Below, piece after piece: positions 1-64,000 of a stretch of DNA of 64,000 bases (position 1 is its first letter; each line of letters begins with the position of its first letter). Under the pieces are notes generated by a model that worked only from the letters and a program-made list of their open reading frames with translations, was not told the origin of the DNA and did not search any database. A program made the position numbers and the translations under genes. The stretch is from an uncultured Opitutales bacterium (GTDB taxonomy: Bacteria > Verrucomicrobiota > Verrucomicrobiia > Opitutales > JABDGR01): contig CAZLPS010000001.1 in the NCBI GenBank assembly GCA_964561455.1, positions 48,977 through 112,976 on the forward strand, given 5' to 3'.

Positions 1-927
1 TTTTTACCCGGGAGCATCTACGTCAGCCCGACGGGTATCACCTTTGGCAAGGAGCAGGGCCATCCCCCGTTGTGGCCCGTCGCCGCGGATGATTACGCCC
101 GGCAGCAAAAAGATCCGGCGGTCCTCGCCACCTGTTTCGAGCCTCTGGTCCGGCAAATTCACTGGTTTGAAACCAACCGCAAGGCCGAAGGGGAAGGCGC
201 ATACTATGCCGATATCCTCACCGGCAAGTGGGAAAGTGGCGTGGACGAAGGCGTCCGCTTTACCGGCGTTACGGCCGGGAATCGCGCCTTTGTGGACGCC
301 ACCGCGCATTTATATCAGATGTATGCCCTGGCGGCGGCTTGGGCTAAAACGCTGGGCAAATCCGCCGAAACGCTGGACGCCCGCGCCACCACTTTGCGGG
401 ATTTCCTGCGCACCAAACTTTATGTCGAGACCACCGGACTTTTTCACGACCTCTGGGCCGTGGAGAATCCCGCCCAGCGCATCGTCACCTTTGAAGGCCT
501 CTGGCCGATGATTGTCGGCGCCGCCACCCCCCAGCAGGCGACCCGCATCGTGGAGGGCAGCCTGTTAAATCCCGACCGGTTTCTCTGCGCCCATCCCATC
601 GCCACCGTCGGCCTGAAGGAAAAGGCGTTCGAACTGCGCATGTGGCGCGGCCCCGCGTGGAATTCCATGACCTACTGGGCCGCCCGGGGAGCGTTGCGCT
701 ACGGCTTCAAGGCCGCCGCCAAGACCATACTCGAATGGGCGCTCGATGACACTGCGGCCCAATTCGCCCGCACGGGCACCATTTGGGAGTTTTACAGCCC
801 TTCCGGGGGCAAGCCCGAAGAACTCCGCCGGAAACTGGTCAATCAGCGGTGGACCAATCCCTGTCGGGACTACCTCGGCCACAATCCGCTTTTCGCCATG
901 GCGCGCCTTTGGCAGGATGCCGGTTAA
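1..927 (+). CDS. Glycoside hydrolase, GH63/MGH1-like (alpha/alpha)6 catalytic C-terminal part; 5'-truncated by window edge
   Basis: Frame is open from base 1; motifs MWRGPAWNSMTYW, ALRYGF, TGTIWEFYSP typical of trehalase/mannosylglycerate-hydrolase-like enzymes. Confidence 0.7.
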   Translation, partial: FLPGSIYVSPTGITFGKEQGHPPLWPVAADDYARQQKDPAVLATCFEPLVRQIHWFETNRKAEGEGAYYADILTGKWESGVDEGVRFTGVTAGNRAFVDATAHLYQMYALAAAWAKTLGKSAETLDARATTLRDFLRTKLYVETTGLFHDLWAVENPAQRIVTFEGLWPMIVGAATPQQATRIVEGSLLNPDRFLCAHPIATVGLKEKAFELRMWRGPAWNSMTYWAARGALRYGFKAAAKTILEWALDDTAAQFARTGTIWEFYSPSGGKPEELRRKLVNQRWTNPCRDYLGHNPLFAMARLWQDAG

Positions 928-991
928 GATGTAATACGGCCAAGCGGAAAATAGATCTCTCATTGCCGGTTACTCTGCTTTTGTCTTGGCG

Positions 992-1083
992 CACGCGAAG
1001 CCGGGAAGGCACGAAGCAATCTTGACCAATCCGGTGTCTGACGCGCATTAGTTCATCCCTTCGCGTTTTCGCGTCTTCGCGTG
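992..1083. repeat. Inverted pair of 8-nt-period triplet repeats (REP-like)
   Basis: 992-1016 CACGCGAAGCCGGGAAGGCACGAAG vs reverse complement of 1059-1083 CACGCGAAGACGCGAAAACGCGAAG (20/25), 42-nt spacer, between convergent genes. Confidence 0.75.
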
Positions 1084-1181
1084 AATAAGAATTGACGGAA
1101 TTTAACCTTGGGACGCGCTTCCGGTGCCCTTAAATCTCTCGCCCAATCCGGCGCCAGTGATTTAAAAAACTCATTCCCCTC

Positions 1182-2048
1182 TCAATCAAACACCATCGTC
1201 TTATTCCCATTCACAATAATGCGATTCTCCAAATGCCAGCGGACAGCTTGGGCGAGGACGACTTTTTCGAGGTCGCGGCCGAAGCGCTGGAGGTCGTCCA
1301 CGTCATGGCGGTGGGAGACATGGCTGACATCTTGCGCGATGATGGGGCCATCGTCGAGAATGGGCGTGACGTAGTGCGCCGTAGCCCCGATGATTTTCAC
1401 GCCGCGGGCATGGGCTTGGTGGTAGGGCTTGGCTCCGGCGAAGGCGGGCAAGAAGCTGTGGTGGATGTTAATGATGGGCACACCGCATTGGGCCAGGAAC
1501 TCGGGGCTCAAAATCTGCATGTAGCGGGCCAGTACTACCAGGCCGATGCCCTGCTCGCGCAAGATTTTCAATTGCCGCTTTTCAACTGCTGCTTTGTTTT
1601 TGGGGGAGACAGGAATGAGGAAGAACCGCAGGCCGTAGTGTTCAGCGCTCAAGGCCAAGTCGTCATGGTTGGCGATGACACAGGCCAGTTCACCCCGCAT
1701 TTCCCCGGAGCGGAAACGCAAAATCAGGTCATGGAAGCAATGGCCAGCCTTCGAGGCGAAGATGGCGACACGCGGGCGGGCCGTGGAAGCCATCACCCGG
1801 GCAGTCATGCCGAGTTTTTGGGCGGCGTAGTCTTGGAAGGCGGCGGCCTCGGCGGCGGGGTCGTGCTTGGCGGCCGGGACCCATTCGACGCGTTGAAAAA
1901 AAACATTGGCGTCGCCATCACGATGTTGGTCGGCGTGGAGAATGTTGCCGCCGCGTTCGAAAATCCAGTTGGCGGTGTGCGCGACGAGGCCGGGGCGGTC
2001 GGGGCCGGCGAGCAGGGCGGTGAGGCTGGCGGGGGGAGCGGAGGGCAT
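1182..2048 (-). CDS. purU: Formyltetrahydrofolate deformylase
   Basis: ACT-like N-terminus GPDRPGLVA, LVVLARYMQILS, INIHHSFLPAFAGAKPYHQAHARGVKIIGATAHYVT, LDDGPII; start set at ATG 2048 (MPSAPP). Confidence 0.95.
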   Translation of the reverse strand: MPSAPPASLTALLAGPDRPGLVAHTANWIFERGGNILHADQHRDGDANVFFQRVEWVPAAKHDPAAEAAAFQDYAAQKLGMTARVMASTARPRVAIFASKAGHCFHDLILRFRSGEMRGELACVIANHDDLALSAEHYGLRFFLIPVSPKNKAAVEKRQLKILREQGIGLVVLARYMQILSPEFLAQCGVPIINIHHSFLPAFAGAKPYHQAHARGVKIIGATAHYVTPILDDGPIIAQDVSHVSHRHDVDDLQRFGRDLEKVVLAQAVRWHLENRIIVNGNKTMVFD

Positions 2049-2051
2049 GTG

Positions 2052-2145
2052 GGAATTAAGAATTAAGAAATTGGGAGGCAGGAGGCGGGAGGCAGGATTT
2101 GAGATTTGAAATTTGTGATTTGAGATGGAGGGGAATTGAGATGGG
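2052..2145. repeat. Stack of three different heptamer tandem repeats directly upstream of the purU start
   Basis: GAATTAA x2-3, GGAGGC(A/G) x3, TTTG(A/T)(G/A)A x4, read directly. Confidence 0.75.
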
Positions 2146-2259
2146 AAAAGGGATGCGAAAAATAGGCTTTGGCGGGGGGATAGGCAAGCTTGCAACGACT
2201 GGAATGGGGGCCGGTATTTTTCATTTACCATTGGTTATTTTGCTGTATATTAACTCTTT

Positions 2260-4260
2260 ATGCCTGCGCCCGAAGACTTGGGGTTTCTGCGCGTGGCGGT
2301 TGCCGCGCCGGAATTGCGTGTGGCCGATGTGGCGTTTAACGCCCGGGCCACGGCTGCTGCCATGCGTGAGTTGGCCGCTCAGGGCGTGCGGATTGCCGTC
2401 TTTCCCGAATTGGGACTGACGGGTTACACCTGCGCGGATCTTTTTTACCAGCCCACCTTGCGCCACGCCGCAGGCCAGGCGGCCCGCGAACTGGCGGAGA
2501 CGGCGCACGCCCTGGGTCTGATTGCCTTTGTCGGCCTGCCAGTCGAGGCAGCGGGGCGGTTATATAACTGCGCGGCGGTGCTCGCCGAGGGGCGCGTATG
2601 GGGGCTGACGCCGAAGAGTTACCTTCCGACCTCGGGTGAGTATTACGAGCGGCGCTGGTTTTCCCCCGCCGCCACTTTGGAAACCGACCAAGCGGATGTC
2701 GCCGGGCAGTGGGCGTGGATTTCGACGCGCCACATCCTGGGCGTGCGCGGGCCGGTGCCGTTTGCGCTGGGCGTGGAAATTTGTGAAGATCTTTGGGCCG
2801 TCGAGCCTCCCAGCGGAAAGCTGGCGCTGGCGGGCGCGACGGTGCTGGTCAATTTGTCGGCGAGCAATGAATTGCTGGGCAAAGCGGAATACCGGCGTGA
2901 TTTGGTGAAACAGCAATCGGCGCGCTGCCTGGCGGCGTATCTCTACGCCGCCGCCGGCCCAGGCGAATCGAGCACGGATTTGGTGTTTTCGGGCCATGGG
3001 CTCATCGCCGAGAACGGCGTGGTGCTCGGCGAGACCGAGCGGTTTTCCTTCGAAACGCGGGCGGCCGTGGCGGATTTGGATCTTGAACGCCTGACTTTGG
3101 AACGCATCAAGAATAGCAGTTTCGCCTCGGTGCGGCCGGGTGCCGATCCGAAGATTGGTGAGGCGTGGATTGAATTACCCCCGGCGCCGGCCATCGGGCG
3201 CAAGTCCCCGGCAAAATTACGCCGGCCCAATCCGCCGCGTCCCTTTGTCCCGGATGGCGTCGAGCAACGCGCCGCGCGGTGTGAGGAAATTTTCCAGATC
3301 CAGTCTACCGGCCTTGCCACGCGCCTCCGTCACACGGGGTCGAAGACGGTGACCATCGGTGTCTCCGGCGGGCTGGATTCAACTCTGGCGTTGCTGGTGG
3401 TGGCGCGGGCGTTTGACAAACTGGGCCTCGACCGGCACGGCATTATTGGGGTGACCATGCCCGGGCCGGGGACGACGAAGCGGACTTATGCCAACGCGGA
3501 TAAACTGGTCACCTTGCTTGGCGCGACCTTGCGGGTGGTGCCGATTGCCAAAGCGGTAAAGCAGCATTTTGCGGACATCGGCCATGATGAGGCGACCCAC
3601 GATATCACCTTCGAAAACTCGCAAGCGCGCGAACGCACCCAGATTCTGATGGATTTGGCCAATGAGCACCGCGGTTTTGTCGTGGGCACGGGCGATTTGT
3701 CCGAGTTCGCCTTGGGTTGGTGCACGTTCGACGGCGATCATATGTCCATGTACCACGTGAATGCCGGCGTGCCAAAGACCCTCGTGCGGCATTTGATTAT
3801 TTGGTGCGCCGAAGCCTTGTACCAGGGCGACGCTTCGAAGTTGCTGTGGGATATTTCCGAAACTCCCGTGTCGCCGGAGTTGCTGCCGCCGCACAAAAAT
3901 GGTCATGTGCGCCAAAAGACCGAGGAAATCGTCGGGCCCTACGATCTGCACGATTTTTTCCTGTTTTACACCGTGCGGGTGCCCGCTCGGCCGGCGAAGG
4001 TGTTATTGCTGGCGGAGCAGGCCTGGAGCGGCGTGTATTCCCGCGCAACCATCGGGCGCTGGTTGGAAGTGTTTTACCGGCGCTTCTTTGCCCATCAGTT
4101 CAAGCGCTCCTCCATGCCCGACGGGCCGAAGGTGGGCTCGGTGGCGTTGTCGCCGCGCGGGGACTGGCGGATGCCGAGTGACGCGCGGCCGGATGTGTGG
4201 CTGGCGGAACTGGCGGCGGCGATGAAGAAGAAGTCGCTTAACCACAAAAAACGCAAGTAA
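2260..4260 (+). CDS. nadE: Glutamine-dependent NAD+ synthetase
   Basis: Nitrilase domain (VFPEL, PKSYLP, EICEDLW) fused to synthetase domain ([42 protein letters not shown]). Confidence 0.96.
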
Positions 4261-4299
4261 CGCAGAAGGTTGTTTTGAGTTTCATGCGTTTTTTGCGGT
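4241..4299. repeat. Inverted pair of 9-nt-period triplet repeats forming a hairpin that overlaps the nadE 3' end
   Basis: 4241-4267 ACCACAAAAAACGCAAGTAACGCAGAA vs reverse complement of 4273-4299 ACCGCAAAAAACGCATGAAACTCAAAA (22/27), 5-nt loop. Confidence 0.75.
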
Positions 4300-4311
4300 A
4301 GAAATTTCACT

Positions 4312-4857
4312 ATGTCACGAGCTGCTTTGTTTTTGGACCGGGATGGAACGCTAATCCGGCACGTGCATTATTTGCATAAGCCGGCAGAGGTGGAACTGTT
4401 GCCGGGAGTGACGGCGGCGCTGGCCAAGGCGAAACAATTGGGCTATCTCCTTTTCTTGCACACGAATCAATCCGGGGTGGGGCGGGGGATGTTTCCGTTC
4501 GAAGATGCGGTGGCCTGCAATAGCCGCATGATCGAGTTGATGGGCCTCGGCCCGGACTTGTTTGCGGACATTTGCGTTGCGCCCGAGTCGCCCACCCAGC
4601 CCGTGATTTACCGAAAGCCCTCGTCCCGGTTTGCGCGCGAAATGGCAGTGAAGCATGGGTTGGACCTGCCTCGCTGCTGGATGGTCGGCGATTACCCGGC
4701 CGACGTGGAAACGGCCTTTGCCGCCGGCATGCAGGCGGCGGCGCTGGTGGGCGGTCCGTTGGGCGATGAACAGATTTCAACCTGGCGCGCGGCGGGTCGG
4801 GATGTAAAACTTTTTCCTTCACTGGCGGCGGTGGTGAATATCCTGGAACCCGCGTGA
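4312..4857 (+). CDS. gmhB: HAD-IIIA phosphatase, D,D-heptose-1,7-bisphosphate phosphatase (GmhB)-like
   Basis: FLDRDGTLI, TNQSGVGRG, RKP, WMVGD motifs. Confidence 0.75.
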   Translation: MSRAALFLDRDGTLIRHVHYLHKPAEVELLPGVTAALAKAKQLGYLLFLHTNQSGVGRGMFPFEDAVACNSRMIELMGLGPDLFADICVAPESPTQPVIYRKPSSRFAREMAVKHGLDLPRCWMVGDYPADVETAFAAGMQAAALVGGPLGDEQISTWRAAGRDVKLFPSLAAVVNILEPA

Positions 4858-4882
4858 GCCCGCCGGGGTTAGTTTTATTGTC

Positions 4883-5731
4883 ATGAATCCCCGATTGCGC
4901 GAATTTCTGCGGGTGCCTCCCTTGCGCAAATGGGTGATCTTGGTTTTGCGAATGCTTTTGCTGGGTTACCTCGCCTTGGTTTTTGTCGGCGCGGTGCTGA
5001 TCAATCCACTGCTCTTTCATCCGCCCGGCCACCAGGCGGAATTGCGCGGGCAGGTGAAACTACACACCGCGGACGGCAATGACATCACCGGGTTGTATTT
5101 GCCCAATCCACAAGCGGCCTACGTGCTGTTGTTCAGCTACGGCAATGGTGAAGACATGGTCGCGGACCGTGATTTCTTGCAGGATTTCCTTTCCCACGGC
5201 TGGGCGGTGATGGCCTACGATTATCCGGGATACGGTACCAGTTCGGGCAAGCCCAGCGAGGCTGGTTGCGATGCCGCCATTGACGCCGCCTACGCCTACC
5301 TCACCGGTGAAAAACATATTCCGCCTGAACATATTGTGCTCTATGGCCGATCCCTGGGCAGCGGGCCGGCGGTGGACTTGGCCAGCCGGAAACCGGTTGG
5401 CGGGCTCATTCTCCAAAGCGCTTATACAAGCATTTTCCGGGTGGTGACGCATTACCGCATTTTGCCCTGGGAGGTTTTCAACAACATTGCGAAAATCTCC
5501 TCAATCCACGCGCCGCTGCTTTCCATCCATGGCACCGACGACCATGTGGTGCCCTTCTGGCATGGCCAGGCGCTTTTCGACGCCCACCCGGGGCCCAAGC
5601 AGTATCTCTGGGTGCCCGGCGCCGATCACAATAACCTCGTGGAAATGGCAGGGGGAACGCTGTGGACGGCGCTGGAGGCGTTTCGGCGGAGTTTGCCGTT
5701 GAGTAAGGGAGTAATTTCCATGGGTCAATAA
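4883..5731 (+). CDS. Alpha/beta hydrolase with N-terminal membrane anchor
   Basis: GNGED, YDYPGYG, nucleophile elbow GRSLG, IHGTDD..VP, GADHN. Confidence 0.88.
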   Translation: MNPRLREFLRVPPLRKWVILVLRMLLLGYLALVFVGAVLINPLLFHPPGHQAELRGQVKLHTADGNDITGLYLPNPQAAYVLLFSYGNGEDMVADRDFLQDFLSHGWAVMAYDYPGYGTSSGKPSEAGCDAAIDAAYAYLTGEKHIPPEHIVLYGRSLGSGPAVDLASRKPVGGLILQSAYTSIFRVVTHYRILPWEVFNNIAKISSIHAPLLSIHGTDDHVVPFWHGQALFDAHPGPKQYLWVPGADHNNLVEMAGGTLWTALEAFRRSLPLSKGVISMGQ

Positions 5732-5976
5732 CGTCGGACGTCCATTATTCGAACTTACTTGATCGCGTGGTCGGACCAATAAACGATGCGGAAGTGGTCG
5801 GTGAAGGTGACTTCGTTGCGTCGGCCAAGTTCATCGATTACGGTTTCTCCCTCGCTGCGTCCCGGATCGTGAGCGAGAGCGCCAAAAAAATCGAGCAGTT
5901 CCTAGCGATCGGAATCATCCAGCGGCAAAAGCGCCCTGGCTGCCCCTTCGTCTAAAATGTAGGCGTAACGCACCAT
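5725..5976 (-). pseudogene. Putative RelE/ParE-like toxin gene with two in-frame stops (absent from ORF track)
   Basis: Manual translation MVRYAYILDEGAARALLPLDDSDR*ELLDFFGALAHDPGRSEGETVIDELGRRNEVTFTDHFRIVYWSDHAIK*VRIMDVRRY; TAG at 5902-5904, TAA at 5755-5757; ATG overlaps the upstream TGA (TGATG). Confidence 0.65.
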
Positions 5977-6191
5977 CAGGAACGCGAGATGGAGGGCTTG
6001 GTCGCAAGAATCCGGGCCAACTCGGCTTCGGAGATCTCTCGCCCGGAATCCATGTCGCGATGCCGGGCCGCCAATTCCTGGCGGAATTCCGGCGAATGGG
6101 TGTTGTGCAGCGTGGCGAGAAACCTGGCCACATCCGCCTGCTCCGCAGGGGTCATTTTCACCAATTGCGTTTGGATTTCCTTAACGCTCAT
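5976..6191 (-). CDS. Small putative antitoxin (addiction-module component-like)
   Basis: 71 aa helical protein (MSVKEIQTQLVKMTPAEQADVARFL...DMDSGREIS) with a clear promoter, translationally coupled to a toxin-like frame. Confidence 0.6.
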   Translation of the reverse strand: MSVKEIQTQLVKMTPAEQADVARFLATLHNTHSPEFRQELAARHRDMDSGREISEAELARILATKPSISRS

Positions 6192-6197
6192 GGGTTC

Positions 6198-6226
6198 ATA
6201 TTAGACAACCCCAGGCGGCCGGTCAA
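6198..6226 (-). promoter_or_regulatory. Sigma70-type promoter of the antitoxin gene, probably leaderless
   Basis: Minus strand TTGACC-17nt-TAATAT, 6 nt before the ATG at 6191. Confidence 0.65.
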
Positions 6227-6239
6227 GGCGGCAAAATAG

Positions 6240-6282
6240 TTGTTCATTTTTTCTTGAACAAACCCTGAGCCCATGGCATTTT
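6240..6282 (+). promoter_or_regulatory. Palindromic operator overlapping the promoter of the GbsR/MarR-type regulator
   Basis: Perfect inverted repeat TTGTTCA-N8-TGAACAA (6240-6261) overlapping TTGAAC(6254)-17nt-CATTTT(6277). Confidence 0.55.
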
Positions 6283-6311
6283 GAGGGTGATTTAACCCCC
6301 ATTTCCCACCC

Positions 6312-6896
6312 ATGCGCCTTGCTCTTTTTTCAGGTCGCCGGAAGGCCCCCTCCGCCAATGGCCGGGCCGTGACGGGACATCTGCCGGCGCCGACGCCGCC
6401 GGAGGGGCCGATCAGCACCAAACCATTGAACGCCTCCGAGCGCGAGTTGGTGGAATGGTTTGTGGATTTTACCGCGCTGATGGGCGTGCCGGCATCCGTG
6501 GGCCAGATTTACGGGCTGCTGTATTTGTCGGGCCGGCCATTGCCGTTTGACAATTTTGTGGACCGGCTGGGCATCAGCAAGGGTTCATCCAGCCAGGGCC
6601 TGAAGTTTTTGCGTGATTTGGGGGCGGTGCGGGTCGTCAGCGTGGCCGGCGACCGGCGGGAATATTATGAGGCTGAAATCAGCCCGACCCGCCTCGTGGC
6701 CGGATTTTTGAAGGAGAAAGTCCAGCCGCGCTTGAAGGCCAGCGACGAACGCCTCGCGCGACTCAAAAAAACCCTCGCCCAGATGGAGTCCGTGGACCCG
6801 CTGCTGGAGGAACGCGTGCACCGCCTGCACGTATGGAACCAGCGCGCGCGGCAATTCCTGCCGGTCGTGGCTGGCCTGGTGAAAATCCGGACATGA
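6312..6896 (+). CDS. GbsR/MarR-like winged-helix transcriptional regulator
   Basis: MGVPASVGQIYGLLYLSGRPL, LGISKGSSSQGLKFL, GDRREYYEAE. Confidence 0.8.
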   Translation: MRLALFSGRRKAPSANGRAVTGHLPAPTPPEGPISTKPLNASERELVEWFVDFTALMGVPASVGQIYGLLYLSGRPLPFDNFVDRLGISKGSSSQGLKFLRDLGAVRVVSVAGDRREYYEAEISPTRLVAGFLKEKVQPRLKASDERLARLKKTLAQMESVDPLLEERVHRLHVWNQRARQFLPVVAGLVKIRT

Positions 6897-7163
6897 AAAT
6901 CTTTTCGAAGTTTGATTCTTTCCCCGCAACCCCGCCCGCTGGCGGTTGAGCGGACATTCGCGCGCCCATGAGGGGCCGCCTCACATCATCCCTGGCCGTT
7001 TCAGTTGGCTTCCGCAAAAGCGGTGCGGCCAAGGGCGGCAGCGTGGAGAATTACGTAGAGCTGATCCTGCTTTCGCGGGACAGCGCTCGGGGAAAATATT
7101 CCCAGTGGGCAGATTAATGTACAACGCTACCTGGAAAGAACCCAGACTGACAGCCAAACGCCG

Positions 7164-7191
7164 TTGACGCACGGCCAACTGCGGATAATCT
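7164..7191 (+). promoter_or_regulatory. Putative sigma70 promoter at the head of the glycan locus
   Basis: TTGACG-16nt-TAATCT upstream of ATG 7208. Confidence 0.45.
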
Positions 7192-7207
7192 TTAACCCAC
7201 TATTCCC

Positions 7208-8164
7208 ATGCGCATTCTTGTCACCGGCGGAGCCGGCTTTTTAGGCAGTCATTTGTGCGAACGGCTTCTGGCTGACGGCCATGAGGTCGCGTGCCTTGAC
7301 AACCTGTTCACCGGACGCAAGTCCAACGTCGCCCACTTGATGGCGAACCCGCGGTTCGAGTTCATTCGCCACGACGTGGTGGATCCGTTCAAGATTGAGG
7401 TGGAGCAGATTTACAACCTCGCCTGCCCGGCGTCGCCGGTGCACTACCAGCACAATCCCATCAAAACGGTGAAAACGTCGGTGATGGGTGCGATCAATGT
7501 TCTGGGGCTCGCGAAAAGGGTGGGGGCGCGGGTTTTCCAAGCCTCGACCTCGGAAGTTTACGGCGACCCGGAAATCCATCCCCAGCCGGAAACCTATTGG
7601 GGCCACGTCAATCCCATCGGCATCCGCTCCTGTTATGACGAGGGCAAGCGCTGCGCCGAAACACTCTTTTTCGATTATCACCGGCAAAACAAAGTGGACA
7701 TCCGCGTCGTACGCATCTTCAACACCTACGGCCCGCGCATGTTGCCGAATGATGGGCGGGTTGTGTCGAATTTCATCGTCCAAGCCCTCAAGGGCGAGCC
7801 GATTACCATTTATGGCGAAGGGAAACAGACGCGCGCTTTTTGCTACGTGGACGATTTGATTGAAGGTTTCATCCGTATGATGAATCAGGACAAGGTTATT
7901 GGACCCGTTAATTTGGGCAATCCCGGCGAATTTACCATGATTGCACTCGCGGAGAAAATTCTGCGGGAGACCAAGAGCAAGTCGAAACTGGCTTTCAAAC
8001 CCCTCCCCAGCGACGACCCCAAGCAGCGCCGGCCAGACATTACGCTGGCAAAGAAGGCGCTCGGGTGGGAGCCGAAGACTCAACTGGACGCCGGGCTCAA
8101 GAAAACGGTCGCCTATTTTCGCGAACTCCTGAACGAGAAGTCAGAGGCCAAGAAGTCCAGGTAA
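7208..8164 (+). CDS. uxs: UDP-glucuronate decarboxylase (UDP-xylose synthase)
   Basis: [52 protein letters not shown]. Confidence 0.92.
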
Positions 8165-8174
8165 GTATTGGAAG

Positions 8175-8210
8175 AACTAGGCACTAAAACACTAAGCACT
8201 AAAGCACTAC
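8175..8210. repeat. CACTAA(G/A) 7-8-nt tandem repeats directly upstream of the ugd start
   Basis: AACTAGG CACTAAAA CACTAAG CACTAAAG CACTAC then CCC ATG. Confidence 0.7.
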
Positions 8211-8213
8211 CCC

Positions 8214-9584
8214 ATGAACATTTGCTGCATCGGCGCAGGTTACGTTGGCGGGCCCACCATGGCCATGATTGCCCACAAATGCCCCAAGATCAAAGTGACC
8301 GTCGTGGACTTGGATGCCCGGCGCATTGCGGCATGGAACCACGGGCCCCTGCCGGTCTTCGAGCCCGGCCTCGAGGAGGTCGTGCACCAGGCGCGCGGGC
8401 GCAATTTGTTTTTCTCGACCGACATTGACGAGGCGATTCGCGGGGCGCAGATGATTTTCATTTGCGTTAATACACCGACCAAAATGTATGGGGTCGGCGC
8501 GGGGAAGGCGTCCGACTTGCAATATGTCGAGGCCTGCGCCCGCCGCATTGCCGAGGTCGCGCGCGACGACAAGATTGTCGTCGAAAAATCCACGCTGCCG
8601 GTGCGCACGGCCGAAAGCGTTCGCGCCATTTTGCTGGCGCAGAAGGACGGTCCCAAGTTTCAAGTATTGTCGAATCCCGAATTCCTGGCCGAAGGCACGG
8701 CGGTGCGCGACATGGAGCATCCCGACCGGGTGCTGATTGGCGGCGATTTGACGGTGGAAGGGCAGGCGGCGGTGAATGCGCTTGTGGACATCTACGCGCA
8801 CTGGGTGCCAAAGGCGAAGATCCTGACCACCAATTTGTGGAGTTCTGAATTGTCGAAGCTGACGGCCAACGCGTTTCTTGCCCAGCGCATCAGCAGCATC
8901 AACGCGATTTCTGAGTTGTGCGAGGCTACCGGCGCGGACGTGGATGAGGTCGCCCACGCCATCGGCACAGACTCGCGCATCGGGCCGAAATTTTTGAAAG
9001 CCTCGGTCGGCTTCGGTGGCTCCTGTTTCCAAAAAGACATTTTGAATCTGGTGTATCTCTGCGAGCACTTCGGCCTGGCTGCGGTGGCGCGCTACTGGGA
9101 GCAGGTCGTAACGATGAACGACCACCAGAAGCAGCGCTTCACCAAGCGCATCGTGCGCTCCCTGTATAACACCGTGGCCAACAAGCGCCTCGCAGTGCTG
9201 GGATTTGCCTTCAAGAAGGACACCAACGATACCCGCGAATCCCCGGCGATTTACGTTTGCAAGGACTTGCTATCCGAGCGGGCGAAAGTGGCGATTTACG
9301 ACCCGCAAGTGACGCCGGAGCGGGTCTCGCTGGATTTGGGCATCAAGGATCTCGCCGCCGGCGGGGTTGAAGTCTGCCCCGATCCCTACGCCGCCGCCAA
9401 AGGCGCCCACGCGCTCATTATCTGCACGGAATGGGACGAATTCAAGAGCCTCGACTACGACCGCATTTACGAGGAGATGAACCATCCCGCCTTTGTTTTC
9501 GACGGCCGCAATATTCTCGACCTTGGAGCGTTGCGCAAGATCGGGTTTACGGCGAGCGGGATTGGGAAGAGTAGCGGGGTGTGA
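8214..9584 (+). CDS. ugd: UDP-glucose 6-dehydrogenase
   Basis: [47 protein letters not shown]. Confidence 0.95.
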
Positions 9585-9691
9585 AGGCGTCTGGGTGACT
9601 GACCACCAGGATTTTTCCATCAGGGAGATTTCAGCGACGAGTTTTATGAACAAGTACTTGGAGATCCTTCGAACGTAGTGATGCTTTAGCC

Positions 9692-10165
9692 ATGATCCGG
9701 TTTTATCTTTTTTTGCTGGTGTGGGGACAATTTTGCGCTGGCTGCGCTTCTTACACAAATTCCACCCCACGGCAATATTTGGAGGGGGATGACGCCGGCA
9801 ATTACGAGCGGATATTGGGTGCCAAACCGCCGGAGAATGTGACGGTGGTTCATTCCGTGGTGGTGACTTATGCCTGGCGGCTGTTTGTGGTTACCACGGA
9901 TGATTTCGAGTTCGAGCTGCTGGTGCCGAAAGCGTGGATCGAAGCCCAAGTAAAATCCCATTACCTGTTTTCTCCCGGCCCGGGCCGGTCCGGAGACGAG
10001 TTTGACCGGCGGAAACAACATCCCATTCGCGATTGGTATGCGACAAAGAGCATTGATCATTATGTTTCCTATCGGGACCGAACCGATGTTGGATATGTGC
10101 ATCTGCTGGTCGAACAAACGCCCGAGGCGGACGGACGCTGGCGGGTGTTCATAAGCAAGCATTAG
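9692..10165 (+). CDS. Hypothetical lipoprotein
   Basis: Signal peptide with lipobox-like CAGC; no family recognised. Confidence 0.55.
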   Translation: MIRFYLFLLVWGQFCAGCASYTNSTPRQYLEGDDAGNYERILGAKPPENVTVVHSVVVTYAWRLFVVTTDDFEFELLVPKAWIEAQVKSHYLFSPGPGRSGDEFDRRKQHPIRDWYATKSIDHYVSYRDRTDVGYVHLLVEQTPEADGRWRVFISKH

Positions 10166-10273
10166 TCCATTGAATGACGTCAGGTTAGTGTCGGTTCCAA
10201 ACCAATACAATGAAGCCATGCAGATTTTGAAAAGCAGCATTTCGACTTGATTTTAGGGGCGATTCTCCATTAC

Positions 10274-10310
10274 TTGACATTTATTCAGGAACTGGACATT
10301 ATCCTGTCCA
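10274..10310 (+). promoter_or_regulatory. yefM-yoeB promoter with autoregulatory inverted repeat
   Basis: TTGACA(10274)-17nt-CATTAT(10297); inverted repeat TGGACA-N6-TGTCCA at 10293-10310 covers the -10. Confidence 0.7.
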
Positions 10311-10311
10311 T

Positions 10312-10575
10312 ATGAAGGCGATTACTTATACTGCAGCGCGTGAGGGTCTGGCATCGACCATGGATCGGGTGTGTGAGGACCATGATCCGGTAGTCATTAC
10401 GCGGAATCGCGACCAAGCGGTGGTCATGATGTCTTTGGAGGATTATGAGTCGCTCCAAGAGACAGCCTATCTGATGCGATCCCCCGCCAATGCGCGACGG
10501 CTGTTGAAGTCCATTCGCAACTCGAAAGAGGGAAAACTAATCATCAAGACCTTTGCGGATTTGGGGATTGAATGA
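10312..10575 (+). CDS. yefM: YefM/Phd family antitoxin
   Basis: MKAITYTAAREGLASTMDRVCEDHDPVVITR...VMMSLEDYESLQETAYLMRSPANARRL. Confidence 0.93.
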   Translation: MKAITYTAAREGLASTMDRVCEDHDPVVITRNRDQAVVMMSLEDYESLQETAYLMRSPANARRLLKSIRNSKEGKLIIKTFADLGIE

Positions 10576-10826
10576 ATACGTCGTTCACACCCGAGGCCTG
10601 GGAGGAGTACCTACATTGGCAACAAATGGACAAGAAGGTGCTGAAAAAGGTAAATGAATTATTGAAGGACATTGCCCGCCATCCCTTTGAAGGCATTGGC
10701 AAGCCGGAGCCACTAAAATTCGATTACGCTGGCCATTGGTCCAGACGAGTAACTGACAAGCATCGTTTAGTCTATCGAATTGAGGATGGTAATATCATTG
10801 TGGTGCAGCTTCGCTACCATTATTAA
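10572..10826 (+). CDS. yoeB: Txe/YoeB family toxin
   Basis: FTPEAWEEYLHWQ, PFEGIGKPEPLK, WSRRVTDKHRLVY, C-terminal RYHY; ATGA overlap with yefM. Confidence 0.95.
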   Translation: MNTSFTPEAWEEYLHWQQMDKKVLKKVNELLKDIARHPFEGIGKPEPLKFDYAGHWSRRVTDKHRLVYRIEDGNIIVVQLRYHY

Positions 10827-10848
10827 ACGTTAGCGAACGAATTTTTTC

Positions 10849-11817
10849 ATGAACATTGCCTTCATCACCGGAATCACAGGGCAGGACGGCTCGTATTTGT
10901 GCGAGCTACTGCTGGAGAAGGGCTATGAAGTGCATGGGCTGGTGCACCGGCCGGAGGGGCTGACCTCGGGCAATCTCGGCAAACTCGTCCAGGACGAGTC
11001 CATCAACAACAAGCGCATGTTTTTGCACACGGGGTCGTTTGAAGACACCACCCACCTGCGCCGCCTCATCATGCGGGCGAAGCCGACGGAATTTTACCAC
11101 CTCGCGGCGCAATCGAGCCCGCGACTCAGCCTCGAATTGCCCGAAACCACGATGGAGAGCGTCGGCATGGCGACCGTGCGTCTGCTGGAAATTTTGCGCG
11201 ATTTGGACAATCCGCCCAAATTCCTCTATGCGTCCTCGTCGGAGATTTTTGGCGAGCCGCTGGGGCTGCCGCAAGATGAGATGACGCCCATGCAGCCCTC
11301 GACCCCCTACGGCGTGGCCAAGGCGCTCTCGACGCAAATGGCGAAAATCTACCGCTCGGCCTACGGACTGAATACTTGCGCGGCCATCCTTTACAACCAC
11401 GAGTCGCCACGGCGCAGCGGACAGTTTGTGACCATGAAAGTGGCCCGCGCGGCCGCCCGCATCCGCCGGGGCCAGCAAAAGACCTTGCAACTGGGGAACC
11501 TGACCGGCCAGCGTGACTGGGGTTGGGCGCCGGATTATGTGCGCGGGTTCTGGATGATGCTCCAGCAAGATAAAGTGGATGATTTTGTGCTGGCGACGGG
11601 AAAATTGCACAGCGTGGAGCAGTTTGTGGCCCGGGCCTTTGCGGTGGTGGGCATGGATTGGCATGATTTTGTGGAGCTCGACCCCAAATTGAAAACTGCA
11701 GTCGAACCCGCCCGGCTGTGCGGCAATCCGGAAAAGGCCAAACGCCTGCTCGGCTGGGAAAACACGGTCCCCTTTGACACGATGGTCGAACGTCTGGTCG
11801 TGTCGCAGTTGAATTAA
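10849..11817 (+). CDS. Divergent GDP-mannose 4,6-dehydratase-family SDR (Gmd paralog or Rmd-like reductase)
   Basis: [34 protein letters not shown] kept; RRSS and QSHV motifs replaced by HRPE and QSSP. Confidence 0.8.
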   Translation: MNIAFITGITGQDGSYLCELLLEKGYEVHGLVHRPEGLTSGNLGKLVQDESINNKRMFLHTGSFEDTTHLRRLIMRAKPTEFYHLAAQSSPRLSLELPETTMESVGMATVRLLEILRDLDNPPKFLYASSSEIFGEPLGLPQDEMTPMQPSTPYGVAKALSTQMAKIYRSAYGLNTCAAILYNHESPRRSGQFVTMKVARAAARIRRGQQKTLQLGNLTGQRDWGWAPDYVRGFWMMLQQDKVDDFVLATGKLHSVEQFVARAFAVVGMDWHDFVELDPKLKTAVEPARLCGNPEKAKRLLGWENTVPFDTMVERLVVSQLN

Positions 11818-11829
11818 AGTCGGTATTGA

Positions 11830-11944
11830 AACACGGAGGGCGCGGAGAGCACGGAGGAAATTTATAATCCAAGCCCATTTTATAGCTCTTGCCGCTACCC
11901 GTTCAAAATATATCTTTCTCCGTGTCCTCCGTATTCTCCGTGGT
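11830..11944. repeat. Inverted pair of 9-nt-period triplet repeats between the two gmd genes
   Basis: 11830-11856 AACACGGAG GGCGCGGAG AGCACGGAG vs reverse complement of 11918-11944 ACCACGGAG AATACGGAG GACACGGAG (20/27), 61-nt AT-rich spacer. Confidence 0.8.
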
Positions 11945-11962
11945 TAACCTCTTCTTCTCCCT

Positions 11963-12970
11963 ATGAAACGTGCTCTGATTACCGGCATCACCGGTCAGGA
12001 TGGTTCCTATCTCGCCGAGCTCCTGCTCGAAAAAGGCTACGAGGTTCACGGCATCGTGCGCCGCAGTAGCAGTCTCAATCGCGGCCGCATTGACCACCTG
12101 CGCCCCTGGGAAACCGGCAAGAAGCAAAAGTTGTTTCTGCATTACGGGGATTTGGCGGACAGCGTGTCCCTCGTCAAGTTGCTCTACGAACTCAAGCCGG
12201 ATGAGATTTACAACCTCGCCGCACAGAGCCATGTCCGCGTGAGCTTCGACATTCCGGAATACACCCTCGACGTCACCGGGGCCGGCGCCGGGCGCATCAT
12301 GGAAGCCATTCGCGAGAGCGGCCTGGCGAAGAAAGTCCGCTTTTACCAGGCGTCTTCCTCGGAAATGTTCGGCAAGGTGCAGGAAGTACCGCAGACGGAA
12401 ACCACGCCGCTGTACCCACGCTCGCCGTATGCCTGTGCGAAGGTGATGGCCCACTACCTGACGATCAACTACCGCGAGTCGTACAATCTTTTTGCCTGCA
12501 GCGGCATTTTGTTCAACCACGAAAGCCCGCGACGTGGTGAATCCTTCGTCACCCGCAAAATCACGCTGGCGGCGGCGCGCATCAAGTTGGGCCTCCAGAA
12601 AAAGCTGGTCCTCGGCAATATTGATTCCAAACGCGACTGGGGTTTTGCCAAGGAATATGTCGAAGGTATGTGGCGGATGTTGCAACAGGATAAACCCGAC
12701 GATTACGTGCTCGCCACCAACGAAACGCACACGGTGAAGGATTTTCTCTCCGCCACGTTCGGCGCGCTCGACATGGATTGGAAGGAGCACGTGGCGTTCG
12801 ACCCCCGCTTCCTGCGCCCGGCCGAAGTGGACCTCCTCATCGGCGACTATCGCAAGGCGAAGAAAAAACTCGGGTGGGAACCAAAGACGCGCATGGCCGG
12901 TTTGGCGAAATTGATGGTGGAGCACGATTTCGAGCTGGCCAAGCACGAAGCCCGGGCCGCTCAGATTTAA
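11963..12970 (+). CDS. gmd: GDP-mannose 4,6-dehydratase
   Basis: [60 protein letters not shown]. Confidence 0.96.
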
Positions 12971-12972
12971 CC

Positions 12973-13734
12973 ATGTCCATGAACGTCTCGGTGGTGATTC
13001 CCGCGCGGCTGGCCTCGACCAGGCTGCCGCGCAAGGTGCTGGCTGATTTGGGCGGCAAACCCGTCCTGCGGCATGTTTGGGAGCGCGTGGCACGCATGAA
13101 GCGGGCGACCGAAATATTAGTCGCCACTGATAGCGAGGAAGTGGCGACCGTCGTCGCGGAGTGGGGTGGGCAGTTTGTCATGACTTCACCGGACTGCCGC
13201 AGCGGCACTGAGCGCATTGCCTCGATCCTCGACGGTTTGAAAGGCCAATTCATCTTGAACGTGCAGGGCGACGAGCCGTTTATTGATCCAGTTTTGCTCG
13301 ACGCGCTGGTGGAGCGCTTTGCCAATTTCGGTGGTGACGTCGTCACCCCGGTGTATCCCATCCGTGAATGGGCGACGCTGGTGAACCCGGCCGTGGTCAA
13401 AGTCGTTCGCGGCACCGACGGGCGCGCGTGGTATTTTTCCCGTTCACCCATTCCCCACCTGCGCGGCGTGCCCGTTGAACAATGGCCGGCGCGGGGATTG
13501 CACTGGGGCCATTTGGGCGTGTACGGCTACGCCCGTTCGAAACTGGCGGTGTACGCCAAACTGGTGGAAAGCCCGCTCGAAGGGATCGAGGCGCTCGAAC
13601 AACTGCGATTTCTGGAAGCCGGCTGGCGCATTCAGACGGTCGAAACCGATTATCATGCGGTCGCGATTGACACGCCGGAGGACTTGATTCGCGCCCGCTC
13701 CCTGCTCGCCCCTCCCGCCACCATTTGCCCATGA
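12973..13734 (+). CDS. kdsB: 3-deoxy-manno-octulosonate cytidylyltransferase (CMP-Kdo synthetase)
   Basis: VIPARLASTRLPRK, SGTERI, NVQGDEP, YFSRSPIP, EALEQLRFL. Confidence 0.93.
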   Translation: MSMNVSVVIPARLASTRLPRKVLADLGGKPVLRHVWERVARMKRATEILVATDSEEVATVVAEWGGQFVMTSPDCRSGTERIASILDGLKGQFILNVQGDEPFIDPVLLDALVERFANFGGDVVTPVYPIREWATLVNPAVVKVVRGTDGRAWYFSRSPIPHLRGVPVEQWPARGLHWGHLGVYGYARSKLAVYAKLVESPLEGIEALEQLRFLEAGWRIQTVETDYHAVAIDTPEDLIRARSLLAPPATICP

Positions 13735-14720
13735 ACAAGAAATCCACCCCTTCCGCCCGACTTTCCGCGCTGGTAACCGGGCGCAACGTCCTGGTTGCTG
13801 AGTCCAAGGCGCTGAAAATCGCCGCCGCCGGCCTCGACGAAAACTTCTCCCGTGTGGCTGCGTTGATCCGCGTGGCAACCGGCAAGGTTGTCGTCGCGGG
13901 CTTGGGCAAATCCGGCTTGGTGGCGCAATCCATCGCCGCCACCTTGTGCAGTCTCGGCACCCCGGCCGTTTTTATGCACGCGGGTGAGGCGGCGCACGGG
14001 GACATTGGAGTCGTGCAAAACGGCGACGTCGTCATTTTCGTATCCAAAAGCGGTGCCACGCCGGAATTGATTCGGCTTTGTGCCCCCGTGCGGGCGCTTG
14101 GCGCAAAATTGGTGGCCCTCACGGGCAATCTCCGTTCCCCGCTGGCCGGCGAAGCCGATGCGCTGCTGGCCGCAGTGGTGGATCGCGAAGCCGACCCCTT
14201 GGACTTGGCGCCGACCAGCAGCGCCGTGGTCGCGCTGGCCCTGGGCCACGCCCTGGCCGTCGCCCTCGCGCAGGCCCGCGGGTTTACCGAGGAGGATTTT
14301 GCGCGGACCCATCCGTCGGGCCAATTGGGCCGCAACCTTTCTCTGCGCGTGGCCGATGTCATGCATGCTTTGACGGAAATTTCCGTAATGGCACCGGGCG
14401 ACAAGATGCGCGATGTGGTGGTTGCCATGACTCGTCGGCCCCACGGCGCCGCCTGCGTGGTGGACAAACGCGGAATCCTCGCTGGCATCATCACGGACGG
14501 CGACATTCGCCGGGCCCTGCAAAAGCACGATGACATCCGCCCGATGACGGCCGCGGATGTGATGACCGCAAATCCGGTGCGCGTCACCCCGGAAACTTTG
14601 CTGGGTGACGCCCTGCGGCTGATGGAAGACCGTCCCTCCCAGATTTCAGTTTTGCCGGTGGCAGACACCGGCGGCCACTGCCTCGGCCTCTTGCGGCTGC
14701 ATGATATTTACCAGCACTAG
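13731..14720 (+). CDS. kdsD: Arabinose-5-phosphate isomerase (SIS + CBS)
   Basis: GLGKSG, EAAHGDIG, SKSG, APTSS, HPSGQLG, two CBS domains; ATGA overlap with kdsB. Confidence 0.92.
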   Translation: MNKKSTPSARLSALVTGRNVLVAESKALKIAAAGLDENFSRVAALIRVATGKVVVAGLGKSGLVAQSIAATLCSLGTPAVFMHAGEAAHGDIGVVQNGDVVIFVSKSGATPELIRLCAPVRALGAKLVALTGNLRSPLAGEADALLAAVVDREADPLDLAPTSSAVVALALGHALAVALAQARGFTEEDFARTHPSGQLGRNLSLRVADVMHALTEISVMAPGDKMRDVVVAMTRRPHGAACVVDKRGILAGIITDGDIRRALQKHDDIRPMTAADVMTANPVRVTPETLLGDALRLMEDRPSQISVLPVADTGGHCLGLLRLHDIYQH

Positions 14721-14724
14721 TTCG

Positions 14725-16290
14725 ATGCCCGCCGCGCGCGATTCAGCAGTCACACCCACTTTGCGGGGGCAATTCCCCACGCGACCGGCGGAAGTTACGC
14801 CGCCGAGTCGGCGCGAAAATATTGTCCTGGTGCTGGTGGGCGTGGCTGTGCTATTGCCACCCTGGTTGGTGGGCGCGTGGGAAAACTGGGCGCAATGGGC
14901 AACGGCAGTTTTCGCGTTGCTCGCATTTGCGGCGTTATTTGCGCCGACGTTTGATTTGCGCGGATGGCCGCCATCGCGGCCGGCGCAGGAAAATTTGCGG
15001 CGATTGGCAGGATTTCCAATTTTTTGGCTCGGTTTGGCGATCATGGCCTACGGAATGGTGGCCGCTTTGAATCCGGGGCGGGTTCTAATGGTCTCAAACG
15101 GACGGCAATGGTTGGAGGTGATTCCGCACCTGTCTTGGCTGCCCCAGAGCATCACCGCCCCCTTTTGGCCCATGAATGCCTGGCACGCCCTCCTGGTTAT
15201 TGTGCCGGCCTGGCTGGTCACGTGTGCGGCGTGGATCGGCCTCGAGACGGAGCGCGCCTGGCGCTGGCTGGTGGGGGCGGTGGCGGTCAACGGCCTGCTG
15301 CTGGCACTGTTGGGCATGGCCCAACGCTTGAGTGGAACCCATGGAATTTTCTGGATCTACAATCCACGGCCTGACTATGCGGAGGCGGTGTTTTTTGGCC
15401 CGTTCTTTTATCCGGGCCATGCTGCGGCGTGGATGGTGCTGGCATTTGGCGCGGCGGTGGCGATGCTGGATTTCCACTTGCGCCGGCGCGATCCTCTGCA
15501 ACCGCCCAGCCGGTGGGGGTGGCCGATGAAGCGGGCCTCGATCTGGCTGGCCGCGCTGGTGGCGATTATTTTTGCCCTAAGCCTGTTTGTAAAACCGGAT
15601 TTTTGGGTGTTCGCGGCGGGCGGCCTGATTATTATCGCGGCGGTTTTGTGGTTGGCGCGTTTGTGGCAGGCCGGGCAGAAGCGCCGGGCCGCCTTGTACG
15701 CCTTGCCCGCATTGGTGTTCTTGGCCGTGTTGCTCGTCGGAATCGGTGTGGCCACTTGGTGGTGGCGGCAGGGCGGGGGCGGCGCCTCGCTGGAGGTCAA
15801 TCCCCACGACCCCGGCCTGCCCGTGCGCTATGCCATTGCCCGAACTTCGGCAGCCATGATCAAAGATGAACCGGTGCTGGGTTGGGGACCAGGCAGTTTC
15901 CGTTACGTGTCCCCGTTTTATTTGCGGAAGAATCCGTTCTTCACCGACCCGGCCCATCCGGAAAATCTGCTTTACACCGCGCACTACGCATTGAGTGACT
16001 GGGTGCAAATCCCAGCCGAATGGGGTGCCGTGGGGGCCAGTTTGTTTGCCGCAATTCCCGCTTGGTGGGCGTGGCGGGCGTGGCGGCTGCGCCGGGTGCT
16101 GCCGGGTGAATCCTGGATAATTTTAGGCGCGGTTGCCCTGGTCTTTTTGGGCGCCATTGCCGATTATCCGCTCTACAATCCCGCCGTGCTGGTGGCGTTG
16201 GGCCTGTTACTCGCCGCCGCAGTTAAAGTGGGTGAATTTGCCGGGCGGCCCCGGCCAACCCTGAGTAACGTGTTTATCGCCTGCCCATGA
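14725..16290 (+). CDS. O-antigen ligase/Wzy-like membrane protein
   Basis: Many TM segments, GPFFYPGH, PVLGWGPGSF, late AH...SDWVQ...EWG motif typical of Wzy_C. Confidence 0.75.
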   Translation: MPAARDSAVTPTLRGQFPTRPAEVTPPSRRENIVLVLVGVAVLLPPWLVGAWENWAQWATAVFALLAFAALFAPTFDLRGWPPSRPAQENLRRLAGFPIFWLGLAIMAYGMVAALNPGRVLMVSNGRQWLEVIPHLSWLPQSITAPFWPMNAWHALLVIVPAWLVTCAAWIGLETERAWRWLVGAVAVNGLLLALLGMAQRLSGTHGIFWIYNPRPDYAEAVFFGPFFYPGHAAAWMVLAFGAAVAMLDFHLRRRDPLQPPSRWGWPMKRASIWLAALVAIIFALSLFVKPDFWVFAAGGLIIIAAVLWLARLWQAGQKRRAALYALPALVFLAVLLVGIGVATWWWRQGGGGASLEVNPHDPGLPVRYAIARTSAAMIKDEPVLGWGPGSFRYVSPFYLRKNPFFTDPAHPENLLYTAHYALSDWVQIPAEWGAVGASLFAAIPAWWAWRAWRLRRVLPGESWIILGAVALVFLGAIADYPLYNPAVLVALGLLLAAAVKVGEFAGRPRPTLSNVFIACP

Positions 16291-17546
16291 AAATCGCCAT
16301 TGTTGGCATGGGATATGTCGGACTGCCGCTGGCTTTGCGGTTTGTGCGCGCCGGTGCATCCGTTTTGGGTGTGGATGTGGACGCCGCCAAGTGCGCCGCG
16401 CTCAATTCCGGGCAAAGTTATATCAAGCACGTTTCTGCCGCCACGGTGGCCCAGGCGCGGGGCGCCGCCCTGCTTGAAGCCACGGCGGATTTCTCCCGAA
16501 TCCGCGAGGTCGAGGCGATTTTGCTCTGCGTCCCCACGCCACTCACGGCGCAGCGCGAGCCCGACATGACCTACGTTTTTGGCACCGGCGAAAGCGTCGC
16601 GCCGCATCTGCGCAAGGGCCAGCTCGTCGTTTTGGAATCCACCACTTATCCCGGCACCACCGATACAGACTTGCGCGCGATTTTGGAGCGCGGCTCGGGC
16701 CTCGTGGCCGGCCGCGATTTCCACCTGGCCTTTTCACCCGAACGCGAAGATCCGGGCAACGGCTTACTCGACGCCCAAAAGATTCCCAAAATCGTGGGCG
16801 GCCTGACCCCGGCCTGCCGGGACCGCGCGGTGGCTTGTTATTCCCTGGCCGTGGAGAGCATCGTTCCAGTCTCGTCGTGCCGGGTGGCGGAAGCGGCAAA
16901 ATTGCTGGAAAACATTTTCCGATCCGTGAATATCGCCCTGGTGAACGAGTTGAAAATGGTTTACACGGCCATGGGCATTGACATCTGGGAGGTCATTGCC
17001 GCAGCGAAAACGAAGCCGTTTGGTTTCATGCCCTTTTATCCGGGGCCGGGCTTGGGCGGGCATTGCATCCCCATTGACCCGTTTTATCTCACGTGGAAGG
17101 CGCGCGAATTCGGCCAGCACACCCGGTTTATCGAACTGGCGGGCGAAGTGAACTCCGCCATGCCCGCCTATGTGGTGGAACGCGCCGCCACCGTGCTGGG
17201 TCGGCCCTTGGCGGGCGCACGCATTTTGCTCCTTGGGCTGGCGTACAAGGCGGATGTGGATGACGATCGCGAATCGCCGGCATATGCGCTGATGGAGATG
17301 TTCGAGGCGCGCGGCGCCGACGTGGCGTACCACGATCCTCATGTACCGGTCATCCGCCCCACGCGGGAGCATCCGCAATTTGCCGGGCGCCAGTCCCAGT
17401 CCCTGGTCCCTACCGGGCGCGACCTGGCCGTGCTGGTGACGGCGCACCAGGAATATCGCACGTTTGATTTTTCCGCATGGCCGATTCCCTTCGTGGACAC
17501 GCGGAATTGCGCCACGCGCCGTCCGGTGCAATACTTCCAAGCCTGA
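16287..17546 (+). CDS. Nucleotide-sugar 6-dehydrogenase, WbpA/TviB-like (UDP-HexNAc)
   Basis: GMGYVGLP, CVPTP, FSPEREDPGN, KLLENIFRSVNIA, GGHCIPIDP, DDRESP. Confidence 0.88.
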   Translation: MKIAIVGMGYVGLPLALRFVRAGASVLGVDVDAAKCAALNSGQSYIKHVSAATVAQARGAALLEATADFSRIREVEAILLCVPTPLTAQREPDMTYVFGTGESVAPHLRKGQLVVLESTTYPGTTDTDLRAILERGSGLVAGRDFHLAFSPEREDPGNGLLDAQKIPKIVGGLTPACRDRAVACYSLAVESIVPVSSCRVAEAAKLLENIFRSVNIALVNELKMVYTAMGIDIWEVIAAAKTKPFGFMPFYPGPGLGGHCIPIDPFYLTWKAREFGQHTRFIELAGEVNSAMPAYVVERAATVLGRPLAGARILLLGLAYKADVDDDRESPAYALMEMFEARGADVAYHDPHVPVIRPTREHPQFAGRQSQSLVPTGRDLAVLVTAHQEYRTFDFSAWPIPFVDTRNCATRRPVQYFQA

Positions 17547-17557
17547 CCTGGATTTTT

Positions 17558-19030
17558 ATGGTGAATCAATTGCAGGCAGAGCCGACCGTCGCCACCCTCG
17601 AAAAGGGCACCGTGGGCCGGGCGGAACGCCAGGTGACGAACCTGATTTGCGTCTGGCTGGTCATTATGCCGTGGCTCGTTGGCGCACGCTTTTGGTGGGT
17701 GCAGGCGCTCACCGCCGTTATCGGATTGGCGGCCCTGGTGGTGGCGGTGCGTTCGCCCGAAGGCCGGCAAACTTTGCTCCGGTTTCCCGTATTCTGGATT
17801 GGCCTGTTGTTTGTCGGTTATGTGGCCTGCCAGGCGCTCAATCCCTGGGGCGTGGCCACCCAGCGCGTGCCGGGCATAAACGTGTGGGACGTGACCACCC
17901 GCGACCACGTCGCCTGGCTCCCGTCGGGAGTGATTGCAGTCTACGCCCAAATGGGCACCTGGCGGATGTTTACTTATTGGCTCGGGCCCTGGTTGCTGGT
18001 GTGCGCGTGGTGGGCGGCGGTCCGCCGACGGCGCAGTGGCCATCGTTTCGCGCTGATTGTCTTCATCAATGGCGTCGCCACCGCCGCCGTCGTGATTTTT
18101 GAATTCTTTCATCACCCCGCCAAGATCCTGGGCGTCTATGCCGACCCCGGTTTCGAGCCAGATATAATGGCCGGATTGACCTCGTCAGCGGGATTTGTGA
18201 ACCATAATGCGGCGGCGGCATATTTGTACTTGGCCTTGGCGGCTGGCTTGGGCGTCGCTTGCCGGCTGCAAGCCCGTGCGGCGGAGGAGGTCCGCGACAG
18301 CGGCGTGACCTGGATTCCCCTGCTGGGCTGCCTGGTCATTGTCGCGGGTTTGTTTGCCGTGGGCAGCCGGACCGGATTAGTTTTGGGCTGCGCCATTTTC
18401 TTGATCGGATTTGGTTTGATGCTGGCGTGGTCGCTGTTCGCGGTGAACCGGTCACCGGGTTTATGGGTGGGCGGCCTGATCTTGTTGGTGGCCGCCGGCG
18501 GCCTTGCCGCTTACGAATTTCACTCCGGAAATTCCGGCACACTGGAACGGTGGCGGTACCTGAATGCGCATCCGGAGGATCAGGATGTCCGCGCCATCTT
18601 GCGCCAGGAATCCTTGCACATGATGCAAGCGCATCCATGGCTGGGATGGGGCGCGGGCACCTTTCGCTACGTCTCGCCAAATTATTTCTATGCGGACCAA
18701 CGCTTCCTTAGTTCCTCTTCCATCGGCGGTTTGTCGCTGTGGACGGATTTCGCCCATTGCGACTGGCTGCAATTCCCATTGGAGTATGGTGCCATTGGCG
18801 GTGGGCTCGTGCTGGCCATGTTGATTTACGGTCTGGGCACCGCGTTGTGGCATATCCGGCGGCTGGGCCTTCCCGGGGTGATGGCCCTTCTCGGTGCCGG
18901 GGCGATGCTCGCCCATTCCGCGGTGGATTATCCCATGTTTAACGCCGCGGTCTTTGCGCTCTTTGCGCTATTGGTGACCACCACCCTGAAAACCGCAACG
19001 CTCGCGGTGCGGCGTTCCGGGCGATCGTAA
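17558..19030 (+). CDS. O-antigen ligase/Wzy-like membrane protein (second paralog)
   Basis: GFVNHN, GSRTG, PWLGWGAGTF, AHCDWLQFPLEYGAIG, HSAVDYP. Confidence 0.78.
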   Translation: MVNQLQAEPTVATLEKGTVGRAERQVTNLICVWLVIMPWLVGARFWWVQALTAVIGLAALVVAVRSPEGRQTLLRFPVFWIGLLFVGYVACQALNPWGVATQRVPGINVWDVTTRDHVAWLPSGVIAVYAQMGTWRMFTYWLGPWLLVCAWWAAVRRRRSGHRFALIVFINGVATAAVVIFEFFHHPAKILGVYADPGFEPDIMAGLTSSAGFVNHNAAAAYLYLALAAGLGVACRLQARAAEEVRDSGVTWIPLLGCLVIVAGLFAVGSRTGLVLGCAIFLIGFGLMLAWSLFAVNRSPGLWVGGLILLVAAGGLAAYEFHSGNSGTLERWRYLNAHPEDQDVRAILRQESLHMMQAHPWLGWGAGTFRYVSPNYFYADQRFLSSSSIGGLSLWTDFAHCDWLQFPLEYGAIGGGLVLAMLIYGLGTALWHIRRLGLPGVMALLGAGAMLAHSAVDYPMFNAAVFALFALLVTTTLKTATLAVRRSGRS

Positions 19031-19040
19031 TCCATCCGTC

Positions 19041-20003
19041 ATGGCTCCGGCCTTTATCATCACGCTCGACACCGAAGGCGACAACCTTTGGTCGCGACCC
19101 CGCACGGTTACCACGCGCAATGCCGCCTCGCTGCCGGCCTTTCAAGCCTTGGCCGAAAAGTTTGGCTTTCGCCCCACTTGGCTCGTGAATTGGGAAATGG
19201 CGCACGCGCCCGCCTGCCGGGAGTTCTTGCAGGATGTGCTCGCCCGCGGCACGGGCGAAGTTGGCCTGCACTTGCACGCGTGGGACACGCCGCCGCTCGA
19301 ATCCCTCACCGGCGATGATTCGCAACACCATCCGTTTCTTGGTGAGTATCCCGAGCCGCTGATGCGGGCGAAAATGGAACGCCTTGCGGGCGCGTTGGAG
19401 GATGCGTTTCAACAACCGTTGCGCAGCCACCGGGCGGGGCGGTGGGCGTTTGACGGCCGTATCGCCCGCTGGTTGCGGGAGCATGGTTTTACAGCCGACT
19501 GCTCCGTGTGTCCCGGGATTGATTGGCGTTCCACCAAGGGCGACCCCCAGGGCACGGGCGGGCCCGATTATCGCGGCGCGCCGTCTGAACCGTATTATTT
19601 GGATGAGCGCAACGTGATTAAGCCCGCCACCAGTCCGACGACCAGCGCCGTTCTCGAAGTGCCCATGACCATCGGCCAGCCCAGGGCAAACTTGACCGGG
19701 TTTGTGGTCGAAGCTTTTTCCAAACGGCACTATTGGCTTCGGCCGAATGGCCGCAACGGTGCGGCGCTGCGCGAACGGGTGGACGAAGCTGTCGCGGACG
19801 GCCGCGCGCACTTAATGGTTATGCTGCATTCGTCCGAATTGATGCCCGGTGGCAGCCCAACCTTTTCCGACGATTCCGCCATTGCGCGCCTGAACGAAGA
19901 CCTTGCGGCCTTGCTGGCCCACGCCCGCGCCCGCGGCTGCCGTGGCCGCACCCTGGGCGAATTCGCCGCCGAGTGGCGCGCCATGTCGGCCCTGGCCGTT
20001 TAA
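19041..20003 (+). CDS. Polysaccharide deacetylase, WalW-like
   Basis: ITLDTEGDNLW, GLHLHAWDTPP, HRAGRW, MLHSSELMPGGSP. Confidence 0.8.
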   Translation: MAPAFIITLDTEGDNLWSRPRTVTTRNAASLPAFQALAEKFGFRPTWLVNWEMAHAPACREFLQDVLARGTGEVGLHLHAWDTPPLESLTGDDSQHHPFLGEYPEPLMRAKMERLAGALEDAFQQPLRSHRAGRWAFDGRIARWLREHGFTADCSVCPGIDWRSTKGDPQGTGGPDYRGAPSEPYYLDERNVIKPATSPTTSAVLEVPMTIGQPRANLTGFVVEAFSKRHYWLRPNGRNGAALRERVDEAVADGRAHLMVMLHSSELMPGGSPTFSDDSAIARLNEDLAALLAHARARGCRGRTLGEFAAEWRAMSALAV

Positions 20004-20014
20004 TTGGATTTCTT

Positions 20015-21103
20015 ATGTCTCATAATTATGCCGTTATTTTAGCCGGAGGCCGGGGCGAGCGCTTCTGGCCGCAAAGCCGGATTGTTCGCCCCAAACACTT
20101 GTTGCCCATTGTGGGCGACCGCCCAATGGTCGCGCAGACGGTCACGCGAATGGCGGGCTTGGTGCCCCCGGATCACGTGTTCATTTTGACCAATGCCGAG
20201 CATGTCGCCGCCGTGCGCGCCGCCTGTCCGGAAATTCCCGCCGGGCAAATCATTGGCGAACCCGTGGGTCGCGACACCGCACCGGCCGTGGCTTTGGCCG
20301 CGCTCCTCGTCCGGCGCCGTGATCCCGACGGCGTATTGGCACTCTTGGCCGCCGATGCCGCCATTCACGATGACGCCAGTTTTCGCGCGGTCTTGGGCGC
20401 CGCCTTCGCCACGGCCGCCACGCAGGACTATATTTTTACCGTCGGCATTCCTCCGGCCTATCCCGCCATTGCCTATGGCTACCTGCATCGGGGCGAAAAA
20501 CTTGGCGAACATGAAGGCCGTCCATGGTACAAAGTCGAGCGGTTTGTGGAAAAGCCTGACCAAGCCACGGCCACGCGCTACTTGGCTGAGGGCGGTTATT
20601 GGTGGAACGCCTGCATGTTTATTGGACGGGCCACGGTTCTCGAAACGGCCTTCGGCCGGCAGGCCCCAGCCATCGCCGCTGGCATGGCGGAATTGAACAC
20701 GCGCTTGGACGCCGGCGCCGCCCTGCCAGTGGCGCTTGCCGCGGTGTATCCAACACTGACCAAAATTTCCGTGGACTATGCAGTCATGGAAAAGGCCCCG
20801 AATGTGGCGGTATTTGAAGCTTCTTTTGATTGGGACGATGTCGGCGAATGGCCCGCGCTCGTTCGGCACTCCCAACCGGACGCCGCCGGCAATGTCACCC
20901 GGGGTGACGTGGTTCTGCATGAAGCGCGCGGCAATATCGTCATTGGCGAATCCGGCCACCTCCTTGCCCTTTTGGGGGTGGACGACTTGGTGGTGGTGCA
21001 TACCCCGGACGCGACGTTGGTGTGTCCCAAGGCCCGGGCGCAAGAGCTGAAAAAATTGCTCAAAAATGTCGAAGCCAGACCCGGCGGCACGCATTGGTTG
21101 TAA
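20015..21103 (+). CDS. manC: Mannose-1-phosphate guanylyltransferase
   Basis: VILAGGRGERFWPQSR, EPVGRDTAPA, FVEKPD, SVDYAVMEK, WDDVGEW. Confidence 0.92.
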   Translation: MSHNYAVILAGGRGERFWPQSRIVRPKHLLPIVGDRPMVAQTVTRMAGLVPPDHVFILTNAEHVAAVRAACPEIPAGQIIGEPVGRDTAPAVALAALLVRRRDPDGVLALLAADAAIHDDASFRAVLGAAFATAATQDYIFTVGIPPAYPAIAYGYLHRGEKLGEHEGRPWYKVERFVEKPDQATATRYLAEGGYWWNACMFIGRATVLETAFGRQAPAIAAGMAELNTRLDAGAALPVALAAVYPTLTKISVDYAVMEKAPNVAVFEASFDWDDVGEWPALVRHSQPDAAGNVTRGDVVLHEARGNIVIGESGHLLALLGVDDLVVVHTPDATLVCPKARAQELKKLLKNVEARPGGTHWL

Positions 21104-21121
21104 TTTCTGTTTCCCTCGATC

Positions 21122-22165
21122 ATGGCCCTTTACCTGGTTACCGGCGTTGCCGGATTCATTGCGTCGCGCGTGGCGGCGCTCTTGCTGGCTGACGGCCATG
21201 CCGTTGTCGGCCTGGATAATCTGAATGATTATTACGACGTGCGGTTAAAGGACTACCGGCTGGCGCAGTTGCTGGGCGAAACCCCCTGGCTGCCCGGCGG
21301 GGACGCCCGTCAATCGCAATTCGGCGGGCCCGGCCGACGCATCGCGGAAGACGGGCGGTTCGTCTTCGAGGCTGTGGACGTCGAAAATTTGGCCGCGTTG
21401 GATGCCCTTTTTCGTGATTTCCACTTTGATGCGGTGTTCAATCTGGCGGCGCGTGCCGGGGTGGGGTACAGCGTGGAAAATCCGCATGTGTACCTCACGA
21501 CGAACACGCATGGAACCCTGAATTTGCTGGAATGCATGCGCCGGCACGGTGTGAAAAAGCTCGTGCTGGCCTCCACTTCATCGCTTTACGCCGGTTGTGC
21601 GATGCCGTTTACGGAGGATTTGCCCGTGAATACACCGCTGTCGCCGTACGCAGCAACCAAAAAGGCGGCGGAGTTGATGGCCCACAGCTACCATCAATTG
21701 CACGGCCTCGACATTTCCGTGGTGCGTTATTTTACCGTCTTTGGCCCGGCGGGCCGGCCCGACATGAGCATCTTTCGCTTCATTCAATGGATCGAAAACG
21801 GCCAGCCGCTCCAACTCTTCGGCGATGGCCGGCAATCCCGTGATTTCACCTTCGTGGACGACGCCGCCCGTGGCACCATTCTGGCGGCAAAACCAGCCGG
21901 CTATGAAATCATCAACCTCGGTGGCGGGCGCTCTCCAACGTCGCTGGCGGAAGTCATCGCCCGCATCGAAATCGCCTTGGGCAAAAAAGCCGTTGTCCAG
22001 GGGCATCCGCCCATGGCAGCCGACATTGTGGCCACCCGGGCCGATATTTCCAAGGCCGCCAAATTGTTTGGCTGGCAGCCGCAGGTCTTGTTTGACGACG
22101 GCCTCGCCGCCACCGTCATTTGGCATCGCCGCCATGCCGCCTGGCTGGGACTGATCCCTTTGTAG
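21122..22165 (+). CDS. NAD-dependent epimerase, UDP-glucuronate 4-epimerase-like
   Basis: TGVAGFI, NLAARAGV, ASTSSLY, YAATKK, RYFTVFGPAGRPDM. Confidence 0.85.
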   Translation: MALYLVTGVAGFIASRVAALLLADGHAVVGLDNLNDYYDVRLKDYRLAQLLGETPWLPGGDARQSQFGGPGRRIAEDGRFVFEAVDVENLAALDALFRDFHFDAVFNLAARAGVGYSVENPHVYLTTNTHGTLNLLECMRRHGVKKLVLASTSSLYAGCAMPFTEDLPVNTPLSPYAATKKAAELMAHSYHQLHGLDISVVRYFTVFGPAGRPDMSIFRFIQWIENGQPLQLFGDGRQSRDFTFVDDAARGTILAAKPAGYEIINLGGGRSPTSLAEVIARIEIALGKKAVVQGHPPMAADIVATRADISKAAKLFGWQPQVLFDDGLAATVIWHRRHAAWLGLIPL

Positions 22166-22175
22166 ATAATTGAAA

Positions 22176-23228
22176 ATGCTTGCAGAAACCCAAAGGACCA
22201 AGGTGAAAGTTCTCGCCCTTATCCCCGCCCGCTCCGGCTCCAAGGGCATTCCCCATAAGAATGTGCAATGGGTTGCGGGCAAGCCGCTCCTTGCGCATTC
22301 CATTGTGCAGGCGCGCGCCAGTGCCGTCGTGGACCGGGTGATTGTCAGCACCGACAGCGAGGCCTACGCCGCCATTGCGCGGCAATACGGGGCCGAAACA
22401 CCGTTCCTGCGGCCGGCGGATATCTCCGGTGATTCCGCCACGGACTGGCAGGTTTTTCACCACGCCCTGGCCTGGTTGCGTGAACACGAAGGTCTCTGTC
22501 CGGAAATCGTGGTGCACTTGCGGCCAACCCACCCCCGGCGTGATCCCGAGGACATTACGGCTGCGGTCGAATTGCTGCTGGCCCATCCGGAGTGGGACAG
22601 CGTGCGCTCCGTTGTGTCGGCACCGCATACGCCCTATAAAATGTGGCTCAAGAATGACGATGGCACCCTGCGGCCCGTGGCCACTTGCGCCCACCCCGAG
22701 GCGTACAATGAGCCTCGCCAGGTCTTGCCGCCCACCTACCTTCAGAACGCCGCCATTGATGTCACCCGCGCCGCAACGGTTTTGGCAAAACACTCCATGA
22801 CTGGGAACAAAATCGGCGCTTTTTTAATGACGGAATTTCAGGACATTGACACGCCGGAGGAACTGGAACAGGCCGCCCGCGCCTGGCACCAGCCCGGCCG
22901 CACCCCTGCGGGCAAGACTTTTGTCTTCGATATTGATGGTGTGATTGCCCGCCTCACCCCGGACAATGACTACCGGCGCTCCGAGCCGCACGAGGAAGTC
23001 ATCGCCATCGTGCGCCAGTTGCACCGCTGCGGCAATCGCATCATTTTGTACACGGCTCGCGGATTTGTCACCGGGATTGACTGGCGGGAACTCACCTCCC
23101 GGCAATTGGCCGCTTGGAATGTTCCCTACCACGAATTGCATTTTGGCAAGCCGGCCGGGGATTTCTATGTGGATGACCGGATGGTTCCCCTCAGTGAGAT
23201 TCTCCGCATTTCCGCTGGCGACGCTTAA
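22176..23228 (+). CDS. Acylneuraminate cytidylyltransferase (NeuA-like) fused to a C-terminal HAD phosphatase
   Basis: IPARSGSKGIPHKN, STDS, FLRPADISGD, HLRPTHP, DIDT; then FVFDIDGVI, YTARG, GKPAGDFYVDDR. Confidence 0.85.
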   Translation: MLAETQRTKVKVLALIPARSGSKGIPHKNVQWVAGKPLLAHSIVQARASAVVDRVIVSTDSEAYAAIARQYGAETPFLRPADISGDSATDWQVFHHALAWLREHEGLCPEIVVHLRPTHPRRDPEDITAAVELLLAHPEWDSVRSVVSAPHTPYKMWLKNDDGTLRPVATCAHPEAYNEPRQVLPPTYLQNAAIDVTRAATVLAKHSMTGNKIGAFLMTEFQDIDTPEELEQAARAWHQPGRTPAGKTFVFDIDGVIARLTPDNDYRRSEPHEEVIAIVRQLHRCGNRIILYTARGFVTGIDWRELTSRQLAAWNVPYHELHFGKPAGDFYVDDRMVPLSEILRISAGDA

Positions 23229-23274
23229 TTTTGCGCGTCTTTGCCTGCCGGCATTCTTTCCTAATCCCACCGCC

Positions 23275-24765
23275 ATGAATATACCAAACTCACCTCTGTT
23301 CATCTTTGAAATGGCCAACAACCATCAAGGCAGCCTTGATCATGGCCTGCGCATCATCCAGGAAATGTCGGCGATCGTGCGCCGCTACGGCATCCGCGGC
23401 GCGGTCAAGCTGCAGTATCGCGATTTGGCCTCTTTCATTCACCCCCGGCACCGGCACGGTGAGCACAAACACATTAAGCGCTTCTTGCAAACAGAGCTGA
23501 GCCGGGAGAATTACCACACGCTGGCCCAAGCCATTCGCGACCAGGGCATGATCTCCATTTGCACTCCGTTTGATGAACCCTCAGTCGAGGACCTGGTGAA
23601 CCATGGCATTGAAATTATCAAGGTTGCATCCTGCAGTGCCAACGATTGGCCACTCCTTGAGCGCATGGTGCAGGCGCAAAAGCCCATCATTTGCTCCACC
23701 GGCGGTTTGCGCATTGAGGAAATTGATCAGGTGGTCAATTTCTTTGAGCACCGGCACGTGGCGCGTCTGTCGCTTTTGCATTGTGTCGGCCGCTACCCAA
23801 CCCCCGACGACGGCATCCAGCTCAATTTCATGGAACGCATGATGCGCCGCTATCACCAGCACGAGGTGGGATACTCCGGCCATGAAGCGCCGGATAACAT
23901 TCACGTGGCTCTGTGCGCGGTGGCCAAGGGCGCCAGGATCCTTGAGCGTCATGTGGGTGTGGCCACTGAATCCATTAAGCTCAACGCCTACTCCATGAAT
24001 CCGGCGCAGACCGCCCTTTGGGTGGAAGCCGCGCTCAAGGCCCTCGTCATCGGTGGGGACCCGGCAGGCGAGAAGCATGTCACGGAAGATGAAAGTGAGT
24101 CACTGCTTTCGCTGCGCCGTGGTGCGTTTGCCGCCCAACCGGTCGCCCAGGGCGAGTTGCTGACCCGGGAGAAGGTCTTTTTTGCGATGCCCTGCCAGCC
24201 GGGTCAATCCACGGCCACTGAATGGCAGCCCACCATGGTCGCTTCCCGCGATTATGCCGTCGGCGACGCCCTGGGGGAACGCCGCAAGACCGGACTGACC
24301 AACCAGTTACGCGCCATCATCCACCAGGCCAAGGGGCTGCTGCGTGAGGCCCGCATTGAAATTGGACCGAATTTCACCATCGAAATGTCCCATCATTATG
24401 GCGCGGAAAAGTTTCGCTCCTGGGGTGCCCTGATCGTGAATCTGATCAACCGGGAGTATTGCAAAAAGTTGATCATCATGCTCCCGGCCCAGCGCCATCC
24501 CAACCATCGCCATTTAAAAAAGGAGGAAACTTTTCAATTGTTGTGGGGTGACTTGGAAGCCGTCCTCGATGGCGTGACCCACCGTTTGCTGCCGGGCGAC
24601 ATGCTGCTCATCAATCGCGGCCAATGGCACCAGTTCACCACCGTGGGTGGATGCATCTTTGAAGAGGTTTCCACCACCCACATTATCGGCGACAGTTATT
24701 ACGAAGACCCCGCCATTGCCGTTCTGGACCCCATCCGCCGCAAAACGGTGCTGGATATGTGGTAA
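23275..24765 (+). CDS. Nonulosonate synthase (NeuB family) with SAF domain and C-terminal D-lyxose-isomerase-like cupin
   Basis: FEMANNHQG, KLQY, TPFDE, KVAS, STGG, LHCVGRYPT, GYSGHE, LERH; C-terminal YCKKLIIMLPAQRHPNHRHLKKEETF...WHQF. Confidence 0.87.
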   Translation: MNIPNSPLFIFEMANNHQGSLDHGLRIIQEMSAIVRRYGIRGAVKLQYRDLASFIHPRHRHGEHKHIKRFLQTELSRENYHTLAQAIRDQGMISICTPFDEPSVEDLVNHGIEIIKVASCSANDWPLLERMVQAQKPIICSTGGLRIEEIDQVVNFFEHRHVARLSLLHCVGRYPTPDDGIQLNFMERMMRRYHQHEVGYSGHEAPDNIHVALCAVAKGARILERHVGVATESIKLNAYSMNPAQTALWVEAALKALVIGGDPAGEKHVTEDESESLLSLRRGAFAAQPVAQGELLTREKVFFAMPCQPGQSTATEWQPTMVASRDYAVGDALGERRKTGLTNQLRAIIHQAKGLLREARIEIGPNFTIEMSHHYGAEKFRSWGALIVNLINREYCKKLIIMLPAQRHPNHRHLKKEETFQLLWGDLEAVLDGVTHRLLPGDMLLINRGQWHQFTTVGGCIFEEVSTTHIIGDSYYEDPAIAVLDPIRRKTVLDMW

Positions 24766-24807
24766 CCGCCAGCGGCCCGGATTTGCGCGGCGACCGTGGA
24801 CAACCTC

Positions 24808-26103
24808 ATGAAGATCGGCATATGCATCGCGGATTACGATATCCGCAACGACTTGGCCGACTTGCTGCGCGGCCTCGCGCGGCGGCACGAGGTGGTGGTG
24901 CTGGCCACCCCGATTGAACTGCCGCGAGTCGGCGAGGGGCCCTGGGAGAAGCGTCCGGTCCGGATAAAAATCAGCTGGTGGAACCGGATGTGGCTGGCGC
25001 TATTCGGTTATTTGGGCCGGGTGCCGGCCAGCAAGGACAACTTTTTGCAAAATTCGTTTTTCCTTTTGCAAAAACTTCCGCCCGCCCGCCGGGGCCGCGC
25101 CGCGGCCTGGCTGCGGCTGCGGGCAAAATTGCCGCCGCTGTTTACGTTTGACCGGTTGTTGAAGCTCTTGCGCGGGTCCGTCGCCAGCATGGATGATCTC
25201 GACGCGATTCTCTTCATTACCAATGTCGCCAGCCCCGAGTTATTGGCGCAAGCTCTGCGGATGGGCCGCCCCTGTGCGGCGTACGTTTACAGTTGGGATC
25301 ATGCGCCGAAATTTGACCGCTTCTCCCGGCGGGTGGCCTGCTATTTCACCTGGAATCAAGGGATCGCCGACGATTTGGCCCGGTTGCAGGATATCCCCTT
25401 GTCGCACACCCGGCCTGTCGGCGCCACCCAGTTGGTTTTTATTCGCGACTACTTGAATTCTCCAGCAGCGCGCCGCCGGAAGATTCCATTCCGTTATGCC
25501 TATTACGGCTGCGCCATCGCCGTGCCGGGCCTCGTCGAGCAGGAAGTCCGTTTGGTCGAATGGCTGGCGGACGAACTGGCGCTTGAAGACCCCGGACTGA
25601 AACTCATTGTCCGCCCCTATCCCATGTTGCGTGACACGACTTCTTTTCGCCGCCTCCGCCAGCGGCCCAACGTGGTTTTCGACGATGAATACCGCGAGGA
25701 AGTGCAGGAGCGGGTGATTCCCCGCGTGGACGTGTTTTCCAAGTTCAACCTGCAGGAGCATGCTGAGTTATTCTTTCATTGCGGCACCACCATGGGACTC
25801 GAGGGCGCCTATTTCGACGCCCCGATATTCTTTCTCGCCCCTGAGGATGTGGATTTTGGCGTGCTGCCCGGCGGTGACCTGCATGTCAGCCGGTTCTTTC
25901 GCACCTTTCATAATGAAAAGTACCTGATGTTGTCCCGCTTTCCCAACGTCGTGGTGCGGGCGGCGGATTTGCGCCCGCGGATCCGCGCCGCCCTCGCCGG
26001 CCGCGAATCCTATTTGCCCTACAATCGGGCCGTGCGTGCCGAAACGCCCTTGCGATCCATGGATGAAATTGCCGGGGACATTGCCTCCGGCCTCCAGCCA
26101 TGA
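24808..26103 (+). CDS. Hypothetical GT-B-like protein, candidate nonulosonate transferase
   Basis: YSWD, LIVRPYP, GTTMGLEGAYFDAP resemble GT-B/glycerophosphotransferase-like folds; position directly after the synthase. Confidence 0.5.
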   Translation: MKIGICIADYDIRNDLADLLRGLARRHEVVVLATPIELPRVGEGPWEKRPVRIKISWWNRMWLALFGYLGRVPASKDNFLQNSFFLLQKLPPARRGRAAAWLRLRAKLPPLFTFDRLLKLLRGSVASMDDLDAILFITNVASPELLAQALRMGRPCAAYVYSWDHAPKFDRFSRRVACYFTWNQGIADDLARLQDIPLSHTRPVGATQLVFIRDYLNSPAARRRKIPFRYAYYGCAIAVPGLVEQEVRLVEWLADELALEDPGLKLIVRPYPMLRDTTSFRRLRQRPNVVFDDEYREEVQERVIPRVDVFSKFNLQEHAELFFHCGTTMGLEGAYFDAPIFFLAPEDVDFGVLPGGDLHVSRFFRTFHNEKYLMLSRFPNVVVRAADLRPRIRAALAGRESYLPYNRAVRAETPLRSMDEIAGDIASGLQP

Positions 26104-27263
26104 ACCGGCCCGATAAGATTGGGGTGGTTTGCGAGAAATTTCCGCTGGTGTCCCAGACTTTTGTACTGCGACACGCGGAAGTCCTCGATGCCGAAATATT
26201 TGCCTTGGAACTCACCGCGACAATCGAGGATCCGGCCTGGGCCGGCCGGGTGCATGCGGCGGGCATCACTCCGGGCCGCAATCGCAGGCGCGTGCTGGCA
26301 GAGCGGATCTACCGGCGCTTGTTCCACCCGCCCTGGCGGATATGGCTGCCCGGCGAACAGCGCAAATTATGCGACCAATTGCGGGAACGGAATATCGCCG
26401 CCGTCATCGTGGAGTTCGGCCAATGTCTGGTGGGTTGCGGCGAACGGATCTTCGATGCGGGGGCTCGCGTGGTGCCTTATTTTCACGGAGTGGACCTGTC
26501 GGCCCATTTGCGCGATGCGCGCTATGTCCGCAAATTGCGCCCGCTGTTGCATCGCTGCGCCGACGCCATTGTCGTGAATGAGCTAATGATTGGCCGCCTG
26601 CGAAACATCTTTGGCTTCCGCGGCCGGATTCACTTCGTTCCCTGTGCGGCGGATGATGCCTTGTTTGCCCATCAATCCCGCGCACCACATCCCGGTTTCA
26701 AGTTTCTGTTCGTTGGCCGTCTGGTCGAGAAAAAGGGCGTGGTCGAATTGGTCCGCGCCTTCGCCCGCTATGTCGAACTGGGCGGGCAGGGTGATTTGGT
26801 TATTGCGGGCGATGGCCCCGAGCGGGCCAGCGCCGAGGAGGCCGTCCTCAAAGCTGCCTTGGCTTCCCGGGTGGATTTCAAGGGTCCCGTGACCCATGAA
26901 CACGCGGCCACATTGATGCATGCGGCGGACATTTATGTTCAGCATTCCAAAGTGGGCGCTGACGGCGACGAGGAAGGCTGGCCCGTGGCAATTGCGGAAG
27001 CTTGCCTGGCCGGTTTACCGGTGGTGGCCACTTGCCACGCAGGCATTCCCCAGCAAGTCATTTCCGGTCAGACCGGCTGGTTGGTTCAGGAAGGCGATAT
27101 CGAAGGCATGGCGCGCGCCATGCTTGCCTTGGCGCAATCGGCGGCCTTGCGCGAGACCTATGGTCGGGCCGCCCAGCAGCATATCCGGAAATTTTGCGAC
27201 TCTGCGGCCTATCGCATCCGTTTACGTGAAATCCTGCATAACCCGGAGTCCGCCACGTCGTGA
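26100..27263 (+). CDS. GT4 glycosyltransferase (WcaL-like)
   Basis: FPLVSQTF, FHGVD, VGRLVEKKG, EEGWPVAIAEA, HAGIP. Confidence 0.88.
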   Translation: MNRPDKIGVVCEKFPLVSQTFVLRHAEVLDAEIFALELTATIEDPAWAGRVHAAGITPGRNRRRVLAERIYRRLFHPPWRIWLPGEQRKLCDQLRERNIAAVIVEFGQCLVGCGERIFDAGARVVPYFHGVDLSAHLRDARYVRKLRPLLHRCADAIVVNELMIGRLRNIFGFRGRIHFVPCAADDALFAHQSRAPHPGFKFLFVGRLVEKKGVVELVRAFARYVELGGQGDLVIAGDGPERASAEEAVLKAALASRVDFKGPVTHEHAATLMHAADIYVQHSKVGADGDEEGWPVAIAEACLAGLPVVATCHAGIPQQVISGQTGWLVQEGDIEGMARAMLALAQSAALRETYGRAAQQHIRKFCDSAAYRIRLREILHNPESATS

Positions 27264-28387
27264 AGCCGGCGCTCTTTCTCAGCCTGGGCATTTTTCCAAG
27301 TCCGCAGGCGCGCACCGCCACGGAGGTGCGAGCCGGGCAAAACCTCGCTGCCTTGCGCGCCCTGGGCTATGACGTCACAGTGCTTACGACCCCTGATCCA
27401 CTCGGGCGGCCCGGTCCGGATTTTCCCACCCTTTTTACCCGGCCACTTCCCGTGACAAACTTTGTTGAATTTCATGCGCAATGGCGTTACCGGCGCGAAG
27501 TGGGCCGGCTGATAAACCAGAATCTGGCTGGTGGCCAGTCCCTTCTGTTTTGTGAGCACTGGGCCGCCCTCGCCTGCAGTCCCCGGGGGGCGCGAATAAT
27601 ATACTCCATGCACGATTTTGAATCGAAATTGGTGCCGGCGCGGCGCTTGCGGAAGGGTGCGCCCGTCACGTTTAAGACCCGTGCTTATTGGCGGCTGGCT
27701 CGCTGCCTCGAGCTTCGGCTGGTCAACAAGGCCCGCAAAGTCATTGCCGTTTCTGCCACCGAGGCCGACGAGGCCGCGCGCGTCTGGCGGGTACCCGCTG
27801 TGTACATCCCAACCGTGTCGGTGGCCATGGAAAAACCCGTGCGGGATTTCCTCGATGGCGCGGTGCGGTGTTGGTTTTATGGCAGCTCGAGTGCAACTTC
27901 GAATAAGATCGTTCTCGACCATCTTGCCGATGGCTGTTTTGCCGCACTCAAAGCCGCCATGCCGAATGCCGAGTTTCACCAAGCCGGTTCCTTTGAACAT
28001 TATGACCCGGGTAAAATCGCCTGGCTCAAGGAGCATTTCACCGTGCACGGCTTTGTGGAGGACCCGGCGCAATTCTTCTGCCGCGGAGATTTTTGCCTGA
28101 TTCCCTATCAGCAGGACACCGGCTTTCGCACCAAAATCCCCGAAGTATGTGGTTATGGAATGATCGCCGCTGGTTACCCGGCCTCCTTCGCCTGTTGCCC
28201 GGAAATGCGTGATGGCTACAATTGTGTCATCGCGGACTCGCCCACCCAATTGGCGGGCAAGCTGGCGCAAGTGGCCGCAGACCCGGCTTGGCGTCGGCGT
28301 CTCTCGGAGGGTGCCTTCGCCACCCGGTGCCATGAATTATCCTTTTCCGCGCTCCTCGACCGCTACCGCCAGGCCCTGGATTTTTGA
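27260..28387 (+). CDS. Glycosyltransferase (GT4-like)
   Basis: VIAVSATEA, HGFVED, LIPY..DTGFRTKIPE. Confidence 0.7.
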   Translation: MKPALFLSLGIFPSPQARTATEVRAGQNLAALRALGYDVTVLTTPDPLGRPGPDFPTLFTRPLPVTNFVEFHAQWRYRREVGRLINQNLAGGQSLLFCEHWAALACSPRGARIIYSMHDFESKLVPARRLRKGAPVTFKTRAYWRLARCLELRLVNKARKVIAVSATEADEAARVWRVPAVYIPTVSVAMEKPVRDFLDGAVRCWFYGSSSATSNKIVLDHLADGCFAALKAAMPNAEFHQAGSFEHYDPGKIAWLKEHFTVHGFVEDPAQFFCRGDFCLIPYQQDTGFRTKIPEVCGYGMIAAGYPASFACCPEMRDGYNCVIADSPTQLAGKLAQVAADPAWRRRLSEGAFATRCHELSFSALLDRYRQALDF

Positions 28388-28390
28388 ACC

Positions 28391-29536
28391 ATGGAACCCG
28401 TTCCCGCCGATCTGATCATCCATACGGACTGTGCCCATTACCGGGGTGCGGCCCCGTGCCTCTTTCACAAACGCGATGGTCGTCCCTGTCCCGGGTGTCC
28501 CGATTACGCACCCTTGGGCGCCAAAATCCTTGTCGTAAAACTTGACGCGATGGGTGATGTATTGCGCACCACGGCCATTTTGCCGGCTTTGCTCCAGCGT
28601 TTTCCGGCCGCGCAGATAACCTGGGTGACGCGCGAACGTTCCCGCGCCCTTTTGGAGGGCAATCCCCAAGTCCACCGGGTCCTCACCGTCGAGGGCAACT
28701 ATTTAGAGTCCCTCACTGCGGAGAAGTTTGATTTGGGCATCGGTCTCGACGCCGATGCGCTTTCCGCCCAGATTTTGACCTTGGCCAAATGCGGAGAAAA
28801 GTTGGGCTTCACCGTCGGCCGTTTTGGCGCGGGTGAACCCGCCAGCCCGGAGGCCAGAACCTGGTGGATGATGGGTGTCAATGACCGTCTCAAGAAAGCC
28901 AACCGGCAATCCTATCAGGCAATAATGTATGAAATATGCCGCTTGGCTGGACCAATTGCGCGCCCGCAGCTGCCCGCAAGATTATTCCGGGAGTCCTGGC
29001 TTGCCCGCCGCCGCACGGAACTGGGCCTCCAGCCCGCAAGCCGGGTCATTGGTTTGAACACCGGCGGCGGTGGCCGTTGGCAGTGCAAAAAGTGGACCGT
29101 GTCGGGTTATGTGGAACTCATTCGCTGGCTGCGCCAACGCGCGCCTGCCGCAGCTTTGCTCCTTTACGGGGGTCCCGAGGAGCTGGATTTTAACGCGGCT
29201 ATCCTCCGGCAATGCGCGTCGGACGTGCGGGATTTGGGCTGCGGGAATTCTGTCGCCGAATTCGTTTCTCTAATCAGTCTGGCCGATGTTTTTTTCACGC
29301 CGGACAGTCTTGGCTTCCATATCGCCGTCGCCATGTCCAAGCGGACGGTGGTGCTGGTGGGGCCCACTTCTCCATGGGAATTGGATGTTTATGGCTTGGG
29401 TGAAGTGCTCACTGCGGATAATTCCTGTGCTGCCTGCTACCGCAGCCAGTGCGACCGCCGGCCCACCTGCATGGAAGTGCTCGACCCCGGTATCGTGGCT
29501 GCCGCAATTATGCGCCAGTGGGATCTCATTCAGTAA
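28391..29536 (+). CDS. GT9 (heptosyltransferase-like) glycosyltransferase with Cys-rich termini
   Basis: KLDAMGDVLRTT, GLNTGGG..W..KKW, DSLGFHIA, GPT. Confidence 0.85.
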   Translation: MEPVPADLIIHTDCAHYRGAAPCLFHKRDGRPCPGCPDYAPLGAKILVVKLDAMGDVLRTTAILPALLQRFPAAQITWVTRERSRALLEGNPQVHRVLTVEGNYLESLTAEKFDLGIGLDADALSAQILTLAKCGEKLGFTVGRFGAGEPASPEARTWWMMGVNDRLKKANRQSYQAIMYEICRLAGPIARPQLPARLFRESWLARRRTELGLQPASRVIGLNTGGGGRWQCKKWTVSGYVELIRWLRQRAPAAALLLYGGPEELDFNAAILRQCASDVRDLGCGNSVAEFVSLISLADVFFTPDSLGFHIAVAMSKRTVVLVGPTSPWELDVYGLGEVLTADNSCAACYRSQCDRRPTCMEVLDPGIVAAAIMRQWDLIQ

Positions 29537-29537
29537 A

Positions 29538-31112
29538 ATGTCGCAATTGCGCTCCATCAGTCGGCTGACGAGCCTCAATATCGGCAATGCCTTTATCGGC
29601 ATGGCCAACAGCGTCGCGATGGCGTGGCTTTTCGGCACTTCGGACCGGATGCAATCCTATTTCGCGGCGGCGACCCTGCTGACCATCGTGCAGCGGGTGT
29701 TCTTTGTCGGCCAATTTTCCGAAATGTTTCTCCCTGAATACGTGCAGCGCCGCGAGGTGGACGGCCAGTTGAAGGCCGATCGCTGTTTTTCCGCGCTCTA
29801 CAATCATTTGATTCTTATGCTCATCCTGACCATGGCCGCGGCCTTTGTTGTCATGCCATGGGTCGGTGGAATTATTGCGCCCGGTTTCACCCGGGACGAA
29901 CAGCATCAGGTGGTGCGGTTGGCGCAGGCGTTGATGGTGGTGATGTTGCTGGTGGTGGCGAACGGCCATTTGCAGATCATTGGCAATGCCCGGGGCTGGT
30001 ATGGCCGGTTTGAATTCTACGGTTTGGTCGGTTCGGCAGTGGGCTTCGGCCTCTTGCTAATTACCGGAAGGACGCTGGGCATTTGGGCGCTGGTCGTTTC
30101 GCAAGGCGTGACCCAGGTGGTCTTGCTCTGGGGAAGTTGGCGGTATTTATACCGTCAGGGCTATCGGCACGCGTGGATTTGGAATGAACCCGGTTTCAGC
30201 GTTTGGCGGGTCGTGGGCCGGGTCGGTTTGACGGCGATTTATGTTCTGGCCACGCAGTTTTATGTCGTGGCTTTTAACGCCTCCCTGACCTTTCTGCCAC
30301 CGGGTACCCTGGCTGTTTACAAGTATGCGGAAAATCTCTACTCCCGGGTTGGCACCCTGTTTATGCGCCCCGTTGGTGTGGTGTTTTTTACCGATGCCGC
30401 CCTGCTTGCGCACCGCAATCCCAGCCAGTTGCGGGAACGAATGTCGAACGCTTTGTACCATTATGCCTTGATGTATCTGGGTGTGCTCGTGGTGCTTTTC
30501 CCCGCGCTGCCCAATGTGCTGGGCGTGCTTTGGGGCAGCCCGCGATACCATCTGGCGGAAATTCAGCTGACCACGGTTTTCGCCTGGTTTTTCTTCGGCA
30601 TGTTGATCGTCGAGGGTGGCGGGCTGCTCTATCGCCGTCTCAACGTGATCATGGGCGATATGCGTTTGCATTATGCCCTGATGACCGTGGTGCAGGCGGC
30701 CATGGCGGTCGTTGCCCCCATGATGGTGCGGCACTGGGGCGTGCTCGGCGCGGCTTTGGTTTTGATTGTCAATATTACCTGTCTCGCCCTTGCCGGCTTT
30801 CTCATCATCCTCTGGCGGCGCCCGCAGTATCTGGCCTTCTTTCCCGCGGCCACCTGGAAGCTTGCTGCGACGGCGCTGCCGGCTCTGGGTGTTGCGTGGC
30901 TGATGCGTCATGCGTGGCCGATTTTGAACTATCAGGGTGACTATTCCCTGATGGGGAAGTTCGGGGAATTGGCCTGCGCGGCATTGTTTGCGGGCACTGG
31001 GCTGATCACCGCAGCCGCCGTGGCCTGGATCCTGGGCGTCGAAGAAGCACGCGTGGCTTGGCACAAAATGCGCGGCTGGCGGATCACCCTCCGGGTGTCC
31101 CATCCAGTTTGA
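29538..31112 (+). CDS. MviN/MurJ-type lipid-linked oligosaccharide flippase
   Basis: About 14 TM segments; AWLFGTSDRMQSYFAA, APGF, LPPGTLAVYKYAE. Confidence 0.75.
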   Translation: MSQLRSISRLTSLNIGNAFIGMANSVAMAWLFGTSDRMQSYFAAATLLTIVQRVFFVGQFSEMFLPEYVQRREVDGQLKADRCFSALYNHLILMLILTMAAAFVVMPWVGGIIAPGFTRDEQHQVVRLAQALMVVMLLVVANGHLQIIGNARGWYGRFEFYGLVGSAVGFGLLLITGRTLGIWALVVSQGVTQVVLLWGSWRYLYRQGYRHAWIWNEPGFSVWRVVGRVGLTAIYVLATQFYVVAFNASLTFLPPGTLAVYKYAENLYSRVGTLFMRPVGVVFFTDAALLAHRNPSQLRERMSNALYHYALMYLGVLVVLFPALPNVLGVLWGSPRYHLAEIQLTTVFAWFFFGMLIVEGGGLLYRRLNVIMGDMRLHYALMTVVQAAMAVVAPMMVRHWGVLGAALVLIVNITCLALAGFLIILWRRPQYLAFFPAATWKLAATALPALGVAWLMRHAWPILNYQGDYSLMGKFGELACAALFAGTGLITAAAVAWILGVEEARVAWHKMRGWRITLRVSHPV

Positions 31113-31131
31113 AGTTAGACCCCTCTGGACT

Positions 31132-32283
31132 ATGGACCTTTCGCGGAAAGTGGTTTTTGTCACCCCCGTCTTTGACCGCAATGACACCGGACCGGCCACC
31201 TTTGCCCATTATCTTTGGGATGCGTTCCGAAATCATTCGCAGATTGAGTTTCACCTCGTCGCGCCGGAGTTTTCCAGCGCTCATCCCCGGTGTCACGCCT
31301 CGGGCCCGGGCACCGGGTCGTTGGATTTGTACCAGCGCCTCGCCCGCGCAGGTTTGACCCTCGCCCGCCGCCTCGGCGGCGCCTCCGGGAACATCCTGAT
31401 CCATGTGAACAACTCCAATCTCCATTCTTCGTTGCTTGCCTATGACGGACCGCTGTGGGGCCAGGTCAATGACTACGAGAACGCCGATTGGTGGCGCCGC
31501 GCCGGGGAAACCATTCGTCGTGCCGGCTGGCGGAGATTCCTGGCCTTGGGTCGGCGGAGGTGGCTCGAGCGGCGTTTCCTTGCCCGCCAGGATTTGTCCC
31601 TTTGCAATTCCCAGTTTACCCGTCAAAAAATTCTCACCGAATACCATCCCGAGCATCCACACAAGGTTATCACCCTGCTCAAAGCCGTGGAGCTTGGATT
31701 CTTTCAACGTCCTCCTTCCTTGCCCGCGGATCCGCTGGGCCGGTCGGATTCCGCGCGCCGGTTGGTGTTTGTCGGCCGGGATATCCACCGCAAAGGGCTC
31801 GACACGCTGTTGCAGGCGTTCGCTTTGCTTCCGGCGGGGCCTGATTGGCGCCTTGCCGTCGTCGGTGTGGAGCGCGGGGAAGTCTTGGAAGCCTTTCCCG
31901 ATTTGCCCTTGGCGGAATTCGGCGAAAAAGTTCAATTTACGGGCCTGCTGGACAAGGAAACCCTCCGTCGTGTTTTGTGGCGGTCGGACCTGTTGGTCTT
32001 GCCTTCGCGCGCCGAGGCGTTGGGCGTGGGTTTGCTGGAGGCGCTCGCTGCCGGTCTGCCGGTGGTCGCGGCCAACGTGGGTGGCATTCCGGAAATTGTC
32101 AGTGACCCGGCGGCCGGCACCCTGGTTCCCCCCAGTGAACCCGCCGCTTTGGCCCGGGCCCTTGCAGAGGCGCGCCTCCGGCCCGATGGGGTGCAACCGC
32201 CCGCGGTGCAAAAAATACTCGCGGAATATTCCACCCAGTCCATGATTAGCCGGTTGCTCGAACTTTATCTCCATCACGCTTGA
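31132..32283 (+). CDS. GT4 glycosyltransferase
   Basis: FVGRDIHRKG, VLPSRAEALGVGLLEALAAGLPVV..VGGIPE. Confidence 0.88.
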   Translation: MDLSRKVVFVTPVFDRNDTGPATFAHYLWDAFRNHSQIEFHLVAPEFSSAHPRCHASGPGTGSLDLYQRLARAGLTLARRLGGASGNILIHVNNSNLHSSLLAYDGPLWGQVNDYENADWWRRAGETIRRAGWRRFLALGRRRWLERRFLARQDLSLCNSQFTRQKILTEYHPEHPHKVITLLKAVELGFFQRPPSLPADPLGRSDSARRLVFVGRDIHRKGLDTLLQAFALLPAGPDWRLAVVGVERGEVLEAFPDLPLAEFGEKVQFTGLLDKETLRRVLWRSDLLVLPSRAEALGVGLLEALAAGLPVVAANVGGIPEIVSDPAAGTLVPPSEPAALARALAEARLRPDGVQPPAVQKILAEYSTQSMISRLLELYLHHA

Positions 32284-32312
32284 TAATTTGCCGCTCTCGC
32301 GGCCACGGCATT

Positions 32313-33404
32313 ATGCTTTCCATTATCGTTCCAACCTATCACGAAGCCGAAAACATTGGACCATTGGTGTCCCGGATTGAGGCGGCGCTACGGGAGCAGG
32401 GCGCCCACGAAATCGTTTTTGTCGACGACAACAGCCAGGATGGAAGCGAGGAAAAAGTTCGGGAATTGCAGAGCCAGGGTGTTCCCGCACGGATGATTGT
32501 CCGCCGCGACGAACGGGGACTGAGCACCGCCATCCTGCGCGGTTTTCGCGAGGCCCGGGGCGATTTGCTCCTGTGTATGGATGCCGATATGAGCCACCCC
32601 CCCGAGGCCATTCCGGGCATGCTCGAAACGCTCCGGCGGGAAAAGGCGGACCTGGTCGTCGGCAGCCGGTATGTGCGGGGTGGTAGCATCGAGCAGGGCT
32701 GGGGTTTTTACCGTTGGCTGAACAGCCAGGTGGCGCTCTGGCTCGCCCGTCCCCTCAGCAGTTTGCGTGACTCCGGCGCCGGTTTTTTCCTGTTGCCCAA
32801 GCACATTTTTGCCCAGGCCACGGATTTGAATCCCATCGGTTACAAAATGCTCCTCGAAGTCAGCGTCAAATGCCATTGCCGCAAAGTTGTCGAGGTGCCG
32901 ATTCAATTTGCCGATCGCAAATTCGGTCAGAGCAAACTTACCTTCCGCGAACAGATGCTTTACCTGCTGCATCTCAAGCGCCTCTATGATTATCGTTTTG
33001 GCCGGGCCTCCCGCATGGTGCAGTTTTGTTTAATTGGGGTCACCGGCGTCGTGGTCAATTTTTTGGCCCTGGCCGCCTTGCAAAGAGCCGGCCTGCCTTT
33101 TGCCTGGGCGGATGCTCTGGCCATTTGGCTCGCCATGACCTGGAATTTTTGGCCCAACCGGTGGCTGACTTTTGACCTGACGGCGCACCATCCGGTCTGG
33201 CCCCAATACCTGCGGTTTGTGGTTTCCTGTTTGGTCGGCGCGCTGGTGAACTGGCTCGTGGCCGTGGGCCTGACTCGGGAGATGGCCTGGTTTGGTTACC
33301 ACACCTTTGGCGCCGCGCTGGCCGGAATTCTCGCTGGAACCGGATTTAACTTTTTCTTGTCCTGTCATTGGGCCTTCTCCGCCACCCCTGCGGTGGAAGA
33401 TTGA
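32313..33404 (+). CDS. GT2 polyprenol-phosphate glycosyltransferase (Dpm1-like) fused to a GtrA domain
   Basis: IVPTYHEAEN, VDDNSQDGS, CMDADMSHPP, GSRY, GQSKL; C-terminal 4-TM GtrA-like region. Confidence 0.88.
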   Translation: MLSIIVPTYHEAENIGPLVSRIEAALREQGAHEIVFVDDNSQDGSEEKVRELQSQGVPARMIVRRDERGLSTAILRGFREARGDLLLCMDADMSHPPEAIPGMLETLRREKADLVVGSRYVRGGSIEQGWGFYRWLNSQVALWLARPLSSLRDSGAGFFLLPKHIFAQATDLNPIGYKMLLEVSVKCHCRKVVEVPIQFADRKFGQSKLTFREQMLYLLHLKRLYDYRFGRASRMVQFCLIGVTGVVVNFLALAALQRAGLPFAWADALAIWLAMTWNFWPNRWLTFDLTAHHPVWPQYLRFVVSCLVGALVNWLVAVGLTREMAWFGYHTFGAALAGILAGTGFNFFLSCHWAFSATPAVED

Positions 33405-33462
33405 GATTGTCTTAACCCGGTGACTTCCCATAATTATCCAGTCCGCCACCACGTCTTAGTAC

Positions 33463-34803
33463 ATGTCCCTCTTCCCAGGTAGTTCAAGTTCCACCCGGCA
33501 CAGCAAGACTGACCGTTGGATTGTCAATTACATGACGATGGCGGCCGGGCTTTTTGCTTTTTCCTATTTGGTCGCTTATGTTTGGAACTCCGACAATGGC
33601 ACGCGCGGCGCCACCGCCACCCTCGCTTTGCTGGCCGGCGTGAAGGCCATTATGTCGCCGACGGCCCATGGGGTGTTGCGGGGTCGGGCGATGGTGTTTC
33701 TCTCCCTGATGTTTTGCGTCGCCTTGTTAAATATCGTCGTATCCGCCGACTTGGTGCAGACCTCTTTGCGCTGGCTGCTTTGGTTCGGGATGGTGATCTG
33801 CTTTTCCCGGATCGTCGGCGCCAGCGACGGCAGTTGGATGGATGCCCTGCCCCAGCGCTTGCCGTTTCTGTTCACCGTAATTTATGTGACCATTATCGTC
33901 GAAGCCCGGTTTAATGCCAATCCCACCAATGTGGCTTTCGCCTATCACCTTTCCGGGTTGTACGGCAATTTAATTCTCGCCTGCGGGCTATTCGCCGCCA
34001 AATTTTGGCAGCGAAGCGTTTGGGTGATCGTCGGCTTGGTCGCCATTTTCGGCTCCGGTGCCGGTGGGGCCTTGTTTACGATCCCCATTATGTTTGTGCC
34101 CTACATTCTTTATAGCGCCAGCAGCATGCCGGTGAAGGGTATCGCCGTCGCTGGCCTCCTCATGGCGGGCGCCACTTTCTTCCTGGAATCGCAATTGTTC
34201 AGCCAGTTTCTCAACATTAAGCTTAATGTTTCGGCAACCAATAGCTACTCCGGCCTCGAACGGCTGGAGCGATCAAAGGAAATGCGATTGCAGTTGGTGC
34301 AGTACGGATTGGCCTTGGCGCAAAAAAATCCCCTCGGCACCGGGTTGGGCCACACCTACAGTGATTCCATTTCGCATGACATGGGTGTGTCCCACGTCCA
34401 CAATGGCACTGTCACCATGCTGATTGAATTGGGCTTTCCCGGTTTCGCCGTCGCCATTTCCATGCTTTTGTGGATTTTTTGGACCATTCTGCGCAGCCGT
34501 TTGATTAAGAACCAGGTCAAGGGTTTCTATTTCACCTATTTCTTCACCATCTTTGGCCGGTCACTGTCCGAAAATTACACTCCGTTTGACCTCGGTAATT
34601 ATTTCAATTTCGTCTTCTTGATCATGACCGCGTACTTTTTCCTCTATGATCGTTCGGCCCGGTTTACTCCGGGCTCAAGCCCGCGTCCCGCGGTCCCTCC
34701 AGGCAGGATGGGGCCGCCCCGCCCGGGTAATTTCCCGCCGCGTCCGTGGCCCCCGCCGGGCGTCCGCCCGCCGCCGCGCCGGCCCATGGCCTTCCCTGGG
34801 TGA
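33463..34803 (+). CDS. O-antigen polymerase (Wzy)/ligase-like membrane protein with Pro/Arg-rich tail
   Basis: Multi-TM; NPLGTGLG, HVHNG...LIELG. Confidence 0.72.
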   Translation: MSLFPGSSSSTRHSKTDRWIVNYMTMAAGLFAFSYLVAYVWNSDNGTRGATATLALLAGVKAIMSPTAHGVLRGRAMVFLSLMFCVALLNIVVSADLVQTSLRWLLWFGMVICFSRIVGASDGSWMDALPQRLPFLFTVIYVTIIVEARFNANPTNVAFAYHLSGLYGNLILACGLFAAKFWQRSVWVIVGLVAIFGSGAGGALFTIPIMFVPYILYSASSMPVKGIAVAGLLMAGATFFLESQLFSQFLNIKLNVSATNSYSGLERLERSKEMRLQLVQYGLALAQKNPLGTGLGHTYSDSISHDMGVSHVHNGTVTMLIELGFPGFAVAISMLLWIFWTILRSRLIKNQVKGFYFTYFFTIFGRSLSENYTPFDLGNYFNFVFLIMTAYFFLYDRSARFTPGSSPRPAVPPGRMGPPRPGNFPPRPWPPPGVRPPPRRPMAFPG

Positions 34804-34880
34804 AGATATGTTCGCCTGCATTGCCGGCTCCGGGCCTGCTTTGCTGATTTTTGTTTCGGTCGATTTTTGGTCGCATGCAG

Positions 34881-35939
34881 ATGAGTTCCGCGTCCGCCGC
34901 CCCACGCCGTTGCCTGTTGTACCTGTCCATCAGTGACGGACTGGATGCACGGACCAACAAAGAGGTGACGACCCTTAGTCGGTCGTTTGTCGTTGATTTT
35001 GTCGGGGTCTCCAATGGGGGTGCCGCTCCTTTTTTTTCCGCTCACGCGCGCCGCGTGGAGGTCATTCAAGGCCGCAGCCGCTCGCCGTGGACCCTGGCGA
35101 AATTATGGTGGCGGGTTTTATCCCTCCGCTGGCATAATCGCTACGATTCCGTCCACGTGATTAATGAGGATCTCTACTTGGTGTTGCTGCCTTTGCTCCT
35201 GGGCCAGCATGTCGTGTTGGATGTGTTTGATTCGTCATTTTTGAAATGGCGCGTGCCGGGTTGGGTCGTATGGCTTGGCCGGCGCATCTGCTATTGCCTG
35301 CCCGCTAAAATCCTTGTCACGGACGACGAGCGCGCGGGCCTAATGCCGCACTTTGTCCGCCCCAAACTGCTGGTGGTGCCCAACTATCCCTTCCGGTATG
35401 ATGGACCGGTGCGCCCGCGCGACCCGGCTGTGGTGCGTATACTTTACGCCGGATCGTTGGTGGCCCGCCGGGGCACCGCTTTTCTTGAGCAATTGCTGGC
35501 TGTTGCCGGAGACGTGCGCGTGGTCATGGCCGGTTGGATTCGGGATGAGCCGACGCGTGCGCTGTCGCAACATCCGCGGGTCGAATGGCTGGGATTGCTG
35601 CCCCAGCGGGAAACCATTGAGCAGGCAACGCGGTGTGATTTTATTCTTTGCCATTACGAGCCGAACAATTTGAACAATATTTACGCCAGCCCCAATAAGA
35701 TTTATGACGCCATTCAGGCGAATTGTGGCATCATCATCAATCCCGAGGCGCGTATTTCCCGTTTTGTCCGCGAACATGGGCTCGGTGTCGTGTTGGATGC
35801 GTTTGCGCCTGCAGATCTGGCGGTCGTGGCGCAGTCCTTGCGCGCGTTTAAGCTGGCCCACCGACCGGACCCCGGCCTGCGCGAGCAATTCTTGTGGGAG
35901 AAGGTTGAAGGTCTTCTATTGTCAGCCCATGGATCCTGA
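34881..35939 (+). CDS. Glycosyltransferase (GT4-like)
   Basis: VVPNYP, YAGSL...RG, SPNKIYDAI. Confidence 0.75.
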   Translation: MSSASAAPRRCLLYLSISDGLDARTNKEVTTLSRSFVVDFVGVSNGGAAPFFSAHARRVEVIQGRSRSPWTLAKLWWRVLSLRWHNRYDSVHVINEDLYLVLLPLLLGQHVVLDVFDSSFLKWRVPGWVVWLGRRICYCLPAKILVTDDERAGLMPHFVRPKLLVVPNYPFRYDGPVRPRDPAVVRILYAGSLVARRGTAFLEQLLAVAGDVRVVMAGWIRDEPTRALSQHPRVEWLGLLPQRETIEQATRCDFILCHYEPNNLNNIYASPNKIYDAIQANCGIIINPEARISRFVREHGLGVVLDAFAPADLAVVAQSLRAFKLAHRPDPGLREQFLWEKVEGLLLSAHGS

Positions 35940-35968
35940 CGTGTTTTGTCCCCGCGTGAATCCCCTTC

Positions 35969-37129
35969 ATGTCCAAGCCTAAAATTGTTCTGGTCGCCGG
36001 TACCCGGCCCGAAGTCATCAAGCTCGCTCCCGTCTATTTCGCTTTGCGCGAAAGTCGGTTGCTCGAGCCAGTGCTGCTGTCCTCGGGCCAGCACCGCCAA
36101 ATGATTGACCAGGCTTTTGCGGTTTTTGGTTTAAAGCCTGATCTCGACCTGAATTTGATGCAGCCCGGCCAGACTTTGCCGGATTTGACCGCCCGGGTTG
36201 TCACCGGCATCTCAGCGGCCTTGCGCAATCTGCAGCCCGCCGCCATCCTCGCCCAAGGTGACACCACGACGGTTCTTGGAGCGGCCTTGGCGGCGTTTTA
36301 TGAGCGTGTGCCGCTCGGTCACGTTGAAGCCGGCTTGCGTACCTACGATTTCGACGCGCCGTGGCCGGAGGAAATGAATCGCCGCCTGACCGACCCCATC
36401 GCCCGCTGGTGCTTTGCGCCCACCGGCTGGAGCGCCGCCAATTTGCGGGCGGAACGCATCCCGGACGATCGCATTCACACCACCGGCAACACGGTGGTGG
36501 ACGCGTTGTTTTGGGTGCGCGCCAAGCTCCACCATTCCCCGCTTGCCCCGGCGGAAATCGCCGCGCGCTGCGGCATTCCCACCGAGTTTTCGCAACGCTA
36601 TCTGGCGGCCAATGGCGGGCGATTTGTGCTCATCACCGGGCACCGGCGCGAATCGTTCGGCCAGGGATTTGAGAATATTTGCCGGGCCATCGCCGAGCTG
36701 GCCCGGCGGCATCCGGATGTCGGCCTTCTTTATCCAGTGCATCTCAATCCCAACGTGCAGGAGCCCGTCCATCGCCTGTTGGGCCGGAACCCCCGGGTTG
36801 CCCTAATTCCGCCGGTGGATTACGAAGATTTTATCTGGCTGATGGATCGCTGCCATTTTGTGCTCAGTGATTCCGGCGGTGTTCAGGAAGAGGCGCCCAG
36901 CTTGGGCAAGCCGGTCCTCGTTATGCGCGATACCACGGAACGGCCCGAGGGCGTTGAGGCCGGGACGTGCCGGTTGGTCGGCACCGATCCCGCCCGCATC
37001 TTGGCGGAGTCCGCCATCCTCTTGGACGATGGCGCGGCCCATGCCGCGCGTGCGCGCCTGCAAAATCCCTACGGCGATGGTACGGCCAGTCAGCGCATTC
37101 GCGCCATTTTGGAAGAATCGCTGGCCTGA
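35969..37129 (+). CDS. wecB: UDP-N-acetylglucosamine 2-epimerase (non-hydrolysing)
   Basis: GTRPEVIKLAP, GQHRQM, QGDTTT, HVEAGLRT, PEEMNR, HRRES, DSGGVQEEAP, TERPEG, NPYGDG. Confidence 0.95.
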   Translation: MSKPKIVLVAGTRPEVIKLAPVYFALRESRLLEPVLLSSGQHRQMIDQAFAVFGLKPDLDLNLMQPGQTLPDLTARVVTGISAALRNLQPAAILAQGDTTTVLGAALAAFYERVPLGHVEAGLRTYDFDAPWPEEMNRRLTDPIARWCFAPTGWSAANLRAERIPDDRIHTTGNTVVDALFWVRAKLHHSPLAPAEIAARCGIPTEFSQRYLAANGGRFVLITGHRRESFGQGFENICRAIAELARRHPDVGLLYPVHLNPNVQEPVHRLLGRNPRVALIPPVDYEDFIWLMDRCHFVLSDSGGVQEEAPSLGKPVLVMRDTTERPEGVEAGTCRLVGTDPARILAESAILLDDGAAHAARARLQNPYGDGTASQRIRAILEESLA

Positions 37130-37137
37130 TTAAACCC

Positions 37138-38391
37138 ATGAACTACGACATTTGCGTCCTCGGTCTCGGATACATCGGCCTGCCGACGGCCTCCATCTTC
37201 GCCACCAACGGGAAAAAAGTCCTCGGCGTGGATGTCGTGTCGGCGGTGGTCGAAACCATCAACGCCGGAAGAATTCACATCGAGGAGCCCGATCTCGACG
37301 TGCTCGTGTGCACTGCAGTGCAAAGCGGCAATTTGCGCGCCGGCTCCCGGCCCGAGCCGGCGGCGACCTATATTATTGCTGTGCCCACGCCCTTTCACCA
37401 GGACAGTGCCCGCCTCAAGTCCCCTGATTTGTCTTTTGTCGAACAGGCCACCCGTTCGCTGGCCCCGGTGGTTCCGTTTGGAGCCTTGGTGATCCTGGAG
37501 TCCACCAGCCCAGTCGGTACCACCGCGAAGGTCCGCGATTGGCTGGCCGCAGAACTCTGCCGGGTTCGCCCCGACGAAGCCTCCGCGTTGGAAAACTCAT
37601 TGCGTTTTGCGCATTGCCCGGAACGGATTTTGCCCGGCAAGATGTTGAAGGAATTGGTGGCGAATGACCGCATTGCCGGCGGGCTCACCCCCGACGCCGC
37701 CCAGGCGGCAAAGTCCCTCTACCAGGCGTTTTGCACCGGCGAGATTTTTCTGACCGACGCCCGTACCGCCGAAATGGCGAAGCTCACCGAGAATTCCTTT
37801 CGCGACGTCAACATTGCCTTTGCCAATGAACTTTCCCTGATTTGCGAACAACTCAAAATTGACGTATGGGAATTGATTCGACTGGCCAACCGGCACCCGC
37901 GCGTAAAAATACTTCAACCCGGTCCGGGCGTCGGCGGCCATTGTATTGCGGTGGACCCGTGGTTCATTGTTGACGCGGCGCCGGGGTTGGCTCGGCTGAT
38001 CCGGACCGCGCGCGAGGTCAACGACAGCAAGCCCGAGTATGTCATCGCTTCGATCATGCAGGCGGCGGCAAAATTCCCCCGGCCCGTCATTGCCTGTTTG
38101 GGTTTGGCGTTTAAGGCGGACGTGGATGACCTGCGCGAAAGCCCGGCGGTGGATATTGTCGGGCAACTGGCTTTGGAAGGGGTGGGAGAGGTTTTGGCGG
38201 TGGAACCACACATTAAAGCCCTGCCAGTCGCGTTGGCGGAGCAGGGCAAAGTAACGTTGACGGATGCCACCACCGCCTTGGCCCGCGCGAATGTGGTGGT
38301 TTTGCTCGTGAGCCACCGGGCGTTTGATGACATTGACCGGCGGAAGCTGGAAGGAAAAACAGTCATCGATACCCGCGGCTTTTGGCGATGA
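37138..38391 (+). CDS. wecC: UDP-N-acetyl-D-mannosamine dehydrogenase
   Basis: GLGYIGLPTA, VPTP, HCPERILPG, ENSFRDVNIAFANE, GGHCIAVDPWF, DDLRESPA. Confidence 0.93.
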   Translation: MNYDICVLGLGYIGLPTASIFATNGKKVLGVDVVSAVVETINAGRIHIEEPDLDVLVCTAVQSGNLRAGSRPEPAATYIIAVPTPFHQDSARLKSPDLSFVEQATRSLAPVVPFGALVILESTSPVGTTAKVRDWLAAELCRVRPDEASALENSLRFAHCPERILPGKMLKELVANDRIAGGLTPDAAQAAKSLYQAFCTGEIFLTDARTAEMAKLTENSFRDVNIAFANELSLICEQLKIDVWELIRLANRHPRVKILQPGPGVGGHCIAVDPWFIVDAAPGLARLIRTAREVNDSKPEYVIASIMQAAAKFPRPVIACLGLAFKADVDDLRESPAVDIVGQLALEGVGEVLAVEPHIKALPVALAEQGKVTLTDATTALARANVVVLLVSHRAFDDIDRRKLEGKTVIDTRGFWR

Positions 38392-40322
38392 ATGTGTTCC
38401 GTAAATCGTGGTTGATTTTTAAATTTCTCGGGCCCGGCTGGGTGGCCTTCCGCGTGGGGTATGCCTTGCGCCGCCGCCTCGGCGCGTTGCGCCGGAATTC
38501 GCCCTGCCAACCGTGGAGCATGATTCCGGCAGTAGCCCGGCTGCCGGATTGGCTCCGCACCCCGGCCTGGCCAGCCCGGGGAAAAGAGTGGGGGAGTCGG
38601 TGTATTGCTGAAGCGGATGGATTGTCCCTGGGCGAATTTGTGCTTTTTTCCCTTCATGCCCGCCATCTGGGACTTCCGCCGGACTGGCACCGCAACCCTT
38701 TTTCCGGCCAATCGGCGCCCCGTGGTCGCCATTGGTCGGCGTTGGGTGACTTTGCGTTCGGTGATATCAAGACCATCTGGGAGCAGAGCCGGTTCGGTTG
38801 GGCCTTTACCCTCGTGCGCGCCCATGCGCGCACGGGTGAAGCCCGGTTCGCGGACCTATTTTGGCGGCTGTTTGAAGATTGGTGCGCCCAGAACCCGCCG
38901 AATGAAGGAGTGAATTGGAAATGCGGCCAAGAGGCTACCTTTCGCCTCATGGCCGTCACTTTTGCTTTATCGCATTTCGGCCGGTTGCCGTCGGCGACGG
39001 ATGAAAGATTGCAGCTTTGGGCGCGTTTCGTCACGGCCACGGGGCAGCGCATTGAGGCCAATTTAAGCTATGCTCTCAGCCAGTCCAATAACCATGGGAT
39101 TAGTGAATGCGTCGGTTTGGTCACCGCAAGTTTGCTCGCGGAAGATTCCGTTGCTGCCCGCCGGTGGCGTGAACTGGGTTCCCGAAAATTGGCGGAGCAA
39201 CTGCACGATTTGATTTATGCCGATGGCGGCTTTTCGCAACATTCTCTCATTTACCATCGGGTGGTATTGCACGATCTTTTGTGGCTGGTGGCGCTGTGGC
39301 ACCAGGCCGGTTTGCCCCCACTGGACTGGCTGGTGCAGAAAGCTCGGATGGCGTTGGTCTTTTTGACCCGGTTGGTGGATGCAAATACAGGACTGGGCCC
39401 TCTGTACGGCTCGAATGACGGGGCCAATGTGCTCCCACTCGACGACGGTGTTTTCCTCGATATGCGCGGGGTCCTGGCCGCCGGCCACGCTTTGCTCAAC
39501 GGTGCGCGAATTTATCCGTCCGGTCCGTGGGACGAGGCGGCCTTTTGGCTGACGGGACGAGATCCCCGGCTTTTGCCGTTGCAGACCAGCGATAACCTTT
39601 CCCCACGCTGGCACGGTTTGGAGTCCGGCGTCTTTCTTTGGTCTTCGCAGGAGACACGCTTATTTCTGCGTTGTCCCGTTTTCTTCCGCCATCGGCCGGA
39701 CCATGCTGACATGCTGCATGCGGACATTACCTGGCGCGGCCGGCCGGTGGCGCATGATACCGGTTCGTATGGCTACAATACCACGGGCGTCTTTGATGGC
39801 GCGTTGGAAAAAGCCGAAGCCCATAACTTGCTCATGATCGAGGGTCGCGAAACGCTCGAGAAGGCCGGTCGTTTTCTTTGTTTGCCTTGGCCCACCGGCA
39901 CGACGCAGTGGTCGGAGGCGGACCAAAGTTTTCGGGCCACCCATGACGGCTACCGCGCCGCCGCCCGGGTGGAACGGAGAGTATTTTCCCCTCGCGCCGG
40001 CGTATTCCGCCTCACCGACCGGGTGGAATTGCGCCACGCCGGCCGGGTCCGTTTGCACTGGCTCCTGGCGGATGCAGACTGGAAACTCGATACTGTGGCC
40101 CGGACGCTCACGGCCACGCTGGCCGGCGAAAGGTTCACCCTCTCGTGGGAGTCGGATTTGCCGGTTGGTGCAGCCACGCTGGTGCGCGCCGATCCCGCTT
40201 CGGCGCGCGGCTGGTGGTCCCGCCATTACTTGGCGGCCGATCCGGCTGTTTCCTTTGCCCTCGTGTTTGACGTGCCCAAAGCCTTGACGGTGTCCACCCA
40301 GTTTGCGCCCGGGGGCGCGTGA
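38388..40322 (+). CDS. Heparinase II/III family protein
   Basis: DIKTIWEQSRF, NW...QE...R, SNNHGISE, DGG..QHS..YHR, HADMLH, DTGSY.Y, HN. Confidence 0.82.
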   Translation: MNVFRKSWLIFKFLGPGWVAFRVGYALRRRLGALRRNSPCQPWSMIPAVARLPDWLRTPAWPARGKEWGSRCIAEADGLSLGEFVLFSLHARHLGLPPDWHRNPFSGQSAPRGRHWSALGDFAFGDIKTIWEQSRFGWAFTLVRAHARTGEARFADLFWRLFEDWCAQNPPNEGVNWKCGQEATFRLMAVTFALSHFGRLPSATDERLQLWARFVTATGQRIEANLSYALSQSNNHGISECVGLVTASLLAEDSVAARRWRELGSRKLAEQLHDLIYADGGFSQHSLIYHRVVLHDLLWLVALWHQAGLPPLDWLVQKARMALVFLTRLVDANTGLGPLYGSNDGANVLPLDDGVFLDMRGVLAAGHALLNGARIYPSGPWDEAAFWLTGRDPRLLPLQTSDNLSPRWHGLESGVFLWSSQETRLFLRCPVFFRHRPDHADMLHADITWRGRPVAHDTGSYGYNTTGVFDGALEKAEAHNLLMIEGRETLEKAGRFLCLPWPTGTTQWSEADQSFRATHDGYRAAARVERRVFSPRAGVFRLTDRVELRHAGRVRLHWLLADADWKLDTVARTLTATLAGERFTLSWESDLPVGAATLVRADPASARGWWSRHYLAADPAVSFALVFDVPKALTVSTQFAPGGA

Positions 40323-40325
40323 GCC

Positions 40326-41579
40326 ATGCACGTTCTTTACTTCCACCAATACTTCAACACCCCCCGGGGGGGCAGTGGCATTCGCTCCTACGAGTTTGCG
40401 CGGGCGCTGCTCGCTCGCGGCCATCGCGTCACCATGGTTTGTGTCAACGAGGTGACTGACCCGCTCGATCTTCCAGGCCCCCGCTCCGGGCCGATGAGGC
40501 GAGGCGTCATTGACGGAATTGACGTAATCCAGTTCAATTTGAATTACTCCAACCACCAAAGCCTCCCCCAAAGGGCCGGGGTCTTTCTGCGGTTCGCGGC
40601 GCGCGGTATCGGCCTGGCCTTGACCCTCGATTACGATTTGATTTTTGCCACTAGCACCCCGCTGACCGCCGGAATTCCGGGAATTTTTGCGCGGGTGCTA
40701 CGCCGCAAGCCGTTTGTGTTTGAGGTCCGCGATTTGTGGCCCGAATTGCCCAAGGCCATGGGCGTGGTAAAAAATCCCCTGGTCCTGGTTGGTCTCAGTG
40801 CGTTGGAATGGTTGAGTTACCGGGCGGCGTCGGCATGCATCGGTTTGTCCGCTGGCATCGGCCGGGGCATCGCCGCCCGCGCCCGCAGAAATTTGCCCAT
40901 CGCGATCATCCCCAATGCCGCTGACTTAGATATTTTTAATCCCGGTCGGCGCGAGGACTTGCGCCTCGACGGCGTGGGGCCGCGGGATTTTGTGGCGGTC
41001 TTCACCGGTGCGCACGGTCAGGCCAACGGGTTGGACGCCGTGCTGGATGCGGCGGCCGAACTGCAGCGTCGGGGCCGGCGGGACATTGTATTTGCTTTTA
41101 TCGGCGAAGGCAAAATGAAGCCGAAACTGGTTGGCCGGGCGCAACGCGAGGGACTGAATAACTGCCGCTTTTTCGACCTGATGCCCAAAACCCGGTTGAA
41201 TAGTGTCATCAGTTGCGCTGATGCCGGATTGATGATTCTCGCAAATGTGCCGGCCTTTTATTATGGCACGTCGCCCAATAAATTTTTTGACTATATCGCC
41301 GCCGGCTTGCCGGTGATTAATAATTACCCTGGCTGGTTGGCTGAAATGATTCAGGAACATCGCTGCGGCCTTGCGGTGCCACCTGGCCAGGCCAGCGCCC
41401 TCGCCGACGCCCTTTGCTCATTGGCGGACCAGCCCGAATTGCGCCGGGAATTTGGGCGTAATGCCCGGCATCTCGCTGTCACCAAGTTTGCCCGCGCCGC
41501 CATGGCGAAAAAGTTTGTTGATTGGCTGGAGGCGGTCCGGCAAAACCGTGCCCCTGCCGGCTTGCAGCAGTTTGCCTAA
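40326..41579 (+). CDS. GT4 glycosyltransferase (WbuB-like)
   Basis: QYFNTP, TSTPL, EVRDLWPE, GAHGQANGL, SPNKFFDYIAAG. Confidence 0.9.
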   Translation: MHVLYFHQYFNTPRGGSGIRSYEFARALLARGHRVTMVCVNEVTDPLDLPGPRSGPMRRGVIDGIDVIQFNLNYSNHQSLPQRAGVFLRFAARGIGLALTLDYDLIFATSTPLTAGIPGIFARVLRRKPFVFEVRDLWPELPKAMGVVKNPLVLVGLSALEWLSYRAASACIGLSAGIGRGIAARARRNLPIAIIPNAADLDIFNPGRREDLRLDGVGPRDFVAVFTGAHGQANGLDAVLDAAAELQRRGRRDIVFAFIGEGKMKPKLVGRAQREGLNNCRFFDLMPKTRLNSVISCADAGLMILANVPAFYYGTSPNKFFDYIAAGLPVINNYPGWLAEMIQEHRCGLAVPPGQASALADALCSLADQPELRREFGRNARHLAVTKFARAAMAKKFVDWLEAVRQNRAPAGLQQFA

Positions 41580-41605
41580 GTTTCTTCAAAAACTTTTCAG
41601 TTTCC

Positions 41606-42469
41606 ATGAGCCAGCCGCCCGCACTCGTTTTGCCCGACACCGGCGAGGTTTGCCTCCTGACGCCGGAGGCCATGGCTGAATGGTGGCGTGCACAAGGCCG
41701 CAAGGTTTGCCAATTTCGCGGCCGCTTATGGGAGGAGGTGCGCCCGGGCGGCTACTTTCAGCCCATTCATCCCCTCGCCCGCTTGCGCAAAGACGAAATT
41801 GCCCGCCCCCGTTGGTGGGCTTGGGGTTTTCGTGCCGCCGTCGCCGATACCGACCGTGATTTCGCCAATGCGACCCTGCCCACCCAGCTGCTGGCCAACT
41901 TGGCGGACTATGACCTCGGTCAATTGCCCCCGAGGCGCCGGACCTATTTGCGCGGCTGCCTCAAGGCGGTGCGCTTGGTGCGCCTTGACCGCACCCTTAT
42001 GGAAGAGCAGGGCTTCGCGGTGGCGTGTTCTTCCATCCGGCGCACCGGCTATCTCAAAGTGCCGTCACCCGCTGAATATCGGCAATCCCTGTCTGCGGAT
42101 TTTTTGCGGCCGGAAGTTGTGCTCCTCGGCGGACTGGTGGACGGCCGTCTGGGCGGCTATATTGTCGCCTATGCCATCGAGGGCACGGCTTATATTGAGC
42201 GCGTGCTGATTGCTTCGGAATTTCTCGATTACAACATTACCACGGGCGTGGTCTACCAATTCGCCCAAATGTGCCGCCGTCATGGCGGTATTCGCGAAAT
42301 GGTTTATGGATTGCACTCGCGGGAAGACGACAAGCTTTGCCAGTTTAAGGAGCACATGCGTTTTTCCGTTGTCCCGGTGCCGTCGCGGATCTACCTTAAT
42401 CCCCTGATGAGCCATTACGTCAAGTGGCGGCAACCCCATGTTCATTACCGGATGACTGGCCTGCCCTGA
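41606..42469 (+). CDS. Putative GNAT/FemAB-like acyltransferase
   Basis: RRRTYLR, LGGYIVAY...AYIE, YG......LCQFKE resemble the FemAB/Acetyltransf_6 fold. Confidence 0.55.
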   Translation: MSQPPALVLPDTGEVCLLTPEAMAEWWRAQGRKVCQFRGRLWEEVRPGGYFQPIHPLARLRKDEIARPRWWAWGFRAAVADTDRDFANATLPTQLLANLADYDLGQLPPRRRTYLRGCLKAVRLVRLDRTLMEEQGFAVACSSIRRTGYLKVPSPAEYRQSLSADFLRPEVVLLGGLVDGRLGGYIVAYAIEGTAYIERVLIASEFLDYNITTGVVYQFAQMCRRHGGIREMVYGLHSREDDKLCQFKEHMRFSVVPVPSRIYLNPLMSHYVKWRQPHVHYRMTGLP

Positions 42470-43185
42470 TCGCCCTCCGCCACTGCTCCGCTGGGTCCAT
42501 AAACTTTCCATTCACAGAGGGTTTGCGTTAGCCAGCTGCGGCGCCGCGGTCGGCCCGCCAGCGGGCGCAAAAACTGCAAATCGTCAAACAAATGTTGGCA
42601 TTTCGAACAATTGTAAAGCATCACATACCATTGGCGCGGATGGGCGGCTTGGCTCCGGCGCAGATTCTGCACGACGGGTGCCATGACCTTTTCGTTGAAG
42701 GGATTATAAAAAAACAGCACGCAGTTGCCGGTGGGTGGCTCAAATTCCATGGCGTCCGCAGCCAATACTTCCATCCGTGCCCCCGGTACGCGGGGTTGGA
42801 ATATTGCAATGTTTCGCCGGGCGATTTCGACCATGTCCGGCGCATAATCCAGCCCGGTAATTCGGCGAAATCCAGCCTGCGCCGCCAGCAGGAGCGTCCG
42901 GCCCTTGCCGCAACCGTAGTCCAGAAAGTGGAGCGAATCCAGTGGCGGCGGAACCTCCCGCAGCATCCGCCGAAATTCGCCCGTCGGCGTGGGCTGATAC
43001 TCAATTCCAAACGGCTTGTTGGCGCTGCTCGTGCGCAGGACGGCGTTGGCCACGAAGTTGCTGGTTTCGGTGCCGTAGCGCCAGTCAAAGGCGGCTTTGT
43101 CCGCCATGCGCAATACGGCGCTCCGGATGCGCATGAGGGTGGCGGAGGGCATGGATGAAAAACCGGTGGAGCCGGGCGTGCTCAT
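42445..43185 (-). CDS. Class I SAM-dependent methyltransferase
   Basis: FLDYGCGKGR, GLDYAP, LAADA, FFYNPF; start uncertain (43191, 43185 or 43152). Confidence 0.8.
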   Translation of the reverse strand: MSTPGSTGFSSMPSATLMRIRSAVLRMADKAAFDWRYGTETSNFVANAVLRTSSANKPFGIEYQPTPTGEFRRMLREVPPPLDSLHFLDYGCGKGRTLLLAAQAGFRRITGLDYAPDMVEIARRNIAIFQPRVPGARMEVLAADAMEFEPPTGNCVLFFYNPFNEKVMAPVVQNLRRSQAAHPRQWYVMLYNCSKCQHLFDDLQFLRPLAGRPRRRSWLTQTLCEWKVYGPSGAVAEGDQGRPVIR

Positions 43186-43219
43186 TGCCATCCCGGCCTG
43201 ACGATTCCTGATTTCAAAA

Positions 43220-43870
43220 ATGAGCTTATATCGCCATGGCGGCAAGCGAGCATTCGACCTTGTGCTGGTCCTGCTGATGGCGCCGGTTTGGCTGCCATTG
43301 CTGGCGGTCGTGGCGGTATTGGTCCGCGCCAAGCTCGGTTCTCCGGTGCTCTTTCGCCAACCCCGTCCTGGTCGCTATGCCACGACGTTTGCAATTATAA
43401 AATTTCGCTCCATGACGGAGGCCCGCGACACCTTGGGCAACCTTTTGCCGGACCCCGCCCGCCAGACCTCATTTGGCCGCTGGCTGCGGCGCACGTCGCT
43501 GGATGAATTACCCGAATTAATCAACGTGGTCCGCGGGGACATGAGCCTCGTGGGCCCCCGCCCCCTCCTCATTCGCTACTTGCCGCGCTATTCTCCGACC
43601 CAAGCCCGCCGCCACGACGTGCTGCCGGGCATTACCGGTCTGGCCCAAGTCAAAGGCCGCAACAACATCTCTTGGGAGGAAAAATTTCGCCTCGATGTCT
43701 GGTACGCGGAGAATTTGTCCTGGGGGCTTGATATTAAGATTTTGTTGCTGACTGTCGGAAAGGTGCTGGCGCACGAAGGTGTCGTTGAGCCTGCCACTGG
43801 CGTTCACCAGGAATTTCTGGGCAGCCCACCCCCCGTCGGCCCACCTGACCCCCAAAATTTGCCAAAATAG
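43220..43870 (+). CDS. Priming phosphoglycosyltransferase, PglC-like sugar transferase
   Basis: KRAFDL, FRQPRPG, KFRSM, RRTSLDELP, GDMSLVGPRP, PGITGLAQV.GRN. Confidence 0.92.
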   Translation: MSLYRHGGKRAFDLVLVLLMAPVWLPLLAVVAVLVRAKLGSPVLFRQPRPGRYATTFAIIKFRSMTEARDTLGNLLPDPARQTSFGRWLRRTSLDELPELINVVRGDMSLVGPRPLLIRYLPRYSPTQARRHDVLPGITGLAQVKGRNNISWEEKFRLDVWYAENLSWGLDIKILLLTVGKVLAHEGVVEPATGVHQEFLGSPPPVGPPDPQNLPK

Positions 43871-43940
43871 TGGCGAAAGTTCCCCCAAATTGAGCCGATA
43901 CGGGAAATGGCACCGCCACTCTGACCGCAATTACCCCCCG

Positions 43941-45056
43941 ATGTTTTTTGACGGAATCATCAGCGCCGATGATCCCCGGTGGACGGAAGTCCTCGGGCGC
44001 TTTCCCGCGTACGATTTCCACCACCTCCCGGCCTATGTTGCGCTTGAGGCCGAGCGCCGGGGAGCCAAGGCCGGTGCCTATGTCCTGCAATGCGACCAGG
44101 GATCTTTTCTGTTGCCCTTGCTCGAATCGCAAGTGCCGCTGACGTTGCAACCCGAGGGTATTTCCCCGGAAGATGCGCTCGCGCCCTACGGCTATGCGGG
44201 GCCTTTGATCGCCGCCGATGGCGACATGATGCAACGCGAGAAATTTGTCGCGCTGGTGCTGGCCCGGTTGGTGGAACATCTGCGCTGCCGGAATATTTGT
44301 TCCCTCCTGTTGCGCTTTCATCCGTTGTTGCCGATTCCACTCAAGCCTTTTCAAGCCCTCGGGCATCTGGTGTTTCACGGCGAGACGGTGGACGTGGATT
44401 TGCGCCAGACGCCCGCGCAACTCTGGTCCGACACTCGCCGTGATTTCCGCAACCCGATCAATCGCATGGAGCGCCAGGGTTTCCGGTTTGAGCTGGATTT
44501 TGCCGCGCAGCGCTTGGGCGACTTTGTGAAAATCTATCATGAAACCATGCTTCGCGTGCGGGCCGATCCCCAGTATTTCTTCTCCCAGGATTATTTCCGC
44601 GGCTTGAAGACCGCTTTGGGGCCCGGCTTCGTTCTGGCCCACGTCTTCAACCCGGCGGGTGAAATGGTTTCGAGTGGCATCTTCACCGTTTGTTCGGGCA
44701 TCGTGCAATACCACTTGTCGGGCAATTCATTTGGTGGCCAGGGTTCGGATGGTTCAAAATTGCTGCTGCACGGTGTCCGCCAGTGGGCGCGGGAACACGG
44801 CTCTACCCATTTTCATCTGGGTGGTGGAGTCGGGGCCCGCAACGATTCCCTGTTCTTGTTCAAAAGCGGGTTTTCCTCGGGCCGGGCGCAATTTCATACC
44901 TGGCGGCTGATTGTGGACGCCGCCGCCTATCAGCGCCTCTGCCAACGGTGGGAGTTGCTCAACCGCCAGCCCGCCGACGCTCCGGAAGGCTTTTTCCCAG
45001 CTTACCGGAAAATGCTTCCCGCACCGGCGGCGCTGGGCGAGCGCCAATGCGCTTGA
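43941..45056 (+). CDS. GNAT/FemAB-like acyltransferase
   Basis: PYGYAGP, RFHPL, YFFSQDYF, YHLSG, HLGGG, LFLFKSGF. Confidence 0.78.
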   Translation: MFFDGIISADDPRWTEVLGRFPAYDFHHLPAYVALEAERRGAKAGAYVLQCDQGSFLLPLLESQVPLTLQPEGISPEDALAPYGYAGPLIAADGDMMQREKFVALVLARLVEHLRCRNICSLLLRFHPLLPIPLKPFQALGHLVFHGETVDVDLRQTPAQLWSDTRRDFRNPINRMERQGFRFELDFAAQRLGDFVKIYHETMLRVRADPQYFFSQDYFRGLKTALGPGFVLAHVFNPAGEMVSSGIFTVCSGIVQYHLSGNSFGGQGSDGSKLLLHGVRQWAREHGSTHFHLGGGVGARNDSLFLFKSGFSSGRAQFHTWRLIVDAAAYQRLCQRWELLNRQPADAPEGFFPAYRKMLPAPAALGERQCA

Positions 45057-45123
45057 GACCAACTCTTTAGTTTGTTTATTCCTGACCACCCAGCAGGAAA
45101 ACACATTAAGATTCCATAAACGC

Positions 45124-45152
45124 TTGATTTCGAGTAACCGATTTGAGATTAT
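45124..45152 (+). promoter_or_regulatory. Possible internal promoter in an AT-rich gap before the acylation cassette
   Basis: TTGATT-17nt-GATTAT with TG at the extended -10 position. Confidence 0.35.
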
Positions 45153-45194
45153 GTTGGCCTTGTCGCGGCGTTTCCGCGGAAGAGCCGTTTCCCA

Positions 45195-45953
45195 ATGCTC
45201 GAGCCTTTATCCTCAAGTGATTCCCCGCGCCCACTAGTCATTGTAGGCGCTGGGGGCCATGGCCTCGAGGTCCTGTGGGTCGCCGCCCGGATGTCGCTCG
45301 ATCCCGTGTTCGGCAGTTGGAACGTCTTGGGCTTTGTCGACGACCGTCAGAGCTTGCGGGGTCGTTTGGTCGAGGGTCTGCCTGTACTTGGTTCGGTGCT
45401 TGAGTTCTTGGAATCGCACCGGGGCCGGCCAATTTATTTCCACTGCGCTGTCGGCAGCAATTTGCAGCGGCAACGCTTGGGGGATTTGTTTGAACGGGAG
45501 GGCTTTCAACCGGCCACCATCATGGACCCGTTGACCGTCGTCTCCCCGCGGGCTAAAATTGGGCCCGGGTGCTATGTCGCCCCGCGCTGTTATATTGGGC
45601 CCTATGCCGAATTGGGAAAGTATGTTCTCGTCAATGTCGGGTCCAGCGTTGGGCATCATGCCATCATGGGCGATTACTCCCAGGCTTGCCCCGGTGTGCG
45701 CGTCAACGGCCATTCCATTGTGGATAAACTGGTTTTTTTGGGCTCCAATTCCGTTGTCCATCCGGGTAAACGCGTCGGCGAGAATTCCACCGTGGCCGCG
45801 GGCTCCTTTGTGGTGCGGGACGTTCCTCCCAATACGCTCGTGGTGGGTGTGCCCGCCGTCGCGGTCCACCACACGCCGGTGTTTGAGGGCGAAGGCACCA
45901 ACCAGGAGGCCCTTCCCCGGCCGCCCACCCAGGCTATTCCACCGGTTGTATGA
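45195..45953 (+). CDS. NeuD/PglD-family sugar acyltransferase (left-handed beta-helix)
   Basis: IVGAGGHG, GFVDD, AVGSN...R, hexapeptide repeats, VGHH, VGVPA. Confidence 0.88.
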   Translation: MLEPLSSSDSPRPLVIVGAGGHGLEVLWVAARMSLDPVFGSWNVLGFVDDRQSLRGRLVEGLPVLGSVLEFLESHRGRPIYFHCAVGSNLQRQRLGDLFEREGFQPATIMDPLTVVSPRAKIGPGCYVAPRCYIGPYAELGKYVLVNVGSSVGHHAIMGDYSQACPGVRVNGHSIVDKLVFLGSNSVVHPGKRVGENSTVAAGSFVVRDVPPNTLVVGVPAVAVHHTPVFEGEGTNQEALPRPPTQAIPPVV

Positions 45954-46171
45954 TTTCCGACGAGTCAATTCGGCAGGCTGTGGCGCGGGAACTTAAGGTT
46001 CCGCCCAGTTTGTTGCTGCCCGAAACCGTCTTGCACTCCCTGCCGGGCTTTGATTCGGTGCAATTATTGATGCTCATGGTTGCCTTGGAGGAAATTGGCG
46101 TCAAAATCCCCACCACCGAGGCCGCCAATTTGCGCACGTTCGGGGAACTTCTCGTCTTCGAGCGCAAGTAG
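45950..46171 (+). CDS. Acyl carrier protein
   Basis: 73 aa; GFDSVQLL phosphopantetheine motif. Confidence 0.78.
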   Translation: MISDESIRQAVARELKVPPSLLLPETVLHSLPGFDSVQLLMLMVALEEIGVKIPTTEAANLRTFGELLVFERK

Positions 46172-46198
46172 ATTCTTTCCCGGCCCCGATTCCGGTCC

Positions 46199-47281
46199 AT
46201 GCTGCACGCCGCCCTCACTGCGATTCATCACGTCGTGCCCGCTCGCCGTTTGACGGCGGCCGAGTTGGAGGCGCGATTCGGGGCGAAGAGTGTTCAGTCC
46301 ATTACCTCGTTGTCTGGCATTCGTGAGCGCCGTATCGTTGAGCCAGGGATGACCGCTTCGGATTTGGCCTTTGCCGCGGCCGACCGGTTGCTCGAAGCCC
46401 GGGGCATCCCGCGGCCGTCGCTGGACGTGCTCGTGGTCACCACCCAAACAGGTGATTATCAGATTCCCGGCACGGCCTACGTGTTGCATGAACGCCTCGG
46501 ATTGTCCCCACATTGTGCCGCCTTTGACCTCGCCCAGGGTTGTTCGGCTTTTCCCTACTCGCTGGCTGTCGCCCAGGGATTGTTCGCGGCTGGTCTGGCC
46601 CGGCGCGCGCTCGTCCTCAACGCGGATGCAGTTTCCTCCATTCTTCATCCGCAGGACCGTACCCTGGTCACCCTGCACGGCGATGGCGCCACCGCAACCT
46701 TGTTGGAGACCGCCACCGCCAATGAAGGTTTGCTCGGTTTTCATTTGGGTACCGACAGTTCCGGCTGGCGGTACCTGTGCATGCCGGCTTCCGGTGCGCG
46801 CCAGCCGCGCGATGAATCCACCCGCCGGGAAATTACTGACGAATTCGGCAATGTTCGGACGGCGGAGCATTTCCAGATGAACGGGCAGGCCGTGTTTCAT
46901 TTTGCGATCCACAAGATTCCCGAGGTGGTCGGCGAAGCACTGGGCAAATTTGGCGTGTCGCTGGCGGATTTGGATCTGGTCATTCTCCACCAGGCCAACC
47001 GGTTTATGATTCAGCAGATATATAAAAAACTCGGTGTGCCGGCTGAAAAACAGTTCTTTTACCTCGAGGACGTCGGCAACCTCAGTGGCGCGGCCACTCC
47101 GGCGGCATTGTCGGAAGCCGTGCGCCAGGGCCGTGTCCGCCCCGGCGCCTTGATTTTACTGGTCAGTTTTGGCGTGGGCCTCTCCTGGGGCATTGCCCTT
47201 GTGCGCGTCGGCCCACATGGCTTGGTGCCCATTTCGGCCTCCACCGAATTGACGCTGGTGAATCCAAATTCCCAGTCATGA
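46199..47281 (+). CDS. 3-oxoacyl-ACP synthase III (FabH-like)
   Basis: SGIRERR, AQGCSAF (Cys), HQAN (His), GNLSGA (Asn), SFGVGLSWG. Confidence 0.9.
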   Translation: MLHAALTAIHHVVPARRLTAAELEARFGAKSVQSITSLSGIRERRIVEPGMTASDLAFAAADRLLEARGIPRPSLDVLVVTTQTGDYQIPGTAYVLHERLGLSPHCAAFDLAQGCSAFPYSLAVAQGLFAAGLARRALVLNADAVSSILHPQDRTLVTLHGDGATATLLETATANEGLLGFHLGTDSSGWRYLCMPASGARQPRDESTRREITDEFGNVRTAEHFQMNGQAVFHFAIHKIPEVVGEALGKFGVSLADLDLVILHQANRFMIQQIYKKLGVPAEKQFFYLEDVGNLSGAATPAALSEAVRQGRVRPGALILLVSFGVGLSWGIALVRVGPHGLVPISASTELTLVNPNSQS

Positions 47282-47508
47282 CCCGCGCCCAAAAGTTGGA
47301 CCGTCTGCAGGAAATTTTTCGCGACGTGCTCGACCAGCCCGCCTTGCATATTACCGAAAGTTTTTCGCCCGCGGACTGCCCGGAATGGGACTCCGTGGCG
47401 ACGGTGCAGATCGTCCTCGCGGCGGAGGCGGAGTTCGCCATGCGGGTGCCCACCGCCACAGTCGCCCACCTGCATTGTGTCCGGGAATTGCTCGATTTGG
47501 TGCCATGA
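47278..47508 (+). CDS. Acyl carrier protein (FkbH-associated type)
   Basis: 76 aa; EWDSVATVQIVLAAEAEF. Confidence 0.82.
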   Translation: MTRAQKLDRLQEIFRDVLDQPALHITESFSPADCPEWDSVATVQIVLAAEAEFAMRVPTATVAHLHCVRELLDLVP

Positions 47509-49340
47509 GTACTTCTGCCGGCCAACTTTTTTTTGCGGCTGCTTTGGCCCGCGCCCGCGCCCAACGCTCCGCTGGCGACCTGGCCGGCTCATTGCGCGAG
47601 TTGCAGTTTGGGCTCGACGCCCCGGCCGAATTCCCCTCTGCAACGTCAGCCGCGAAGTTTTTGGAAAAATCCGCTGCCGGTGGCATTCCTCCGGGGCTGC
47701 CCGTGCGTCGCGTGGCTTTGCTCGGAGCCGAAACCCTGGCCTTTATTCAACCTCTTGTTCGCGCCCTGGCCTTTCGCGACGGCTGGTGGCCGGTGTTTTA
47801 TGACGCCCCTTTCGGCGCCTGGCAGCAGGAAATTCTCGCACCGCATTCAGCGCTTCGCAAGTTCCAGCCAGCAGTCACGTTAATCTTGCGCGGTTGGCCC
47901 TCTCTTGGGCCGGGTGAAGTGGACGCCGGTCAATTGGCCGATGCAGAACTGGCGGTGGCCCGTCGGGCGGCAGAAGGCCTCGGTTTGGTTCTCTGGCCGG
48001 GATACGACTGCCCTTCGTTGGACCCTGCATTGTGCGCCGCCTTGGTGGAGGTCAACCGGCGGCTGCAGACCAGCTTGCCGCTGGAAATGCTCTGGGTGAA
48101 TCTGGCGGAATTGCAGGTTGCTTTTGGCGATGGTTGGGAGGATCGGCACTTGTGGGACGCTGCCCGCCAGCATCCCTCCGCCGCCGCCTGCATCGCGGTG
48201 GTGGAATTGTGGCTCTCCCTTTTGCGCGCCCGCTGGGGGCAGGTGCGCAAGGTTCTCGTCACGGACCTCGATAATGTTTTATGGGGCGGCATCGCGGGCG
48301 AGGACGGCATCGAGGAACTGCGCTTGGGTCCGGGTTCTCCCACCGGTGAAGCGCATGCGCAATTTCAACAGTATTTGCTCGAACTTAAGCACCAGGGCGT
48401 GTTGCTGGCGGTTTGCTCAAAGAATAATGACGCCGACGCCCGCGAAGTCTTTGCCCGCCGGACGATGCCGCTCAAACTCGGGGACTTTTCCGGTTGGATG
48501 GTCAATTGGCGCGATAAAGCGGATAATTTGCGCACCCTCGCCGCAAAAATGCGTCTCGGCCTCGACAGTTTTGTGTTTGTGGATGACCAGCCGGCCGAAC
48601 GCGCCCGCATCCGCCAGGCGCTGCCGGAAGTCGCCGTGCCCGAGATTCCGCCCGATCCCGCCGGCTATGTCGCTGTTTTACAGGCGCGCAGGTTTTTTCC
48701 GGCTGGCGCCGTATCCGCCGAAGACCGCGGCCGCACCGCTGCTTATCTGGCCGACGAAAAGCGGAACGAATCCTGCGCCAGCGCCGCCACCCTGGACGAT
48801 TTTTTGCGTGGATTGGAAATGGTGTGTGACCACGGCCCCATTTCGGATCTTGAGCTCGACCGGGCCGCACAATTGCTCGCCCGCACCAATCAGTGGAATC
48901 TGACCACCCGGCGCCATTCTCGCGCGGAAATGACCCGATTAATTTGCCAGCCGGGCGTGCTCACGCGCTGGTTTCGTTTGCGCGACCGGTTTGGGGACAA
49001 TGGCATTGTCGGACTGTGGATTTTAATGCCTGGCGCGGCTGGCGAATGGGAAATTGACAGTTGGGTCATCAGTTGCCGTGTCATCGGCCGTGGCTTGGAG
49101 GACTTAATGTTCAACGAACTGGTGGACCTTGCCCGCTCCGCCGGCGCCACCCGCTTGCGCGGTGTTTATATTCCCACGGCTAAGAACAAACTTGTTGCCG
49201 GTCTGCTTCCCGGGTTTGGTTTTTCGGCGGTGGGCGGTGAAATGGAATCTGGCAGCCGGGCTTATGCCATCGAGCTCGATCAAGCATCTCGGCGTACCCA
49301 CGTTATTCGTTTTCCAGCAGGGAATGGCGCGGTTCTTTAG
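47505..49340 (+). CDS. FkbH-like HAD-IIIC glyceryl-ACP loading enzyme
   Basis: DLDNVLWGG, CSKNN, NWRDK, FVDDQPAER, RTNQWNLTTRR, DRFGDNG, SCRVIGRG. Confidence 0.9.
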   Translation: MSTSAGQLFFAAALARARAQRSAGDLAGSLRELQFGLDAPAEFPSATSAAKFLEKSAAGGIPPGLPVRRVALLGAETLAFIQPLVRALAFRDGWWPVFYDAPFGAWQQEILAPHSALRKFQPAVTLILRGWPSLGPGEVDAGQLADAELAVARRAAEGLGLVLWPGYDCPSLDPALCAALVEVNRRLQTSLPLEMLWVNLAELQVAFGDGWEDRHLWDAARQHPSAAACIAVVELWLSLLRARWGQVRKVLVTDLDNVLWGGIAGEDGIEELRLGPGSPTGEAHAQFQQYLLELKHQGVLLAVCSKNNDADAREVFARRTMPLKLGDFSGWMVNWRDKADNLRTLAAKMRLGLDSFVFVDDQPAERARIRQALPEVAVPEIPPDPAGYVAVLQARRFFPAGAVSAEDRGRTAAYLADEKRNESCASAATLDDFLRGLEMVCDHGPISDLELDRAAQLLARTNQWNLTTRRHSRAEMTRLICQPGVLTRWFRLRDRFGDNGIVGLWILMPGAAGEWEIDSWVISCRVIGRGLEDLMFNELVDLARSAGATRLRGVYIPTAKNKLVAGLLPGFGFSAVGGEMESGSRAYAIELDQASRRTHVIRFPAGNGAVL

Positions 49341-49413
49341 ATCATTCAGATACCGCAGGCTCCCGGCCACCAAATTTGCGAACACCGGCCTGGGCGCCCT
49401 TTGGACCCGGTTT

Positions 49414-50172
49414 TTATTGGATGGCCGCCAAAGCTCTTGCTTCCACCGGGGGCAGCTTGGCGTATAGGTCGAACGTGCGGCTGAATTGGTTCATGAATTT
49501 AATGAACCCGGGTTCGGACCACAATTGTTCAAAAGACTCGACGGATGAAAGGCGGATTACGAGTTGTTCCTTCCGCTGGTCCAGACCAAAGCGCTTGAAA
49601 TCCTCCACCAGTACTGGCAGCCGCTCAATGCGCCCGGCGAGTCCGTTTTCCCATCCAACCAGATCGTAGGACATCGGCACGCCCCCCACCAGATGCCAGA
49701 AGATTACGTGCACCGACTGGCCGTCCTTCTTGTACGTGCCAGTTTCCATCGGCTTGAGTGTGCCGCCGGCGAGGTTCTTTTCGACGTCCTGGCTCCGCTC
49801 GAATTGTTCCCAGCCATTGTGCACCCAGCAGGTGTCTGGTGAGTGCGAGCCAACTTTAGCCGGGCTGAATCTCCCCGGCAGCCAGTGCGCGACGTATACC
49901 TGCACCTGGGTTTGCCCGTTCGAGTAAATTCGGCAGACCGCATCGTCATAATGCAGGACTGATTCAACTTGGGCCTGCTCCTCCGGCGTGGAGGCGATGT
50001 CCTGATCCGTGGTGGCCCAGCCATCTGGCGGCAACGGCAGCAGCTGCGCCAGCGGCTGGTCAATCGCGGCCTTCGGCGCAGGCTTAAGCGCAATGTACAC
50101 GTTCAACCCCAGCAGTGCGACGACAATCACGCAGCCAAGACCCAACAAGGCACGCAGCCAGCGGGGGGACAT
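49414..50172 (-). CDS. EpsI-family (exosortase-associated) periplasmic protein
   Basis: N-terminal TM anchor; GW...D, YDD...R.Y, YVAHW, HSPDTCW..NGW, VIFWH. Confidence 0.75.
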   Translation of the reverse strand: MSPRWLRALLGLGCVIVVALLGLNVYIALKPAPKAAIDQPLAQLLPLPPDGWATTDQDIASTPEEQAQVESVLHYDDAVCRIYSNGQTQVQVYVAHWLPGRFSPAKVGSHSPDTCWVHNGWEQFERSQDVEKNLAGGTLKPMETGTYKKDGQSVHVIFWHLVGGVPMSYDLVGWENGLAGRIERLPVLVEDFKRFGLDQRKEQLVIRLSSVESFEQLWSEPGFIKFMNQFSRTFDLYAKLPPVEARALAAIQ

Positions 50173-50398
50173 GGCATCATCCTAATCCAAGACCTTGAAA
50201 ATTGGAAGGTTGAAGTTGTCACCGGCGCGTCCATCACCGGAGCCACGAGTGGGGCGACCGCCGTTGCCGATTGGTTATTTTGCGATAAACTCCCAATGCC
50301 CATCCACCAAGATGGCACGTTCGCCGATTGCTGTTCAGAGAGTTTCCGGTTGCTTGCCAACTTGGAAAATTTAAGCTTGGACGTTCGTCCTTCCACCC

Positions 50399-51529
50399 AT
50401 GCCACCACGCATTTACCTTTCACCGCCCGACATCGGCTCCGACGAGCAGGCCCTGGTGGCCGAGGCCTTTGCCTCGAATTGGATCGCTCCGCTCGGCCCG
50501 CAGGTGGATGCTTTTGAAAGGGAGTTTGCCCATTGTGTCGGCGCCGAGCATGCCGTCGCGCTCAGTTCCGGCACGGCCGCCCTCCATTTGGCGCTGCGCC
50601 TGCTTGGCATCGGCCCAGGTGATGAAGTCTTGTGCTCGACGCTGACCTTTGTCGCGTCAGCCAATCCGATTGTCTATGAACGCGGCACGCCCGTGTTCCT
50701 CGATTGCGAGCGCGAATCCTGGAACCTCGACCCAAACATTTTGGCGGACGCGTTGCGCGCCCGTTCCGGGAGGTTGCCCAAAGCCCTCGTGCTGGCGCAC
50801 CTTTACGGCCAAAGTGCCAATCTCGACCCCATTGTAAATTTATGTGCTGAGCACGGCGTGGCATTGGTTGAAGACGCCGCCGAGGCCCTCGGTGCGACCT
50901 ACCATGGCCGGCCGGTTGGCACGCGGGGTTTTGCCGGAGTATTTTCTTTCAACGGTAACAAAATCATCACCACCTCTGGCGGCGGCATGCTGGTGACGGG
51001 CGACGGCGATTTGGCCCGGCGAGTGCGCTTCCTTGCCACTCAGGCCCGCGACTCCGCGCCGCATTACGAGCACTCGCAGCTCGGTTTCAATTACCGTTTG
51101 AGCAACGTGCTCGCGGCCATTGGCCGCGGCCAGTTGCGCCACCTCGCGGAAAAAATTGACCGCCGCCGCGCCAATTTTGATTTCTACCTTAAAACGCTGG
51201 GCGATTTGCCCGGCGTCCAATTCATGCCCGAGGCCACTTGGGGCCGGGCCAATCGCTGGCTGACCTGCCTGACCATTGACCCCGTCGTTGCCGGTACCGA
51301 CCGCGAATCTGTCCGGCTGGCGTTGGAAAGGGAGAATATCGAAGCCCGCCCAGTCTGGAAACCCCTGCATTTGCAGCCCCTTTATTCCCGGTCGCCGCGG
51401 TTTGGCGGCGCGGTGGCGGAGGATTTGTTTGCTAACGGTCTCTGCCTGCCGTCTGGTTCAAATTTGTCGGAGGGGGAACGCGCCCGGGTGGCGTCCGTGG
51501 TGCGGACCCGCTTTCCCGAAGCTCATTAA
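50399..51529 (+). CDS. DegT/DnrJ/EryC1/StrS aminotransferase (PglE-like)
   Basis: SNWIAPLGP, SSGTAALHL, EDAAEALG, SFNGNKIITTSGGG, GFNYRLSN. Confidence 0.92.
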   Translation: MPPRIYLSPPDIGSDEQALVAEAFASNWIAPLGPQVDAFEREFAHCVGAEHAVALSSGTAALHLALRLLGIGPGDEVLCSTLTFVASANPIVYERGTPVFLDCERESWNLDPNILADALRARSGRLPKALVLAHLYGQSANLDPIVNLCAEHGVALVEDAAEALGATYHGRPVGTRGFAGVFSFNGNKIITTSGGGMLVTGDGDLARRVRFLATQARDSAPHYEHSQLGFNYRLSNVLAAIGRGQLRHLAEKIDRRRANFDFYLKTLGDLPGVQFMPEATWGRANRWLTCLTIDPVVAGTDRESVRLALERENIEARPVWKPLHLQPLYSRSPRFGGAVAEDLFANGLCLPSGSNLSEGERARVASVVRTRFPEAH

Positions 51530-51555
51530 AAAGTTGGAAAAACAGGAGCGATTTC

Positions 51556-51584
51556 TTGCCAGTTGCCGCCCGAACGCGTAAGCT
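51556..51584 (+). promoter_or_regulatory. Putative sigma70 promoter of the dehydratase gene
   Basis: TTGCCA-17nt-TAAGCT upstream of ATG 51604. Confidence 0.45.
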
Positions 51585-51603
51585 GGTCTTTTTTCGGCTC
51601 TTC

Positions 51604-53496
51604 ATGGCTAATCGAACCACTTTTAGTATTTGGGCGCGGCATCTCGCCGTGCTGATTTGTTACAGCGGCCTGCTGACGTTTAGCTTTTATCTCGCTTACG
51701 AGCTCCGGTTTAATTTCGCCGTGGATGAAGACGCGCATTTTTTGCGCCGCCACCAGTTCGTTTGGGTCATCCCGGGCGAGTTGCTGTTGCTCTATGCCTT
51801 TGCGCAATTTCGCGGATTTTTGTCGTATTTTCGCATGCCGGATTTGGCCCGCCTGGTCGCGGCGCTGGGCTGTGGCATGGGCTTGTTATTACTAATCTAT
51901 CTCGGGTTGAATATTTTGTTGGAGCGCACCATTGCTCCGCCATTGGCCGTCATCGTTGGTAATTTCATCATTGCCACCCTGGTCTTGTCCGGATTCCGCC
52001 TCTGGCTGCGTTCCCACCGTGAGGGCAAACCCTCCGGCCCCAAACCGAAAAATGGCGCGAAACAGCGCCGCGTTGCCATTGTTGGCGCTGGCGAAGTCGG
52101 CTCGGCCGTCGTCGCTGACTTGCTGGCCAAACGCGGCCTCGGCCTCAAACCTGTGATCTTTTTTGACGACAATTCCGCCAAGCACGGCCATGACATTCAC
52201 GGCGTCCCCGTCGTCGGCTCGCCCGATCAAATGTCCGTCGCCCGCGAGGCTTATGATTTCGACCAAATCATTATCGCGCTGCCGGCTGGCGCGCACCGTC
52301 GGATGCTCGAGGTTGTCAGCCAGGCCAAGGCGCTGGGCTTGGAGACTGAAGTCATGCCCTCCATGTGGGAACTGGCCTCTGGCCGGGTGCAGGCGTCACA
52401 AATTCGCCCCGTGGAACTGGAGGACTTGTTGGGGCGCGATCCGGTCAGCCTCGATTCCGATTTGATTACGGAAATGTTGCACGGACGGGTGGTCATGGTG
52501 ACGGGCGCCGGCGGCAGCATCGGGGCGGAATTATGCCGTCAAATCGCCAATCGCGCGCCCAAGCAATTGATCATCGTTGACCAATCGGAGGTGCAGTTGT
52601 TTCAAATTGAGCAGGAACTTATCGGCCTGGGCCACGGCCCGCTGCTGGTATCGGTGGTCGCCTCCATTCTCGATGAAGCGCGTATGGCCTGGCTCCTGCA
52701 CTCCCACCAGCCGAATCTGCTTTTTCACGCCGCCGCCCACAAGCATGTGCCGATGATGGAGCACCAGCCGGTCGAGGCGCTAAAGAACAACACTGTCGGC
52801 ACCCATCAACTTGCCAAACTGGCGTCCGCGCACAAGGTCGGCAAATTCGTGCTCATTTCCACCGACAAGGCCGTCAACCCCACCAGCGTGATGGGCTGCT
52901 CCAAGCGTCTCGCCGAAATCGCCGTCCAAGCCCATCAGCAATCGCCCGGCAACGTGACTAAATTCTGTGCCGTCCGCTTTGGCAACGTGCTTGGCTCTTC
53001 CGGTAGCGTCATCCCCACCTTCAAGCGCCAAATCGCCGAGGGCGGCCCGGTCACAGTCACCCATCCGGACGTCTTGCGCTATTTCATGACCATTCCAGAA
53101 TCGGTGGGCTTGGTGCTGCAAGCCGCCTCGCAGGCCGGCGGCGGCGAGATCTTTGTCCTGGATATGGGCCTGCCCATTAAAATCATTGATGTCGCCCGCC
53201 AGTTGATCGAACTGAGCGGCTTTCGCCCCGACGTGGACATCGAAATCAAATTTGTCGGCCTGCGCCCCGGCGAGAAACTCTTCGAGGAAGTCCAGCACAA
53301 GGGCGAGCAGTTCCAGGACACCTCGCATAAGCGCATCTATCGCTTCGTCTGCCATCCGGCCACCCCGTCTGAAGTTGAAGAATGGATGCGCCAGTTGTCC
53401 GCCCAACTCCATCCTGGCGAACGCGACGAAATCAAAAGATTTCTCACCAAGTTGGTGCCGGAATACACACCCTATTTGACCAGGGATGGCGGCTAA
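51604..53496 (+). CDS. Membrane-anchored UDP-GlcNAc 4,6-dehydratase (PglF/WbpM/CapD family)
   Basis: 4 TM + IVGAGEVG, EDLLGRDP, VTGAGGSIG, HAAAHKHVP, STDKAVNP, RFGNVLGSSGSV, RYFMTIPE, RPGEKL. Confidence 0.94.
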   Translation: MANRTTFSIWARHLAVLICYSGLLTFSFYLAYELRFNFAVDEDAHFLRRHQFVWVIPGELLLLYAFAQFRGFLSYFRMPDLARLVAALGCGMGLLLLIYLGLNILLERTIAPPLAVIVGNFIIATLVLSGFRLWLRSHREGKPSGPKPKNGAKQRRVAIVGAGEVGSAVVADLLAKRGLGLKPVIFFDDNSAKHGHDIHGVPVVGSPDQMSVAREAYDFDQIIIALPAGAHRRMLEVVSQAKALGLETEVMPSMWELASGRVQASQIRPVELEDLLGRDPVSLDSDLITEMLHGRVVMVTGAGGSIGAELCRQIANRAPKQLIIVDQSEVQLFQIEQELIGLGHGPLLVSVVASILDEARMAWLLHSHQPNLLFHAAAHKHVPMMEHQPVEALKNNTVGTHQLAKLASAHKVGKFVLISTDKAVNPTSVMGCSKRLAEIAVQAHQQSPGNVTKFCAVRFGNVLGSSGSVIPTFKRQIAEGGPVTVTHPDVLRYFMTIPESVGLVLQAASQAGGGEIFVLDMGLPIKIIDVARQLIELSGFRPDVDIEIKFVGLRPGEKLFEEVQHKGEQFQDTSHKRIYRFVCHPATPSEVEEWMRQLSAQLHPGERDEIKRFLTKLVPEYTPYLTRDGG

Positions 53497-53744
53497 ACCC
53501 AACTGGCAACAACGCACTTTTTATGCCTTATCATTCAAAGCAGCGATGGCGCGCTTGCGTGCCCATCGGATTTTTTTAAAGGGCGGGCCCTACCCGGCGC
53601 GCTTCATGAATTTGAAATTTGGCACACCTTCGAGCTGGGCGCCAGTTTGTTCAAACCTTGCGGGGAATTCACAAGAGCAATTGAGCACCTTTGATGTGCA
53701 ATTCATTGGAACCATCGCCATTGACCGGGGGCATAGGAAAGCGT

Positions 53745-55049
53745 CTATGGATTTGCCATCGCCACCGGCTTGGGTGTTAGTACGAATCCAACATCGTTGC
53801 CGTTATTGTCTTTGGCCGTGCCCACAATTTGGCCGCGTTCGTTAATGCCGTTGGCCCGGGTCAGGGCGCTTAATCGGGCATTCGTGAGCATGGCTTTGCC
53901 GACCAGGTCATTGAGGTCCTTCATTTTACCGTCAGCATATAGGAACGCATGGAATGTTCCGTCGGCAATGCTTGCCATTCCCACGATCTGCCCCGCCGCA
54001 TTGATGCCATTAGCTTGGCTGACTGTTCCCCCATTGAGGGTGCCCAAATCCTGCATCTTCCCGGTTTGATAAAGGAAAGCATGGGGATTACCCACGCTCC
54101 CCGTCATCCCGGCAGTGCCCCCGGTCTCCGCCCATCCCACCACGAGACCGTGGTTGTTGAGGCCGAGGGCCACACTGTTGTCGCCGCCCAGCGCGCCGAG
54201 ACTTTGCACTTCTTTGCCATCGAAGAAATAGGCGTGCGCCACATGCGATGCCTGCGGCGCGTTGGCATCCAGGGCCGCCGCGCCAACCACCTGGCCCAAG
54301 TCATTCAGCGCACACGCAACGCTACCCCAGGAATCGGACCGAACCTTGCCATAACATATATTTCTGCCACCGTGCCCGACAAAGACCATGGCGGAGCCCG
54401 CCACATGTTTGGACAGGTCCGGAATTCCCGCCCACGGCTGGCTGACATCAAACCCAACGCTTGCAATTGTTCCAACCGTCTCGGTAAACGTGCCAGAACT
54501 GTTGATGCCGGTCGCCGCGCCCAAGTTCCATTGTGGCCCACCGGAAGCGCCAAAGCCGACCATCGCATTGTCCTTCAGTTCCCCGCCGTTATAAATAAAT
54601 CCATGGTAAATTGTCCCGATCGGGGGCGCTCCCCGGGGTGAGGTGAGTGACGGAATGGACGACGACATATTCGCCCTCAGGCCGGACCAGCCCACGACCT
54701 GCCCACTGGAATTAATTGCTTCAGCGGAGCTCGTGTCGCCAGATAATGCGCCGAGATCCGTCATCTTTTCGCCGCTGTACATAAACGCGTGAATGTGCCC
54801 GTTTGCCACCTCTGCCCAACCAACGACCTGGCCAGCGTCGTTAATGGCTCTGGCCTCGCTGGCCTTTCCGTCCAGCGAGAGAATGGAGAGGGTGTTGTAT
54901 GCCGCTACCGAATTGGATGATGCGTTCGTGGCCGCGGGAGCTGATGCCGCCGGTCCGATGGTCCCAGCCAAACCCGTTTCAACCGGCAACGTTTCGGCGC
55001 CGCCGACCGCCATGTTGATGACCATTACTGAATAGATACAGGATTTCAT
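53745..55049 (-). CDS. Secreted HAF-repeat (beta-propeller-like) protein
   Basis: Repeated HAF(L/M)Y..GKM.DLG.L.G..S.A..IN..GQ(V/I)VG units. Confidence 0.85.
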   Translation of the reverse strand: MKSCIYSVMVINMAVGGAETLPVETGLAGTIGPAASAPAATNASSNSVAAYNTLSILSLDGKASEARAINDAGQVVGWAEVANGHIHAFMYSGEKMTDLGALSGDTSSAEAINSSGQVVGWSGLRANMSSSIPSLTSPRGAPPIGTIYHGFIYNGGELKDNAMVGFGASGGPQWNLGAATGINSSGTFTETVGTIASVGFDVSQPWAGIPDLSKHVAGSAMVFVGHGGRNICYGKVRSDSWGSVACALNDLGQVVGAAALDANAPQASHVAHAYFFDGKEVQSLGALGGDNSVALGLNNHGLVVGWAETGGTAGMTGSVGNPHAFLYQTGKMQDLGTLNGGTVSQANGINAAGQIVGMASIADGTFHAFLYADGKMKDLNDLVGKAMLTNARLSALTRANGINERGQIVGTAKDNNGNDVGFVLTPKPVAMANP

Positions 55050-55187
55050 GGAGCTTGCTGTTTAAAGCCTGCCGCCGCCAATTAGTTGCATTAAAACTGG
55101 GGCGAACATTGTTGGATTTGGCGGATGATTTAAGGAGTGAGGTTCGACTTGTAGATTGGTGAGCCGTTCGTAATGCTGATTGCACTC

Positions 55188-55451
55188 ATGAAATCCAAAA
55201 AAGCCGGAGGCCGCAACCTCGCCATTCCCTGCGGGGTCTACCGCCATTACAAAGGCCAGGACTATCTGGTGCTGGGCGTGGCGCGCCACTCGGAGACGGA
55301 GGAGCCGTTTGTCGTTTACGTCCGCCTTTATGCACGCGAGGGCTGTCCATTTTGGATTCGACCGTATAAAGATTTTATCGGCTTGGTGGCTGGGCCGAAG
55401 GGAAAGAAGGTGAAACGGTTTAGATTTGTGGGCACGGAGCAAGCGCCTTGA
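55188..55451 (+). CDS. DUF1653 family protein
   Basis: GVYRHYKGQDYLVLGVARHSETEEPFVVY..LY, WIRPY..F, KRF. Confidence 0.88.
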   Translation: MKSKKAGGRNLAIPCGVYRHYKGQDYLVLGVARHSETEEPFVVYVRLYAREGCPFWIRPYKDFIGLVAGPKGKKVKRFRFVGTEQAP

Positions 55452-55560
55452 GAATAGGGTAATTAGGGATGCTTTTTTTGGGGTTTTCGGCTTAGCTTCA
55501 ATTTGCTAGGGTGGGGCTTCAATCGCCCCTGCGGTCACCCCATCGCCAATTGGTGAAGCC

Positions 55561-55992
55561 ATGAATTCCTCCCACCAGCTTACTCCGGCCGCCGTGTTGC
55601 GCCACGCCGCGTTTGCCGGTGATTTGCGGTGTGTGCGGCATTTGGTGGCCGAGGGCGTCGACGTTAATATTTGGGAGCACGATGGCTGTTCGGCGCTCAC
55701 TTATGCATCCCGGGCGGGCCATTTGGAAGTGGTGCTTTTTTTGTTGGCCAATGGCGCGTGGGCCGAGCCCCACGAAGACTATGACACCTATTGCACGCCG
55801 CTGATGGAGGCGGTGTGCTACGGACATTTGGAAATCGTCAAGGCCCTGGTTGAGGCCGGAGCCCAGCCGGAATGGCATGTGGGCGTGGCCCAAATGACGG
55901 CAGAATGTTATGCGCGGCACTATTCCCAGCCTGAGATTCTTGCCTATTTGGTCGACGTGATCGCCCAACGCGAAAAGGGAGCGAATAGCTGA
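55561..55992 (+). CDS. Ankyrin-repeat protein
   Basis: ALTYASRAGHLEVVLFLLANGA, TPLMEAVCYGHLEIVKALVEAGA. Confidence 0.88.
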   Translation: MNSSHQLTPAAVLRHAAFAGDLRCVRHLVAEGVDVNIWEHDGCSALTYASRAGHLEVVLFLLANGAWAEPHEDYDTYCTPLMEAVCYGHLEIVKALVEAGAQPEWHVGVAQMTAECYARHYSQPEILAYLVDVIAQREKGANS

Positions 55993-55999
55993 TTTGCGA

Positions 56000-57913
56000 A
56001 TGTTCAAATTCATCCGCATCGCCATTTTTGCCATGCTGGCTGCAGCCTCCGCTCACTTGGCGGGCGCGGATCTGCCGCCGCCACCCAACCAGGTGGTCCT
56101 GCAACTGAAATGGAAGCACCAGTTCCAATTCGCCGGCTATTATGCGGCCATCGCCCAGGGCTTTTACAAGGACGCCGGCCTCGACGTGGTTTTGCATGAG
56201 GCCGAGCCCGGCCAGGATGCCGTGCGCGAGGTCTTGAGCGGACGCGCCAATTTTGGCGTGGGCACCTCGGATCTCCTCCTCAAGCGTCAACATGGCGACC
56301 CGGTGGTCGTCCTGGCGGCGATTTTCCAGCATTCGCCGCTCGTGTTGCTCACGCGCGAAGGCAGCGGCATCAAGGACATCCAGGACGTGCTTAACCAGCC
56401 CATCATGATCGAGCCGGAATCCGCCGAGTTGTATGCTTATTTCAAATATGAAGGCGTGGACCCCGCCAAACTCAAGGTTGTGCCGCACACCTTTGACATC
56501 GCCGACCTGCTGTCGGGCAAAGTCGCCGCGATGTCCGCCTATTCCACGGATGAGCCTTACCGCCTGACGCAGGCCGGGGTCAAGCCGCTGGTGTTCACGC
56601 CGCGCGCCGGGGGTATTGATTTTTATGGCGACAACCTTTTCACCACGGAAGCGGAGCTGCGCGACCATCCTGACCGCGTGCGTGCTTTCCGCGAGGCCAG
56701 CCTTAAAGGCTGGCAATTTGCGATGGACCATCCGGAGCAAATCGTGGACCTCATCCTTAAGACTTATAACACTCAGGGCAAAACCCGCGAGCAACTGTTG
56801 TTTGAAGCCCGGCAGACTGCCGATTTGATGCATCCCGAATTAATTGAGGTTGGCCACATGAATCCCGGCCGGTGGCAGCGCATGGCTGAAACCTACGCCG
56901 AATTCAACATGCTGCCGCGCGATTTCCCCCTTGTCGGCTTCCTGTATGACCCCAATCCCACGCCCAATTTTGTTCCGTTGTATTGGACTCTCGCCATTGT
57001 TTCGGTCATGGCGCTGGTCGCCTGGGCTTGGATTTTGCCGCTGCACCGGCTAAATTCGCGCCTGCGCGAAAACCTCGCTCGCGAACATGCCCTGTCCGTG
57101 GAATTGGGCCATGCCAAGAACGCCGCTGAATCCTTGTTGGTGGAATTGCGCCAGGCCAAGGACGCCGCCGAGTCCGCCGACGACGCCAAGGGCCGCTATC
57201 TCGCCGTGATGTCCCACGAGGTGCGCACGCCCCTGAGCGGGCTCATCAGTCTCACTGAGCTTTTGCAGGAGGAAATGCCGGCGCCCGAACGCCAGCAGAC
57301 CCTCGCCATCATGCGCACCACCGGCGAGGAAATGCTCAAACTTATCAATGATATCCTGGAGTATTCCAAAATTGAATCCGGCCGCCTCGAACTCGATCAA
57401 CAGCAAATGGAAGTCTCGGCGCTGGTGGACGACCTCTGCCGTCTCTATTCGGCCTCGGCCAGGGAGAAATCCCTCGAATTCAAGGTCGAGGTGGCGCCCG
57501 GAACTCCCGCCGTCATTAACACCGACGTGCAGCGCGTGCGGCAAATTCTCAGCAATTTGCTGGTCAACGCGCTCAAATTTACGGAATCCGGCCAGGTCTC
57601 CCTTGCGCTAAGTGCCCGCCGCGAGCCCGCCGCCACCCTGCCCGGCGCCCCGCCGTTGTGGCGTTGGCACTTCGTGGTGCAGGACACCGGCTTGGGGATT
57701 TCTCCGGTGCAGGCTTCCGGGTTATTTAATCCTTATGCCCAAGCCCATCCCGGCATTGCCCGGCGATTTGGCGGCACTGGTTTGGGCTTGGCCATTTCCC
57801 GGCAGTTGGCGCGGCTCCTCGGTGGTGATCTGGTCCTGGCCGAAAGCGCACCCGGTCGCGGTGCAACTTTCGTCTTGGAAATCGTCGCTCAGGATGGCGC
57901 AATGCCCGCGTAA
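56000..57913 (+). CDS. Sensor histidine kinase with periplasmic NMT1/THI5-type binding domain
   Basis: LKWKHQFQFAGYYAA, DFYGD.LFT, one TM, MSHEVRTPL, NALKFT, DTGLG, GGTGLGL; no receiver domain. Confidence 0.88.
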   Translation: MFKFIRIAIFAMLAAASAHLAGADLPPPPNQVVLQLKWKHQFQFAGYYAAIAQGFYKDAGLDVVLHEAEPGQDAVREVLSGRANFGVGTSDLLLKRQHGDPVVVLAAIFQHSPLVLLTREGSGIKDIQDVLNQPIMIEPESAELYAYFKYEGVDPAKLKVVPHTFDIADLLSGKVAAMSAYSTDEPYRLTQAGVKPLVFTPRAGGIDFYGDNLFTTEAELRDHPDRVRAFREASLKGWQFAMDHPEQIVDLILKTYNTQGKTREQLLFEARQTADLMHPELIEVGHMNPGRWQRMAETYAEFNMLPRDFPLVGFLYDPNPTPNFVPLYWTLAIVSVMALVAWAWILPLHRLNSRLRENLAREHALSVELGHAKNAAESLLVELRQAKDAAESADDAKGRYLAVMSHEVRTPLSGLISLTELLQEEMPAPERQQTLAIMRTTGEEMLKLINDILEYSKIESGRLELDQQQMEVSALVDDLCRLYSASAREKSLEFKVEVAPGTPAVINTDVQRVRQILSNLLVNALKFTESGQVSLALSARREPAATLPGAPPLWRWHFVVQDTGLGISPVQASGLFNPYAQAHPGIARRFGGTGLGLAISRQLARLLGGDLVLAESAPGRGATFVLEIVAQDGAMPA

Positions 57914-57986
57914 ACCTCAAAGACCTGTTTGAACTCATGGGCCGCATTATTCTAGATTTCGGCCATCCCAACGGTGGGCTGTTTGC

Positions 57987-58047
57987 CCAAATGTCCAAAT
58001 TCAATTTCAGCTCGGATTTTGGAATTTGAGATTTGTAATCTGAATTT
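57987..58047. repeat. Degenerate heptamer repeats in inverted arrangement between the two kinase genes
   Basis: CCAAATG TCCAAAT TCAATTT followed by GGATTTT GGAATTT GAGATTT GTAATCT GAATTT. Confidence 0.55.
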
Positions 58048-58182
58048 CTTGGTTAAGGGCTGCCCTAAGGTAATCACCCCAATCCATTTACATTCCCTTC
58101 CCTTGTCGCTTCCGCTTGAACACCCGTTTGATTTTCAATATTGAATCTAATGGATTTCGGGCCTCGCCATTCTACCTGCCGC

Positions 58183-60048
58183 ATGAGTTTTCTGGGCATT
58201 TTCCTGGCCGCATGCTTCGCGCTTTTGCGTATTCCTGTTTTGGCGGCCGACACCCCGCCAACGGGTGCCCAGATCAAACTCCAGCTGAAGTGGTTGTACC
58301 AGGGCCAGTTTGCCGGTTACATTGTCGCCGTGGAGAAAGGCTACTACCGTGATGCCGGCCTTGACGTCACCCTCCTCGAAGGCCGGCCGGATTTTGATCC
58401 GACGCAGGCGGTCCTCGATGGCCACGCCAATTATGGCGTCGGCAACTCCGACCTCTTGCTGTTTCGCGCCAAAGGCCAGCCGGTCGTGGTCTTGGCCGAC
58501 ATCTTTCAGCACTCGCCGCTGGTACTCGTGTCCCGCGCCGCCAGCGGGGCGACCGACTTGCAGGCGCTGTACAACAAAAAGATCATGTGGATTCCCTCCG
58601 AGGCGGCGGAGATTATTGCTTATTTCAAACATGAGGGCGTGGACCCGTCCAAGCTCCACGCCCAGCCCCACTCGTTTAACCTCGAGGATTTTATCTCGGG
58701 GAAGGTGGATGCCATGTCCGCCTACAGCACCGACGAACCCTATAAACTCAAATTGCGCGGTTTCGATTTTTACACCTTTGTCCCGCGCTCGGGCGGCATT
58801 GATTTTTACGGCGACTGCCTCTTCACTACCGAAAGGGAAATTCGCGACCATCCCGATCGCGTGCGCGCCTTCCGCGAGGCCAGTCTCAAGGGTTGGAAAT
58901 ACGCCATGGATCACCCGGACGAGATCATTGACCTCATCCTCCGGAAATACAACGGCCAGGCCAACACCCGCGAATACCTGCAATACGAGGCGCAGCAGAT
59001 CGCAGAGTTGATGCACCCCGAATTGATCGAAGTCGGCCATATCAACCCGGGGCGGTGGGAGCATATTGCGGACACTTATGCCGATCTGGGCATGATGCCG
59101 CGCGATTTTCCGCTCACGGGATTTCTCTACGACCCGAATCCCAAGCCCAATTATGGGCCGTTATATTGGACGCTCGCGATCGTTTCGCTCATCGCTCTCG
59201 CGGCGCTCCTGTGGGCCTTTCCGCTCTACCGCCTGAATTTGCGCCTGCGCGAAAATTTGGCCCGCGAACACGCGCTGCTGCTGGAGCTGGGCAAAGCCAA
59301 AGATGCCGCCGAAGCCGCGGATCAGGCCAAGAGCCGCTACCTTGCGGTGATGTCTCACGAGGTTCGCACCCCCCTGAGCGGGCTCATCAGCCTGACGGAA
59401 CTCTTGCAGACGGAAAAGCAGCCGGAGGAACGGGAGCAAATGCTGGCCGTCATGCATACCACGGGCGAGGAAATGCTGAAGTTGATCAATGACATTCTCG
59501 AATTCTCGAAAATCGAGTCAGGCAGCCTTGAGTTGGAGAAAAATCCAATGGAGTTGTCCGCGTTGGTGGAGGACTTGCACCGGCTCTATTCCGCGTCCGC
59601 GATGGAGAAATCCCTGGATTTCAAGCTGGTGGTCGCCCCGGGAACCCCGGAGGTGATTCATACGGACGTGCGTCGCCTGCGGCAGATTCTGAGCAACCTG
59701 CTCGGCAATGCGCTCAAGTTCACCGACGCCGGTTCGGTTTCCCTCGAGGTCAGCGCCCGTCCTGAAACCACCGCTCCCCACGCCCCACCGCTCTGGCGGT
59801 GGCGGTTTGCTGTCAGGGACACGGGCCTGGGCCTCACTGCGGAACAAGCGATCGGACTTTTCAACCCTTACACGCAGGCCCACGCGGGCATCGCGCGCCG
59901 GTTTGGCGGCACGGGCCTCGGTTTGGCCATTTCCCGCCAGTTGGCGCGGCTCCTGGGCGGCGATTTGACCCTGGCCGACAGCGCGCCGGGTAAAGGCGCA
60001 ACCTTTGTGCTGGAAATTGTTGCATTGGACGGGGGCGAGCCAAAGTGA
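58183..60048 (+). CDS. Sensor histidine kinase with periplasmic NMT1/THI5-type domain (tandem paralog)
   Basis: Colinear with 56000-57913 over its whole length; same H-box and ATPase motifs; no receiver domain. Confidence 0.88.
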   Translation: MSFLGIFLAACFALLRIPVLAADTPPTGAQIKLQLKWLYQGQFAGYIVAVEKGYYRDAGLDVTLLEGRPDFDPTQAVLDGHANYGVGNSDLLLFRAKGQPVVVLADIFQHSPLVLVSRAASGATDLQALYNKKIMWIPSEAAEIIAYFKHEGVDPSKLHAQPHSFNLEDFISGKVDAMSAYSTDEPYKLKLRGFDFYTFVPRSGGIDFYGDCLFTTEREIRDHPDRVRAFREASLKGWKYAMDHPDEIIDLILRKYNGQANTREYLQYEAQQIAELMHPELIEVGHINPGRWEHIADTYADLGMMPRDFPLTGFLYDPNPKPNYGPLYWTLAIVSLIALAALLWAFPLYRLNLRLRENLAREHALLLELGKAKDAAEAADQAKSRYLAVMSHEVRTPLSGLISLTELLQTEKQPEEREQMLAVMHTTGEEMLKLINDILEFSKIESGSLELEKNPMELSALVEDLHRLYSASAMEKSLDFKLVVAPGTPEVIHTDVRRLRQILSNLLGNALKFTDAGSVSLEVSARPETTAPHAPPLWRWRFAVRDTGLGLTAEQAIGLFNPYTQAHAGIARRFGGTGLGLAISRQLARLLGGDLTLADSAPGKGATFVLEIVALDGGEPK

Positions 60049-60082
60049 TAGAACCGCCCCGCACCCTCACGGGAATTCCAAC

Positions 60083-61270
60083 ATGACCCGCGAGCCTACG
60101 CAAACACCGGACGACCCCGTCGAATACCCCGCCGGCACGGCCCCGCCCATGCTGCCGGGCGGCTACCAATGGTTGCGCACCGGGGCGCGTGCCCTGGCCA
60201 AGATGTTGGAGGCGATTGATCAGGCCCAAACCAGTATTCGCCTGGAAATGTATACCATCCAGCCCGGACAGCTCGGCGAGAAATTCCGCGATGCGCTCAT
60301 TGCGGCGGCCCAACGCGGGGTGCAGGTGCGGGTGCTGATGGATGGTGTGGGTTCGATGCATTTGAGCCATGAGTTTTGGCAGCCATTGACGGCCGCTGGC
60401 GGCGAATACCGTTTTTTTAACCTCCCCGGGCGCATTCGCTTCGGCCTCCGCGACCATCGCAAGCTCATGGTCTGTGATGACCATTTGGCGTTTGTGGGCG
60501 GGGTCAACATCGGCCCGGAGTACCTTGGCGACGGCGTGACGTCGGGCTGGCGGGATTTGGCGGTGCAATTTCAGGGCGCGCTGGCGCGGGCTTTGGGCGG
60601 CGCCTTCGATGAGATGTTTGCCCACGCCAAATTCAAGCACCCGAGCTTCGCCTGGCTCCGCCACGCCATCCGCCAGCGTCGGCTGATAGTGGGCCATTCC
60701 ACGGTGTTGCTCATTGCGCCCGGCTGGCGGCACAATCCCATGATTCGCCTGCTCGCGCGCGATTTTCAACACGCGGAGTCCATCCGCATCATGGCCGCCT
60801 ATTTCCTGCCGACCGGCCGGGTCCTGCATGCCTTGCGACGCGCGGCCCGCCGCGGTGCCAAAGTGCAGCTGATTCTCGCCGGAATTTCCGATGTGCCGCA
60901 CATGCGCATGGCCGCGCGCAGCCTTTATCACCGGCTGCTGAAGAGCGGCGTGGAGATTTATGAATACCAGCCGCAGATCCTCCACGCCAAAATGATCATT
61001 GTGGATGAAAATATTGTTTACGCGGGCTCGGCCAATTTCGACGTGCGCAGTCTGCATTTGAACTACGAATTGCTCTTGCGCGTTGAGCACCAGCGCCTGG
61101 CCCACGAAGCCGGTGAAATCTTCACCGCCGACCTCGCGCACTGCCATCGCGTGGAAATCGACGCCTGGCTCAAAACCCGCCATTGGTGGCGCCGCTGGTT
61201 GGACAATTGCGCCTATTTCTTGGCCGCCCGCATTGACCCCTTTCTCAGCAGCTTTTCCTGGCGCCGGTGA
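60083..61270 (+). CDS. cls: Cardiolipin synthase / phospholipase D family (ClsB-like, no N-terminal TM)
   Basis: Two HKD motifs HRKLMVCD and HAKMIIVD; GGVNIG, WRD, GSANFD.RS. Confidence 0.88.
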   Translation: MTREPTQTPDDPVEYPAGTAPPMLPGGYQWLRTGARALAKMLEAIDQAQTSIRLEMYTIQPGQLGEKFRDALIAAAQRGVQVRVLMDGVGSMHLSHEFWQPLTAAGGEYRFFNLPGRIRFGLRDHRKLMVCDDHLAFVGGVNIGPEYLGDGVTSGWRDLAVQFQGALARALGGAFDEMFAHAKFKHPSFAWLRHAIRQRRLIVGHSTVLLIAPGWRHNPMIRLLARDFQHAESIRIMAAYFLPTGRVLHALRRAARRGAKVQLILAGISDVPHMRMAARSLYHRLLKSGVEIYEYQPQILHAKMIIVDENIVYAGSANFDVRSLHLNYELLLRVEHQRLAHEAGEIFTADLAHCHRVEIDAWLKTRHWWRRWLDNCAYFLAARIDPFLSSFSWRR

Positions 61271-61334
61271 GGATTTCGCGAATATTTTGCAGGCTCTTGC
61301 GGCGGACGCGGGGCTAATTCCTTTGCCGGAATCA

Positions 61335-62978
61335 TCAAGGCGTCGGCCCTGGACTCGGTGTCGCATATACTGGACCTGTCATAATGAAGGTGGCTTTCAA
61401 AGATCGCGTCCACAGCGTCTGGCGCGGGCCGTTGACGAGTTGGAGGGGCGGAATGTCATTTATAGGATTGCCGTTGAGGATGACGCCGCTGAATCGCGGC
61501 TCATTTTCGGCGGGGTTGGGCGAGTCCGGAACCTCGAAAATAGTCTGCACCACTTCCACGACATATTTGATGCCGTCTTTCAAAGGGTAAACCATGTTCG
61601 GATAAGTCGATACTGGCGTGGAACTGGCTGTTCCCATGCGAACCTGCGCCTCGAACCCGCCGCGAATCTGAAAAAAGGAACGGCCAATGGGTGCCCGATT
61701 ATTGGCCACAGCGGCAGAGATGAGAGTTCCCGGGCGGATGGGCGTTGCGGGCCGCGTTGTTCCCTCCGGATAAATGAACATCTCTTCGGTCAGGCCCGCT
61801 TGATGCTTATCGTCCACCAGTACTTCCACTGGCTCCAAGCCGGATTGCGAAATGAAGGGCGTTAAGTCGTCCAACCCTGATGCTCCGGGTTGGCCCGCCC
61901 GGGCGAATCGCGTGAGTTCGCTCGGACTGGAATTGTGGCGCTGCGTGGACATTTCCGCCTCCAGCACCGCTTGCACCTGAATTTTTATGGGGTGGCGGTC
62001 TGTGGCATCGGCAGTTGCAGGGGTTGGAGATAAATTGGGCACCGGCGACAGAGAGGTGACGACGCCTTTTTCAGTTACAAGAAAACGATAGGGTGGATAC
62101 GGGCCCAGAAAGCGCGTGAGCGTAACTTCATAGCCTGCGCCGGTTAATTTTGCGGTGGCCCCTTCAAAGCCCCGTTCGGCGGGATTTGTGCAAAAGCGAA
62201 ATTCCGTGCCGCTGGTTTGGGTGCGAATTTCAGCCGGCAGATTTCTCCAAGCCAGGGACCTCGCCCAATCCTTGTTGCCCACCGGCGCGTCCACAAATTG
62301 CCAGCTTCCAAGTAAGGCCGTTACCCTATCCCAATCTTCCCGGCTGACGGGCTCGCGTACGTAAACGTTGAGGCCAAACTTGTTTCCATTCCGGAAAAAA
62401 TACAGACGGAGGGTCGAAACGCCTGGATCTGCCCCGGGCTCGAACGCGTTTTTGGCGATCAGGGCGTGGAGATCTTTGACAGTTGGGTCTGCCTCCACCG
62501 CCAGCGGCGTTGATGCCAGGTCGGCCAAACCCATGGCAATATATATTTCCCCCGGCAGTAGCTGCTGGGCAACGGAAACCGGTTGGGTTTGCCCTCCCAG
62601 CGAAGCCATTTCCTTCGCCACGCTGGCGGAAAACAATTCCGCCGGCAGTTGGGTTTGCCCTCCCAGCCAAGCCATTTCCTTCAGGTTCAAATCCGGCCGC
62701 CGATTGTCAATGGTGAGGAACCAGATGGCCCCGCCGTCGGGCAGGGGAGTGGCAAACGGTTTTTGACCAATTCGCCAATCCTTCGGTACTTCGACGCTAA
62801 ATCCATATTCCTTGTTTTCGTATACTTGGATTGAAGGATTGGGGGCGGCAGGCGTTACGCTTGCCGGCGCAATATCGGAGACTGAATGCGTGGCGTTCGG
62901 CGGGACAGTGCTATCCGCGCCGTCCAAGGGGATTGCGCCTTTCAGCAGGCAGAGAAGTGCCAGCAGGTAATTTTTCAT
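61335..62978 (-). CDS. Hypothetical secreted protein with PsbP-like N-terminal segment and internal 22-aa duplication
   Basis: Signal-peptide-like N-terminus; YENKEYGFSVEVPKDW; long uninterrupted ORF. Confidence 0.65.
   Translation of the reverse strand: MKNYLLALLCLLKGAIPLDGADSTVPPNATHSVSDIAPASVTPAAPNPSIQVYENKEYGFSVEVPKDWRIGQKPFATPLPDGGAIWFLTIDNRRPDLNLKEMAWLGGQTQLPAELFSASVAKEMASLGGQTQPVSVAQQLLPGEIYIAMGLADLASTPLAVEADPTVKDLHALIAKNAFEPGADPGVSTLRLYFFRNGNKFGLNVYVREPVSREDWDRVTALLGSWQFVDAPVGNKDWARSLAWRNLPAEIRTQTSGTEFRFCTNPAERGFEGATAKLTGAGYEVTLTRFLGPYPPYRFLVTEKGVVTSLSPVPNLSPTPATADATDRHPIKIQVQAVLEAEMSTQRHNSSPSELTRFARAGQPGASGLDDLTPFISQSGLEPVEVLVDDKHQAGLTEEMFIYPEGTTRPATPIRPGTLISAAVANNRAPIGRSFFQIRGGFEAQVRMGTASSTPVSTYPNMVYPLKDGIKYVVEVVQTIFEVPDSPNPAENEPRFSGVILNGNPINDIPPLQLVNGPRQTLWTRSLKATFIMTGPVYATPSPGPTP
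62582..62682. repeat. 35-nt direct repeat with 66-nt period inside the CDS
   Basis: 62582-62616 vs 62648-62682 match at 34/35 nt. Confidence 0.9.
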
Positions 62979-63000
62979 CGGACGGTTCGAATGAGAGAGT

Positions 63001-64000
63001 TTAAGGAAGTGCTGAGCTCGGCGCTGGCGGATGGAACTTCGCCTTGCTGCCCACTATTTCATCAACCACTTTTTGATCCGCTCCCGGATTCTTGAGCAGC
63101 CGGGCGACGCACGCGTCGGCGAGCTGGGCCAGGGTGGCGTCGATTGCCGCCGGTTCTGTGGCGTCGCGCAATGCCAGGGCGCGGCGAAACAAATCCACGC
63201 AGGCGGCATCGAGCGCCGGATCGGCAATATTTTCCAGGGCCTTGATGATTGTAATTTGTTCGCCAAGGCTTACCGGCTGATGGCCTTTGAATGATGCCAC
63301 CCAGCCCTGGGCGTCCACGGTTTTGAGCATCTCGGTGGCGCGATCCCATTGGGGATGCGGGTAAATCTGGGTCGTGCTGGAGGAGTTGACTCCGCCGACG
63401 CTGGTCGTGGTGCGGTGCAACAAAATAGCCCCCCTTAAGTTCCAGTCCGGCGGCAACGTGCCAGCCGCATCAATGGGGACGGGGGGAGTTTCGGCCGTCT
63501 GAGTTCTCATCGGGTCCGTTACGGCGAGGATAAAAGTATTGCCCCACTGTTTTTGGGCGGTGGTTAGCAGCGTGGCGCGGGTGGCGGCGTCAGGCTCGGC
63601 GAGGTATTTGGTGGTAAAATCGGTCACGCGCTGGCGGTGCCATTCGGCGATGGGGAGGGCGAGATATTTGAGGGCCGCGGATTTGGCGGCATCGGGGTAG
63701 TAAAACGCCAGCCGTTCAAAGGCATCTTGGTGCTGGGTGCGGAAATTGACAAATTGAAGGCGGTGAAAGGCCTCGCCGGTGGCGTCTTGGACAAGCGAGT
63801 CGCGATGTTGCTCCGGGGTGAGGTTGGCCCAGTCCCGGCGGGCGGCCTCGGCGAGGGCGGGGGTGTGGAGCGGCGAATCAATGACGGCGTTGCTGGTGCC
63901 CTGATAGCGGGCCACGATCAGGGTGCGATCCACAATTTGGCCGAGTAACACATAGCACAAATCGCCCACGCGAACCGTATAACTGTCGCCGGGGCCGGAA
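63001..64000 (-). CDS. Hypothetical protein, 5'-truncated by window edge
   Basis: Frame stays open to the window end (SGPGDSYTVRVGDLCYVLLGQIVDR...); 22 bp from the next same-strand gene. Confidence 0.65.
   Translation of the reverse strand, partial: SGPGDSYTVRVGDLCYVLLGQIVDRTLIVARYQGTSNAVIDSPLHTPALAEAARRDWANLTPEQHRDSLVQDATGEAFHRLQFVNFRTQHQDAFERLAFYYPDAAKSAALKYLALPIAEWHRQRVTDFTTKYLAEPDAATRATLLTTAQKQWGNTFILAVTDPMRTQTAETPPVPIDAAGTLPPDWNLRGAILLHRTTTSVGGVNSSSTTQIYPHPQWDRATEMLKTVDAQGWVASFKGHQPVSLGEQITIIKALENIADPALDAACVDLFRRALALRDATEPAAIDATLAQLADACVARLLKNPGADQKVVDEIVGSKAKFHPPAPSSALP

Follow-up and report, generated by a model that had tools for sequence, protein, structure and literature searches.

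Here we describe a cassette of five same-strand genes at positions 45195-49340 (+ strand) of the window, that is, of the whole 64-kb stretch of DNA that was analysed. The genes encode, in order, a sugar acyltransferase, a first acyl carrier protein (ACP1), a FabH-like condensing enzyme (KAS III), a second carrier protein (ACP2) and an FkbH-domain protein. The host is a soil bacterium, and the cassette sits inside a surface-sugar (glycan) locus. The cassette and its neighbours are as follows:

42445-43332, - strand: SAM-dependent methyltransferase (Methyltransf_25/31/11 domains)
43220-43870, + strand: small PglC-type polyprenyl-phosphate phosphoglycosyl transferase (Bac_transf, 199.5 bits)
43941-45056, + strand: FemAB/GNAT (Acetyltransf_6)-like protein (Acetyltransf_6, E=9e-5)
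45057-45194, no strand: AT-richer intergenic gap of 138 nt before the cassette
45195-45953, + strand: NeuD/PglB/VioB (PglD) family sugar N-acyltransferase, left-handed beta-helix (TIGR03570; PglD_N and Hexapep domains)
45950-46171, + strand: ACP1, 73 aa (PP-binding, 32.8 bits; motif GFDSV), in ATGA overlap with the acyltransferase
46199-47281, + strand: KAS III (FabH-like) condensing enzyme of the FkbH-coupled clade (ACP_syn_III and ACP_syn_III_C; NF006829)
47278-47508, + strand: ACP2, 76 aa (PP-binding, 22.1 bits; motif EWDSV), with ATGA overlaps on both sides
47505-49340, + strand: FkbH-domain protein, 611 aa (TIGR01686)
49414-50172, - strand: EpsI-like exosortase-associated protein (DUF3485/EpsI)
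50399-51529, + strand: DegT/PglE/LegC-type sugar C4 aminotransferase (DegT_DnrJ_EryC1, 332.7 bits)
51556-53496, + strand: PglF/WbpM/CapD-type membrane-anchored UDP-GlcNAc 4,6-dehydratase (Polysacc_synt_2, 378.6 bits, plus CoA_binding_3)

The initial annotation was right about the coordinates and content of the cassette and about its tight coupling: three ATGA overlaps can be read from the sequence, at 45950, 47278 and 47505, and ACP1 and FabH are spaced by 27 nt. Comparison of the five genes with three relatives gave dN/dS values of 0.06-0.26, indicating that they are real and kept under purifying selection. The mechanical open reading frame of the FkbH-domain protein starts at 47385, but a start at the ATG at 47505 creates the ATGA overlap and gives 611 aa, the length also used in public gene calls. 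The gap before the cassette, earlier described as AT-rich with a possible promoter, is indeed AT-richer (45.7% GC, against 60.9% for the cassette), but a sigma-70 consensus scan of 45057-45194 found no match and so lends the promoter no support, with a consensus that may not fit this phylum.

The acyltransferase scores 175.5 bits against TIGR03570 (cut-off 160.8), and its closest solved relatives, VioB (7txp), WeeI (4m9c), PglB-ATD (4m98), PerB and PglD, are without exception 4-amino-sugar N-acetyltransferases; VioB is the best of these matches. We therefore propose it as a candidate acyl-ACP:UDP-4-amino-sugar N-acyltransferase. To our knowledge, every PglD/VioB-family enzyme characterised so far takes acyl-CoA rather than acyl-ACP, which counts against the explanation we favour. 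The two carrier proteins are dissimilar, as first noted (31% identity over 62 aa), and each keeps its serine motif. We propose that ACP1 is the malonyl and product carrier serving the acyltransferase, and that ACP2 is the dedicated carrier loaded by FkbH. An ACP2-type protein is the commonest FkbH neighbour: of 76 loci in which an FkbH gene was called, 32 contribute to its cluster, and a tblastn census placed an ACP2-like match beside FkbH in most loci.

The condensing enzyme scores 274.6 bits against NF006829 (cut-off 249) and is a KAS III of the type-II FAS style; with no PKS in the window, where the longest open reading frame is at most 666 aa, the earlier label "PKS-like" was loose. Its reported catalytic triad is borne out by alignment, in which Cys115, His264 and Asn294 correspond to Cys112, His244 and Asn274 of E. 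coli FabH. Trp32 and Arg36 of the E. coli enzyme are not kept, and an insertion of 16-17 aa is present, as it also is in PDB 3gwa. Across 14 cassette KAS IIIs, the Cys, His and Asn are retained in all and Trp32, which stacks on the adenine of CoA in E. coli FabH, is missing from all, which we count in favour of the explanation given below. The FkbH-domain protein scores 278.5 bits against TIGR01686 (cut-off 146.65); its N-terminal domain is followed by a HAD-IIIC phosphatase domain and then, at the C terminus, by a GNAT-fold domain bearing Cys524. Its motifs are complete, as had been claimed: D254-x-D256, S305, K338, D360-D361 and Cys524 are invariant across 14 homologues. The protein matches PDB 3slr (the N-terminal part of BF1531) at 1e-47, and Foldseek on its AlphaFold2 model (pLDDT 87.6) matched residues ~60-400 to 3slr and ~430-600 to GNAT folds. 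We propose that it is a glyceryl-ACP synthase, the glycerate substrate being assumed from the characterised family. Our literature search found no biochemical work on FkbH cassettes from glycan loci.

The cassette is flanked by the PglC-like initiating transferase on one side and the PglE/PglF-like enzymes on the other, which upholds the original placement in a glycan locus. The aminotransferase scores 370.9 bits against the LegC family model, under its cut-off of 420, and as a PglE/LegC-type enzyme it would make the amine acceptor, the likely acceptor being the 4-amino group of a UDP-4-amino-4,6-dideoxy-HexNAc predicted to be produced with the PglF-like enzyme. PglC, PglE and PglF homologues accompany the cassette in every relative with enough flank (L001, L003, L093, L095, L008 and L016). 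A PglC-type gene adjoins the cassette in L003, L008, L014, L016, L093 and L095, the dehydratase lies downstream of the aminotransferase also in L001, L003 and L093, and the EpsI-like gene is found at this place in L001, L003 and L092-L095 too, a case of conserved synteny.

A survey of cassette conservation, as the initial annotation had suggested, recovered the same five genes from roughly eight metagenome loci that are related and Opitutales-like, and in one of these (L095) they remain together despite rearrangement. Sister cassettes with seven genes (L003/L004, L005, L008 and L016) come from metagenome genomes of Verrucomicrobiota and of other bacteria; they share the gene families and largely the gene order of the window, and those with known flanks (L003/L004, L008 and L016) also have its PglC/PglE/PglF neighbours, but they carry in addition an SDR ketoreductase (KR) adjoining ACP1 or KAS III, either between the two or directly 3' of KAS III, and a methylmalonyl-CoA-epimerase-like VOC protein adjoining ACP2. 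In L003, FkbH and KAS III are 58% and 73% identical to those of the window. The VOC gene also accompanies FkbH-ACP in loci that have no KAS III or KR, so it belongs to the FkbH half of the cassette. Both extra genes are missing from the window, L001, L093-L096, L098 and L099; as first reported, no reductase, dehydratase or thioesterase is encoded among the five genes, and homologues of the sister-locus KR and VOC are absent across the entire 64 kb.

We suggest, with a probability of about 50%, that the cassette serves to N-acylate a bacillosamine-type sugar in a carrier-protein-dependent manner. As family and synteny indicate, UDP-GlcNAc would become UDP-4-amino-4,6-dideoxy-HexNAc through the action of the PglF-like dehydratase and of the aminotransferase, which is PglE/LegC-like. 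By analogy with characterised FkbH proteins, the HAD domain would strip phosphate from a phosphorylated acyl compound, most likely 1,3-bisphosphoglycerate (an assumption), and glycerate held on the GNAT-like Cys524 would pass to holo-ACP2. KAS III would then accept glyceryl from ACP2 as its primer in place of an acyl-CoA and, in the least certain step, join it to malonyl-ACP1 to form 4,5-dihydroxy-3-oxopentanoyl-ACP1. The VioB/PglD-type acyltransferase would move the acyl group from ACP1 to the 4-amino group, and the PglC-like enzyme would transfer the N-acylated sugar phosphate to undecaprenyl phosphate and so provide the polymer with its first sugar. That a glycerate-derived, ACP-delivered N-acyl group ends up on a 4-amino sugar we consider probable; the C2 extension specifically is put forward tentatively. 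The original idea, that a mini assembly line supplies the glycan with a glyceryl or glycerate-extended acyl unit, is thus supported by anatomy, synteny and relatives, at the level of sequence. The P. syringae viosamine island, the tetronate FabH-like enzymes and the C. jejuni locus, all described below, serve as precedents for the favoured explanation.

In the sister loci, the 3-oxo group would be the target of the ketoreductase for reduction, and the FkbH-loaded thioester the substrate of the VOC protein. Since a KR requires a beta-keto product, its presence beside a 73%-identical KAS III supports condensation. Both genes would have been lost in the window lineage, so that the acyl group would remain 3-oxo or be reduced by a housekeeping FabG. 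Against the favoured explanation, the 4,5-dihydroxy-3-oxo thioester, a reactive species, would need to persist without a KR or be reduced in trans, and the adjoining FemAB-like transferase could instead use one of the two acyl-ACPs.

A similar run of genes is known from the flagellar glycosylation locus of C. jejuni NCTC 11168, where cj1298-cj1304 encode an N-acetyltransferase, acpP2, a SAM methyltransferase, an "epimerase", an FkbH-domain HAD-IIIC protein, fabH2 and acpP3. By annotation, this run holds the same five families and adds the methyltransferase and "epimerase", neither of which is in the window operon; a nonulosonic acid on flagellin is the acceptor in that case, whereas the window cassette probably acts on a bacillosamine-type sugar, the first of a polysaccharide. 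C. jejuni carries 2,3-di-O-methylglyceroyl (C3) amides on pseudaminic acid (PMC3068675), and strains lacking cj1302 (the FkbH domain) or cj1301 also lack dimethylglyceroyl sugars, a correlative observation (PMC7099621). This is the only product linked, and loosely, to such a cassette, and as it is C3 with no C2 extension it argues against condensation, at least in C. jejuni. From its gene families, the window cassette appears to be a variant of a kind already known in other bacteria, including Campylobacter, and the early suggestion that its product may be new was overstated, given this glyceroyl-type N-acyl sugar and the close relatives that carry the missing reductase and VOC.

The C. jejuni association would fit a simple relay, in which FkbH loads ACP2 and KAS III acts as a Cys-dependent transacylase that passes glyceryl to ACP1 or the acceptor, so that the 4-amino sugar would receive a simple N-glyceroyl (C3) amide. 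The lack of any KR, dehydratase or other beta-keto-processing gene in the window is consistent with such a relay. Consistent with it, and equally with the favoured explanation, is the finding that every KAS III-containing locus with its cassette wholly on the contig has at least two carrier proteins (one per cassette in the KAS III-free MBOAT and FemAB classes). Chlorothricin ChlB3 is reportedly a KAS III-like ACP-to-ACP acyltransferase. We nevertheless regard a relay as unlikely: the His and Asn for malonyl decarboxylation are kept in 14 of 14 cassette enzymes, while transferase-only KAS III relatives usually lose the Asn; the KR of the sister cassettes would have no substrate; and the purpose of the step is not obvious, as FkbH could load a single ACP directly.

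Another arrangement is exemplified by the viosamine island of P. syringae (vioA, vioB, vioS, vioR, acp, vioM and vioT), in which vioB/vioS/vioR/acp produce N-(3-hydroxybutanoyl)-viosamine, lost in vioB and vioR mutants (PMC3927599). Like the window, the island pairs a VioB-family acyltransferase with a KAS III and an ACP of its own, and its target for N-acylation is a 4-amino-4,6-dideoxy sugar, but the island has no FkbH, one ACP and a KR, and it builds 3-hydroxybutanoyl from an acetyl primer. The window could accordingly hold two modules in one operon: the acyltransferase, ACP1 and KAS III making an acetoacetyl amide, or a 3-hydroxybutanoyl amide with KR activity from FabG, and FkbH with ACP2 supplying glycerate for a second site through another transferase such as the FemAB/GNAT-like protein. 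The island functions with acyltransferase, KAS III, KR and ACP alone, and most FkbH-ACP pairs occur without KAS III, their partners being MBOAT, WcbI, FemAB-like or GNAT transferases. The FemAB-like gene, a candidate second acyl- or aminoacyl-transferase, is conserved immediately 5' of the acyltransferase in L001, L003, L016, L093 and L095, and such genes also follow FkbH-ACP-VOC in FabH-free loci. We doubt this division, however. In two loci with two KAS IIIs (L010 and L019), the window-type enzyme (48-54% identity) adjoins (VOC)-ACP2-FkbH and the second (35-39%) adjoins its own ACP and KR, a placement that ties the window-type KAS III to the FkbH product and would leave it redundant as part of a separate module; moreover, the five genes stay linked, even in L095.

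A free tetronate or butenolide-like molecule, formed by the FabH-like enzyme from glyceryl-ACP and a beta-ketoacyl-ACP, with no glycan substituent, is highly improbable. FkbH-like protein, ACP and FabH-like enzyme do form the core of the tetronate "glycerate-utilisation operon", completed by the Agg4 acyltransferase and Agg5 dehydratase, and its FabH-like enzymes use FkbH-made glyceryl-ACP (PMC7489565). As is proposed for the window, glycerate is loaded there on a private ACP and used together with a second carrier-bound acyl group; in tetronates, however, this second group is a beta-ketoacyl chain on a PKS or FAS, and a free tetronate ring results. The window lacks Agg4/Agg5-type genes and a PKS, its acyltransferase is a sugar 4-amine N-acyltransferase by nearest solved relatives, and PglC, PglE and PglF synteny is strict across relatives. 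The FkbH/FkbJ step of the methoxymalonyl-ACP pathway (FK520; oxazolomycin OzmB) shares the HAD motifs, conserved Cys and dedicated ACP, but the FkbK/FkbI dehydrogenases, FkbG O-methyltransferase and product-consuming PKS of that pathway are absent from the window.

Two neighbouring gene models merit comment. The FemAB-like reading frame opens with GTG at 43779, and the ATG at 43941 yields 371 aa, as in relatives. The true start of the methyltransferase is probably internal, as its reading frame overlaps the start of PglC. This protein is a possible tailoring enzyme, although its membership of the system is uncertain, and it is not homologous to the methyltransferase of L003; methyltransferases also adjoin related cassettes in L003, L008 and L054, and in C. 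jejuni (cj1300).

The five co-directional genes at 45195-49340 (+) form a compact cassette which, judged by its protein families and its relatives, is a reduced variant of a conserved cassette predicted to function in sugar N-acylation, built from FkbH, a FabH-like condensing enzyme (KAS III) and two carrier proteins (ACP1 and ACP2), and here without the ketoreductase (KR) and VOC protein of its larger relatives.

Genes of the cassette
45195-45953, + strand: acyltransferase of the NeuD/PglB/VioB family, left-handed beta-helix, 252 aa (TIGR03570; PglD_N and Hexapep)
45950-46171, + strand: ACP1, 73 aa, with an Asp-Ser phosphopantetheine site
46199-47281, + strand: KAS III, 360 aa, with ACP_syn_III N- and C-terminal domains
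47278-47508, + strand: ACP2, 76 aa, with an Asp-Ser phosphopantetheine site
47505-49340, + strand: FkbH-domain protein, 611 aa (TIGR01686)

The initial annotation had described five genes with three ATGA overlaps and active-site residues in place, and all of this was confirmed: each overlap was seen in a direct reading of the sequence, and the public gene calls for the source contig give the identical 252/73/360/76/611-aa set. The mechanical ORF for FkbH begins at 47385, and the ATG at 47505 forms an ATGA with the ACP2 stop, so that ACP2 is encoded right alongside FkbH as its candidate dedicated carrier. The two carrier proteins are as dissimilar as had been noted (31% identity over 62 residues), with the serine intact in both. 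The 138-nt gap 5' of the cassette is indeed AT-rich (45.7% GC against 60.9% for the cassette), but the possible promoter ascribed to it found no support, a consensus scan of 45057-45194 returning no sigma-70 match. Comparison with three relatives gave dN/dS values of 0.06-0.26 across all five genes, which, with dS near saturation, indicate constraint rather than precise rates.

The FkbH protein scores 278.5 bits against TIGR01686 (curated cut-off 146.65) and 55.8 bits against the HAD-IIIC model (cut-off 35.75), and its motifs are complete, as first described: in 14 homologues, the most distant at 36% identity, the HAD catalytic residues D254, D256, S305, K338, D360 and D361 vary little or not at all, and the S523-C524-R525 motif is invariant. 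In an AlphaFold2 model (mean pLDDT 87.6), residues ~60-400 resemble B. fragilis BF1531, whose N-terminal part has a solved structure, and residues ~430-600 form a confidently modelled GNAT fold with Cys524 just ahead of an RxxGxG-like stretch, making Cys524 of this domain a candidate acyl carrier of FkbH. No structure of a full-length FkbH is present in the PDB copy searched.

KAS III has both Pfam ACP_syn_III domains (73.1 and 102.7 bits), and its Cys-His-Asn triad, C115/H264/N294, aligns with C112/H244/N274 of E. coli FabH. It passes the general KAS III model (274.6 against a cut-off of 249) and falls below the cut-off of the equivalog-level housekeeping FabH model TIGR00747 (224.1 bits against 292.1). 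The E. coli CoA-primer residues Trp32 and Arg36 are replaced by Ser and Leu, and the enzyme has an insertion of 16-17 aa in common with its best solved relative, PDB 3gwa. By profile and alignment the enzyme is classed as a KAS III, though not as a housekeeping FabH.

The acyltransferase passes TIGR03570 (175.5 bits, cut-off 160.8), with PglD_N at 43.2 and Hexapep at 46 bits, and among proteins of solved structure it is nearest to VioB, WeeI, the acetyltransferase domain of PglB (PglB-ATD), PerB and PglD, all five of which N-acetylate 4-amino-4,6-dideoxy sugars. To our knowledge, acetyl-CoA is the acyl donor in every characterised member of the NeuD/PglB/VioB family; it is the translationally coupled ACP1 that suggests an acyl-ACP donor here. 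The genes expected to supply and use such a sugar flank the cassette.

Genes flanking the cassette
43220-43870, directly 5' of the cassette: small PglC-type phosphoglycosyl transferase
43941-45056, directly 5' of the cassette: FemAB/GNAT-like protein
49414-50172, - strand, between FkbH and the aminotransferase: EpsI-like exosortase-associated gene
50399-51529, 3' of the cassette: PglE/LegC-type C4 aminotransferase
51556-53496, 3' of the cassette: PglF-type 4,6-dehydratase

Most simply read, the cassette would acylate a UDP-4-amino-4,6-dideoxy-HexNAc at its 4-amino group, and the resulting sugar would be the first to be placed on the lipid carrier. The EpsI-like gene occupies exactly the same position in six related loci (L001, L003 and L092-L095), which suggests a tie between the glycan locus and a PEP-CTERM/exosortase system. 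The window as a whole is a large surface-polysaccharide locus, with three Wzy-like genes, several UDP-sugar dehydrogenases, ManC, a NeuB-like gene, a cytidylyltransferase, five glycosyltransferases, a MurJ/Wzx-like flippase, WecB, WecC and a heparinase II/III-like protein. The NeuB-like and cytidylyltransferase genes, 22 kb upstream, raise the possibility that the acylated sugar is routed to legionaminic acid, but this is less likely because the sole 2-epimerase is of the non-hydrolysing WecB type (439 bits) and because a PglC-type transferase accompanies the cassette in its relatives.

The upstream genes constitute a second sugar pathway (13725-24765), with a KpsF-like SIS/CBS isomerase, ManC, an SDR epimerase/dehydratase, a PseF-like cytidylyltransferase fused to a capsule-type HAD phosphatase (22170-23228) and a NeuB-family synthase with a C-terminal cupin (22945-24765; 152 bits against a NeuB cut-off of 400). 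Since no hydrolysing 2-epimerase is present for this pathway, it may make a nonulosonic/ulosonic acid of a non-standard kind, such as a Kdn-like one. Three separate Wzy_C/O-antigen-ligase-like membrane proteins are encoded at 14701-16290, 17477-19030 and 33463-34803. The heparinase II/III-like protein (38382-40322) is encoded by a gene of the biosynthetic operon that has WecC on one side and a GT4 on the other, and the WecB-WecC-heparinase-GT4 run recurs in L001. Between the GT4 and a methyltransferase, a 315-aa ORF (41522-42469) has no Pfam or NCBIfam match, and at 55994-57913 and 58141-60048 there are adjacent paralogous sensor histidine kinases with NMT1/THI5-like periplasmic domains.

The closest FkbH homologues bear names that point to Opitutales, within the Verrucomicrobiota; a metagenome scan with a single protein as query returned 10 loci. 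The five-gene cassette recurs at 62-80% amino acid identity in L001/L002, L093, L094, L096, L098 and L099, with the PglC, FemAB-like, EpsI, PglE and PglF neighbours of the window wherever the flank could be checked. In another relative (L095, 6640-10785) the order is shuffled to acyltransferase-ACP2-ACP1-KAS III-FkbH with all five genes retained, indicating that it is the set that is conserved and not the order. More distant relatives (L003/L004, L005, L008 and L016) have a seven-gene version, with an SDR ketoreductase beside ACP1 or KAS III and a VOC protein adjoining ACP2, the latter matching methylmalonyl-CoA epimerase best, at 46 bits and under that model's cut-off. Searching the 64-kb window by tblastn with the proteins of these sister loci found no KR or VOC homologue, and the loss is clean, the expected junctions being 27 nt and an overlap.

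Four known systems share parts with the cassette. The tetronate glycerate-utilisation operon (PMC7489565) also has FkbH-like, ACP and FabH-like genes, but it additionally needs an Agg4-type acyltransferase, an Agg5-type dehydratase and a PKS/FAS beta-ketoacyl donor, which the window lacks: none of the Agg4, Agg5 or PKS families is present among the annotated genes at 8.2-60 kb, and the longest ORF in the window is 666 aa. With these absent and the synteny with sugar genes strict, a free tetronate-like or other diffusible metabolite is disfavoured and we consider it very improbable. The methoxymalonyl-ACP pathway (FkbG-K) was rejected because it needs the FkbK and FkbI dehydrogenases, along with the FkbG O-methyltransferase, and no dehydrogenase is found in or next to the cassette. 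In the viosamine island of P. syringae, there is genetic proof that a VioB-type acyltransferase, KAS III, KR and private ACP produce N-(3-hydroxybutanoyl)-viosamine (PMC3927599); the window has three of these four acyl parts (acyltransferase, KAS III and ACP) and a C4 aminotransferase, adds FkbH and ACP2, and lacks a KR throughout, whereas the sister loci do have one. In C. jejuni, published annotations of cj1298-cj1304 show the same five families lying contiguously in a glycan locus; unlike the window, the run in strain 11168 has an extra methyltransferase and an "epimerase". The acyl unit on flagellin sugars of 11168 is a C3 one, present as 2,3-di-O-methylglyceroyl amides (PMC3068675), and dimethylglyceroyl sugars are missing where cj1302 is a pseudogene or cj1301 is absent, a correlative link (PMC7099621). 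The literature offered no characterised FkbH in a glycan pathway and one relevant FkbH-polysaccharide paper, on C. jejuni phage. The suggestion that the product may be new thus stands only in part: the chemistry is uncharacterised biochemically, but the cassette is not unique and the C. jejuni locus already indicates a product class.

The sugar-gene synteny and the related cassettes lend support to the proposal, hedged in the initial annotation, of a glyceryl or glycerate-extended acyl unit for the glycan. FkbH would charge ACP2 with glycerate from 1,3-bisphosphoglycerate, as is known for the family (PMC7489565); KAS III, primed by the glyceryl group from ACP2, would condense it with malonyl-ACP1; the acyltransferase would use the acyl-ACP1 so formed to acylate the 4-amino sugar; and the PglC-like enzyme would enter the acylated sugar into the polymer. 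We give this C2 extension of the glyceryl primer a probability of roughly 40%. It is favoured by decarboxylation residues fully conserved in all 14 cassette KAS IIIs, by the missing CoA-primer contacts, by a KR that accompanies a 73%-identical KAS III in sister cassettes, and by a two-carrier rule: KAS III loci with the cassette wholly on the contig have at least two carrier proteins, while MBOAT- and FemAB-type cassettes have one. The sole chemical clue, the correlative C. jejuni link to a C3 dimethylglyceroyl group, counts against extension and favours a relay in which KAS III passes on its acyl group without an extension step, which we regard as unlikely given the conserved decarboxylation residues. 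Many FkbH loci are free of KAS III, as would be expected of two independent modules, one VioB/VioS-like and the other an FkbH-ACP pair feeding the FemAB-like protein; we find this arrangement improbable. In two loci with two KAS IIIs (L010 and L019), the window-type enzyme (48-54% identity) adjoins (VOC)-ACP2-FkbH, and the second (35-39%) has its own ACP and KR alongside and is VioS/VioR-like. VOC proteins also occur beside FkbH-ACP without KAS III or KR (L012, L013, L045 and L055), so the substrate of the VOC protein would be the thioester loaded by FkbH, which it may plausibly epimerise at C2.

Unusual N-acyl groups on amino sugars influence antigenicity, phage recognition and immune evasion, and we know of no acyl-supply genes for most of them. 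The cassette offers a compact, testable five-protein system in which glycolytic 1,3-bisphosphoglycerate may be diverted to glycan decoration and the fate of a glyceryl primer on KAS III can be asked about. It also bears on the long-unassigned cj1298-cj1304 genes and on the many FkbH-ACP pairs of polysaccharide loci, an FkbH-domain scan of species-representative genomes having given more than 597 matches in many phyla, of which the best 80 were listed. A neighbour census covered 76 of 85 loci, those in which an FkbH gene was called. ACP was the commonest neighbour, the largest cluster of private ACPs spanning 32 of the 76 loci and a second one 8, and tblastn placed an ACP2-like match by FkbH in most loci. 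A Dlt-like MBOAT membrane O-acyltransferase was near FkbH in 17 loci, VOC and KR in 15 each, KAS III in 10, a polysaccharide deacetylase in 9, a MaoC-SDR fusion in 8, and FemAB-like proteins in clusters of 4 and 5. A plasmid search turned up FkbH relatives in contexts unlike that of the window (MBOAT type in S. meliloti, WcbI type in Niveispirillum, a fusion in Erwinia) and no KAS III-type cassette; S. meliloti pSymB (L086/L088) has MBOAT-x-ACP-FkbH adjoining rkpR capsule-export genes, and the Niveispirillum plasmid has FkbH-ACP-WcbI-SDR.

Such varied neighbours suggest that FkbH-ACP supplies acyl groups for glycan acylation in general and does so through several outlets, of which the window cassette represents the KAS III and PglD-type one. 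A more tentative, and as a whole somewhat doubtful, proposal is that FkbH with a private ACP is a general, unrecognised glycerate-donor module serving MBOAT, WcbI, FemAB/GNAT and KAS III/PglD outlets in many phyla, and that KAS III here extends the unit to a 4,5-dihydroxy-3-oxopentanoyl (polyhydroxy-keto C5) amide on a bacillosamine-type sugar; we know of no description of this N-acyl substituent.

Outside the window's clade, an adjacent MBOAT, often with a ~330-aa partner, is the commonest FkbH-ACP context, a Dlt/AlgI-like layout where FkbH would stand in for the carrier-loading enzyme. Four Acidobacteriota loci (L045, L046, L055 and L032) have a block of GT2, AsnB-like, polysaccharide deacetylase, ACP, FkbH, VOC, FemAB-like and GNAT genes, consistent with a deacetylate-then-reacylate route that does not require KAS III. 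On a planctomycete contig (L038, 4-1533), a tandem PKS-style ACP repeat protein lies 5' of KAS III-ACP-FkbH-VOC and may represent a different, carrier-rich version of the FkbH/KAS III system.
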